From NCBI RefSeq assembly GCF_000150275.1, contig NW_002060972.1:1-64000 (forward strand): a DNA stretch of 64,000 bases, in the 5' to 3' direction. Source of the stretch: Trichoplax adhaerens. Its lineage: Eukaryota; Animalia; Placozoa. Below, piece after piece: positions 1 to 64,000 of this stretch (positions are counted from its first letter, which is position 1; the number at the start of each line of letters is the position of its first letter). Both the position numbers and the translations under genes were made by a program. The notes beneath the pieces are model-generated. The model was given only the letters and a program-made list of their open reading frames with translations. It did no database searches and had not been told where the DNA came from.

Positions 1-282
1 CCCTAACCCTAACCCTAACCCTAACCCTAACCCTAACCCTAACCCTAACCCTAACCCTAACCCTAACCCTAACCCTAACCCTAACCCTAACCCTAACCCT
101 AACCCTAACCCTAACCCTAACCCTAACCCTAACCCTAACCCTAACCCTAACCCTAACCCTAACCCTAACCCTAACCCTAACCGTAACCCTAACCCTAACC
201 CTAACCCTAACCCTAACCCTAACCCTAACCCTAACCCTAACCCTAACCCTAACCCTAACCCTAACCCTAACCCTAACCTTAA
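1..282 (-). repeat. Telomeric repeat (CCCTAA)n = (TTAGGG)n
   Basis: Near-perfect CCCTAA array from base 1; variant CCGTAA at 181 and terminal CCTTAA at 277-282. Confidence 0.99.
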
Positions 283-3088
283 GGCATTTTATTTTTGAAT
301 TAACCTATCTAATCATGATTTAACCTTGATTCTTTATTCTGAATAATATGTAGGAAAATAAAAGACGGAAGTTTACTTGCCATTGGATTAAGCAATGAGT
401 AACTGTAAGCAATCGGTAATTGCACTATAGTTTTACTAGGAAAGAAATAGGTAGTGAAAAACCAGGCTATGTTATTCTAGTGCTTTAGCATGAAATATCC
501 AAGTTTTGTATGATATAACCAGTAGTATTGATACTAGCTTCCAATTATAATTCTTGATATTTCATAAAGATTAGTTAAGATTTAATTCAGTTTCATCAGA
601 ACCTAAATTTGCTTAGTGAAAATGTAGTCAAGGAATTTAGGGCTAGAAAATTATATTGACTTTATATAATGTGAATATAAGTACATAAGATTAGCGGGAT
701 TGAAATTACAGCATCCGCGTTAGTAACGCAGTTAAATTTGAAGTATTTATGATTTACTGGTGTAAGATTATTCTAAAGAAGACATCACATCTATAGTAAT
801 GCCTTAAATTCTAAAATTTTATTAGCTTCTCAGCATGAATACATAAATTGAGTTGAAATGGATTAATGTACGAGCTTTACATTTATAAGAGCTGTTCTAA
901 TATATTTTGGAATATAAAACTCAATGCACTTGGAATTTAAATGTTTATATGTGATGAACTCCCTCATATCGCTCGTGCGTCTATGAGTGATAGAGCATAT
1001 AAGTTATGTTGCGGATTACTGAAGTACCGAGGTAATCAAGTAATTTATGCGCATACGCGTATATATTATTTCCGTAATATAAGACGTAAAATTACCGTAT
1101 GATTTTGGTCTACAAATGACCACCAGTCGAATTAATCTGTTGCAAATCACTTTTACGGTGCCTCTTTTATATCATCTTTGAAGAACGCACTGAGGTGCTA
1201 TTAGTTCGAGTATAAATAGTATAGAGCTAATTATTGCTTTAAGGGAAGACGTAACGAAAGTTGATGTTCCATTTATCTAATCATAATTTAAACAAAATAT
1301 TTTTAAGTTGTGTTACTTGAATGTAAGGTACTTATCATTACATAAGATAAGTGAGGAATTTATAGCGTATTTCTACCTGAAATTCTATATTACGAAGTGA
1401 TTAGTCAAATGATTAGGTTAGTAATATTGTTGGGATATATTTTTCATGTCATAGAATGCGCAACTGTCAAGTTAATTCATTATATCGATCAATTAAATTC
1501 TGTAATTACATAAATTTCTTTGAATTGAATAGGAATACGTGATAGTAATTTTCCAATTTTTACGTACGAAGTAGCTACGGTATCATAATATCAAAATCGA
1601 GCTCACAAGTTACCTTGGCTGTTCGTTTAAGTTAATCTAGATCTTCCTATCTATTAGTTTCCTTGTCTATCGAATGAAGACAGTCTCAGCATGTAGTTCT
1701 AAAGCTTTTCTAGTATTCTAGTTTATCATGTTTATTGGAAAGCTAATTTAGACTTTTGTACTCGTGGAACGATGTCAACGATTTACTCTTATGTATACTA
1801 AATCTAAAGATATAGGAAGTAGTAGCTGATAGCTTTTAATCTCTTCTATGAATGAATAGCTCCTTACATTCTTTGTAGTTCATGCATTATAGTATAGAAG
1901 ACATAGTACTTGCAATCGGCCTTAGAATGAGGTACTAAAAACTAACTAAATTCAGTTTTCGGAATCATACTGGTATCGACGATAGAATATTCTTGTACTG
2001 TAGTTACATTATATCGTTCTTATCTACATATATACATTCGTATTTATATCGAGATTTTCGTGGTACCTTGCCATCGATTGAATTAACTTAATAGCGGCTA
2101 GAATGTTTTTCCGTGATATCCTATTCGTCGTCATAGTAACATCACACCGATACGAATACAACATGCCTAAGATACAAAGGATTGCTTGATCTAATGAACA
2201 GTAAGGTACCGTTAGTATTGTTTCCCGTAGTAGGTTATAGTATATGCCTATAATGTTCAGTACGCTGCCTAGGTTAGCTTATCTTTAATTTGTTCAAGAC
2301 TCTATCTATAATGAAATGAGAGCAATGTGTGAGTATGTAATTATACCCAAACCTATACTCATTGTAGACACACCGTAACTTACTTTAGACGTATGATAGC
2401 CATACAGCGCATGATTCGTTACCAATGTGATTACTACTGATATATTAAATATACTGTACGTATATGATAGTTACCAAGCATACAGTAGTTATTATCAGTT
2501 ACTGTTTATAAATACAGTATATCATTTATACAGTCGCTTGAAATTCGTAATTTACAGATAGCCATCTGTACCTCCTCTTCTGGCATACTAACAATTGCAA
2601 TACTGTTTTATACCGGACCTTCAGCACCTAAACAAAATTTGCGTTATTTGGTCCTTCATAGTTATCTTCTTCTTCGGTGAAAGAGCAAGTGGTGATTATT
2701 ACTTTATATATATACAAAAATCAACTTCTTTTTTACTGAAAGATCTTAGAATTGTATGTAATCCTAGACCTACTTTCAAACTGTTGATAAGATTACATTT
2801 TACGCTAGAAAGTTCCATACACATACTTTGGAAGAAAATTTTCTTTTGGATTTGGATGTTTCTTGTTCGTGTGCCCCTAAAACTTAGAGTGTAAACGTAG
2901 ACATAGTAAATAAGTTACTAGTACCATATATTTAAGAGTGATTTGTGATATTAAGAAGACGGCATTGAAAGGTTTTGAAAACATATCATAACGGAAAATT
3001 TCAAAAGTTTACATACTTTAAGTCCGGTAACACTTTACAAATCATTCCATAACTTTAAACATTTTCGATAGCTGAAATAATACTAAAT

Positions 3089-6000
3089 ATGGGAGACCAG
3101 GCCAGAAATCAGCAAACGGAAGGTAGCGAGCAAGTTATTCATAATGCTCATCATTGTTTTCTTGTCATGGAAGATCTATTGGACAAGTTAAAGCTACTAG
3201 ATTACGAAAATAGCTTTTGCAAAAATATGGGCTATAAGTACATTTCAAGGTAGGTTGATGTTGGGTTTACTATTATTTCATAGAAGTTATAAAAATTAAA
3301 TGATGCTTATGTACAATAATGTATTAATGAGTTCTATGAATACATTTAAAATCTTAGAATATAGCTGTAGATCACTTATAAGGCTACCAGCTTGAAGCTA
3401 GTAGGACTTCAATGGATTTATATGTTGTGTGATAAGTAGACATAACGATATTACTTAGTATAACAAGTATCAATTTTATTTAAATTTAAGGCATTACTTC
3501 GCAATGCAAATAAATTCAGGAGAACAGTTTCATATCTTTACGGGGTTGGTAGCTTGGCTATTAGGCATATGTGGTGTCACCGATTTCGAACCTCCTCAGG
3601 AAGTCAGTTATAATCTAACTACTAGAGTATCTTATTAACTGTTAGAAAAATTTATTTTTTAAGTTATAACTGTAGCATTGAAAGTATCCATTTACTGAAT
3701 AGTATGATGATCCTAATGCCACAATCTCTAATATATTGGGCGCGTTGAAGAAATTGGTTAGTGAGCATTAACCTTGAATGATTTTAATTATATGATATCA
3801 CTGCGAGCAGTAGGACTCGTTTCATATAATGTTATTGTTAAATATTTAGATTTAGCAAATCATCTGCAATAAATGTTTTAGTCGTATTACTTTACTAATT
3901 GCTATTATAATAGTGCCATTTTTCGTACTAAAATTATCTTAATTGAATTAAAGTAAATGCTGATAAGATATGTGATATTATTTCTTTAAACAACATAGTC
4001 TATCCAAACAGACTTCCCACCATCTAAACTGAAAACAGGAGCTGGTCAGCAGGTACTGTTATTAATATTTACTGACTGTGACCTTAATATGAGATCATAA
4101 AGTTAGCCATATAAGCGTATAACAAATAGTAAGTTTTGTTTAGAAAAATTTGTTATCCCACTAAATTATGTCAATGAAATATATTCTAAGGTTTGCTACG
4201 TTTTGGATTCACTTGCTGATGTCGCATTAAAGAGCATAAAGTTTAAATGGGATAAGTATGTACAACGAAGTAGTTATCTCTCGTAATATCAATACTGGAT
4301 CTTCTGAATTCGTCTATGACGGTAAGCTAATTCTAATGCAAATACACTAGACCAATTTATCCGGAGGAAGAAAATGAAGATGACGAAAACTTTTTTGATG
4401 AAAATTTGGAGGTGACCACGAGTAAGGAAGTAGAAGACGAGGAAATAGTAAGTTAACTTTGATTAAAACTTACAAAGACGGTAATTATATCCGAGCAAAA
4501 ATATGATTATAACTTTAAGAAATCCTGAAATGTTATTTAGGAGGAAGAAGGAGAATTTGAAGAAGAAGANNNNNNNNNNNNNNNNNNNNNNNNNNNNNNN
4601 NNNNNNNNNNNNNNNNNNNNNNNNNNNNNNNNNNNNNNNNNNNNNNNNNNNNNNNNNNNNNNNNNNNNNNNNNNNNNNNNNNNNNNNNNNNNNNNNNNNN
4701 NNNNNNNNNNNNNNNNNNNNNNNNNNNNNNNNNNNNNNNNNNNNNNNNNNNNNNNNNNNNNNNNNNNNNNNNNNNNNNNNNNNNNNNNNNNNNNNNNNNN
4801 NNNNNNNNNNNNNNNNNNNNNNNNNNNNNNNNNNNNNNNNNNNNNNNNNNNNNNNNAATAACTATTGATAAATTTCATAGGAGGACGAAAAGGATGTTTC
4901 CAAACCTGAAGGTGTCATGGAATCGAATACGGACGTAACTGAATGGCGTATGGAAGTGGAAAGAGTTTTACCTTCATTGAAGGTTCACATTAAATCTGAT
5001 AATAAGGCTAGTATTTGTGCTATCATATACGGCACTCATATTTTCATATTTACATTATCATACTGTGTAATAATTATTCATGGCCGAACAATAATCGTAG
5101 GATTGGCGCAGTCATCTGGAACAAATGCATCAGTATCGAGATGGAATTGAATCAACGTTAACAGAAACAAGGGTAAGTATCTGGATAATTTATTTTACAT
5201 TCAGCAGGATAATTTTTGTATTATCTAAACCATTAACATCCTTAAATTTAAGTTATCATAACTAATCTTATTAGGGGCATTTAGATAAGCTACATCAAGA
5301 AATCACTAAAACGCTGGAAAAAATTTCCAGTCGAGAAAAATATGTCAATAATCAGGTAGATCAGTACCTATAAGTAATCATGTTAGTGATAGCGATCCCG
5401 ATATAACATAGGTAAAATACAAATATTATGCATTTCAAGAAGTTAAAACCAGCCTGTGAAGCTAGTAATTAATACTAATGCGGACAGGACTGTATTAAAT
5501 AATTATAATAACCAATTATACTCAGTCGATCATCTTCGTTACAGTTTCCTCATGCAAAATTTATAACCGATATCGTTAATATTACTCGTATAAATTTGAT
5601 AATTGATATAAATGTTACTATTTATTTAATTTATTAATAGCTAGATAATAGTTTACAAGAGTTCAGGGGCAGGCGAGATGGTCTAGCAGAGGTATGTTTC
5701 ACGTCATCTATCTCAGTTCTATGGTTATCTATCTATAATGCTAGAACTGCTTCAATTTATGAATTTCGTTGGCTTTTAAATTTGAGCATAATTTAATAAA
5801 CATAAAACTTTACGTATTGGTACATGAAATAGATAAACGAGAAATACAAGCAAGGAAGTGTAGGCGTCAATAATTTGACAAAAACATTATCTCAGGTGAG
5901 CGTTTTCGATATCAGTAGACTTTTTACGCTTGTTTAATGCAAGGCATAAAATTAAGACTGGAACTTAGATTCAAGTAGACGTCTTACTTGAAATACTTTT

Positions 6001-6618
6001 TTTATTCTCATTATACAGATTACAGAAGAACTTGAGGTTATCAAATCTCAAATGGACGAACGTGGAACAAGCATGACCGACTCAGGTTGGAAATGAATTC
6101 TTGTATTAAGACTTCATTAAGAAAGGTATTGGTGTTATTATTGTCATCAATATTTATTTATTCATTATTCTGGAATACATATAATAGGTCCACTTGTTAA
6201 AATTAAACAAGCCTTAACTCGCTTGAAAAACGATATAACACAAATGGATTTGCGAATTGGTGTTGTAAGTGATGCACTATTATTAATCACAAGCAATAGT
6301 TTGTAAGACTTTACGTTCATAGTTGCGGTCTCTGACTTGCAGTTGCTACATTAGTACAAGCAAAGCTTATAGCAATGACTTTCTGACGTACCTTTGAAAT
6401 ATTAAAACTGCACGTTTACAGCTAATTTTTACTTTAGTATATAAATGGTATTAATGTCTTGCAAGTAAGAGTGAATGAGAGATCATTTTTTCTTTGACTC
6501 ATAGGTTGAACATATCCTAATGAATGCACGATTGAAAGATAAATCAAATTTAAGACAAGATTTGGACTTGGCAACGACTGGTCCCCAGGAATCTTATACA
6601 AATTTTCACTTATATTAA
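3089..6618 (+). CDS. IFT57: Intraflagellar transport protein 57 (multi-exon; spans an assembly gap)
   Basis: Spliced translation: MGDQ...MEDLLDKLKLLDYENSF..SR|HYFAMQINSGEQFHIFTGLVAWL..FEPPQE|YDDPNATISNIL...EWRMEVERVLPSLKV..DNK|DWRSHLEQMHQY..LEKISSREKYVNNQ..MDERGTSMTDS|GPLVKIKQALTRLKNDITQMDLRIGV|VEH.. These are hallmark IFT57 motifs. Stop TAA at 6616-6618. Confidence 0.95.
4570..4856. other. Assembly gap (N run) within IFT57
   Basis: Run of N. Confidence 0.99.
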
Positions 6619-7521
6619 TACTTGACGAAATGCTTTCATCTTCTTCAAATAATTACCTTTAGTGAAACCACTACTGTATTCATTCTAGAAATGCCATCGT
6701 TTTCTAAGCGTAGCATTACTTCATTATAGCATCATACCTTTATTTTAGAGATCAGTCTATTGCGTTATAAACAAGCTAGACAGCGGCAATTCCTACTATA
6801 ATATCGGAATTGAATTTATAAACGCTAGCCATCTATCGACTAGGCGCAGAAAGGAAGCGTACTGTCTACTGATTGTACAATACAACCACGCGTACAATGA
6901 TCCCAATTACATCTTCTCAGGCTATCCTTATTAGATAATTACAGGTAAACGCCTGATTTTAGATTGTCGTGTTCCGTAATCATTTTCTGATTAATCCATT
7001 TCATGTTAGAAATTGAATATACGATTCATTGAATTTGTAGCATTATTGACTATACAAAACCTTACGATGGCGATTTACACTGTCATTTAACTTGCAAGTG
7101 TAGTCGATAACCTTTTATCAAAGAATGATAGCCTACTTTACGGTATTAAGACAGTCTACCCAATTGAGGGTTTTATCCAATGGTAGAAATATGTCAGCCA
7201 ATGATATTGCATTGAATGGTGTCGTTCTATGATCCATTTATCCTACTGCAAATAAATTCAATCAAATGATGAAAGTCATGGATTTACTATTGCGTTCACT
7301 TTTGCCGACTTTAATCCTACTCAGAACAGCGTTTTTATTCAGTACTACACTGCAGTGAAAATAGCGTACTGTAGTATGAAATAATATCATTGCTAATACT
7401 ATCCTAGTATCAAGAGCAACATGGCATCAGATCACTGCATGATAGAATCGGTACAGTCCATACATTCATAGCATACCTGTCTTGATCTACATCATCCTAT
7501 ACTGTACATTTGCTTATTCAA

Positions 7522-7952
7522 TGCATTCTCGATCTCCATTTTAGCAACAACACCAGTAACGTGTGTTGGTGAAACTTGAATAAATATACTCCTTCTCGAT
7601 CTAATCTCTCTCTGATGATCGATCACCATTTTAGCAACAACATCAGGAACGTATGTTGGTGAAACTTGAATAAATATACTCCTTTCCTCCTCGATCTACC
7701 TACAGTAAAATACATTCTCGATCTACTCTCTCTCTCTGATGATCGATCTCCATTTTAGCAACAACACCAGTAACGTGTGTTGTTCGTGAAACTTGAATAA
7801 ATATACTCCTTTCCTCCTCGATCTACCTACAGTTAAATGCATTCTCGATCTACTCTCTCTCTGATGATCGATCTCCATTTTAATATCAACACCAGTACAG
7901 CGTGTTGGTGGTGAAACTTGAATAAGTCGACTCCTTTCCTCCTCAATCTACC
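7522..7952. repeat. Tandem repeat, 4 diverged units of ~95-125 bp
   Basis: Recurrent CCATTTTAGCAACAACACCAGTAACGTGTGTTGGTGAAACTTGAATAAATATACTCC core near 7536, 7626, 7750 and 7875. Confidence 0.9.
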
Positions 7953-8340
7953 TGTACAGTGTACAGTACATTACTGACATCTCTTTGACATACTGTACTG
8001 TAACCCAAATACGGTACTATACCGTGCAGTAACATTGCATGCAGTACTCAGTACAGTACAGTACATGGTTTATTCTTTTCGCTGATATTTTACAGTACTG
8101 TACAGTACTGTACAGTGTACTGTATGGGCTTAGTACTGTACTGTATGCCTCTTTGTCTTTCTTTTATCGGTAGTTTCTGATAACAGTACAGTACTGCACC
8201 ATAAGCTACAGTACATTATACTGTAATCCGAACTAATGTACTGTACACTGTACTGTACGTACTGTACTGTACAGTCCAGTACTGTAGAGTGTACAATACG
8301 TACTACTGTATACTGTACAGTACTGTACGCCGTACGGGGC
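7953..8340. repeat. TACTG/CAGTA/GTAC low-complexity palindromic array upstream of TMEM147
   Basis: Dense TACTGTACAG, CAGTACTG and ACTGTAC words in both orientations. Confidence 0.85.
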
Positions 8341-8505
8341 TGTAGCTGAATACTGATCCTTCCGATCGTCTAGTAAGTTCTTCACGATAGAGTCAGAGTG
8401 GACTACATGAGGAAGGACGAAATCGAAATTACCTCAAGTCGTCCTGCACTGAGTTTGTAACTGGATTGAGTTTGAACTGAGTAAATTGTACTATTGAAGA
8501 CAAAG

Positions 8506-11186
8506 ATGACCTTCTTTCATCTTGCCAATTGCCTAGCACTTGGTTATGTACCTTATTTTATTACCTATAAGTATTCAAAACTGTAAGTACCATTTGTAAT
8601 GCACAAGTTCGAAGCTGAAAGCAGTCTTGATCATTCTATACCAGTCTATTATAATGAGCTGTGACTGCAAGATACAATCATTTTAAATTAGTAGTCTTTG
8701 GTCAACATGAAATGAAATTGAATTAAATTGAGGCAAATAATAGACGTATATCAACCGTTGAAGACTAGGATGTGTACCTTGAGTCTGCTATGCAAAAGAA
8801 AAAGTACATTTAGTGATGCGCTTTTACTGTAGTCTGTTTGCTCCGGCGAGTTGATCACTCATGTGCGTCAAATTTAAAACGCCAGAAATGCCTTGACATT
8901 CATCTTCTCGTTAGCTCAGCTTGACAATCGTAATGTTATACGTCTGCTAATCTTTTGACGTGATCATTTTGTTAATAATGTTGCAGATCCGAATATAGTG
9001 CCTTTAATAAATGTATTAAAGTTGGAGCAATGTACTTCATAACGCAGGCTGTGAAGGTACGCATGGTATATTCAGGTTTCATTTACAAATAATGTGATAA
9101 TTTCGTACTTAACCAATGACATGGATGAATTATAATTGTTTTAATCAGTTGTTAGCTTTAGCAACAATCTTCCCAGTAACTTATGATGCCTCGGATACCT
9201 TGGATGCTAGATCGGTAAAACCACTAGTACACGTAACAATATTTTCTTTTGTATCATGATTGTTGTGTGAAACCACATATTACAGTGCGTTATCCTTAAT
9301 AATAAGCCCGGATTTCAGTGCTTACAACCATAGATCCACAATTAAGAGTATACTGTATAACGTGGTGTTAAGTTCGAGATTATCTATGTTATATTGTGCA
9401 GTCATTGATTTTGCATTTCACTAAAACATACTATCCATTAATGTTGACAAACCTACAAATCAAGTGCTCGTATGCGCTGGATACCCTTCACGACATAAAA
9501 TCTTAACGTGAATAAACTTGATGTACTGGCTTAATTGAATAGATTATCGATCATGCATGTGATAATATCAACTAGTGAAGGCTATCCTTATAGACATCGT
9601 AGCTGTATTGATATTAGTGCTGTAATTCTTAAAATGCCAATTGCTTTTCTTACGGATTCTCTTTAGGAGATTATAAAATGTACGATAGATTTGTTGGATG
9701 TTACTGGTTTATATTTCGCACTATCATACACGACTGTGGCAGCTGACTGCAGAATTTTAGCTGTTGGAATGGGTAAGCTGATAACTGATTGAATGATTTA
9801 AAAGTTAGGAAGATGGATAGTTACGAACATATGGAGTAATGGTGATCCATACAGTTCAGCTGTAATCTTTATTTACTGGCTACTGATATTTTATGCGCAG
9901 TCAAGTTACTAGAGTGATTGTATCATTTGTTGCCATAAAATCAATTCAACGCACAACCTTACAATTTTGCCTTAGGTTGGTCGGCTGCCGAATTTATGGC
10001 CACCCGTATTTTGCCTCTTTGGGTTGGAGCTCGTGGCGTCGAGTTTGAGTGGAAATATATCCTTTTAAGCTTCGATGGGAATATTAGCTTGGTAAGTATT
10101 GGAGCTTCTACATTTGGCATGTTGTTGATGCCTTACGGCTGAAGCTTAAATGTCTTTGGGTTGAAGCTTTGTTCATTGCCCATGCGTCACCATTTGGTAA
10201 ATTAACAGTCAGATATGGACTGTAAGAAGCTGTAATGCGCGTAATATTAATTTCTAGTGAAGTTATCGTTCACTTGATAACGTAAATCGCTACTTATAAT
10301 AAGTGCTTAGGAAATGCATGACCCAAGTAAATTCATTAGCAAAAATAGAGACCTAAATGATGATGTAACTGTTATTTTAAAATTTATGGAACTTTGTGAA
10401 ACATTCATAATTAATTATATTAAGAGTAGTCCCTATTATATGAAAATCGGACAGTACAATTTTTGAACCGTCAATGCTTTATTGATTTTATATGCAATAG
10501 ATCCAATATACTGCAGTAGCGGCTCTAATGTGGAATTGGCTCCGCCTCAATGACTCCAGCAAAGTAATTTCAGCGCTTATTTTACTGCTGATTTCGCTTT
10601 TGTTTTTCATGCCGGTTATATTCAGGTTTGTAAGTGAAACATACCTATGCTTTGATAACATGAATTTATACATCATTACGATTTTAGTGCTCTTATATAG
10701 TAGTTTACGATAGGTAATTAAAAGCGCATGCAGGATCGTAGCAGATTTGTCTACATTAACATAATCAAGTTTACTATTTGCTCTTTCTTTGTTGATAACT
10801 CGAAGATTAAGTATTACGCATTTATTTCTTAAAATGTAGCACTTCTGTCCATCAATGTTCATGTTATTGCATTACACTGTATATTCTAGTTAGAAAGTCT
10901 CGTTGAGTATGTTCATACTGATTCCTTAGTAAATCAAATTCAGTTTCTAGTATTCTGCAGATAGTCTAAATTCGTAGCGATACCGTTTTGAGTAATCAGT
11001 ATTGCCTCGGAAATTGAAATGGAGTAAGATGCTCATTTTTCAATTTTATTGTATTACAGATTGCTGATTCAAATCCAGCCGTTAAGGAATTTGGGTATTT
11101 TGCCCTTCAAAGTTGTCTTCACTAGCACAATTGGCGTTTACGCTATGTACTTATACTTTGCTATATCGGCAAAGCCTAGATATTGA
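8506..11186 (+). CDS. TMEM147: Transmembrane protein 147 (7 coding exons)
   Basis: [26 protein letters not shown]|[23 protein letters not shown]|LLALATIFP..|..[39 protein letters not shown]|[13 protein letters not shown].. matches TMEM147 signatures (MTLFHFGNC.., [15 protein letters not shown]). GT-AG introns; TGA at 11184-11186. Confidence 0.95.
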
Positions 11187-11556
11187 TTAAGCAGTCATAA
11201 TCTATGATTTATACAGGTGAATCGTGAATATTTGCATCTGCTGCTGTCGTAGCAGTAACCTGGAACTACTCATTGTACTACGTTTAAAATTTTATTGCAT
11301 ACTTTTTATTAACTGTAAAAACTTCACTTAGAACGCGTTTGAAAGATTAATTGAAATCTTGAATTTTTACAATTGTTCATAACCATATAAAACATTATTT
11401 CAATAAGCTATAGAATTAAATAAACAGTAGTATTGCTACATCGTATGTTGGTGATAATTGTCTAAGGGTACATCACACGGCAGGGAATGATATCCACCGA
11501 GCCTCAGTACATTATATCTAACTGAACTTCGTAGCAGCAGTACCTAAATGAAATTA

Positions 11557-13367
11557 CTATGGATATTTTTGTAATTGTTCTTCATGTAATTCAGAGAATG
11601 CATCCCTCATTCGTTTCAGCAGGACAAACTTAGATTGCAGGTAAGCAGCTTTATTTTCTATTTTTGCCAAGCGATTCTCCTATACAGCCCGAATTAATAA
11701 TCATCGAGAAATATGAGTACGTTTATTGAAGACAGGAGTATATTCAGTAGCTTAAATAGACAAAATTCCAGATCTGCAGAACAGCTATCACAACTAAGCG
11801 TGCCGTTAACAACGGTAACTAAGAGCGGCAGATAAAAGGCAAAAATTCGTCTAGATTAATATGCACTCTGTACAGTAATGGTAATCATTGATTCTAACCA
11901 GGGGGAAAACATGACTATATTGTATTTACGTTAATTAAATATCGTTTTTCTATTGTAACATACCAGGGTCGCTTCTCTAGCACTGACAAAAAATTCAGAG
12001 AACCATCCAATGTTATTTAAATTTTCACTTAACGAAGCTATTCCTTTCGCTATTGCTGGAAAAAAATGCACGACATCTCTGCAAGATATGTCCAATGTTA
12101 ATATTTGTGTTACATCTATAATTGTATCATAGTTGAGTTTTGACAAAATGAATTTAGCATTTAAAGCGCAGCGACTTATGCCGTACAAATAATGTTCAAC
12201 ACTACGAGGGACTCATAAGAAAAAGAAGAGTGCCTGAAACTAAGTGCAGTGCAGCCATAAAGGCTAATATAAATGTAACTTCTTTGACGTCTACGTTCAA
12301 TCACGTGAAAAACAATGATCTTAATGTTAACTATTTAGGCACAGAATAGCCAATATTGATGTAAAGTATCACTAATTAGGGTGTTGTGATTCAGCTAAAT
12401 CAGTTACAGTTAACAGATCCTCAACTAATATCTCGCTATTCTTTGCACACTGAATATTCATTTGCTCATCGATCGTAGCACCAACGCAGCTGTAATACGC
12501 ACCCATGATACTTTGCATTCACTTCCAAATAATCACCAATGACAGATTCCTGCAGAACGGATAGTATTCGTTCCTGCTTTTCAATCACACTAGTAAGATG
12601 AGCAGTTAGATCTTCCAGCAATTCCACTTTGGATACTGTTGACAAATGTAACAAGCAAGAATCAAATCATGCTGTGTCGTCGACACAGTCCTTGCACTGT
12701 TTCATGTTGTAGTAATGAACAATGTACACTCAAGTATCATGTTAAAAGGAAATCGACTCAAATAGTAACAATAAATTACGAACCTAAATGATCGATACGG
12801 GTAATATCGCGAGTCATTTTATCTTTCTCTATATAGCACATTTCGCAATCAACCTGGTTGAGGGGGAATTGTTCATCCATTACACATAGCATACAGGCAA
12901 AGTATAAAAATTTCTTGAAATTACGTTAGATCGGACAATAATAAAACATTATAGTATCTACTCCGTTGGGCTATCAAGATGCAAGATATCATAGAACAAC
13001 GACTACATTTTCATAAGGATCTTACGTTATCTAAGGCCTCGGTTAAAGTATCGATTTTAGATAAGGTTTTGAGTAATTTCGATGATATCCAGTTGTCCGT
13101 TTGAAACTGTTGGCTGACCTTTAAATGGAAATGATGACAGTCGATTATGTCATTTAATACGTTGACTGCATTACGACATCAACTTTTACAATAAGTTGCT
13201 TGATGAATTTATACCGATGATTCCTCGTTTTCTTTATGAAGCAAACTGCCATGTTCATGCTTCTCAACAATACTTAATATGCGCTGCAAAGAACCTAACT
13301 GAATGTGCGAATCGGTAAGCCAAGGATTGGATTCTGCAGATTCTGCTTTGGAGACGATCTCCGCCAT
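11557..13367 (-). CDS. HAUS2: HAUS augmin-like complex subunit 2-like (multi-exon)
   Basis: MAEIVSKAESAESNPW..|..KIDTLTEALDN|VDCEMCYIEKDKMTRDIT..|SKVELLEDLTAHLTSVIEKQERILSVLQESVIGDYLEVNAKYH|DVVHFFPAIAKGIASLSENLNNIGW..|..LKRMRDAFSELHEEQLQKYP*. The N-terminal NPW, EKD-T-D and L..VI..K-R...LQ.....L-V-A-Y pattern recall HAUS2/AUG2. Family recognised from memory. Confidence 0.72.
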
Positions 13368-13399
13368 TCTTGTTATCCGTACAGAATCACCATCAATAT

Positions 13400-13722
13400 T
13401 CTGTATTGCACAGTGTACAGTGTACCGTATGAACTTTGTACTGTACAGTTTCTGCAGTCAAGTCGTTTGTACTGTAAAAATGTCCGTGGCGTACTGTACA
13501 GTACTGTAGTATAGTACAGTAATACCGTACGTGCAGTACTATGCACTACTAGAAATCATTAGAGTACACTACAGTACAGTACAGTACACTACAGTACTTT
13601 GTTTTGGCAGTTGGTCAACATTGCTTTGGCGGCAAAGTTTTCGAACAAGAGTACTGTACAGTACACTGTACAGTACAGTACAGTACAGTGTACAGTCGTT
13701 GTACTGTACTGTATGTACTGTA
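13400..13722. repeat. TACTG/CAGTA low-complexity array upstream of the HAUS2-like start codon
   Basis: Includes (CAGTA)n runs at 13572-13586 and 13671-13690 and TACTGTACAG palindromes. Confidence 0.85.
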
Positions 13723-15769
13723 AGAGTCGTACCAAAAACGCCTTCTTCGTGTGTGTGCAAAACAGATATCGCGAGTTAATGCATTTTACACTATTGTATA
13801 GCGTCAATATTTTAGACAACATCGAGTTTACACATTGGACGCATTTATCGGCATAACCGATGGGCGATGGCAGGCTTTACCGGTAGTCCATGGTTATTAC
13901 TTAATTCCCAGGGTTACTCAGTAGTAGGTCAAAATTCGGTCGGATAATTTATAATTAATAAGACGTTACTTAAACCACTTTGATATACTGTATACTGTGG
14001 ACGCTACCTGATCCTGACTTTCATTTCAAGACTTCCATTACAGTGATATTAAAATGGAGATTTTGAGTTGTTAAGTCAGTAAGAAACGGACGTTGTCACA
14101 AATGGTATGTGACAGATATACTCTTTTATTTCGCGGTAGGAAGGGACTTATCTACGAATTTTCTCTTACCAGAAGTCCCCGACATTGGCGACCATTCGAT
14201 TGCATCAGATCAGTAATTCGGTAATCCGCCAAAATGAGTAAAAATACGGAGGAAAGTGAAAGAAATCGATATTGAACACGTTGATCCTGCTACGTATCGA
14301 TAGTATACCGTGTTAAAATGACTAGCAAAATGGTTAGCTGTCAATCTGAAACAAATCTTTGGTGTGGTGAAGGATAGTTCTAGGCGTGTTCTCTTTCTTT
14401 TCTTTTTATGTGATTCAAACAACTGGCGTTTACACTAATGCGATGCAATAAAATTTTCATCAGTATTGATGTTTTATCTCGTGAACGGGTTTAACCAATT
14501 CGTTTAACTTTCAATAGACAATTTTCTTTTATTACTGGACAGTACATTATAGTACAATGTACATGTACTAACAATCATTCCTAAGATAGTTACAACTTAC
14601 ACTCGTATCTTTCGTAACCTTAGCGCTAAAATTATAGATGAGTGTTATTATAATTCGAAATAACTACATCACACTACAGTACATATGCTGCTGTCAATGC
14701 ATTTATGCGAAAAGAGAGAAAGCATAGGGACTTTTATAACTAACTTTTAAGCTACTTTTCTGAATTATAATGATTTTATATTTTCTGCCGGTAACGAACT
14801 ACTATACCGTACTTACACTGAACTTCTAGTGATTTGTACATTCATTTGATCTCGACAGTTCGCCCTAACTATTACTCGGTTTAGTTTCGTACGACATTGG
14901 GGCTATTAATCAATTAATTAAATCGTGATCTAATACATAAATGTATCTACTGTACTGTATAGTATATTAATAATAATATAATTGTTCTTACTTTGACTAG
15001 GATACAGTATTTCTCTCAGTTCTGAATCACATCCGGTATCATACATGAACAGAAATTAAATAACTATGAACTCCCTGGTAACTTTCTTACTATTCAGAAA
15101 TTAATCAACAATATAGCCGATAACGCCTATAAATAATTAACATATTTCTATTTTCAATTCACCGCAATATTCACAATTATTATAATACTAGAGAATCGGT
15201 AATAATTAATTAATTAATTAGTTTCGTATTTGTCAGACAAGTGGTTATCTATCATTTTTATTGCATTACTGTATCGGTAGATAGGAGTTTCTGGAAGTTG
15301 CTGCCATTATTTCTTCATACTATCTTTAGGAGAAACCGTAACTCTACTAGTCACTCTTAGATAAAATCGAACCCAAACTTTATTGATAACTCAGTCAATT
15401 TATAGTAAATCCATATGAACATTAATTATCATTATATGGATAACATTATGCAACTAAGCAGTTATCTATTTAAAATATTTATAACGTCATAGATAAATAA
15501 ATATTACAACAATCCTAGGGAAGTAATCTTATTATGGAAACTATGTTATGACTGCTATGCAAACATTACCTTTATCCTTAACGAAAGAAAATTTCCCTCG
15601 ATCTATGATTGACATATTGATAACGGTGCAGTATTAATTAATATATGCGAAATTAGAATGGAGAAAGTATAAATACTGGTCTATGCTAACGAGTAATAAT
15701 TTTTAGGAAGGTGATCGAAAAGTTTATACTTATTCATTATCAAGTGTTGTACTAATTGAGTTTGCAGCA

Positions 15770-16624
15770 ATGGCAAAATGTACTTTACTGATGTGCTTAA
15801 TCCTTTTAGCTATTCTATCAACCGCAAGAATGACAGTAAGTTAAATGGTATCCAAAATATTTAAAGAGTACCGAAAGTATAGCTTAATTCTGTAAAACTG
15901 ATGCACAGTATCTTTATAAAATTTAATTTATTAGGTAATTAAGAAAAAACCCAAAACATGCGCTGAAGTTAGAAATATATTTCGAGTCTCGTACAATGGA
16001 TATTTTACACTCTATGATTCTGTAAATAAGCCCTATCTTGTATTTTGCGATTTCCTATCTGATCCTGGATTCGCATGGACACTTATAGAATCGTTATCAA
16101 CAACTAATGCACGAGCCACTACTCGCACATACGACAAGGGCTTTTATTATGATGTTGCCTCCAACGAGTGCACACCTAATTGGTCATGCTATCGACTTTC
16201 TAAAGCCAGAATGCTTTCATTAAAGAATGCACCATTATCGACACATTATCGTGCTACGTGTAACTTTGATAGCCAAGGCGTGAAAGGACTTCAAAGTCGT
16301 CGTGATTACTTAAAGGGATCATTTTGTGCAAATAAACTATTTTTCGCTCCAAAAGCGCATGCAACTTGTGTTATAGTCGACTATATCAACGTTCGTGGAC
16401 ATTATTGCAGAAAATGTAGTCTTCCATTCTGGACCGATCCACACCTTCATTTACATATAGATGTTTCGCATTCAAGTAGAATGTGTGGAAGATTTACTGT
16501 CAGTAATCCTGTATCAAGTGAAGACGTTTTCGGCCATTATTATGGAATTAATAAATTGTTTTCTTGCACTGCAACAGCTACCACAACAACGAACTGGTGG
16601 ATTGGTGGCCCATATCGTCATTAA
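15770..16624 (+). CDS. Secreted Cys-rich protein with fibrinogen/intelectin-like N-terminal motif (2 exons: 15770-15835, 15935-16624)
   Basis: Signal peptide MAKCTLLMCLILLAILSTA; phase-0 GT-AG intron; exon 2 reads PKTCAEVR...NGYFTL...YLVFCDF...GFAWTLIES (cf. fibrinogen-domain P-SC..G.Y.....VxCDM...GGWTL) and is in frame with ORF 16211-16624. About 251 aa. Confidence 0.8.
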
Positions 16625-17074
16625 GTAGACATCATTGAATTATAGTGGCGTACAGTGCTTAAACCAACGTCTTACGCTAACTGAATGTATTTTAAGAACT
16701 ACTGGATCCTCTTTATTATCGATATCTTTCCTCCAAGCTTTCCAAAATACCTCCTAGCACGTACTTATATAGCAAACTCAAGCTACGAGGGGTACTGATA
16801 GTTTAAATGCAATGTCTTGATTTTAGATAACTGATTATGATAACTTGTATGGTGTCAAATCTTACTTTATTAGTATCTAACTTCATAATTGTAGTGTATT
16901 TGGATTGTATTGTAAGTGTAATCTACTCTTAAATATAGTTATCACATTGTACCTAACTACTATCTATAATAAAGTATCCTCTTTTCTTAAGCTCCTTGTG
17001 CAATTCTCTGCGTGGCAACTAAAACTACATTATCTGACTCTTCGAACCCTCCATCACAATTTCTGAAGACCACT

Positions 17075-17360
17075 TTTAGTTAGTTAGTCAGTTAGTTAGT
17101 CAACTAAATTGTCAATTGCTATTGAATTGTCAAGACTTTAATCTTGGTTGTCCAGATTTCTTCAGTAATAAATAGTAGTAAATCTCTGACTACCTCGTCT
17201 ACACTATCTGTGGCGCTATAATTATACTATAGTATTCGGTCGTTGGAACTGAATTATTTGGTCATATAGCTAATCTCGCCTCAGTCAGTCAAGAGGCGTT
17301 CTTCGTAAGCATTGGCATGAGTAGACTACTTTATCACTAGTGGTGTGTGACAGTATCATA
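17075..17360 (-). repeat. Dispersed ~290-bp repeat (SINE-like), inverted copy of 52790-53085
   Basis: Reverse complement matches 52790-53085 (e.g. TCAATTGCTATTGAAT, AATCTTGGTTGTC, CCTCGTCTA, GTCGTTGGAACTGA, AAGAGGCG); ends in (TAGT)n. Confidence 0.8.
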
Positions 17361-19697
17361 CTTCGTAAATCATAAGTATGAACTCTAGTAGAATTTTTTG
17401 GACTGTTTAACTTTCCAAAACTGAAACTTTACTTTAATTCCACGCCTAAAATAGCATAAAACCTAGAGTTACTCTAGACGAAGAGTTTCTTTTTTCTGCG
17501 TAGTATCGTGATAAAAGTTGCTATTTTGATTTTAATCTTGAATTCAATCAGTCACCAATTCCATATGTTAAGTAGGAATACTTTATAATTTCGTAATATA
17601 CGCGTATTGTAATATACAAGTAAAGGCATTACTAATTAATCCATCAAATTTCGTTAGTTATCTTAGTAAATGTCATCGGACTGCTTCCATTTTACAACGA
17701 GTGTTACGAAGTAAACATGCATATCTACAGTACTTAATGCTATGCAAGATACTGTAATAGACTAGCTTAACTTTAGCATTGAAATTACTTAAATACTGCG
17801 TTTACGGTGTATCTTCCATGACGTACAGAAAGGCTATCACCAACTAGTTCATTTTTACTTACAAGTCTATGTTTATTTGCAAAAGCTTTCGGCGTTCAAT
17901 ATAATTTACATAGGCATCGTCAGGTTAGACAGAAAATGCGTATTAATTTACTGCGAAGCTTTTTGTTAAGCTAGCATAGTTTTAGTATAATAACGCTTTT
18001 TTTGGAAAAATGACTTAATTCCCAGTCCAGCGTCATATCGAAGTCAATAATTAACCTTAACCTTTAGAATATTGAAGTTATGAGAAGCAAACAATAAGAA
18101 AGAATTCTTTTTTTTAATGAAATTACGAAAGCATAAAAGGTTTCATAAACTTGTAAAAGTTTTACGAAAAATAAAGAAGATGACTCTAATTCTTTAGCTG
18201 TAAATACGGTAGTCATTGGCAGTTGGCCTATGTAAATTTATAAGATGAATACAGTATGCGAAATAGCAATAATGCAGGGATGCATTTTCGAATCAATGGA
18301 TTTTGTAGTAATTAATATGTATGATTTTATGTACACCAAAATCAGTTGGTAGTCACACGTTATTATTCCTGATTTTCGCGAGATAAAATGTTCAGAATTA
18401 TAATATATCAAATTTAAAAAGCCAGAAAATGATGAGTTTTATATTATTATTCGCACATTTGGCAATGCAAGCTCGATAAAATATTAGATTGGTAATTAAT
18501 TAATCCTACAACAACGCGAATTATATTCAGCTTATTGGGCTACGAGTATGTAGACTTCTGAATAATAAAATAAGTCGGTCCAAAACTTTATAAAAGATAA
18601 TTTTTCCGTATAAATCAATTTCAATTGTTTTCAGATTTTTTCACGCAGTTAAAATTGATCTATTCATTCGATTAGAAGCTCTGTGTGAAGTTTAATTAAT
18701 ATGTCAAATAATTAAATCATAATGGTATAAAGAGATATTTTGCATCTCTCTATCGGATAGGCCGCTGTGATCTTAAGATATTTACATGCTAATGAATTTA
18801 AGATCACTGAAATAGAGCTAATTTAGACTTTCTTAAAATGCAATTATTATCTTATTAGTATTGCATTAAGTTTTATCTTGGTGGGGCATCACATTGGCTA
18901 CGTGCGCCATACAAAAATTTGTGATTTATTCTTAGATTGGTGAGTTATATAAGAAATAAAGATTAGCAGATCTGTTAACATTAGCAATTGTTGATCTTAG
19001 GATGAAACAAGTTAGTATTATCATGCCAAAGTAAACATATAAGATTTAGATTGCCAATATTCTAATTATTTTAGTTATAGCTTCAGTAGGATGCCTATCA
19101 TATAGATTATAAATGTCTGTATCACTCTGCCGCTAATAGAAAAAGAAAAATTCTTCTATGTCATAGCTAAGAAATTTAATCGGTTTATTACTGAATAGGC
19201 CTAGCAGGGTATGTATTGGCTTGCAGAAGACAAATAATATTGTCTAAGGTGTTAAAAAATGATCTTTCTAAGCAACTGGTTGCTGCATTGGAAACTACGG
19301 TGTCATTATATAATGATTTATGCAGCTAAAGTCTTTATCAATAGTTAATTATTTGCCTATAAACTTAATAATTGTTAGGCTCTTTTTATAAATGTCTGAA
19401 CCGAGAAGAGTGGCAAACAAAGATTGCAATTCCCAATGTAATACCAGTTGATACTTGCATATACAGGCTCTTTTGCGAAATAGGCGTTTCATTTCACAGC
19501 TAATGTGTCTCCTTTATTAAAAATTGTTACTCTATTATCACCAGAAATATCAGTAATGCTGTAAATATGCAATCATTACAGAGGTGACTTTACCTGTTTA
19601 GTGCACACTTATATGAGAACTTTATTTTATTCAATATCAATGAAATCTCATGCTGTTTTTTTCCTAATCCATTAGTCCATTAGAAACGCCAGCAACA

Positions 19698-19705
19698 GTA
19701 TAAAA
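19698..19705 (+). promoter_or_regulatory. Candidate TATA box of the prepropeptide gene (followed by a putative 5' UTR exon)
   Basis: GTATAAAAG ~75 nt before a GTGAG donor (19771); TAG acceptor at 20141-20143 just before the ATG at 20149. Confidence 0.4.
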
Positions 19706-20148
19706 GGTTGGAAAAGGATCCTTTATCGACAGACATTTTTTTCCTGCTACGTCTCGGAAGCAAATTTAAAGTGAGGTTTGTTACTAAATGTAAGGTACCA
19801 AATTGAAATGATCTTTTTTATTTTAAATTAGTTTATTACAGACTGCAATATAGTCATCAACATATAGCTATAATTGTTTATTTAAGTTTCATAGTCAGAG
19901 ATTCTAATGTTTCTCTGCGTGAAGAATGGATAGCACTCGTGACTTACACATATGTCTGTTAGTAAGACTGAACCTTAGAAATTCAACCTCAAGTTTACAA
20001 AACATAATAATAATTCTCATCGATTGCAAACGGCATTGACTGACCTATGAATATTATAGTAGAACTACCGTAATTATCATTCTTCCATTAAATCCGTCTT
20101 TCCAAAGTAAAAGAATCATTCTATACTTTATTAAATCATCTAGAGAGC

Positions 20149-20920
20149 ATGAACATTAAATTGATTATCCTTGCTACCTGCCTATTCGCCCTTGTCTGTA
20201 ATGCAGACACAGATGCAGAGCGTGAACCAGATTACGATGTCAAGGATGTCGATGATCGTGATGAAGAAGAAGCAGAAGAAGGATCAGAAACGGATCTGGA
20301 GGAAATAAAAAATAACATTAACATCAACAATAACAACAATAATAACAATAATAACAATAATAACAATAACAATAATAACAACAATAACAACAACAATAAC
20401 AGCAACAATAACGTAAGTGCTTAGGATATATAGCGCAAGTAAGAGTTGAGAGCCAGTTGCATAAAACTATATATGTCAAGTGATGGAACTTAGTTGATAG
20501 GATAATTTTGCCATGAACTAATTAATTTGTTACCATAGCCAACCTCTACCGTAAAATCTTATCCTTCGACAGCAATTTTTAGTTTCAATAGGAAACATAC
20601 TGAAACTTGAGCAAATTTTGTACCGCTCTTAATAACTTACTTACTATACAGGAAATTAGAATTGATTCCTTAGGCGTTTGATGATACTTTTTTCTACTGG
20701 CACGAGGTTCTAATTGGTGTGAAGTTTGTCTAGGTCTGTATTTATCATTGGAAAGTGATAGCTCTGATAAACACGATTAAAATATTTACTAATTTTCAAA
20801 TAGTGGAGTAGATGCCGCCGTAGTTGGAGACGTCGATGCAATTGGGCTAGACGCCGTCGCAGTTGGAGACGTCGACGCAATTGGGCTAGACGCCATCGCG
20901 TGAGGAATTGCCGCTGTTGA
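20149..20920 (+). CDS. Secreted prepropeptide: signal peptide, acidic propiece, poly-Asn, Arg/Trp/Cys-rich cationic C-terminus (putative antimicrobial peptide precursor, arminin-like architecture)
   Basis: Exon 20149-20412 (88 codons, GTAAGT donor) joins in phase 0 to exon 20804-20920 WSRCRRSWRRRCNWARRRRSWRRRRNWARRHRVRNCRC*. Confidence 0.85.
20310..20412 (+). repeat. (AAC/AAT)n coding microsatellite, poly-Asn
   Basis: Mixed AAC/AAT triplets in frame. Confidence 0.95.
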
Positions 20921-23388
20921 GGCAGCTAGCTTTCTGTGAAATTTCCTTTCAATGACATGGCTGTTAACATCTTATAGTTGATAACCTTAGTAAATCATTG
21001 ATTATGTGATCTAAAGATAACTCATAGACATGGTAATCTGAAAGTGCACGTTGGTCGTAGATTAGTTGCTTACTCAGTATAGTTCTGTTTGTTGCATGTT
21101 CGAATTAGATGGTAATAAACTATGTTTGCGTAAGATTAAAGAAATATTACTCTTAACTTAAGTCCATGTCATGTGAAAACAATAAAATAAATAAATCACC
21201 ATAATTGTTCCGCAAATTAATGAATTTTATAAAATCATGAACGTAAAGCTCATGATGGCCGCTTAATGTGAAAATTGACGCTTGCTTTTCAACTGTAGTG
21301 AAATATGGGTATAATTATGCGATGATAGAAAATTGACTATGATATCGTATATTATTTGGATACAAATTCACTGATTAACACCATAATTTTAAATCGATCG
21401 ATAACAAATTCAGAGCCTCGCATAAAATGCTAATACAGCATGTAATTACCTTGCTAAATTTAATTTTAATTCTTAACTAAGTAATCTTAATAGTCAATGA
21501 TTAATCGATGTGGTAATATTTCCGATTTATTGTCAAGGTTAAATCAGGCAGTATTATAGTGTATAGTATAAGTAAATTTAGTAGTATTAGAAGCCGATAA
21601 TAAATGTATCGGTGTCAGTGATTATAATTCATGGTTTCGCTGAAACCTGCCGATATTACAATATTATTAAAAGCTGACAATTGACAATTAATTGATAAAT
21701 CCTCTCTTATAGTCTGGGGGATTCTGATTTTCTGACATTAAAATTTAGGATAACGAATGATGTTGGGCGTTATTTCTGGTTTTCTTGTTAAGCATTATTC
21801 ATATTTCTGAAGTTGAATTACTCCAGTATTTCTAAACCCAACACGTTAAAATGGCTTCATTTAAATAATTGAGTTACAGGCATAACGCTGGCTATGCTTC
21901 ACTTATTTATCGACCATGAATATAACAATAGGGTAAAGTAAATTTTAAGCAGCCAAAAGCAAAATCTGAAAGCATAATTATATACTGAATAACTTAGTCA
22001 AAATGGCTAATAGCTGTTAACAGTTAAAATACTTCATAGCTAGGCGTTAATTGAATATAGGCTAAAAATCTCGACAGATATTCTAATGGAGCGATGATAT
22101 TACAATATGAGAATAAAGTCTGAAATTAAGTACTCACGAGTAAGCTCATTTAATATCGTAAAACTGACTTGAAAAAACTAGAGTATGGTCTCCTCCATGT
22201 TTCTATCCTCTCATATAGGGCAGCTGATAGTTCATTACTAGAATTTTTTGCCTCTAGCTGTTAAGAATCTAGATTTACAAAGGTACTTTAAAGTGTTACG
22301 AGGTGGTTAAACACAAAGTACTCGCTGTCGACTCTTTCAATAGACCTAAACTGTAACTCAAATACTAATAACTTCGGCAGGCTAAACTATGAATCCTAAC
22401 TTTATTAAAAAGCCAGCTAATATATAGCGTAGTTACATAATCAATTTTTTATTAAAACTGAAGTAACATGAATAAAGTATGCAATAATTTTTATATAACA
22501 AACATGCAAAACGTGGTTAATAAGCCTTCTTAGCATATTTCTTGAAAATTTATCTCAGGATGACTGAAATACAGCTATTCTATATTGGTTCCTTTGTAAT
22601 ACTACTGCTAATAGACTTTTAATTATAAATATCATACGGTGGTAATTTTGCGCTACTAGTTTTGGTTAAAACAGGTTATGGAATAGATTCCTATTCTATT
22701 ACAAATTATCGCCGGTTAAAAAAATTTAATGAATATTACATTCTAAGTGTTGCTTTGCCGTTACGAAAAGTAGATACTCATACATTTATCTACCATAACG
22801 ACATCAATGCTTATGGCATATTAAGAGATTGACACTTATATTAATTATAGAAAGCTTAAAAGTAAACGACTATGTCTTTGTTATATAGGTTAAGAGAACT
22901 GCCATAAATAATTTACATAGATAGCGATCAAAGGTTCACATTTTTTTCCATATATACTAATAGCTTGTCGAATTATTAGCCATCTGTAAGTTTAGCTATG
23001 TAAAATAGTAACCATTGTTTGGTAAGAAATCATTATTTGCAACGTTAACAAACTTACAGTATAATTTCATTCGCCGTTCGTTAATTTGGCTATTAAGTCT
23101 TTATATTTAAGCTGTACTATTTCAAAACTGAAATTGCAATTGAAGTAATTATACGCTAATACTCGTTATTTTTATTCATAAGGATTTCTTTTGCTTATAA
23201 CGATATTCTTCTTGTTCAGACGTGCAAGCAATGAAAAAGGAAAAAATTTACTGTGCTAATTAATCGCTACTTTAATTCTTCCCTGAATGGACTAGTTTGG
23301 CTGAATTTGTTGACTTAATCAACCATAACTGTCCTGTTCTTAGTTTAATTTAAATTTATTATCTCGCAAAGGATAACTTGTTAAATCA

Positions 23389-24372
23389 TTAAACGTTAAA
23401 AAGTATTCGAGTTCGAACAAAAGGCACCACCTTGTCTCTGTTGTAGTAAGTACAGACTGGCAACGGTAAATTTTTACGTAATTCTGAATTCGTAGCAACG
23501 AAAATTATGGGATTAATAGCGATATTGCAATAAGTTAATATGAGAGCAATTTGAGCTAAACTTTTATTTACAGTGTGATCGCTTTCATTACACCAATAAC
23601 GAATAACACCATTGAGTAATAAAACATTAAATGGCAACCAACATAAGACATTAGTTCCAACAATTAATGAGATGGTTCTTAATGGTATTAGTATACTTTG
23701 ATAGCGGTTTCTATCTTTGAAAGCTTTATTGTAAGCAATAACGAATTGGATTAAGTTACAAGATATGATTACCGCTACAGTTATGCTAACACCGATAGCA
23801 TAAGCAGTATTAATAGCATCGTTTCTACTATTTACGTGAAATGGTAGCCAACATGTTGTTAAATGATAATATCGTCCGAAGCCACGATTTTCTAGAGATA
23901 GCAGTGGCATTATTGCCAATATTAATGGCCCGATGTAACAAGTCACAACGCCTAAAGCATAATTTCTAGCGGAAGTTTGTCTAATGTAGGTGAAAGGAGC
24001 TACCACTGCATGACATCGTTCTACACTTATCGCTACAGATAACATAAATGATGCGCCATTAAATATGCTGATTAAAAAGCCTTGCAATTGACAAAGTGAA
24101 TTATGATTACCGATACAAACCATGGCAATTAAGAATGGTATTACAAATAAACTGGTTAAGAAGTCATTTATTGCAATAGCTGATAAAAGGACGTTGCTGT
24201 AAGTCCTTAATGAGGGTGTAAGATAAATGGTCCATAAATTGAAAAAATTGCCAAGCAATGCTGTAATCATAATAATGGACAAAAACATGATTTCAGCAGT
24301 CGGAGATAAACCAGTGAAAATGTCCATAGTTTCATTTACTAATAAAGAATGAGACGAATTTGGATTGGACAT
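23389..24372 (-). CDS. Single-exon rhodopsin-like (class A) GPCR, 327 aa
   Basis: Seven hydrophobic helices, GN in TM1, A..D in TM2, SVERC (DRY-like), CWLP in TM6, INPIIF (NPxxY-like), N-terminal N-glycosylation sequons. Confidence 0.93.
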   Translation of the reverse strand: MSNPNSSHSLLVNETMDIFTGLSPTAEIMFLSIIMITALLGNFFNLWTIYLTPSLRTYSNVLLSAIAINDFLTSLFVIPFLIAMVCIGNHNSLCQLQGFLISIFNGASFMLSVAISVERCHAVVAPFTYIRQTSARNYALGVVTCYIGPLILAIMPLLSLENRGFGRYYHLTTCWLPFHVNSRNDAINTAYAIGVSITVAVIISCNLIQFVIAYNKAFKDRNRYQSILIPLRTISLIVGTNVLCWLPFNVLLLNGVIRYWCNESDHTVNKSLAQIALILTYCNIAINPIIFVATNSELRKNLPLPVCTYYNRDKVVPFVRTRILFNV

Positions 24373-27300
24373 TGCAGGTCGTTGGAAATTGTAATAATTT
24401 CAGCTATTTATATGTTAGATATAACCAAATTCAAATTAAAGTACTGATATTGTGTCGAAATTATGATAAATTATGATGACATTCTAAACTACGATTTATG
24501 TGCTATTGCATACAAATTTTATATTTTCAAAGCTGGATGCTTACTTGTGAAAGAGCTATGCCATAAAATTTTGTATTAAATTGTTAACCATTGGAAAGAG
24601 AAAATTGCCTATGACTTTGCTATGCATGGATCAATATTTTACTAATTCACTAGGAATGCTAAAATGAGGAAAGGAATTATTTGTTATCAGTCATTTAAAT
24701 TTAAATTTGGATGTTATTGTGTTGAATCGCAAGCTAATCTATTCCGTTCAAAAATAATGATATCAGTCCTCTTTTGAGTTTCTCTTAATTTATTTGCTGA
24801 CATTTTATCGTCAATATCATATCTTTCATAATTGAAAACTTTATGGATATCAAGTTATTGTGTTCATGACAACACCTCCATCAGTTTCCTACATTTAGGT
24901 CTGTCAACTTATCGTATCCGCTCATAATCTTACTGTTTGTTTTATAAGAATAGCGATATTCGACTTCATTTACAATTCTTTTCAAATTCTAACATAAAAA
25001 GTTTTTATTATCGATATTGAGTGCACCAAAATAACTCGTTCTTCTCGTAAATTGTCAAAAAATTTTGCCTTTATTTAAGCAGGATACAGCTGATATATGT
25101 ACATTAGTACAGTACATGATAAAATTAAATTATCTTACCTAATAATAAATCGATCAGTGCAGAATTCAACTTAAGTAATTTAGGCGGTTTATAAATACTT
25201 GCAATAATTTTGTGAAAGCTATGGCAAGAATTAAGTATCAATCATATGCAAGTGCATTCCGATAATTTTAGTATATGCGAATGTATGTAATTTAACGCGT
25301 ATTGATATGGAGATACTGCTTCAATGCTTATTTCGATTACCATACTTACAAAAATATTATTGCAGGAGAATCTTATGACCGTAGAATTAAATATAATAAC
25401 TTTAGCTATGTCATGTTGAAAGTAAGCTACTTGATTGAGGAATGACAATGAGAAAAATCCAGCTATTAATATAATGAAACCTATAACTTTAAATTTAGAT
25501 TTGGGCATAATTTAAAGCAAAGACGTATGTGTTTCCTTAGTTATTTATTTAGGATATATAATGACGTAATTTACACTTCGTAATATATTTCTGTTCTATT
25601 ATTGCAATGTCTAGCATTATTCTCTTGCTACTAAATGAAATTGACGGGCATACAATTGATATATAAGCAAGATGAAAATAGTAAAAAGACAAAGTTAAAC
25701 TATTTTATAATGCACCTATATTAATTTCAATGATTTCTATTATTTCAAACAGTAAAGTATACTATCCCGTCGTCTTGGATCATGAATAAGTTAAGCAATA
25801 AAATTTTTGAGATATCTGGAATGTTAGGAAATATTTAACCTTATCATAAAGTAAAATCAAACTTACTTAACGGAGACTATAGAGGATCTAGTAACTTGTA
25901 ATGTAAAGCTTGTTGCTAAGATTTTAAGCTAGAAATATTGGCTAAGAAAGGGTTAATAAACTTTGTTAATGTATCAGTTTGACCTCGAAATTTTTCTATC
26001 GCAATCTCTTCTACAATTTGTCAAGAATGAAATTTTACTGGGATTTGTCTTCATTCCTGAAATTACTCTTCAAATTTTATTAGCTTAGTATGGTCCAGTA
26101 ATGCTTTCTTAACAGGATTTAGCCCAATCGACTATGTTGGCGTATTATCTCCATTTAATATAAGATACGTACTTCAATTGGAGAATCAAGTTATATAATC
26201 AATCTCTAGGCTTCATTTTCTAGGGACTATAGTACTTTCAAAAGTTAGCGTATTTAGTTTGGACAGAAGATATGATGAACTATTTTCCTCTTTACTATGT
26301 CTTAAATTTACAGACCAATACAATGTTCTAAGTCCTCGTTATGTAGTAAAGTGTTTAATAGAAGGTACGATTTATGGTTCGAGTTGTAATTGTCTTGTTA
26401 TTTACTTCTAGCTGAGAATAATAATTCTCTGTAAATTTAATATTTAAACTAGGAATGTAAATCTTTGAAACCTCGCCATTTTATTACTACTGTATAAGGT
26501 ACAAGTAGTTAGAGAAATATTGAATCTGTGAGATTGAAGTAAACAGTATTGTAGATGCTAATTTACGTTGTTTACGGTAGTTATGCAAGTTCATCTAGCT
26601 TATGATAGCGGTTTTTATCAATTTAGAAATCAAAATTCAAAAGTTTACCTTCGATAAACTCAAATGAGAGTTGATCTACCCATATTTCTTTCATGCAATT
26701 ATAATTATTACCGGATAATGCTGCTTCTCACTTCACGCTAACTTTACTCATAAATTGGTATTGTAACATTTTCTATAGAAGCACTGGACAATTATCTGGT
26801 TAGCTGATATTAGAAATGTGAGTGCAAATCCGTAGAGTTAGACAATCTTGAGAAGGTGTACGGTACAAGTTATTCTGTAGAAATGACCGATCAATCTTTG
26901 GGCTGATGGCAATACTTATATCAACCGGTGAGAGTTTAATTCTAAATCTCACAAAACACATGCTATTCTTCTACTGAACTAATCAATCTATCCTATTTAT
27001 TGTAAGATAAAGCAAGCAGCACTGTCTTTAGTAAATACATTGTTACTACCTTGGAATACCTAGGATGAACTTAGACATTCCTTTGGATGGTCCAATTCTA
27101 AAAAAATAGACCATAATTAATGTTTTAAATTATTAACTTAATTTGATATCAATTAATGATTTAGAAAAGATCGATATGTTACGAGATAAAAGGGTTATTA
27201 GTGAAATTAATTTAATTAGAGGATTTCCATTAAAAATTAAGAAGGAATCAACCTATCCATGTTTCAGTCTAATATTTCAGTAATTACTCAAGATTTAACT

Positions 27301-30259
27301 TTTATGGAAGGTTTTCGTATTGCTCAAGACTAGTTTTACGCTATGAATGAAGTGCTAACGGTTTTAAGCAGAAAAAAGGTTCATGTATCGAAAAGAAGAT
27401 AATTTATCCATGTAAGTCACTGCGCGACAAAAGTATGCATAACTGGATGACTGCATTAAAGTGCATTAGGTAAAGTGTCTATGCTTGTCATACAGTCAGT
27501 AGAATTAATCTATTAGGTGAGTGATTGATTAATTGCTTTTATTAAGTATGAAAGTACAGGATATGAGAGTTTATTAATGAAGATGAAAAACTAATATGTA
27601 TACTTCCCGTTCATTTTGATTGTAATAAGTACAACTTGGCCGCTGTACAATGAATTCACGCTAGTCTAAAATTAAATCTGATACAAATCATATTGTTTCA
27701 AGGAACGCCTACAGTGTCGAAACCATTAGCAAGCCTTTTTTTTACGATAGACTTACCTTGATGGCGCAACTCATTAAGTTTGACAACTGCAAACGACTAA
27801 TATTAATGACCATATTTATATCTACGTACAGTACGAAGACAGATAGAAAAGGAGTATTATCACGAGACAGCTCAATCTATATGACAAATAGAACTACTAT
27901 CAGTATAGCAAGGTAATTGCTGTTCACTAAAGAACTTAATGTGGACATAGATCAATTGCCGATATTGTGCACTCTCCAACAAGGACTTTAATTTTTTATG
28001 AAATGTGACACAGCTTAAGATGGCGTCTTTTGTTCACATTTGTGTTCTAAAGTAAAGAGACTAACTTTAAAAATTATTGCTTTAGTTGATACAAGAAATA
28101 AAATTGTCTTCTTCTATAAATGGTTCAGTAAAATTTTGACTTCTATATTTTCTAGTCCGTTAATATTGTCAATTTTTCATGTTGTTGTTAACTTCTAAAG
28201 GATCAAACCACCAATATGCGAGAATTTCCTTAACTAATACAAAGGATAATATAACATTTTAAAATCAACTACCTCTACTCAACAGTAATAGAAAAGTAAG
28301 TTAAGAACGAGTGACACATAATACATTCGGTAAACTACAGGGGATAATTTATTAACGTTATGGCTAGTTATACAAATTGATCTAGTTTAGGGCTTAAAGA
28401 ATTTTAGCAGTGTAATAACCATGGTTCTTTAATTAGTGTATTAACATTAGTAACTTTCATAAAAGTCAGAATCGCATTCTTATAAGGTAAGAGCATGGGA
28501 TGCAATTCATTTACTCTGCTATATAAATCACTTGGGAATATGAAAGTTGCAGTTATTTTACAATGGCGGTATTATTGCTCCTCAGGTTAGTACTTTTCGA
28601 TCAACCACTTTTTCTCAGGTAAAGGTACCTTATTGATGAAGCGATCGAAGATCATTACAATAAGATATTATTAATCTGAATTTTGTCCACCCATGTACTT
28701 TCAGTAGAAATTTCCTACTGTGAGTTAAGTAATTATTGTCACAATTGAAGTCCATCACTTTTATTAGAACTATTTCAGTAATAGCATAAAGGTAACTGCA
28801 TAGCTTACTTCAATTATTAAATTTATATTCTAAGCATTCAATTCAATCATCAAAATTAGTTTAGTTAGAAATGACGTCAAAGAGATAGAAATACACGTAT
28901 GATGATATGCTTGTGTTCTACTTTTCATTTAACGTATAACATTTTACAATTTTGAACAATAGACTTTTAGGCCTTTTGCGAATTATAACCTACAGGTTTT
29001 CCAGATATATTGTCTGCAAGTGAATATATTATAGACATCTTTCGGGGCATATAAAAGGCTACTTTTTCATTTAGGATCTTATTCAATTGGGCACGATCTT
29101 GCGTATAGAAATTTTTCTGAAGTTTGAGGATCCTTTCTTTTCAAGAAAATTAGAAGGTAAATTACCTTTATGGCAAAAATTAATTTTTGTATCTAATGGT
29201 ACTGAAAAATTGGTTCAATTGGAATAAGTCCTTTCCAATTTCTCTGAAATCACTTTACTGTTTGTTAAATTATTAATTTTGCAGATTACTTTCATGATGC
29301 TACTTGCAGCAAAAGCTTCTATAGAATCCTTGCATAGCTATCATTTCTCTAATTTACGTATCTATGCTAAATAATGCATTTTCGAGAGATACTACTGCCA
29401 ACTAAAAATCCTTTAAGAATCACTTACATCATTACAGCCTCCTTACGCTTTCCTATAATTAATGAACGCATTGGCTCATTCGACTTCAGATTTAAATTTC
29501 GATAATTTAATTCAACTTCGAAATTATCTCCATTTGGTTTAATATCTGCTATACCTCAATCCCAGTTATACATAGTACTTTATTATGTGTACCAATCAAG
29601 TAATGAATTTATTTGCTATTGGTTAATTAATGTTTCAAAATTGTTGGGTTCTATTATTGCTATAAGGTAGATAAAGTATAAGTAACATAAATTTGTTAAA
29701 CAACCATTATTGATAGGTTTTAAGGTAATAAATTAAAATAATTGTATTTTTTAATAGATTGGGTTCTATTAAATCGTAATAGTAGTTTAGTGATTTTTTT
29801 TACTGTAAGCAGTTTTAAGTGATGCATCAGCTACTACTATATATTTTTATAGCATGCTTTTCGAGATATTACTGATAATTCGGACACAGATTTTGCTTGA
29901 AATTGGAACTCATTTCTTGTTTAAGTCTTTATTGACTTCATTTCATTATTTTATAAATTGGAATGTTTTTCATATGTATTTTGGTTCATTGGAAAAAAGA
30001 ATCAGATAATTGACACCCGTTCTCTAAATAGATAAGGTCGTTTTAACTATAGAAAGATATTTTATTGTCAGGTCCTTAACTACTTTAATGATCTCAATTT
30101 CTGTAAACGTCAGATAAATTAGTTATTCGAACTTTACAACCATTACCAGGTGGATAAAAATGTTTTATTTTATAGAAAAGATTTAAAACTTATAATTTAA
30201 GAAACCAGTAATCTTAGATTTACTTGCAATCCTAATTCTTATACATTGCTTGATCAGCT

Positions 30260-33200
30260 ATGAATATAAAAATAGCCTTCATCGCTACCTTATTCCTTGC
30301 TTTCGCACTGGCAGAAGACAATGAGCTGGGAATTGTACAAGAAAATGAAATTGAAGAGGCTTTGAAAGACATCAATTTAGATGAAGACTTGCAGCTCTTA
30401 GATCATGAAGATGATGAAATGGAGGATAATATTGAGAGATTAGCGGTGAGTGTCCGCAATTTTAATTTAGATTACATATTATTTTTACAAAAAGCCAGTA
30501 ATCAATTCGCTAAGGACGATTTTCTACGTCACTGGACGACTTAGCTAATTGAATGATAGAGACAACGCCGTTATATTATTAGTGTTAATCAAGTAATTAT
30601 TTATTGCCAGCAATAATGCTAATCATGATATTCTGCAGCATACTTTTGCTTCATTGTATATAGTAAATCATTCATTACACTTATGGTTTAGGAAGATAGC
30701 TAGGACTGTAATTCGGTCTTGCATAAGGCATTTATGTTTGATATACAACATTCTATCGCTATTGTTGATTCATATTTAAAAGTTTTGTGGATTTGATTTC
30801 AATGTTTAGTTACATGTTATGGTTTTTTGAAATGCAATACCATTATTATATTCTGTGTCATGAGAATATTACTGCATATTACACTGAGTAAATATTTCAG
30901 TGTTTAGTAATATGCTATGGTTATGTAACATGCAATACTATTGTTGTATTTAATTTCATGAGAATACTGCCATATTTTATACTAAATATAGATCTATAAA
31001 GTACAATCCTGCACTGTATAGTTTTATTTCAGTTATGAAGTTACTAATGTATTCATTCCATTTTGGAATAAAAATGACGTCAAAATGATACCTGTGATTT
31101 AATAGGCTATGAAAAAGAAATCTAAGAAGGCTTGGTGGGTAAGTGATTCAAATAACGAAAAGCAATATAACCTACGCTTTTGTTGCTTATTTGAAATATT
31201 AGATGTGCTTTTGATTTATAGCTGCTAAATATATTTATTGCTCGAGTAGATAAAATAATTGATGTAGTAAACAGCAATTCGTTACTGCATAACTCATTAA
31301 TTTTATTAAGANNNNNNNNNNNNNNNNNNNNNNNNNNNNNNNNNNNNNNNNNNNNNNNNNNTTATCGATTTTATGCTATAAACAAGATTCACAGCTTAAA
31401 ATTTAGCCCTACTTTACAGCGACAATATTCACAATGCTGTACATAATTTTATTTTATATGATTAGTAATACAGTAAAACTTAACTTTATAAGTATAGTTT
31501 GTTGAAAAATACTCTAATTTTGATAATCTTTTATCATGAATGAGATGAAAGCTAATTTTTGCTTGCATTGCCATCAATATTAATCAATAATAAATTAAAA
31601 TTTCAGTTGAAATGCAAGTTATTAGGTCAATTTCATGTGTTGGTTTCCATAAGATTAACGCTTTCATTTGATATAAATGAAATTGCTTTTTTTTGTTTAC
31701 TATTCCTTTGAACAACATGAATCTATTTTCTTGGGCCAATATGCTACCGGCAACTATATCTCTAGTGGGTGAGTATAATATTTTATGCTCTTAAAAGTTT
31801 AATATTTAGAAAAAAATTTTTAAGATTAAATATCTTCGTTATAATTTATTTCATAATCATTTCTCAACTTCAATTGTAACTGAAAATATTTGGCCATTGC
31901 CTTCTACTAAACTACAGTCTGTAAGTTGAAAAGAACAATCAATCATTTAGTTTATCAAAATTTTATAATTATAATCAGTTCTAATCTGCTATCCCTTTAT
32001 TCCAAATTATATATTATGAATCGATTCACTTTTACCAAATAAAAGAGAGTAAGTTGAATCATGATGTATACTAATAATGTATAATTTAAATTAAACTTAT
32101 TAATGTTAGATATTTTTTTTAATCATCGAATCTTTAAAATCGATTTTATATTTGGGGCTATACATATTCAAATTGTATAGCGGGTAAGTAAACTTACTAA
32201 ATTATTATTAAAATTTAAATAATAACTCTCATTGTTAATTCTTTCGGTATCTTTTCCTGCAGTATAGCATAAATACTTAAGTTAATGTTCTTATAGTTGT
32301 TGCCACCATTCATGAGAGTACCTCTAGCGCTACGTATTTTTTATATACGCGCACGTAAAAGCAGCCGTAGTTTGGCTATCATAGCAGCTTTACATTAAAT
32401 ATTAATTTGTTTTTTGACTGTATTAATTCGTTAGAAGTCTTTATTTTAGCTAGATTTGAAATATTCACTGCAATAGCTTAGATAAATATTTTTGGTAAAG
32501 GGTATTAATATTGATTCTATTAAATTTGTGAAATTGTATAATTGATATTAACCTCAACGCACACATGAACTAAACCATAAAGCGCGTAAGAGCTTTTCTA
32601 GAAATAAATTGATGAATGCTATACTTTATTATGCTTATTAGTTGTATATTGATTAATACCTTATTTTTTTATTTTAATTATGCGACATTAACCCGCTCAA
32701 TCTACTTAATGGAATGTGTGGGTATTACAGCGCGTAAGTGATAGCTATTTTGGCTAATATTTACATTAGTACTCCAGTCTGTAGAGTACATGTTATCTAT
32801 AAAATAAACCTTCTGCATTTACGATTTAATAACATCAGCATTGATTTGTAACAGAAATAAGATGCATAGTTATATCGTGCAAGACTCAACTTAATGCTAT
32901 TAATAGGACCAGATTTAAAATTCTTGTTTCTATCAAAATTTAATTCTTGTAAATTGTTTGTTATAAATCCCAAAATCCTTGCAATCGATATCATCTTCTT
33001 CTAAACGGCATAGCATGTAAGTTAAAAATAAAAGCTCTTGAATTTGATTACATATATAGTATCTTCCTGACACAGGATGAATAACATAATATTCTAGTGC
33101 ACATTTATTAGGGCCTTATTAACAACCTTGATAAACTATTTCGTAATTAGTTTTAATTCTTATTAATTTGAACTGCGATGAAAACTGAAATTTTATTTGA

Positions 33201-35189
33201 CTATCGACGTCAATGAAACTAAACTAAACAGACGGTGAGTTGAAAAAAAGCTATTATATTTCTCTATAATATCAATAATTTCATTATAATTATAATATTT
33301 TAATCATTTACCTTATCTGTCTCCAACCCAATCTTACGAATTCATTGATATCGGATAAATTGTAGGGTGTAAGTATAAATTGTTTGGATTATTCATGGTT
33401 TTATTTTCCTCTGTAAAAATAGTCGCGATTAAATAAACAAAAACTTTTGCCGTTATTTCGTTAAAAATCCGCAACATTGATTCAATTGTGGCTTGGCTGT
33501 TACATTCAAATCATACAGCGAGTGCGTTAGTAGCTGAGCATCATAGCTTTTATTGTTATCTTACTCATATGTTCAAGGAATACTAAACAAGCCCATTAAA
33601 CTTCTATATTCATGCGATAAATATCAACGATCCCGATAAACATATTAATTTCTGTCTGTTATCCATACAGCGCGTAAGTTAATTTTTAATTATGCTTAAT
33701 ATGATTAAAATATTACATCGTTAGAAAGTAAAGATTAATTATAAAAGACTCATATAATTTGTTACGCAGTTTGCATTAACCGAAATTATTTTAATTTCTC
33801 AATCTATGTAATCGTTATAAATTTCAAATATCAACATGAATTCGACCTGGTAGCGTGTAAGTTCTTTGTAACTAATTACAGGAGATTTGCTTAATGTTGT
33901 TAAATACCCAGCAGAATAATTTAGAATAATTCATGAATGGGCCTAATATTGTAGTTTCTTTTTACCATGACGCTTATCTCTAAATAATGAAATAATTCCT
34001 TTCGCAAAATGTAAATCGAATTAACTATTTATAGCAAGTAAGTCGCAAAATATGTAATTGACGTAACTTGATTAAAAATTTCTTCAAGTGAACTCAGTAT
34101 AAAGCCTAGGAAGTCTAATAACATTTTCTTATTTTTCTCTATCTTATTGGGAATAAATCTGAATCCGTCGATAAAAATAAAAGACTGTAAGTCAAATGGG
34201 CTTAAGCAAATACTGTGGGATATAAATTTTAGCGTGATTTTAACATAGTCTTGGTTTGAAACGTTCTAATGTATTTTACTTTTGGATTACTTTCAATTAT
34301 ATCGCTATTAATGGATCTACAGATTGTAAGTTTGACATTATTGAATGAAGATATAAAAATCAGCTCTTACTGACTGTACTCATTGCGATAAAAAGTAGAA
34401 CGACATTTCTCTAACATATTGATCATTATGCTTTCAATATATGACACTATTTAAATTTATCTGACTTCGGCAAAAATCATAGTGGGTAAGTTTTTATCCA
34501 ATTTGACTGCTAGAAATATCCTTTAAGTCAATAAATACTCTTATATCGATCATGGCTAACATTACTTATTATTATTTCTTATAAATTTTTCATGAAATGG
34601 AAAATGATTCGGTTTTAAAATTTCACTTAATGTAAAACTTTTAGAGTGTATGTGAATTAGACGACTAGTAAATTCAGTTTGCTAGAAATTGGATATATGT
34701 GATAAATTAATGACTTGATTTTTAATTGCAATTTTTTGATCATAAAATGAACGATCCTACTCTACAAATGTTGGTTGTCGAATTCAGGCAGTAAGTTGCA
34801 ATCGACTTAAAATTCATTCTTAATACCTTATAATTAATAATGAAATTCATCCTAACAAAGACTACCATATTTATTTATAAATGATACATCCTGAATTTTT
34901 ATGAAGTCCTCTACGGGCTAATTTCGCGAGGGTGAGTGTATTAAAATTTTCATATCGAACGAGGTAGTGAATGAATCTGACTACAACTTCTAATGCTTTC
35001 TTTATTAATCATTCTGATTTAACGATTGAATTGCTGCAACTATCCAATATTACTATAGCCCGTTAGTTAACAAGACCACACGTATTTCATATTTTGTAGT
35101 ATAAACTTGAGGATCATAGCTGAAATTGTATGATGTTAACTTAACCGTCTTTTCATCACTAAATTACGCTTTAATAGCAGAATAATTGA
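30260..35189 (+). CDS. Second secreted prepropeptide (signal + acidic propiece + cationic C-terminus); C-terminal part apparently encoded by 3-nt micro-exons; 3' end uncertain
   Basis: Exon 1 30260-30445 (MNIKIAFIATLFLAFALA-EDNE...IERLA, GTGAGT donor, phase 0); exon 2 31106-31138 (AMKKKSKKAWW, GTAAGT); gap; 19 AG|NNN|GT units at 31766-35061; candidate last exon TAG|CAG AAT AAT TGA at 35178-35189. Confidence 0.7.
31312..31361. other. Assembly gap inside the micro-exon prepropeptide gene
   Basis: N run, preceded by an acceptor-like TTTTATTAAG|A. Confidence 0.99.
31766..35061 (+). other. Array of at least 19 single-codon (3-nt) micro-exons
   Basis: AG|codon|GT at 31766 TGG, 31918 TCT, 32046 AGA, 32181 CGG, 32583 CGC, 32731 CGC, 33014 CAT, 33232 ACG, 33366 GGT, 33519 CGA, 33671 CGC, 33854 CGT, 34035 CAA, 34184 ACT, 34323 ATT, 34483 TGG, 34645 AGT, 34788 GCA, 35059 CCC; 13 donors are GTAAGT and 2 are GTGAGT. 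Confidence 0.82.
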
Positions 35190-38100
35190 GCAAAACTAAG
35201 CTGGGAAAGTTTAACTTTAACGTAAATACTTAGTCATTAACTATAAGGTAAAAATGATTATCAAATTTAGTAACGTAGGTTAGATTTTAAGATCATATAG
35301 CCCCTGATTATGAAGGATAGTCTATAGCATATGAACTGCAGTGTTTGAATATTATACCTTTTGTAGGCATTTTAGATAAGTTCGTTAGACCAAATACTGG
35401 TTTTGCACTACGAGATCTATATCAATAGGAAAAGTAAGTTATTCATAAACAAGAAAATTATGGAAGCTATTAAGACAACATAGTTACAAGCTTTGATAGT
35501 CCGTGGTATTAGAATTAATTCAGGCATTTATGACTAGGTTTAGTTAGGAATTCAGATCTTGATGGAGAATTTCGAGATACTAAGAGCATGTCCATCACTT
35601 TTTCCGTGCAAACTCTATGTTTCTTGCTACTGTAGAGCTAAGATAATCAGCTGCAAATATTTTCAAAATAGTATGCTATGCATTCTTAAAAAAGACTAAG
35701 CTAGTAGGAATGAATGAAATTCTTACAAGTATCTGCTATTCCTAATGCCTAATAGGCAATCATTGATAAATACACTGATTTATATAAGATGGAGCAATTT
35801 TATAAGAAGGCTTAGTCATGTCGCACTTTTTTTGAGATACATTATTAGGTAATGATTTGCATTTAAATTTACTATTCAATTTGCTTTTTAATTCTTGTAA
35901 TTACTATTAAATTCCCTATTAGGAATAAATGGCAAGCTTGCATATGGCTTTAGTTGAAAATTAAAAGCGATTTTTGGCGAACAAGAGCGAATTTAGTTAT
36001 AGCGACGGATAAATGTTGTTGAATTTACATTATAATTACAAGATAGATCTATAGCATTTATCATTAGTGAGGGTTATGTTGTGGTATAATCAGGAACGTA
36101 TTAATATTCTATCCGATTAATTGCAAATTTCATAGCTGTATAACAATTACTTATGTCATCTTGGTTTACATTGGCTAATTTCATACACCGATGGTATTTA
36201 AAATGTTAATCAATACACTTAAAGGCAATTTCTTACGAATTAATACTAACAATAAACATTTCAAATTGATTGTATATGTAAGGTGTCACGAATAACCTGT
36301 TAAAGAACCAATACTTTGTCAAGTGTAACTAATGATTTCTGAAGTAAAAATCGGTGGAATCTACAGTTCAGCTTTTGAGATAGAATACACGCAGTGAACA
36401 GGATTGTAGAATTTAAATACAAAATTTACCGTAACAAACTATGTAATAGCAAATGACGGTGGAAAATAGCGAAGATTGTAATTGTTATAAATAACTAAGC
36501 ACAACAAGCTATGTTCGAATAGTGTGTGAGGAGACTGTAAAGATATCTACATTTTAGTACGATACAAAATGTCTATATTCTGTAATGAAAAGTATCAGAA
36601 AGAGCTAAATCGCGATCTCATCTCTGAGACGTATTTCAATATCACCGTAATCTATAAATTCGAGGAATGACGGATGCTGTTGTAAAAATTTTATTGAAGA
36701 TGTTATTTCTACCGATTACATATCAATCATTGACCGGATACCAATCGATATTGAAGGAATGGATATTAGTCTTACAGTTTCTTGGTCTATTAAATTTACT
36801 TTAGAATTTGATAAGATGCCAAGAACTCTTACGAGTGAAGGTGAAGTAAGCGAAATTCATAGATTAGTCTTGATTTTTAATTCTTAAACTAATCAATGTG
36901 CAAACAAAATACCGTAAGAAAAATTATAAAGGATATTCAACTTATGGAGCGACGTAAGCAAACAAAATAATTAGATATAAAAGGAGATTCATCTTATAGA
37001 GCGATGCATAAAATAATAAGATATGAAAGAATATTCATCCGTCTTACAGAGCGATAATTTAAAACTGAGATAGCATTGATAAGATGAATATTCCAGTTAT
37101 TCCCATAGAATGATATAATATTAGGAACATGTCAAGGATTATTTTTTATTTGGAAAAAGTATGCTTATGTGATATGAAGAAGTTTTGGTGTAGTAAAGTA
37201 TGTACTGGGTTTGTAAATGTCAACTTGCTGTGTAATCGTGCACTTTTACTAGGCTACCTTCAGCCTAAATTTTGGAGATTAATTAAGCATTCAATTACCT
37301 ATTATACTCAAGTGAGATATTTACAATTGCAAACGTGAGATGTTTCATGTGCAATTTGGTGAAGGAGCGTATTTATTTTCTACGTTTCGATACATTTTTG
37401 TATCAGTAAACTGATGAGACAGATACACGAGAGCTCTAAAAACAATTTTTAGCGTATTTCTACATCACTATCACCAGCCGGTAAACTTAATCTATAATTG
37501 TTGTCACCGATACTCTATTAAATCTCTGATTTACCAACTATGAACTTTAGTGTAAATTATTACCATTTAATTAATCGTTGAAAATTCAAATCAGCAATTT
37601 AAATTTCGACTATACTTGCAAGATTGAAATGTATAACCTTCCTACTACTACTAAATAAGAATCTAATTTTACCATGCAAATGTATGGACTTACAATTAAG
37701 CTAATAAATGAATTTGGAATTGTATACCTGGTACAGCTTTTAAAATAGAAATCAGTTTACTTTTAGACGATCATAAGAGCAATTGCTTGGGCAAAATGTT
37801 CGTCATCATCGTGATTTATAGGTCATCCAATATGTATTGCTAATGCTGCATGCAATTATACGTCGATTATTTGATAGTATGCCTTGTGTGCTGCCGTATT
37901 ATGCAATATGTAGTAATAAGTGATTTATTTAATAGCTGACCTCTCCTCATTAATCGTTCCTGAAATAAAATTAGTCTCTACCTAGCAATAATTAATTTCT
38001 ATGTGTCCTCATTATGGATTTCTAACATACATGAACAGAGGACTGAGAAGAACGGCATCCAAATTGATCAAAAAGAATTTAATGCACCAAAATATACTCG

Positions 38101-38602
38101 TAGATTTTGTATGATGTTAGTTTACTTTCAAAATTTTACGATGTAATAAGACACATAAATTGAACTATCGGGTAGTCATACTTATTTTATTTTGATTTTA
38201 TTATTTTAATAGTGAATTCCGTTAGTTTGGATATAGTATAGCCTGTTAATCTATTGATCTCATCTTGAGTCATAGAAATAAGACAATATTGTTCTATCTA
38301 TAAACCATATGGTTACAAGATGGTCATACGAATGATGCATAAATAATATTTTCTATTTGTATAAGTAACCTTCATAATCTTATGAAAATAGTTTAATTTA
38401 AAAATTTTCACTTGAGCTCTATAGGACAGTTTCACTTGATCCAGCATAGCTGTAATATATCAAGAATTTTGGGTTGCATCATTGGCATTATATTTTTAAT
38501 TCAGGAAGTTTAAATTAAATCCATTTCGATCATCCTTATTAGCATCTTTAAGATTAAGAAAGATATCCAACTTGTTAAGGAAGATTAATTTAAAGCAATA
38601 GC

Positions 38603-40688
38603 ATGGCTTTTGAAAGATTCACACCATATTCATTTACAAGCTGTGCTGTAATATTAATCATTGCTTTACTACCTTATTCTAACACTCAAATTATCATTCC
38701 TACTACAACTGGTTTAGTTAGTGGTAAAATAGTGAACACGAATGGCGTTGATCAGTTCGCCTATCTCGGCATTCCTTACGCTCAACCGCCTGTCGATCAA
38801 CTACGATTTAAGCCACCAGTACCAATAGATCAATGGTCTGGCATTTTAAACGCTACAGGTTATAAAAATAGCTGCCCTCAACAAACACCCATATCTCTTT
38901 TAGATCCAAATTCAACTGAAATGCAAATCAGTGAAGATTGTCTTTACCTCAACATTTTCACACCTAATCCTAGTAGTGCCGGAAATAGGTCAGTACTCAT
39001 ATGGATACATGGCGGTGGATTCAGTTATGGAACCGGCTCATGGTGGCAAGGGCAAATGTTGTCTGCCAACGAAGATATCGTCGTGGTTACAATGAATTAC
39101 CGACTTGGAATCTTTGGTTTTATGACATCAGGTGAAAAGGATGTAAATCAAAGATCTATTCCAGCAAATCTAGGTTTACAAGATCAAAATTCAGCCTTAA
39201 AATGGATTAACGATAATATCGAAAATTTCGGAGGCAACAAAGATCAAATTACAATAGCAGGCAACTCAGCTGGAGCTGTTGCTGTTGCCAATCACCTAGT
39301 TATGCCATCTAGTAATGGATTGTTTAGGCGTGCTATCATACAAAGCGCAGTTTTCAGAGATTCACCATCCTATTATAAAGCTAAATTGACATCTGAGTTT
39401 ACACTTTCCGATGCAAACAAATTCTTTGCACAATATAGTATGGCAGCCAAATGTTATAAAAACACAACAATAGAGACTGTAAATTGTTTAAAAGCTTTAT
39501 CAATCCAACAATTATTACAAATTCAAATGAGGTTTTCTGGAAGTAATCCATATTTCCCCGTTGTTGATGGTGACATAATACCAGAATCAACTTATAAAGC
39601 TTTTGCTTCAGGAAAGTTTGAAAAGGCCGACATTATGATAGGCACAATGCTAAATGATGGCTATTTTTTCTTATTATTTCTGCCTAATATTTCACATGGG
39701 ATCTCACGAAATCAGTTCAAAAACTACATTAATACTAATTTTCCAGCAGCAAGTGAACGTATAAAACTATCTATCCAATATCAATATACCGACTGGGCTA
39801 ATATTAGCTCTCCAGTCGTAAATAGAGATCGATATGGCGATATGTATAATGACTATTTCTTTAGCGTGCCCAGTGAAAATTATGCAGAAGTATTTTCTCG
39901 ATATGTACCAACCTATCTCTATATATTTGCTCATCGAACTGCAGGAACTTCGATGCCAGCATTTGTTAAGGCAGTACACACTTTAGAGATCTCCTATGTT
40001 TTCGGCTATCCATTAGATCCACCCGCAAATTTTCCAGAAAAATTTGATGATACTGATCGACAAGTATGCCGACAGGTTATGTCATACTGGGGCAACTTCA
40101 TTCGTCAAGGGTAAGTAGCCTTTCAGCAATTACTATCTATGTGTGAATATAGTGTTGTAAATTAGATTAACAATCGTAGCAATGAATAATTGCAAGTCTT
40201 ACGTTAAAACTGGAAATAGCTATGGTAGACAAAATTATAGCGCATAAATTAAATTTTGCGAATTCTTAACTAGTGATAGACTGCTATAGAATATATAATG
40301 ATACAAAGTCAATCATCAAATAATTGCCTTTCCTTGATTACGATGATTAAGGAATCCGTCAGATTCAACCTCTGCACTCGCCTGGCCAAGATATGAACAA
40401 ACAAGCAAAGACTACATGTGGATTGCACCTAAATTAGCAATTAAAAAAAATTACTACAGTAAGCAAGTTGCATTTTGGAATCAATATCTTCCGCAACTGG
40501 CTACACTCACAACTGCAACTGTACTTCCAACTCCCAAATCAACAACGACAAGTACAGGATCACATTCATTAGAATCCACATATATGATTGCAATGTATGT
40601 TCTTGCAGGTGTTGCCGGATTATTATTGCTTATTGTAATTATCCTACTTTGCAAATTAAATAAAGGCAAACGGTTATATGTTGTGTAA
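38603..40688 (+). CDS. Type-B carboxylesterase/cholinesterase/neuroligin-family type I membrane protein (exons 38603-40110, 40352-40688)
   Basis: Signal peptide, YLGIPYAQPP, SEDCLYLNI, WIHGGGF, NYRLG, GNSAG, HTLE; phase-2 intron restores RQG|NP..WPRY; Thr-rich stalk, TM helix, short tail ending LYVV. Confidence 0.93.
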
Positions 40689-41221
40689 TAATCTAACTTT
40701 GATTGATAGTCGAATAAATAGAAGTTGATCTCGTTACGATAATATTTTACATTTATCAAAATTTGCTGGTTGCTATAATGTTAAATGGGAAAATATTAAG
40801 TATTAACTTAAGTGTGGAATTGTTGGACTTTCAAAGTAACTTTCTGATTATAAGATCTTAAAGAAATTAAACACGTGCTTTTCTGTTTTCATAAAATTGG
40901 TTTAAAACCACGGCCAAATTTTAAATAAGTTACCATCGCTTTAAAGATCGAGATAACATGACTTTGTGTGCTAAGATTTCACTTTTAGATACCGCTACCA
41001 TTTATCGCATAATATTTATAAAAATGTTTTGTTGGTCAGATTATGTAAGGGTTTGTAGTAGTTAAAAATTCGATTTATTCGTGGATGAGCTAAATAAAGG
41101 ACATTGAAAACTAGCATGCATGCTTTGTTACTGCTACTTCTCTGATTTCTTAGAATAGCCATATCATGAAGTTTAAAAGTTGGCTTTTTAATAAGAAACA
41201 TTTAATAATCAAGCAGTACAC

Positions 41222-41940
41222 TGTATACCAGTAAAATGAGCTTATGGATCAATTTATATGAGTACGGAATATCTACTAATTCATAAATAACTTATAATTA
41301 TGCTCGGTTAATTAGACAATAATATAGCCTAGAGTTATTAAATTTCTTGATATTAGAAAATATTTCTTGATAAGTGATGTTAATCAGTACTAGTTCAATT
41401 AAATATTTCAAGTTTAATGATATCCTATTACGCAAACTTACGTAGATTTTTCTACTAGCCTCATTGCATATTGAGCCCGCTAATAACCTGAGATCAGGAA
41501 TAAGCAAATTGTTCTAAATTATAGTACTACTATTTCTTTATTAACATGGTTAATAATTATAAATCATAAAATATTCTGATGATAGCAGATTATTTAGCTA
41601 CAGCATTAATATGTATGGTGGTTTGGTATTATCACTAAGATGACTAGAAAGAAATCACTAATGGCTTGAATCATTGACGGAAGAACAGAATACGTATATT
41701 TCGGTGATGAAATACTGCTTTAAAGATATAGAGCAAGTATAGCAGTCCAATAAAATTGTGAAACCTGCCTACAAGGATTAATAAATTGATTCCTATTTCA
41801 ATTTCAACTTAATAGAATAAAATTTTCTTTCATATCGGATTGGAAGTAGAACGTTAAAACGATGCTTTAGACTAGAAGTTTTGAAGTAATTTCTATAGTT
41901 TTGGATTCTTGCATGTTCCGAAAAAAATTTAAGGTCTCAA
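41222..41940 (+). repeat. Diverged ~700-bp duplicated segment, copy A (copy B 43352-44065)
   Basis: Shared collinear words: TACCAGTAAAATGA, ATAACCTGAGATC, GATTATTTAGCTAC, ACTAGAAAGAAATCA, AGTATAGCAGTCCA, ACAAGGATTAATAA, ATTGGAAGTAGA. Confidence 0.85.
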
Positions 41941-42103
41941 GAGAAAGAATAATTCATTGCAAGCAGAGTTGCACTCCAACAAAATTTGACATTGATAATT
42001 TCTCCATTGTACCAAATACTAACAATATTGTTTTGATAATAAAAGATACGAAAGTTGGCATTTAAATACTCGAAATCAATTGATCAATGAATGCTACATT
42101 GAG
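41941..42103 (+). pseudogene. Orphan frameshifted exon of an Apaf-1-like paralog
   Basis: Collinear with exon ~50388-50563 (IHC......F-I-NFS-VP-T-NI...LINECYIE|GT) but has a 1-nt frameshift near 42038 and no flanking exons were found. Confidence 0.75.
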
Positions 42104-43351
42104 GTAAATTATCCAACACCATTGATCCTTTGCATCTCTTTACACCGTAACTTTTTTGTTGGCCAATAGACTGAACCTGGACGCATGAAAGCTTTATTCC
42201 TTTAATGTGGTAATAAACGCATGTTTACTACCTAAAGATTAATATCGCGGCTTATATAAATACTAGTTAAATACCCGTTCAAATTTACGGGAAAAAATTA
42301 CGAACTAAGCATTACATTAAAGGGAAATTCACAGCTAGATTATCCTTGTATATATAAATCACTTTCTGATTTAAGTATGAGCAATAGAGAAATTTCAACC
42401 GATCCCAAGGATAACAGCACCTCCATGAAAAAAAACTTCTATGCAACCTGTAGCTATGAAAGTTAGATGTAGATGTAATTCGACCGATCATGATTATTTA
42501 ATAAATTCAATTATCTATATTGACGAATATTATTATTTCGCATTTCATGGATACATTTTTGGACGCATTGCAGGCTTACCTGCCATTAAGCATTGTCACG
42601 ATAAAATGGACAACGATTTCGCTGATGATTGCAAGAAAATAAAACAGCTTTTCATGTAGTATCCGCTATATAAGTTCAATCAGTTCGATTACGGTGTCGT
42701 TTCTGGTTTTCCTTAAAGTTACAAGCATCATCATCTTACCCGAATAGCAGTTCTACTAACACTTTCTACTTTAATTATACTATGGTTCTTGCATCTACTT
42801 CATTGTAGTATAATTCAGATCATTTGTAGCATTTTATATACAGTACGTAAAAACTTTAACGATAATGGAGGCGTTTTATTGATCACTGCATTTCTCATGT
42901 GATCAATTACAATCATCGCTCGCCCTAAGCCTGATCGATGCTTACTCTACTTTAAATAATTGATTACGATTGATTCTTGGTATTTTTATTAAGTTATCAT
43001 CGATGTGTTGAACTACATTATACAACGATACTACTCTATCGCTATACAGATAACGCTGCAAGTTCATGTTATTTTTCTTGTTGCCATGTTGTATTATAAC
43101 TTCCAGGTTTACCTTCATAAATTTCATTTTAATGTAGTAGTGCTCTAGCTGTTAATCCATGCTGCTGCTTCATACCTTATTTACCCCTCGTTATCCCAGT
43201 TAGTAAACTTTTAGGTTAACATGAAAATTTTCAGTTTTTCTCTAAGTTGATAAGTATAAGGAGAATTTGAACAGAACAGTAATTCGCGATTATGCTGGTA
43301 TTGTATGTTAAGATGTCTTTTCTATGGACTTTTATGCTCCTGAAGTTCGCC

Positions 43352-44065
43352 ATGTACCAGTAAAATGAACTGATGAAAGATATTCAAACCTGTTAATTCG
43401 TAAATGTCTTATAATTACACTCGAAAAATAATAAAAAATAGTTTAGCTCAGGGCTATTAAATTATTTGATATTAAAGATTACTTTTGGATAAGTGATCTT
43501 GATCAGTAGCAAATTCAATTAAATTTTTTTATTTTTGATGGAATCACGATGTACGTAATCCCACTTGAGTAATTTTTTAACCTGGATTATTTCATATTGA
43601 GCGCATTACATAACCTGAGATCTGGAACAAGCAAAGTGTTTTAAGTTAGAGAATCATACTGTCTTTTATGATTAACATTGCTAACAATTATAAACTGTTC
43701 TGGTGATAGCTGATTATTTAGCTACTATACTAATTTATGTCATTTTATGGTACTGCTACTAAGATAACTAGAAAGAAATCAAAAATGATTCAAATCATTA
43801 ATGAAAGAACAGTAGCCCTCTACTTTAGTAAGGAAGCAATGTTTTAAGAACGTAGAGCGAGTATAGCAGTCCACTAAAATTGTTAGATCAGCCAACAAGG
43901 ATTAATAATTTGATTCTCACTTCAATATCGACAGAATAAATATAATTTTCACTTCCATATCGAATTGGAAGTAGACGTTAATACGACACTTTCGATTAGA
44001 AGTTATGAGGTAATTTCTATAATTATCGTTTTCTTGCTTGAAGTGAAAGAAACTTTAAGATTTCA
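43352..44065 (+). repeat. Diverged ~700-bp duplicated segment, copy B
   Basis: See copy A at 41222-41940. Confidence 0.85.
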
Positions 44066-44992
44066 TATACTACTAACACTACATTATTAGTGCTGCCTGT
44101 CTTCATTTACAATGGGCGGAGCTGAAAATGCTGATAAATCATTTCGTTTCTATAGCTTAGAAGATTAGATGACCTTGTTCATGATTGATGAATCAGGAAG
44201 TCTTACTAGGCGATTTAAAATATTTAGAATGTAGGTCGATGCTCAAGTTCCGTTTCTTCAAAATAGTCGTTCATCAAACGATTTAGTAGAAGAGGAAGTT
44301 TATAGTTATCTAACAGGAGCAATTTCTAGAATCAGCATTCAACTCTTTTGTTAGCAATATATAACCAATTACGAGATCTAATTATTTGTCATACTTAAAG
44401 GTAATACAAATTTGAAAATGAAGAGTAGAATAGAAAAGAATTATTTTAGAAGGGATCATTGGAAGTTGCAATTAGAAATGAGCTTGATGCCATCATTCAG
44501 TACGGCATAGTGCCATAAAACATGTCGATTTCGTATTTCGTAAAGCTTGGATTCATGGTTGGCAAGGTAGCTAACCAACGCCCGCGCATTCGTGTATTAT
44601 GTCAGGTTCTAAAGCTAGTTGAAGTTGTAATCGTAATGTAAATAAGATTAATAGTACACAGTCTTCTCTTAATTGATTACCTTACCCAATAGGATTGGCC
44701 AATTTTGCTATTTTTATGTGCACGTAAATAAAGAGCATTATTGTCACAGAATGAGTTATAAGTTAATTAATAACTAATAAATCTCTTCAAGAAATCTGCC
44801 GTAAGGATTCTGGAAATAAATCCTACCAAACAAGCATTCGCTAACCAATGGTTATTAACAGCGAATATGACAGTCGATGCAAATTGTAATGCGAGGGAAT
44901 ACAGGATAAACACATCATTATCACTACTTGATAGATTACCATAGCAAATCTATCAAAATGGTTTATGATCGCCGTTATCTAACAGTAAGGAT

Positions 44993-47900
44993 ATGATAAA
45001 GGATGCTCTTGTCAAAGAATCAATTGTAAATCAATTATTGGCTGATAGAATAATTAGCATCAATCAGGTGATCAGGGACAAGTTCGGACAAATAAATAAC
45101 ATTAGTCACGACAGGGCTGTATATGCGTAAATTGAACATGTGGCCATTTGTAGGTTTGTAACTCCGCTTCTGTTTAAGAAATTAAAAAAATCTTTCCTTT
45201 TAGAACTAGTTCTATCATCAATAAATAGCGCTATGCCGGTGGTACTATTTAGTGGATCCTTCTCGAACAATCGTGGTTCTACGGTAACTCATCTCAGTGT
45301 TGTGCTCATTTTAATGACAGATAAATTGGATGCAATTGATAATAATAATATTACAACAGGACGACAATGTCCCTAAGCTTCCACGAGTGGATTGCAGTCA
45401 AACAGTGTCCAACATAATGGAAGCCAACCAATCAAAGATTTGCCAAAATATGCCAATATCAGTCATGCGTCAAAAATTGGTAGAATATTCAGTCATTGAG
45501 GAAGACAGTTTGCAACAAACGAATGAGAGTAGTGATGATGATAACGAAATGGCAAATTTAATATTGGAGAAGTTGGAAAATAGCGGAGATCGAGGGTTTT
45601 ATATCTTTTGCAATATACTAAAGGAGCAATCGGATGAGCAACTCCGATTACTTGGCTTCCAACTTAGCGATGAAGCAAAGCAAACCATGGGCCTTTCGAA
45701 TGATGGTACCCTATTGCATAGAATTGTATTTTGAATATTGAATGATTATAATATTGGCTGAATTTTATATAGATGCATTTGTGATTTTCTGTATCTGATT
45801 GTTTCGTTTTTACTTGATGTTTTCATACAAGTTCTGTTAGATCATATTGATAAACATAAATGCTATTTATGTATCACACTATAACAACTTTACTGAATTT
45901 TCTGATGCTAAATTCATGTTCGTCATATCAATGATTTGTTAAAATGCATTAAGATAGTCGGCATCATTTCGTATCAGTTACAGATAGCTATCCGATACCT
46001 TTGCTAAATATCAGTTTATGATAGTGTTTAAACAAAATGATCGTATCTAATCTATATCATATCATTCTCAACAATCTTTTATCACTTACAGACCTCCTGC
46101 GAAATGTTCCTCCTTTACCACAACATCATTTTATCGTACGAAACGATTTTGCTAATCAAACTGCAATTGCAATTATGAAAATTCACGCAAGCGGTGGTAG
46201 ACTACTCGTTCATGGTCCTTCTGGCACAGGTAAAACTGTTGCCGTAAGTAACTCTTTACAATATGTCATTAGACAGAAGGAGCAATTTCTACCTCATGGC
46301 GTCTACTGGGTTAAAATTGGTAAGTTTACATAACGTCAATTCGATCAAGTGAAATTGCTACTTTAATTTGAATGTATTGCTGCTGGCATGTTATAAGACG
46401 GAAATTACATCATTAGATATTTTGGTTCAGTTTTCAAAATCAGATTTAAAATTTTAAACGTGTTTCTTCTTTAAATTGCACAGGTAAGGTAGATGAACAG
46501 AAATTGTTTGGAATACTGTATAATTTGGCAACTAAGCTGAGAATCAAACCGCAAACTTTTCCGAACTTAAAGAAGCTTAATCAGGCAATCTCTAGTCATT
46601 TTGTGGGTAAACAATACAATTCTACGCTGATTACATTACGATGATTGTGCCAATTGCCTATGAAAACAACTATTCTATCATTTTTATAATGATAAAGTTA
46701 TTCAATATGCGGATATGACAATAATGGTAGAAAAATAACTTTACGATTTTTTTCAAAATTATAGTGAATTCGGATTTATCCTTTACCTTATTCGTCTTTG
46801 ATGAAGTGGAAGAGTCATCCTATTTGAATTATTTAACATTCGCTAAAAATTGTGTCGTTATTTCTACCCAGTCTAATCAAGCTATGGTTGAAAAATTCGA
46901 TTACATTACTCAATCTCAGGCTAGTTTCCTAGTCGATATATAAGTTTAGCCTCGCTAACTCTGCTTAGGTGTAGTAAAAGTGCTTAATAAATTGATAACT
47001 TAGCTTATACGAGTAAATCCATATCGTATTACAATAGTTTTCTAGCTTAAGTAGCTATATGTATGCGATTAATGCTCTTGTGATAATAATTATAATAGGA
47101 GAGCTTTACCCAACAAGAGGCTTCACAGATAATAGCCTCATTTCAAGAAAGTGGGAAAACGGAACCATGGATTAACGATGACGTAGTGAAAAAAGTAGTA
47201 GAAAAGTACCGATCAAGTCCGCAAGCAATCGCTTTAATCGGTGGGACTCAACTGTCATCCTTAGACGAATGGTTAGATATTCAAAAATTTACAGAATCGG
47301 AACCGGTAACCACATTTTCACATACTTTTTTCACCATGGTCATGAATAAACTACCTACAAAGACAAGGGAATTGTTTTCCTTGCTGGGTGTATGTTACAG
47401 AGTTGAAATTCCCATTTCCACTGTCGCTATAATATGGAATCTACCGGTTAATGAAGTATCAGTCATACTGCAAGAATTACATCGACGATCATTGCTATTT
47501 TATTTTAGTAGCAGTAATAAAAGGTAAAAATAATAACAGCTAATAAACGTAAACCATACTTATGGAATCAGGCATTTATACTGAAACAAAATAATCTCTA
47601 TCTGGGCATCTAAGTATCAAAATATATTTACTAAATCATCTCAATCATACGGAATTATCACATGATATTATATTACATGAAGTAAAAGTCGTTACTCATA
47701 AATAGAAATATCAGATTGCAAGGTCATCATGAAATGGGATCTAAATTGATCATTCAAGAGGGAATTTTAAATTTTCATTTCGCTTCCGCTTAATTTCGTG
47801 TCTTATTAACTATCTGTTACCGAATAATTACAATTTATTTATAATCATCGAGTAGATATTACTAATTGAATTTTACGCTAAAATTTGTAGGGGTTACTGT

Positions 47901-50900
47901 CAAATCAATAACTTGATCTTGGACTATTTTCAGCAACCTTCTAATTCGACGTATGTTTCATCTGAGTTTATCAGAAATCTGCATCGTAATGTAATTAACC
48001 GATATCAATTACATTGCGATGAAAATTGGATAATACAAAATGATGATGGTTACTTTTATCGCTATTTTATTAATCATCTGATGGCTGCTGAAAAAGATGA
48101 TATAATTCAGCAAATTTTATCCAATGTTGAATGGATTAACAATCTGTTACAATTACTAAAACAGTCTTCACTTTTATATGCTTACTTGGATCATGTTCAA
48201 GACTATTTGAATAGTAAGGTAAACTAATTGTATAAGATTAATTTTATTTGTTGAATACTTCCTCCATAGAAGTTGATGCGTTGATGCACACTTGAGAAAT
48301 ATTGTCTTTAAATTTTTAAAGAGAGAGAGTCTAAATTATTCTTTCATTTTTTGTAAATTTAGAATATCATAGATATAGCACAATAGCTTCGCAACTAGTA
48401 AATGAGTTTGAAAGCTTTTCCTATTGATTGATATTTGCAGACATGCCGATGCGTTTCTGTAGCCCTTAGAAATGTTTTTGTAACATATTTAAGCACATTC
48501 GCTTTATAAAAGTCTTTAAAATTTTGTAAAACTGGACTGTTTTAAATCAATGATATAATTAAACTAAGGCTGAAAATTTTTAAACAGAATTTAGATTCGA
48601 CCTCCAAGCCATTAGAATTCTTGAGAAAATACGAAATATTTCTACAGGGAAGTTGCCCTGATTTATTGCAGTTAATTTTAGATTTTGCACCTAGTGATAA
48701 TCCCCTCTATCAACAAGCATACGAAAGCGCCTATCGATTAAGTGAGGAAGGGAAAGGCCTTTACATGAAATTAAGGTTGAAATAAATCTTTACTAATTTT
48801 CCTATTCAATGTTGGCAGATTTTGAAAAAGAGTTTTTATATATCTGTAGGCTAATGTTTATCTATCTTATGATGCATAGCTATACCCAAAGTAGGAAAGC
48901 TGATAAGTTCTATGATATACAGAATTTGCCTAAGGAAGAAGATGTGAATGTAAATGAATCAATTTAACTTTATTTAAGTTCCTTTTCATGTCATTGTCGT
49001 ATGCTACATTTAATTTAGAGTAGATACACAAATACAGTGTACATAATCTCCCTTATATTAATCAAAGCCTAACTTACATAGCGAAAGGAAATAATGATAT
49101 ATCTATTTTTGAGTATTGAATTGTTGATATTCTTCGTAGTTAATGGAATTGGTTATCGAAAGAGGTAACACATATACCCCGTTTGAAGGCAGAATTTATC
49201 AATTTGCAGAGAGTTTCGATCATAAAATCAAAGCGCGTGGATTTGGCCCAGTAAGCAATTCATCAATTTTGCCCATGTACCTGGCTATGTTTTATGTATC
49301 ATATTGTTTTTGTATAAATCGAGGAGAAGGAAGATTGTTATGCGTTAATAGTACAATACTTTTAGGAATCTATTTAGAATATATGCGACAAATGTTTTTA
49401 AATGTTCACGCTATAGCGGTTAAGTAAATGACAATGATTTTTTGATATAGAGCACTTTTTCTCCTTTACGAAAGAAATGGTCATTAGAAAATTTATTAAC
49501 TGATAATGTAGCAAGAATACTTATCGATAAGATGCCATTTTCTGCACTAGCTCACTCTTCATTGCAATGGAGACAGCATTTACTGTTTGTTGATGCAATA
49601 TTTCAAAATTAATTAATATTCTTTTCGTTAAAAATTTTTTCTTCATTGCAATACAGGCAATAATTGCTGTTTTTTTTGAAAAGTCATAAATTATGAAAGT
49701 AGTAATAAGTTTCTGTAAGGCAGTTATATTTTTTTTAAGATAGGCTGGCATAATCGCTAGCATATGCAATATTACTGTATTTATTAGTAAGACACCATAA
49801 AAATGTATCATTAATTTTAAATTACGATTTTTGGACAGCATTTATTCTTTTTTGCAATATGTTAGTTATTACTATTTATTGATGCTATGTTACTATGATT
49901 TCTAGCGCTACGGGATGAATCTGTACCAATACAGTTGGGATGTTATTTCTGTTGAAGAAGGATTGCAATTGCCATTTATTCTTCAAAATGGCGAAAAAGC
50001 AATACACTTAGAGGCTTGTACCATCCAGTTTCTTGAAAAAAGCAATACGTCGTTTATGACTATTTCTGCAGAAAAGCATCAATTGCATGTGAGAAAATAA
50101 CTTAGTCTTTAATCGGATTTAAATTAGACAGTAACTGTTAGTAAATTCGCTAATGATACTCTAAATTTGGCTTAGCTACAACTTTAGAATGGACGAGATA
50201 GAATAATTCCTTGCTTTAGATTCAATCTTATCATATGTTCTTACGCTCAATTTTCAAGACTCTAAGTTGTAAAAAGCATTATTAATAGTATCATCCAACG
50301 ATGTTAAATATTAAAAGATTTAGCTTTATTTATATCGTAAGACGGTTAACCTAGACTTATCAAAATTTTTTATCTAAATGACGATAGCTATGGGAAATAA
50401 AAGATGGAATGATTCATTGCAGACGAAGTTCTACCAATACAGAATTTTACATTAACAACTTTTCCTTTGTACCAGACACAACAAATATACTAGTAGCAAT
50501 GGAAAGATATCAAAGATGGAATATGTATATGCCCAAAGATTTGATCAACGAATGCTATATTGAGGTCAACTATTCTACACTAATTATATGTAGTGTACAG
50601 TAGTTTCTTATTATCCCTTTGAAGGCATTTCATAATCTTGACTTCTCTACTGCACTAACATACGAGTACTTCTATCTCAAGATTAATATCTCAGTATATT
50701 ATACGTACCGTACTAATTAGTCCAGATCAAGCTTAATAAATTCATTTATCCTTTCAGGTTTGGACTTTGGAAAATCTTCAGCCTATCTCAAAGATAACAG
50801 TACCTGCTCGAATTAATAGTTCACTTAAACCTCTGACTGGAAAGCCTGATCCAAGCAATCATCTAATATCTTATGTTGGTCATTTTGATGATAGCCATTA

Positions 50901-53900
50901 TTTAATATCTTATGGAGGCTTGGGCGGCTTACTATCGATTAAAGATTGTCAAGATAAAACAGAGAAAGATTTTGCTGATCATTGGTCTAAAATGTTTAAG
51001 ATAATTCATAATAATTACACTCACCTTGCTATATCAAAAGACAAGAAATATTTGGCTGTTCTGACCTATTTTGGAGATGTTCTGGTAGGCATACCGTAGC
51101 AAAAGGACTATTAGAAGTCTTAAGCTATTTAGAATATGCTATAACATTGATTGCTTAAATTAAGGCACTGTAACCAGTTTTAATCCAATTTATGAATCTT
51201 GTAGATATGCAGTAGTTCTGTCTTTTTGTGTGCTATAACTCATCTTTAAAGCTCCTCCGCCTAGTATTGCTTCATGCCATAAGTAGGATCCCGTTCTTAT
51301 CCAAAAGTTTATGATAAATTCAAATATATTACCTTGGTACTGCATAATGAGCTGAAATAGGGTAGCTCCATGTGCATATCCGTACGATTTGTTTCGTGTT
51401 TTATTTATTACTTTAGTTTGTAGTAACTTTTTAAAGCCAATTTGACCATGTTAAATTGTTACTCAATGGTGATATAGTAACTATTCATCCAATATCATAC
51501 TGCGATTTTCGTAAAATTATCTTCCTTGTTCTAATGAGCTCCCTCTTTCCGTCTTAGCATGTTTCCAACCTTACTCTGATAAACTTAAACATTTAACAAC
51601 AATTTCTTGTTAGCCTGACTGCTTTCTAATTATTTTTGATCACCTCATTCATTTTAGATCTATCAAGTTAGTGCTGATGAGGTTATATATTACTCCTTCA
51701 TTGAATGTCAATTTGGTAGTTCCCAGATATTTTTTGTAGATGACAGTTACAATATTATGGCCGACTTTGGAAACTCTCGCCTTTATTACACCTTTCCCAG
51801 TAAGTCTTACAACGATTAATAATAACTATAGTTGAGAAAGATTTCCTCAAATTATTTCTGAGCTTGGTGGTGCATTCTACTTTTAAGCTACACAAAAATC
51901 AATGCCACCTCATAGACTTGCTAATGCCGATAGAAATTGCAATTCCCAAGTTCCCAAGCAAAAGATTGTTAATAATGCGCTAGTTCTGGTGGAAATGATC
52001 AAAGATGATGATGAATTGCAGCTAAAGGTTTGTCATTATGCTGGTAAAATATGGAATTATGGATTCTATCATTACTACATGTTTCTACAACTAATGAAAG
52101 ACGAGCAATTGGGTCCTAATCTGGAAATGTTTGTTAATACAACAGGTTCACAGAGGCGATCGTTTAGAAGAAGTTACCTTCCATAATTTCGGCTCTCATT
52201 ATAAATCGACTTTTATGTCGAAAGATCACTCCACTGTCGACTTCTTTCTGTTTGACGATTTCCCATATATTTTACTGATTGAAGTTTATGGTTGCAACGA
52301 TAAAGATTGCTTAAAAGATCAAAATGAGAGACATTTTCACTGCTTTCAAAGTGTAAGTTACAGTCTAAATTGACATTAAGGTATCGAATCATGCAAAATT
52401 GGCTGTTATAACACGGTACCATTGACGATGTTTTTAATATTCCTAATGATTCCGCTTACTACTGATTTCATCTACCAGTTATTATCTTCTCCCCCTATTG
52501 AAGTATAACAATTATTTTGCAATAATTTCTACATCCACAGTTTAGTTGCACTCTTACGGTGGCCGAGAACACTGTAGAGGAAGTTTGCACGCTGTAGAGC
52601 ATGTTTTTACTGTAACATGGTGGCCCTTCTCGGCCACCGTACACTCTGTTGCAAATGCTGAATAGGATACCTAGATATGAACGTGGAAGTTATCATCATC
52701 CAGTTTGCTATTCCCACCGTAATAGCGTAGATTGCTTTTGTAAACTATTAATCTAACTCTAGTTGGGAAAGTAGTTGATGTTATATGTTAGTATCACACA
52801 CTACTAGTGACAGAGTAAGTCCACATACGCCAGTGCTAACGAAGAGCGCCTCTTACTGACTTAAAGAGACGACATTAGCTATATCACTAAATAAATCAGT
52901 TCCAACGACTGAATACTATATTACAGTTATAGCATCACTGATAGTATAGACGAGGTGGTCAGAGAATTCCTACTATTTATTACTGAAAAAATCTTGACAA
53001 CCAAGATTAGTCTTGACGATTCAATAGCAATTGACAAATTAGTTGACAAACTAGCCCACTAACTAAGTAAAACGTGATTTCAGGCACCAGTCTTTTATAG
53101 TCTCGTCAGAAGCTCCTGAAGCACACAAAGTAAGACTATCTTTCTAGAGTTATATGAATTATTATAAATATTGCCAGTGCAGACTTTATAGAAGATAATT
53201 AATTAATAACCTTTATTATTAAGAACTAATAATAAACTAATAAAGAGCTTAACTCTTCACATAAAATGACAATTTAATACCTTAATAATATAATTCATTA
53301 ATGAAATCAATTGTCAACTATACTACCAGAGAATTATCATATTAATAGCTAACAAATTGTAACAGTTAGCAAAGGTGTTAGCTTTGCTCTATGAAAATGT
53401 AAAGAATTATATCAGACTAAACTTAACGATGAACAACTTTCAGGATCTGTTTTGCTTACGATACTAAATCATAAACACCATTGCAGTCTCCATTTTCGCT
53501 CGGCTTGCCTACTTCTATCAAATAAGCAAAATTTTAATTTTTTCATAGCATTAAATCATGAACGCAATTAAAGTCAAATTCTCATTGCTAGTCTTATGGT
53601 ATCAATAGACAACTTTTAAGATTTGCCTTCCTTGCTCCATTAAATCATTAATGCAATGACAGTGGTTATATTTCACTTTGCTTGTCTAGATCTACTGATA
53701 GACAACTTTTAGAATTACTATTACTTGCAGCATTAATTAATTAAGGTTATCTTTCTTCATTTGTCATAAACATAATGGAAGATGTTGATAATCTTATTTT
53801 ATGTTATAGCTGAGAAGATTCGACGATCTGGATCATGATTTATGGGTTAATGAAGTCTTGGTGAACGATTTCAAATATAAAGAATTTCAGCCTCTTCCCG

Positions 53901-56121
53901 AGGAAGAGATATCCCCTTTCTTAATGGATGCCACACCAGAGCAAACAGCAGAAATCCAACGTTACAGTTTCCTAAAAAACGCAAGGCCTAACATTAAATT
54001 TCAATCCTTATATCGTCAGTATGATAACCAAGTAATGATCATGATTACGGTGAGAATTAGCTGCATATTATAATTAACCCACATAATTACATCAATAAAT
54101 CTTTCCTAACAAAATAGGCATGCACGAGACTAAAAGCCAACTAGGCTTTATTAATTTAAACTCTATTAATAATTTTTTACCATTCTAAATACTGCTAGCA
54201 ATTTACTGCATATTTTAATATAATTAAAAAAAGTGGCTTGGAATTACAGTATGTTAACGTCGTAGTAAAATTAAGCTTCGTCATCTTATGTTAGGAAAGT
54301 CGACGACTAATCATCTTGTTCATGAATGCAACAAATGGCGTTATCACTGCTAAACACGTGGAAGAGATCAATGAGAGTACTCCAGAAATTGCTTATTTAG
54401 CAGATGAAAACTTTGTTCTTTATGATGAATCCAATGAACAAGAATACTCTGACGACGAAAGATTCTTCACGGTATGATAACTACTTATGCATCAATATTT
54501 ATTGATGCCAATTTGAAAACATGGATGATATCTACGCTTATCCCGTTCATGAACGCCGTCTAATTTTCTTTGGATTAATTACGAATTTTTACGGTCTTTA
54601 CAACATTTAATAAGCTGTATAATTCCAATACACTTAGCTTAGTCAATCTCGACTATACGACCATAACATTCTAGAAATCAAGATTAGGAGATTTTATCCA
54701 ATCAGATATTGATTAAAATCGTCTGGATTCTTGACGTGAAAATGTTTACTATGTATTTGCAACTCTATTCTTAGCTGCACAACACAAGTAGAATGGACTA
54801 TTACAGCTCTAAAGATGTTTACGTTTATGCTTCTCCTAGATCTAGAACTGCAATCAACATTGCAACATTTTACCATTTTTTTGCTAGTATGAATATTATA
54901 ATTAGCTACTTATATTTTGACCAGCTGTGTACAATTTAATATAGTACTGCAATTGCTGAGATATGGGCTCACCCGTAGGCCGTAGCCAATATGTTGCATT
55001 TTTATATATTGAAATTTAAAGCCTGCTGAGACTGCAATAAAATCGAATAATCAGATTTCTTACGCTTAATTGTAGCATAATATCATGCAAAATATCATAA
55101 AACTTCAATCTTTGGACCTGTGAATGCATAATATAGTAGAAGTAATTAGCTAGAAAAGCATTAACAAAAATTCCGACATCTTCATATAAGTGTGTTGCTA
55201 TCACTTGTCCAATTTATTGATTTCCTATCAGTTTTGGATAGTAATGTACTCTTTAATATGTATCATAATTTAAATTGAAATCGATTTTGTCAAGGGATAT
55301 GATTTATACTTATGCTTATATCTGTTTCATAGAAATACAGTATGCAAGCTGGCAATATTCAAGCTGTGCAGCGTGTTAAAGCCAAAATATGCGATGAAGA
55401 AGAAATGCCGGTTTCTTCTTATTGCAAAATGACCATTTCTGATGACAACAAAGATGTCCAGTTGACCGATATTCTCTTAGTTGACGATGATGATAAAATC
55501 AAGGAACAATTTGGATTAACAGACTGGAGAATTTCTGTAAGTAATGTTGTTCTCTTGCATTCTGTAGCTCGGGGCAAGGCTCCATCCTATCGATTCGTAA
55601 CTTCTCTGATTAACATAGACTTACTTTTGTAAATTGAATCTTGCATAGAAAATGGAAAAATGTTGCCGTGTTTTAGGTGTCTTGATTCGTAAAGGAAATC
55701 AAGCTTTGGTATGTTTTTCAACGTTGTTTGCCTGTAGCACTTGAAACATTAAGTGGCTTTGTATAGGTTTTAAGCTTAAACCAACCCATTCTCAATGACC
55801 TTATTCTGTGTTGAAAAGGTATCTCGCAAACCTTGGCAAGGCAGTTATAATCAAGCTACTTTCTATGCAGGCGATCGAAAAATCTATTGCGAATCAATTC
55901 CTTGTCACCTACCTCATTTATGGGATAAAAAGTATACCATTACAACTGAGGGTAATGGAATTGAATTCTATGATAATGCAACGTTGCAGCTAAAAAAGAA
56001 GTATTCGCCGACTTATTTTTCTAATGAATATATCACTTCTGTTCAAGCAAGTCCTGATGGTAAAATAATTACTTTTACACAGCCTCATGGTTGCTTGAAT
56101 ATTATTAAAGCGATCTTTTAA
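44993..56121 (+). CDS. Apaf-1-like STAND NTPase copy 1 (death-fold/CARD-like + NB-ARC + helical + divergent WD40-like region); multi-exon, 5' end uncertain
   Basis: CARD-like exon 45360-45706; VPPLPQHHFIVR; P-loop VHGPSGTGKT; GVYWVKIG; Walker B LFVFDEVE; SSPQAIALIG; L..RSLL; DDGYFYRYFINHLMAA; terminal exon ..ITSVQASPDGKIITF..; stop 56119-56121. Confidence 0.85.
52555..52641. mobile_element. Tiny TA-flanked MITE (Tc1/mariner-type) in an Apaf-1-like intron
   Basis: Perfect inverted repeat TACGGTGGCCGAGAA (52555) / TTCTCGGCCACCGTA (ends 52641), 87 bp in total. Confidence 0.7.
52790..53085 (+). repeat. Dispersed ~290-bp repeat (SINE-like), intronic copy
   Basis: Reverse-complement homology to 17075-17360. 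Confidence 0.8.
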
Positions 56122-57375
56122 AGTCGATGTATTTCTTGCAACGGATTATATAAAGTAGTGATAATGAAAAAGTGATTGAAAAGATATGAGCATGCAGGAA
56201 ATATCAATAGATTGATTTTCTATAACTGGTAGATGGTAATATTAGTACGAGCACAGTTCATTCATGATATTGACTAGGCAGAATATTAGATGCTCTTCTT
56301 TATTGTAGGAGCCTATTAATCTGGATAAATGTTTAAAACTCTTAGAGAATTAGAATATTAGGAAAGGTTATTAATAAAAGGGATATATTTTGGATCAATT
56401 TATGGATTGAAGCTTTGAATTAAAATTTGAACGTTTTTCTATAACAACCGAGTTTATAATATTATAAAAATGAACAGCGTATTTTTAATACGTGCGAAAA
56501 TAAAACTTGCCCTTTTATTATGTAGATTACCTTACTGATTTAAATGACAATTACGCTACAAAGTATCCGTTATTCTAGCTCATAACTGTACTAAAGATAG
56601 AGACTCGGGCAATAGGTACCTTTGCACCAATTTGCCTTGATAGGTAAACAGGGAAACCTTATCGTTATCATCGGCTATTATTATCCATTATTGTCGGTAT
56701 TTTTGACATCCTCTTATAATAAGACTCAACCGTAGTAAAGCCAGAGAAAGCCAGATATTCAAGCTATAGGTACTGTAGCATCAATTTACTTTGATGGATA
56801 GGCAAGGAAATGTTATCTCAGATCCAAAGTTATGAATAAAGCCAGAAATAGTCCACAAAATAAAGCAATTTCGATTGAATATCATTATTTCTAATTCTGT
56901 ATATCGCAAAGTCGATGATAGTGGACAGCGATATTATACCTTTGATATAAAAATAAAGGTACCATTATTCGTTTAACATCAGACCGTCGTTTCTCAGCTA
57001 TTTCTAAGCGATAATTGTATCTACCCTGATCATGATAAGTCACGATAGAGCTGTAAGTTAATCGGGACTAGCGCTTAGGTACATATTGATTATCGAATAT
57101 ATAATATAAAATATTGTTCACCATTACAATCAGTCGTAATCGCGATCATCATCTACATTTCATCGCAACGTATAACGTATTCCGTAACTTGTGGTCATCC
57201 AGACTGGATACTTCTTCCGTCAGAGCATTGGGCACACGGTAATTGAAGTTTATTTTTAAAGAGGCGTAAGAAGAATTCAGTAGTAAGCGGATATAGGAGA
57301 AATATTCAATTTGATAAAATAGCTTTTTCAATTCGTCTATTGGAATTTTCTGGTAAACGCTACTGTACGAGCTCG

Positions 57376-58595
57376 ATGAAGTATACACTCGAAGAAAGAG
57401 CTGAGATGGTGCGACTTATGCACAAGTATGAGTCGTATATCTTAGCAAAAAGAGCATTCCAGGTCAAGTATCCTGGATTAAATCCGGCAGAGAAAACCTT
57501 TAAATACAACGTGAAGAAGTATGCAATGACCCAATCATGTCATCGAAAAAAGCATAAGAAGAGACCGAACTTGGTAGGACAACGAACACCAGTTATTCAG
57601 GCCATTATTGCAAACAATCCACGTAAATCAATAAGAGAAATAGCACGGGAAACTGGTATTCCAAGAAGTTGTGTGCATCACATTTTAAAATTAAAACCAT
57701 ATAGAAAAGTCCATCGTCATGAATTGTACGATAAAGACTACAAGAAACGTAAGAATGCATGTGATGCATTTCTCGAATCCATTCGACTTCAGAATAATTG
57801 GATGTATAATATCATATTTACTGATGAGGCAACGTTCTACACCAACGGCACTGTGTGCTCACAAAATAACAGTTGGTGGAGCAAAGATAAACCAAACCAT
57901 TTTTCTATCAAGTCGAAACAAGCTAAGAAAGTTACAGTCTGGTGTGCCATTTATACGAATGGCATCATTGGGCCATATTATTTTTATGAACCTGTTTGCG
58001 GTGTAAACTATCTTACCATGTTGCAGCAATATGCGATACCTAAGATTAAGCAATTAGGCCTTCTTGATACCTGCCTATTTCAGCAAGATGGCTCTCCAGC
58101 CCATTATACTCGAAATGTCATCGATTTCCTTCACACTACCTTCAAAGGTAGGTGGATCGGTAAATTGAATATTGCACCGATCACTTGGCCGGCACGTTCG
58201 CCGGACCTTACCCCACTTGATTACTTTCTGTGGGGATACTTAAAACAACGTGTCTATCAACATAATTGTCGTCAGGATATTCCCATTCTTGAAAAAGTTA
58301 TTGAAATGGAATTAGGCACAGTCACGCAGCAAATACTACATAATGTATATGAACGTAACCGCATGCGAAGTCGGTCATTTTGCAAACTGCCCAGTTTACA
58401 AAATATCTGTCCGTATTGTCATTTTGCAAAATGCCCGGGCAGTTTGCAAAATGTCCGTCCGTATTGTCATTTTGCAAAATGCCCGGGCAGTTTGCAAAAT
58501 GACCGACTTCGCATACGGTCACGTTCATATACAATGCATTCCTTAAAAGAATACGGAAATGTGTTTCAGCTGGCGGAGGTCGCATTGAGTTATAA
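57376..58595 (+). mobile_element. IS630-Tc1-mariner transposase (DD41D/rosa-Visitor-like, DD43D spacing), interrupted near the C-terminus by a MITE
   Basis: HTH (NPRKSIREIARETGI), IIFTDEATF, KKVTVWCAI, IIGPYYF, FQQDG.PAH, GRWIG, WPARSPDLTPLDYFLWGYLK; removing 58348-58529 restores ..HNVYNAFLKRIRKCVSAGGGRIEL*, 345 aa. Confidence 0.92.
58346..58531. mobile_element. 178-bp palindromic MITE with TATA flanks
   Basis: ~43-bp terminal inverted repeats TGAACGTAACCGCATGCGAAGTCGGTCATTTTGCAAACTGCCC / GGGCAGTTTGCAAAATGACCGACTTCGCATACGGTCACGTTCA; two internal 48-bp tandem units. Confidence 0.88.
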
Positions 58596-60212
58596 ATTGG
58601 ATGTTATGATTGATCTATTTCATTTGATGTTCCTTTTTCGCTTTCAGTGCTTATCGGAATGTATTTTAACTTGTGTTATCATGTTCTTGAATACAAAAAA
58701 TAAATTGCCGACTATGTCCTACCATACTTATAATTTTGAAATATTTCTCAGCTTGCCTTCAATAAATAGACTTCATTTGCGAAGTAATGTTTACGATAAA
58801 TTACAAATATGTCAATGTATGCGATCATGTTTGTTTTTGCGTTGGCTTAACACTTTTGAGTAGTAATTCTATTTCTGTGAACTCTGTCTGCTATGGCGAT
58901 ACCATTACTGTATATTTGCAATGTTATTTAATGTTATCGTTCATGTAATTTCGGTAGCAAGATCATGTACTTCGTTATTACATATTGATACATTAAAGGT
59001 TAACAAACTATTATTTTCAAATTGAACTACGCCAAAAACTTCTTTCAAGCGAAAAGTATTGCCTTGATGTAAACAGGAGGTTCTTTTGAACCATAAGGCT
59101 TACAGCACATAAGGTACCGGTAGTTTCCATCCTATTTTATAAAGTAGTGTCATATTGATCTTTATGAATCTTGCAACCTTCCACCAAATTTACACGAAGA
59201 GCATTCTGCTCGTTAGATATTTCATTTTCAGATTACTATTTAAATTGTATGAGTAATAGGAAACTTTTCGTCCTATAAAAGTGAGACGAATACTACCAGG
59301 TGAAATCATATACGTCTACTGTAGCTGAGATTACTACCATTTATTTATTTTAGGTTCTATTTATTTATTTTGCCTTTTAATTCTGCAGTAGTGACACTAG
59401 TTGCTGTTGCAGCCAGGTAAATACGATGCGAGTATATCTCAAGCGACTCTATTTGCTGTATTAAGTCTTAAGGGTTTTACCGTATTTGCTATTAAAGACT
59501 GAGATAGCCTTAATTTCTCGATGGATTCTTCTTTTAAGCTACACAACAGCTTATGTTAAAAGGCCTCTAAAGATTCGAGCATAATGTTTATTAAGCTCAA
59601 AATTGTTAATAATGTAATGGACCAATTATAGCGGAAATGATGCGAAACAGTGATGAATTACAATTGTACGTTATCGTTATTTCATCAAAATAATACCTGT
59701 AAACTGCAGAAAACAGTAATGCTCATAGCTTTAATTATAAATTCTGAAAGTTATGAGTGCTGCTATCTTCTGTAAATTATTTAACAATGACTCAGTAGGA
59801 TAGATCGACGGAATTTTGTATGTAGTCCATAAATAAATTAATATCTCTAGCGCTACTTTGAAATAGTGAACCAATAATTAGTCTCTCAGTTTGGCGGTTA
59901 AAATAGTTTATTGCTTAAATAATACTTTTGAGTACTAAAGGAGTAAAACTTAGAGCAGGTAACTAGCTCTGTACGTACGCTTTTAAAAGAGTCAGCCTTA
60001 ATATGCTTCTTTGCTGCATATTGACAAACAAGCATTCATCTCTAAAACTATCCACCAATGGTACACCACTATTTTTAAGGTCTAAATATAATCCTTGACA
60101 CTACTAGTCCACTTAGGACTAGCACCGCCTCTTACATACTGTACAATAAAATTACCGTAGGTCTTACTATGAAATCTATTTTATTACCGATCTAAAATCA
60201 ATATTGAGAGAT

Positions 60213-63200
60213 ATGCTAACTACGGTAGCGAACCAACGCCCATCAGAAACATCCAAATCAGTGAGAGTTTCAATGTTCTCGTGGTAACAAAGTAAATAAA
60301 GCATAATAAATTCTTGATGATAGATTAACTTACTAAATCAGGTAGGATTGGTTCATTTTATTATCATCTTTATTGAGTGATGAAAGTAGAAAAAAGAGAA
60401 TGATTATCCAACAGTCCCATTCAATTATAAAGCAATTAGTAGCTGATGAAAGAACCGCCACCGATCATGTGGTCCGGGAAGAATTTAGAGATATAAAGAG
60501 GAAAGTACGAGATTGGAAGGTATAAATAGAACATGTGGTAATTTACAGCTTTCTAAAGCCCTCTAGCTGGCAAGAAAGTTAAAAGATCTTGCCTTTTGCG
60601 ACCTGTTTTTACTGTCATCAACAAATAGGCGAAATGGAGGTATTACATTTTACAGGATTCCACCCTAGCAATAATCGTTCTACGGTAATGCACCCCTATT
60701 CCGTATTCATTGTAATGAAAGATAGAATTGGATAGAATTGATGACAATCATATTATAACAGGGCAATGCCCCTAGGCTTTCACGAATACGTTGCAGTCCA
60801 GCAATTTCCAAGTTGATGAAAGCCAACGAATTGAAGATTTGCCAAAACATCCCAGTATCAGTCATGCGTCAAAAATTAGTGGAATATTCAGTTATCGAGG
60901 AAGATAATCTACAACATACCAATGAAGACGATGATAATAGTAACGAAATTGCGAAATTAATATGGAAGAAATTACGAGATGGCGGCGATCGAGGCTTCTA
61001 TATTTTTTGCAACATATTAAAGGAGCAATCCGATGAGCAACTTCGATTACTTGGGTTGCAACTCAGCAATGATGCAAAGAAAATCACGGCTCTTTCAGAT
61101 GATGGTATTTTATAGCATAGAGTTACATTTTTAACGTTTAATAGATAAACGTTTCTGTAGTGAAGTTTGCTCGATATGATTTTCGTACCCAATCGTTTCC
61201 TTAATGTATTTTGCCTCATATCTTAACATAAGTTTTGTTGGATTCTTTTGGCAAGGTCATACCGTCTGCATATGACACTGTGAGAACTCAGCGGAATTTC
61301 AGACGCTAAATTCATTTCATTCCAAAATTAATAAAAATAACATATAGTCATACCGTATGAGTGACTTGTTAAAATGCTTTAGGATAGTCGACTTTTTACA
61401 TCTGTCACGGATAACGATCAGACATCTTTGCTCAATATCAGACTAGAACAGTATTTATACTAAATGATCGCATTATTCGCATACAGACCTCCTACGAAAT
61501 GTTCCTCCATTACCACAAATTCATTTTATTGTACGAAACGATTTTGTTAATCAAACTGCAAATGCAATCATGAAAATTCATGCAAGAGGTGGTAGATTGC
61601 TCGTTTATGGTCCATCTGGTACCGGTAAAACTGTTGCCGTGAGTAATTGTTTACAATACGTTATTAGACAGAAACAGCAATTTCTACCTCATGGCGTCTA
61701 TTGGATTACGATCGGTAGGTTTAAATTGCATTAATTTGACCGAGAAATATTATTATTTTCATTTCAATGCATTGCATCAGGCATATTATGAAAGGGAAAT
61801 TGAGTAAATATATATCTATGACTCAGTTTCCGAAATTAAATTTAACACTCTTAAATTATGATCTCTTTGAATTACTTAGGTAAGGTAGATAAGCAAAAGT
61901 TGTTTGAAATACTAAGCAATTTGATGATCAAGCTGGAAATGAGACCGCAGACTTTTCCGAGCTTGAAGCAACTCAATCAAGCAATTTCTAATCACTTAGA
62001 GGGTAAATAATATAATTTAGTTATACTTTCTTACAATGATTATAGTACTGCCAACGAGAATGATCATTCTACTTCCTTAAATCGATCAAGCAATAAGTTT
62101 CACAAGTCGTTTAAGATACAGAGATTATAATTCTGCTTTAAAAATAATTTGTAATATTATTTAATTCCATAGCGCTGTCAGATTTATCCTTTACGTTATT
62201 CATCTTTGATGAAGTGGAAGAGCCATCTTATATGGATTATTTGACATTCGCTAAAAATAGTGTCGTTATTTCTACACAGTCTAGTCAAGCTGTGATTGAA
62301 AAATTCGATTACAATATCCAATCTCAGGTAAGTTTCCGATTAAATATATTTACAAGTATAGCCTTAGTAATTATGTTTAGGTATTGCAAAAGTATTTAAA
62401 GCAGTAATGGGTAATGGAATAACCTAAATTATTAAATCTTTGCTGCATTACAGCACAGTAGTTATCTAGTTCATGTAACTAAAATTGAATAAACTTACAA
62501 GTATATCCTCAGTAACTCAGTTTAAGTGTTGCAAAAGTATTTAAATTAGTAATGGAATAGCCTAAAGTAGTAAATCTCCCTAGTATTAGAATAGTTATCT
62601 AGTTCACGTAACTAAACTTATGTGAGTAATAATTTTCTTCTAATAGGAAAGCTTTACTCAACAAGAGGCTTTGCAAATTATAGCATCATTTCAAGAAAAT
62701 GCCAAGACGCAATCATGGGTCAATGATGACATCGTTAAGCAAGTAGTAGGAAAGTATCGATCAAGTCCGCAAGCAATTGCCTTAGTAGGTGGAGCTCAAC
62801 TAAAATCCTTGGACGAATGGAAAGAAGTTCAAGCTTTACCGGAAGCAAAGCGGACTACGAAGCAGTCAGAAAACACATTCACATTATTCACTCATATCAT
62901 GAATAAACTACCAGAACGAACACGAAAACTATTTACACTACTAGGTGCATGCTTTAGAGTTAAAATTCCCGTTGCCGTTATCACTATATTGTGGAACTTA
63001 CCGGCTGATCAAGTCTCAGTAATACTGCAAGATTTACATCGACGATCATTACTATCTTATGCTAGTGAAAACGATTGCAGGTAATAGTAAAAGGAGCTAA
63101 TAAACTTGAAGTAGCAATAGAATTTTATATTGAAATTGTGAGATTAGAATTAATTTAAAAAAAAGGAATTTTAAAGTTATGACTTTCGTTCCACTTGAAT

Positions 63201-64000
63201 CTAACTCATTAAGTATTTGTTACAGAATGATTGCAGTAGTAGCATATCAAACAGATACCGGTACGAGCATATTACTAATTGAATCCCGCACTAAAAACTT
63301 GTAGGCCTTATTGCCAAATCAATAACTTAATCATGGACTACTTGCAGTTACCTTCCAATGCACAATATGTTCAATCGGATTACATGAAAAATTTACATCT
63401 CAATCTGATTAATCAATATCAATTGCATTGCGATGAAAATTGGATACTAAAAGAAGACGATGGCTACTTTTATCGCTACTTCATGAATCATCTGATGGCA
63501 GCTGAAAAAGACGATATTATTCAGCAAATCTTATCAAACAGTGAATGGATCAACAATCAGTTAAAACTACTCAAACAACCTTCATTCTTATATGCTAATA
63601 TGGAACAGATTCAGGACTATTTGCAAAGAAAGGTATATTAAATTACGTAGAATAAATTCTTCTGTTGAATAGTTCTTTCGTGGAAGTCAATGCATTCTTC
63701 AAATTTCAGAATTGTACTTTAACATCCTTGTAGAAGAAGAGCCTAAATAATTCTTTAAAAAGTCGTAAATTTAGTGTATTTTGGATTCAAATATGATATC
63801 TTCCAAATAAATGGGATAAATATGAATAGAAAGTTCTCCTTTTGAATAATTTTTGTATAATATATATATGTATATCGATACATTTTATGCAATCTTTAGA
63901 AACGTTCCTCTAACACATATAAGCGGATTAGGCTTATACTGGTAATGATTTAAAATACAGCTTATCCAGGCTATTTTAGATCAACAAGACAGTCTTTTAG
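60213..64000 (+). CDS. Apaf-1-like STAND NTPase copy 2 (runs off the window end; 5' exons tentative)
   Basis: Exon-for-exon paralog of copy 1: CARD-like exon, VYGPSGTGKT, LFIFDEVE, YRSSPQAIALVGG, DDGYFYRYFMNHLMAA; window ends on a TTTTAG acceptor. Confidence 0.88.

What the first reader, a model, noticed from the sequence alone, without database searches (positions are those of the whole stretch)
31766..35061. One codon per exon: an array of at least 19 three-nucleotide micro-exons spelling an Arg/Trp-rich peptide
Seen in sequence: a 3.3-kb stretch with no credible ORF holds 19 AG|NNN|GT units, all on the + strand and mostly 130-220 nt apart. Donors are strong (13 GTAAGT, 2 GTGAGT, and one each of GTAAGA, GTGCGT, GTATGT, GTTAGT). 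None of the triplets is a stop. In order they read W S R R R R H T G R R R Q T I W S A P. Seven are Arg, using five different codons (AGA, CGG, CGC, CGA, CGT), and these CG-rich triplets stand out in very AT-rich introns, which points to protein-level selection. The array follows two phase-0 exons encoding a signal peptide, an acidic propiece and AMKKKSKKAWW. It begins WSRR, like the paralog's C-terminal exon at 20804 (WSRCRR). Inference: the mature cationic peptide is encoded residue by residue, so skipping any exon keeps frame and deletes one amino acid, allowing a combinatorial library of defence-peptide variants from one gene. Schistosome micro-exon genes are the nearest known concept; I know of no single-codon exon array like this, but could not search.
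Basis: partly seen in the sequence, partly recalled or inferred. Interest (0 to 1): 0.97.

Follow-up and report, generated by a model that had tools for sequence, protein, structure and literature searches.

The report
Peptide gene with one-codon exons
In the placozoan Trichoplax adhaerens, the arginine-rich end of a small secreted peptide appears to be encoded one amino acid per exon by 18-19 consecutive three-base exons, an extreme gene architecture that I found in no paper and that every existing gene model misses.

Summary
All 15 strict AG-NNN-GTRAGT sites on the + strand of the 64-kb window lie in 31764-34796. Both strands together are expected to give about 3. Only a 3-base spacing is enriched. 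The genome is Trichoplax adhaerens, and the gene is the mis-modelled TRIADDRAFT_61933.

The main new evidence is colinearity with paralogs. Conventional paralogs have the same signal-peptide/acidic exon 1 and the same small '..KAWW' exon 2. They then carry one contiguous last exon that starts WSRRRR. The single-codon exons read W S R R R R H T G R R R... in the same order. Against one paralog this is 7/7 N-terminal and 11/19 ungapped identity, using different synonymous codons. None of 100,000 shuffles of exon order matches this.

Splice signals show no change between Trichoplax H1 and H2, where 5.4 changes are expected. Every acceptor follows an AG-free tract of at least 65 nt. At least six more arrays of this kind exist in the genome, and three of them follow homologous first exons.

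No RNA data could be reached, so splicing is inferred and not observed. The 3' end of the gene and the idea of a combinatorial exon-skipping library remain untested. The scan had not noted such arrays on other DNA.

The parts
30260..30445 (+). Exon 1: start codon, signal peptide and acidic propiece (62 codons). It ends in phase 0 at donor GTGAGT (30446).
   Evidence: It is identical to the N-terminus of TRIADDRAFT_61933 (P0002). It is homologous to the first exons of 12 or more paralogs (A1).
31106..31138 (+). Exon 2, 33 nt, AMKKKSKKAWW, phase 0-0, donor GTAAGT.
   Evidence: The JGI model P0002 also uses it. Paralogs carry an equivalent small exon, (E)QKAWW.
31766..31768 (+). Single-codon exon 1, TGG (W), donor GTGAGT.
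   Evidence: The upstream AG-free tract is 110 nt.
31918..31920 (+). Single-codon exon 2, TCT (S), donor GTAAGT.
   Evidence: AG-free tract 91 nt.
32046..32048 (+). Single-codon exon 3, AGA (R), donor GTAAGT.
   Evidence: AG-free tract 65 nt.
32181..32183 (+). Single-codon exon 4, CGG (R), donor GTAAGT.
   Evidence: AG-free tract 69 nt.
32583..32585 (+). Single-codon exon 5, CGC (R), weaker donor GTAAGA.
   Evidence: AG-free tract 80 nt. It fits the colinear WSRRRR reading.
32731..32733 (+). Single-codon exon 6, CGC (R), donor GTAAGT.
   Evidence: AG-free tract 87 nt.
33014..33016 (+). Single-codon exon 7, CAT (H), donor GTAAGT.
   Evidence: It matches the His at position 7 of the paralog exon L051:3202-3288:-.
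33232..33234 (+). Single-codon exon 8, ACG (T), donor GTGAGT.
   Evidence: AG-free tract 79 nt.
33366..33368 (+). Single-codon exon 9, GGT (G), donor GTAAGT.
   Evidence: AG-free tract 113 nt.
33519..33521 (+). Single-codon exon 10, CGA (R), acceptor CAG at 33516-33518, weak donor GTGCGT.
   Evidence: AG-free tract 94 nt. The alternative register TGC/GTTAGT is rejected because its acceptor is GAG and because Arg fits the colinear RRR block.
33671..33673 (+). Single-codon exon 11, CGC (R), donor GTAAGT.
33854..33856 (+). Single-codon exon 12, CGT (R), donor GTAAGT.
34035..34037 (+). Single-codon exon 13, CAA (Q), donor GTAAGT.
34184..34186 (+). Single-codon exon 14, ACT (T), donor GTAAGT.
34323..34325 (+). 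Single-codon exon 15, ATT (I), donor GTAAGT.
34483..34485 (+). Single-codon exon 16, TGG (W), donor GTAAGT.
34645..34647 (+). Single-codon exon 17, AGT (S), weaker donor GTATGT.
   Evidence: AG-free tract 115 nt.
34788..34790 (+). Single-codon exon 18, GCA (A), donor GTAAGT.
   Evidence: AG-free tract 100 nt.
35059..35070 (+). Either a 19th single-codon exon (CCC, P; weak donor GTTAGT) or the start of the last exon (CCC GTT AGT TAA = P V S stop).
   Evidence: The acceptor follows an 89-nt AG-free tract. This is unresolved without RNA.
35923..35929 (+). Alternative candidate last exon: acceptor AG at 35921-35922 after a 72-nt AG-free tract, then GAA TAA, with AATAAA (35924) overlapping the stop.
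   Evidence: This is inference only.
20149..20920 (+). Conventional two-exon paralog in the same window: signal peptide, acidic region and poly-Asn in exon 1, then one last exon from 20804 starting WSRCRR.

Best explanation
The stretch is the 3' two-thirds of a Trichoplax adhaerens gene, mis-modelled as TRIADDRAFT_61933, for a small secreted prepropeptide. Exon 1 encodes a signal peptide and an acidic propiece, and exon 2 encodes AMKKKSKKAWW. The cationic end is then encoded by 18 or 19 consecutive phase-0 exons of exactly one codon each, separated by introns of 125-399 nt, and reads W S R R R R H T G R R R Q T I W S A (P). The gene belongs to a placozoan family whose other members encode the same kind of peptide (WSRRRR followed by blocks of 3-5 Arg with 2-4 spacer residues) in one ordinary last exon. 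Inferred mechanism: the short introns are removed one after another by intron definition. The exon offers U1 no conserved bases, so the intron side of each donor is a near-perfect GTAAGT. Each acceptor is the first AG after an AG-free tract of at least 65 nt, which suggests branch points placed far enough upstream that U2 and U1 do not collide across a 3-nt exon. Shown here: the sequence anatomy, its statistics, conservation of the splice signals, colinearity with paralogs, and recurrence at other loci. Inferred: that the RNA is spliced this way, where the branch points lie, where the gene ends, and that the product is a charge-masked cationic (defence-like or signalling) peptide.
For: (1) All 15 strict sites lie on one strand within about 3 kb; the window total is 17 against 3.03 expected, and only k = 3 is enriched. 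(2) The order of the units is colinear with contiguous last exons of paralogs. Against L051:3202-3288:- there is a 7-residue N-terminal run and 11/19 identity, and 0 of 100,000 shuffles of unit order reach that run. Against L050, L053 and L038 there are 6-residue runs (14-27 of 100,000 shuffles). The codons differ (TCT vs AGT for Ser; AGA and CGG vs CGC and CGT for Arg), so it is the protein reading that is conserved. (3) The exon 1 / small 'KAWW' exon 2 structure is shared with those paralogs. (4) Between T. adhaerens and Trichoplax sp. H2 there are 0 substitutions in 312 splice-signal bases where 5.43 are expected (P = 0.004). The only change in 117 exon bases is synonymous, GCT>GCC. (5) The AG-free tracts before the 19 acceptors are 65-115 nt (median 82). 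Thirteen conventional acceptors of the family have 25-107 nt (median 41; P = 8e-4). Nineteen of the 21 AG-free tracts of 60 nt or more in the array end at a micro-exon. (6) At least six more arrays exist on the same plan, giving 99 strict units with no stop triplet and 0-2 sites on the opposite strand. Three arrays follow homologous signal-peptide/acidic first exons that end in phase 0, and one is followed by an exon with an in-frame stop. (7) The introns of this array are only about 33% alike, yet they keep AG...GTAAGT. (8) The MAKER models for two sister genes in H2 are 'partial' and stop exactly at the exon-1 donor, away from any gap or contig end. This would be expected if transcript evidence could not be aligned past that point. 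This last point is a weak hint.
Against: The protein database holds no transcript-derived product for this gene, only mis-modelled genome predictions. The 3' end is unresolved, with no clear poly(A) signal close to 35070. H1 and H2 are about 99% identical at this locus, so the conservation test has modest power. Units within arrays at other loci are recent tandem copies, so counts such as 'no stop in 99' are not independent. Arrays at C1400:18-29 kb, C1365 and C1413:5.00-5.02 Mb lack an identified first exon. Long AG-free tracts also occur at some conventional acceptors, and proximal CTAAA/TTAAC-like motifs exist, so the distal branch-point idea is not established.
Confidence: 0.85

Rival explanations
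1. Combinatorial library. The single-codon exons are skipped individually, so one gene yields many peptide variants that differ by single-residue deletions.
For: Every exon is symmetric in phase 0, so any skip keeps the reading frame. Four donors are weaker: GTAAGA, GTGCGT, GTATGT and GTTAGT. Schistosome micro-exon genes are thought to vary in this way (PMC4671649).
Against: No isoform data exist. Fifteen of 19 donors are perfect GTRAGT, and all acceptors are the first AG after a long AG-free tract, which looks like design for efficient constitutive use. The full-inclusion reading is the one that is colinear with the paralogs.
Confidence: 0.2
2. The array is bypassed. Functional transcripts splice from exon 2 to a conventional last exon, and the AG-NNN-GT units are decoys, recursive-splicing-like stepping stones, or relics of a decayed exon.
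For: There is no RNA evidence for inclusion. Published models (P0002, P0005, P0006) join exon 1 or exon 2 to other sequence.
Against: Those models use stop-poor intron stretches and encode hydrophobic junk. If both sites of a unit are used, the 3 nt must stay in the mRNA. True ratchet points have zero spacing, and k = 0 occurs 0 times here. Introns of 125-399 nt have no need for recursion. Selection on the identity and order of the triplets and on the splice signals cannot be explained if the triplets are discarded.
Confidence: 0.08
3. Chance, or a by-product of a tandem repeat or mobile element that happens to contain AG-NNN-GTAAGT, with no role in splicing.
For: Arrays at C1400, C1365, C1394 and C1413 are clear tandem repeats of 250-350-nt units. 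Several unrelated satellites also matched the triple pattern (C645, C1407, C1411:3.7 Mb).
Against: In this window the introns are only about 33% alike, so this is not a repeat, yet the signals are kept. The unit sequences occur only at array loci and are not dispersed. Strand, phase, the upstream signal-peptide exon and the colinearity with paralogs all argue against chance.
Confidence: 0.02

Closest known systems
Schistosome micro-exon genes (MEGs)
   Same: They encode secreted products. The signal peptide sits in a longer 5' exon. The central coding part is built from very short symmetric exons, so the frame is kept whatever is skipped (PMC4671649).
   Different: MEG micro-exons are described there as under 36 bp, and I recall a lower limit of about 6 bp; they are not single codons. 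There is no sequence homology and the phylum is different. Here, conventional paralogs encode the same peptide in one exon. Variation by skipping is not shown here.
Aphid bicycle and megacycle genes
   Same: They are rapidly evolving secreted-protein genes with many unusually small internal exons, all of one phase, and are best recognised by gene structure rather than by sequence (PMC9168663).
   Different: Bicycle exons are phase 2 and longer, and they encode Cys-Tyr-Cys motif proteins. Here the exons are phase 0 and exactly 3 nt, and the array-encoded part of the peptide has no Cys.
Isolated 3-nt exons (for example RPS24 with 3, 18 and 22 bp micro-exons, MAP4K5, plant micro-exon clusters)
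   Same: They show that spliceosomes can include a 3-nt exon and that aligners and annotators usually miss them (PMC12207440, PMC8632122, PMC8831610).
   Different: These cases are single exons or clusters of 2-3 inside ordinary genes. They are not 18-19 in a row encoding a whole mature peptide.
Recursive splice sites (ratchet points) of long Drosophila introns
   Same: An acceptor lies immediately next to a consensus GTAAGT donor, and the intron is removed stepwise in the 5' to 3' direction (from my own knowledge of the literature).
   Different: Ratchet points leave nothing behind (zero spacing) and serve introns of tens of kilobases. Here exactly 3 nt remain after each step and the introns are 125-399 nt.
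Cationic peptide precursors with an anionic propiece (for example Hydra arminins, mussel myticalins)
   Same: They share the layout of a signal peptide, an acidic charge-masking region and a strongly cationic Arg-rich part. This is a resemblance by composition only.
   Different: There is no sequence similarity, no activity data and no Pfam family. The Gly followed by basic residues in this gene and its sister genes would equally fit a processed signalling peptide.

Membership tests
Schistosome micro-exon genes (MEG) | A longer 5' exon carries the signal peptide. | tested here: met
   Exon 1 (30260-30445) starts with a hydrophobic leader followed by an acidic region.
Schistosome micro-exon genes (MEG) | The central coding region is made mostly of symmetric micro-exons (under 36 bp, length divisible by 3). 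| tested here: met
   There is one 33-nt exon and 18-19 exons of 3 nt, all in phase 0.
Schistosome micro-exon genes (MEG) | Sequence relatedness to, or a taxonomic distribution shared with, flatworm MEGs. | tested here: not met
   Only Trichoplax proteins are found, and there is no Pfam family. This is an analogue, not a member.
Schistosome micro-exon genes (MEG) | Protein variants produced by exon skipping. | not testable with these tools
   No RNA data could be reached.
Aphid bicycle genes | Almost all internal exons are in phase 2, and the products carry CYC motifs. | tested here: not met
   All exons here are in phase 0, and no Cys is encoded by the array (PMC9168663).
Recursive splice (ratchet) sites | The acceptor AG abuts the donor GT directly (a zero-length exon), inside a very long intron. 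| tested here: not met
   Spacing k = 0 occurs 0 times and k = 3 occurs 15 times in the array. The introns are 125-399 nt.
Trichoplax signal-peptide / acidic / WSRRRR peptide family (unnamed, defined here) | A homologous first exon encoding a signal peptide and an acidic region that ends in phase 0. | tested here: met
   Alignment A1. A profile built from it finds 19 places in the genome, five of them at E below 1e-18 (those five are the input sequences) and further clusters on C1410 and C1411.
Trichoplax signal-peptide / acidic / WSRRRR peptide family (unnamed, defined here) | A small second exon ending ..KAWW or ..KAAW. | tested here: met
   This gene has AMKKKSKKAWW. The C1410 copies have (E)QKAWW or QKAAW, each before a GTAAGT donor.
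Trichoplax signal-peptide / acidic / WSRRRR peptide family (unnamed, defined here) | A C-terminal part starting WSRRRR, followed by Arg blocks with short spacers. | tested here: met
   Exon-by-exon comparison gives 7/7 and 11/19 identity with L051:3202-3288:-, and 0 of 100,000 shuffles of unit order match it.
Cationic antimicrobial peptide precursors with an anionic propiece | Antimicrobial or membrane activity of the mature peptide. | not testable with these tools
   Only the charge layout is seen.

The most novel reading that the evidence does not exclude
Trichoplax has a class of genes in which a mature peptide is encoded with one residue per exon. The class arose in one of two ways: introns were gained at every codon boundary of an ordinary exon, or the ordinary paralogs arose by en-bloc cDNA-mediated loss of an ancestral array. 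The arrays now evolve by gain and loss of [intron + codon] units. They may also be spliced in alternative ways to give single-residue deletion variants, that is, a peptide repertoire tunable one amino acid at a time.
Probability: 0.25. Interest if true: 0.95.

Novelty: new variant of a known kind. Interest (0 to 1): 0.88.

Why it matters
If RNA confirms it, this is the most fragmented coding sequence I know of: a whole mature peptide with every codon in its own exon, repeated at several loci of an early-branching animal.

- It gives a natural system for asking how a spliceosome handles runs of 3-nt exons. Testable points include the order of intron removal, the need for strong intronic donor bases, a possible floor of about 65 nt on the AG-free tract, and what happens to exon-junction complexes.
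- Paired paralogs encode the same peptide with 0 or with 18 extra introns. That is an unusually clean case for studying massive intron gain against en-bloc intron loss.
- All public gene models at these loci are wrong. Small secreted peptides of placozoans, and perhaps of other animals, may therefore be missed systematically by annotation and by read aligners.

Tried and rejected
- **Spliced product in protein databases.** Three searches used exon 1, the 94-aa read-through with region 1-62, and a family profile. They found only genome-based mis-models: P0001 reads through the donor; P0002, P0005 and P0006 continue into junk exons; P0003 and P0004 are partial.
- **Joined model.** Exons were searched by reference, and the comparison with paralogs was done position by position in a script.
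- **Literature.** Ten searches found no paper on nuclear micro-exon arrays in placozoans or on runs of 3-nt exons in any organism. The library is incomplete.
- **Mobile 'introner' origin.** Unit sequences occur only at array loci and are not dispersed. An active element is therefore unlikely, although an ancient one is not excluded.
- **Recursive splicing.** Rejected, because zero spacing is absent from the array.
- **Alternative register at 33521 (TGC/GTTAGT).** Rejected in favour of CGA/GTGCGT.
- **Pfam and Rfam.** Nothing was found.
- **First exons of other arrays.** None was found for the arrays at C1400:18-29 kb, C1365 and C1413:5.0 Mb.
- **Tree of first exons.** The array genes cluster, but branch support is weak. 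The direction of change (gain or loss of introns) is therefore not settled.


Full report
**Identity of the DNA.** The window is contig C1385 of a 105.6-Mb assembly in 1414 contigs. Exon 1 of the gene translates to the N-terminus of TRIADDRAFT_61933 of Trichoplax adhaerens (P0002). It is 98% identical to TrispH2_006281 of Trichoplax sp. H2 (P0001). G+C content is 27-37%. The neighbours are an intronless 7TM receptor ORF on the - strand and a carboxylesterase on the + strand.

Reading 30000-35600 and scanning by script gives all 19 units at the stated coordinates, with the stated donors and triplets.
- The strict pattern AG-NNN-GTRAGT occurs 15 times on the + strand, all between 31764 and 34796. 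It occurs nowhere else on that strand in 64 kb, and twice on the - strand.
- Dinucleotide-preserving shuffles of the window give 3.03 +/- 1.66 for both strands together, and none reaches 17.
- When the spacing between AG and GTRAGT is varied from 0 to 18, the array holds 15 sites at spacing 3 and 0-2 at every other spacing. The 3-nt gap is therefore the selected feature, and zero spacing (a recursive splice site) is absent.
- Introns are 125-399 nt.
- Exon 1 (30260-30445) and exon 2 (31106-31138) both end in phase 0, so each triplet is a codon.

**Splice-site anatomy.**
- Every one of the 19 acceptors is a YAG that follows an AG-free tract of 65-115 nt (median 82).
- Elsewhere in the same introns the median AG-to-AG gap is 7 nt.
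- Nineteen of the 21 AG-free tracts of 60 nt or more in the array end exactly at a micro-exon.
- Thirteen conventional acceptors of the same gene family have tracts of 25-107 nt (median 41; one-sided Mann-Whitney P = 8e-4). The floor of about 65 nt therefore seems specific to the micro-exons.
- CTAAY- and TTAAC-like motifs often sit at the upstream edge of the tract. In the related arrays at C1394 and C1413, a conserved TTACTAAG lies about 70 nt upstream of the AG.
- Proximal CTAAA- and TTAAC-like motifs also exist, so the branch-point position is not settled.
- The exon triplets do not resemble the usual (C/A)AG end of an exon. This fits the near-perfect intronic GTAAGT as compensation for U1 pairing. 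That last point is my inference.

**The decisive comparative result.**
- A profile of the first exons (A1) finds 19 places in the genome. I fetched ten of them.
- Members on C1410 (four tandem copies), on C1411, and the copy at window 20149 have the same signal-peptide/acidic exon 1. The C1410 copies also have a small second exon ending ..KAWW or ..KAAW. All then have one ordinary last exon. In six of them (the C1410 copies, L038 and the window copy) this exon begins WSRRRR, WRRRRR or WSRCRR; the other C1411 copies begin WWRRRR or WWGRRRR. Blocks of 3-5 Arg follow, separated by 2-4 residues.
- This gene has ..KKAWW in exon 2. Its single-codon exons then read W S R R R R H T G R R R Q T I W S A P.
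- Compared position by position with L051:3202-3288:- (G000:C1410, which starts WSRRRRHVYRRRR), the first 7 residues and 11 of 19 are identical without gaps. No shuffle of the order of the 19 units, out of 100,000, gives a run of 7.
- L050, L053 and L038 give runs of 6, reached by 14-27 of 100,000 shuffles.
- The codons differ between the genes: Ser is TCT against AGT, and Arg is AGA and CGG against CGC and CGT. What is conserved is therefore the amino-acid reading.
- I see no explanation other than that the triplets are, or very recently were, joined in this order and translated in phase 0.
- I did not send a joined sequence to any search tool.

**Conservation between lineages.**
- The H2 ortholog (L039) is 99.3% identical and keeps all 19 units.
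- I pooled this locus with two sister loci that are 97% and about 95% identical (L048, L049; L049 may be a paralog of the C1400 gene rather than its ortholog) and counted substitutions only.
- The 312 AG and GTRAGT positions show 0 changes where 5.43 are expected from the surrounding intron (Poisson P = 0.004).
- The 117 exon positions show 1 change, which is synonymous (GCT>GCC).
- The 30 nt upstream of the acceptors show 13 changes where 20.4 are expected (P = 0.057).
- The power of this test is modest, but the direction is as expected for working splice sites.

**Recurrence in the genome.**
- Pattern searches for three units in a row and inspection show further strand-pure arrays:
  - C1413:9352962-9358588 (17 strict units)
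  - C1394:621885-624888 (10 units)
  - C1400:795787-796532 on the - strand (4 units)
  - C1400:18204-29153 (24 units in four blocks)
  - C1365:14780-19975 (9 units)
  - C1413:5004856-5014629 on the - strand (20 units)
- Together with this window that makes 99 strict units. None is a stop triplet, and 0-2 sites lie on the opposite strands.
- The first three of these arrays lie downstream of homologous signal-peptide/acidic first exons that end in phase 0 at a GTRAGT donor.
- The C1413:9.35-Mb array is followed by an acceptor and a short exon with an in-frame stop, KRKKKSMQI-stop.
- In those arrays the [intron + codon] units are recognisable tandem copies, with mean identity 0.42-0.86. In this window the introns have diverged to about 0.33 identity but keep the signals.
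- Unit sequences occur only at array loci, so they are not a dispersed mobile element.
- On a weakly supported tree of first exons, the four array genes need only one change of state; 0 of 500 label shuffles do as well. This is compatible with a single origin or a single loss.

**State of annotation.** Every public model is wrong in its own way.
- P0001 reads through the exon-1 donor.
- P0002 (JGI) uses exons 1 and 2, then strings together intron stretches that end on micro-exon donors.
- P0005 and P0006 add junk exons.
- P0003 and P0004 (MAKER, evidence-based; PMC6057997) are 'partial' and stop exactly at the exon-1 donor, with no gap or contig end nearby.
- That last pattern would be expected if transcripts exist whose 3' part cannot be aligned. 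This is only a hint.

**What is not known.**
- No RNA data could be reached, so inclusion of the exons, their order of removal and any skipping are all inferred.
- The 3' end is open. The last unit may be a micro-exon (CCC with weak donor GTTAGT) that joins to an acceptor at 35921, followed by GAA TAA overlapping AATAAA. Alternatively, the last exon starts at 35059 and reads P V S stop.
- Function is guessed from composition. An acidic propiece facing a part with about 12 positive charges resembles charge-masked cationic defence peptides. However, Gly followed by basic residues (HTG-RRR here, and ..AGG-KRKKK in the sister gene) would also fit a processed, amidated signalling peptide.
The signal strength and the colinearity with paralogs point to a defined full-length product.
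- Whether the arrays arose by intron gain at every codon boundary, or the ordinary paralogs arose by cDNA-mediated loss of all 3' introns, cannot be decided without an outgroup.

**Comparison with known systems.**
- By function and layout the gene works like a schistosome micro-exon gene: a secreted product, the signal peptide in the 5' exon, and symmetric micro-exons (PMC4671649). It also resembles aphid bicycle genes in some respects (PMC9168663).
- It is not a member of either family. There is no homology, the phase differs from that of bicycle genes, and it comes from another phylum.
- Single 3-nt exons are documented, for example in RPS24, in MAP4K5 and in plants.
- I found no report of a run of single-codon exons.
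- I therefore rate this a new, extreme variant of the micro-exon-gene idea, of high interest, and conditional on RNA confirmation.

Noticed in passing
G000:C1413:5003000-5019900 (- strand; loci L042, L043): About ten 12-nt micro-exons, each with a long AG-free tract and a GTRAGT donor and open in one shared frame, lie on the same strand ahead of 20 or more 3-nt exons. This may be a second and larger kind of micro-exon gene. No first exon was found.
   Followed up: partly
G000:C1400:18204-29153 and G000:C1365:14780-19975 (loci L033, L044, L034, L045): Four plus two blocks of tandem [about 250-nt intron + codon] units, mostly CGC (Arg) and 71-86% alike. No signal-peptide first exon was identified within the fetched DNA.
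   Followed up: partly
L054 and L056 (G000:C1411:7400700-7405000 and 7417900-7422200): Conventional family members carry two or three tandem copies of the last exon (KWWRRRRR.. or KWWGRRRRRF..), each behind its own acceptor. These may be mutually exclusive alternative last exons.
   Followed up: no
L049 vs G000:C1400:795787-796532: The H2 locus has five Arg units (CGT AGA CGC CGT CGC) where the H1 locus has four strict units, so unit number may differ between lineages. L049 may, however, be a paralog rather than the ortholog.
   Followed up: partly
window 31313-31362: An assembly gap of 50 N lies in the intron after exon 2. In Trichoplax sp. H2 the matching stretch is about 440 nt, includes a duplicated segment of about 130 nt and has its own 20-N gap. 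No extra micro-exon was seen there.
   Followed up: yes
window 20310-20415: The conventional paralog's first exon ends in a tract of about 30 codons made up almost entirely of Asn (AAC/AAT), lying between the acidic region and the donor.
   Followed up: no
window 23389-24372 (-), 38603-40114 (+), 57340-58863 (+), 47186-47527 and 62671-63084 (+): Other ORFs in the window: an intronless 7TM receptor, a carboxylesterase, a long ORF that looks to me like a Tc1/mariner-type transposase (not tested), and two related ORFs that may belong to duplicated genes.
   Followed up: no
upstream of micro-exon acceptors, for example window 34012-34034; L035 and L040 units: A shared A-rich, CG-containing motif (roughly AAATCGAAYTAAAT just before the AG) replaces a normal pyrimidine tract in the arrays of C1385, C1413 and C1394. 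The C1400 and C1365 arrays share a different motif (ATGGCTNTAACGATTACT). These could be dedicated splicing-factor sites or simply common descent.
   Followed up: partly
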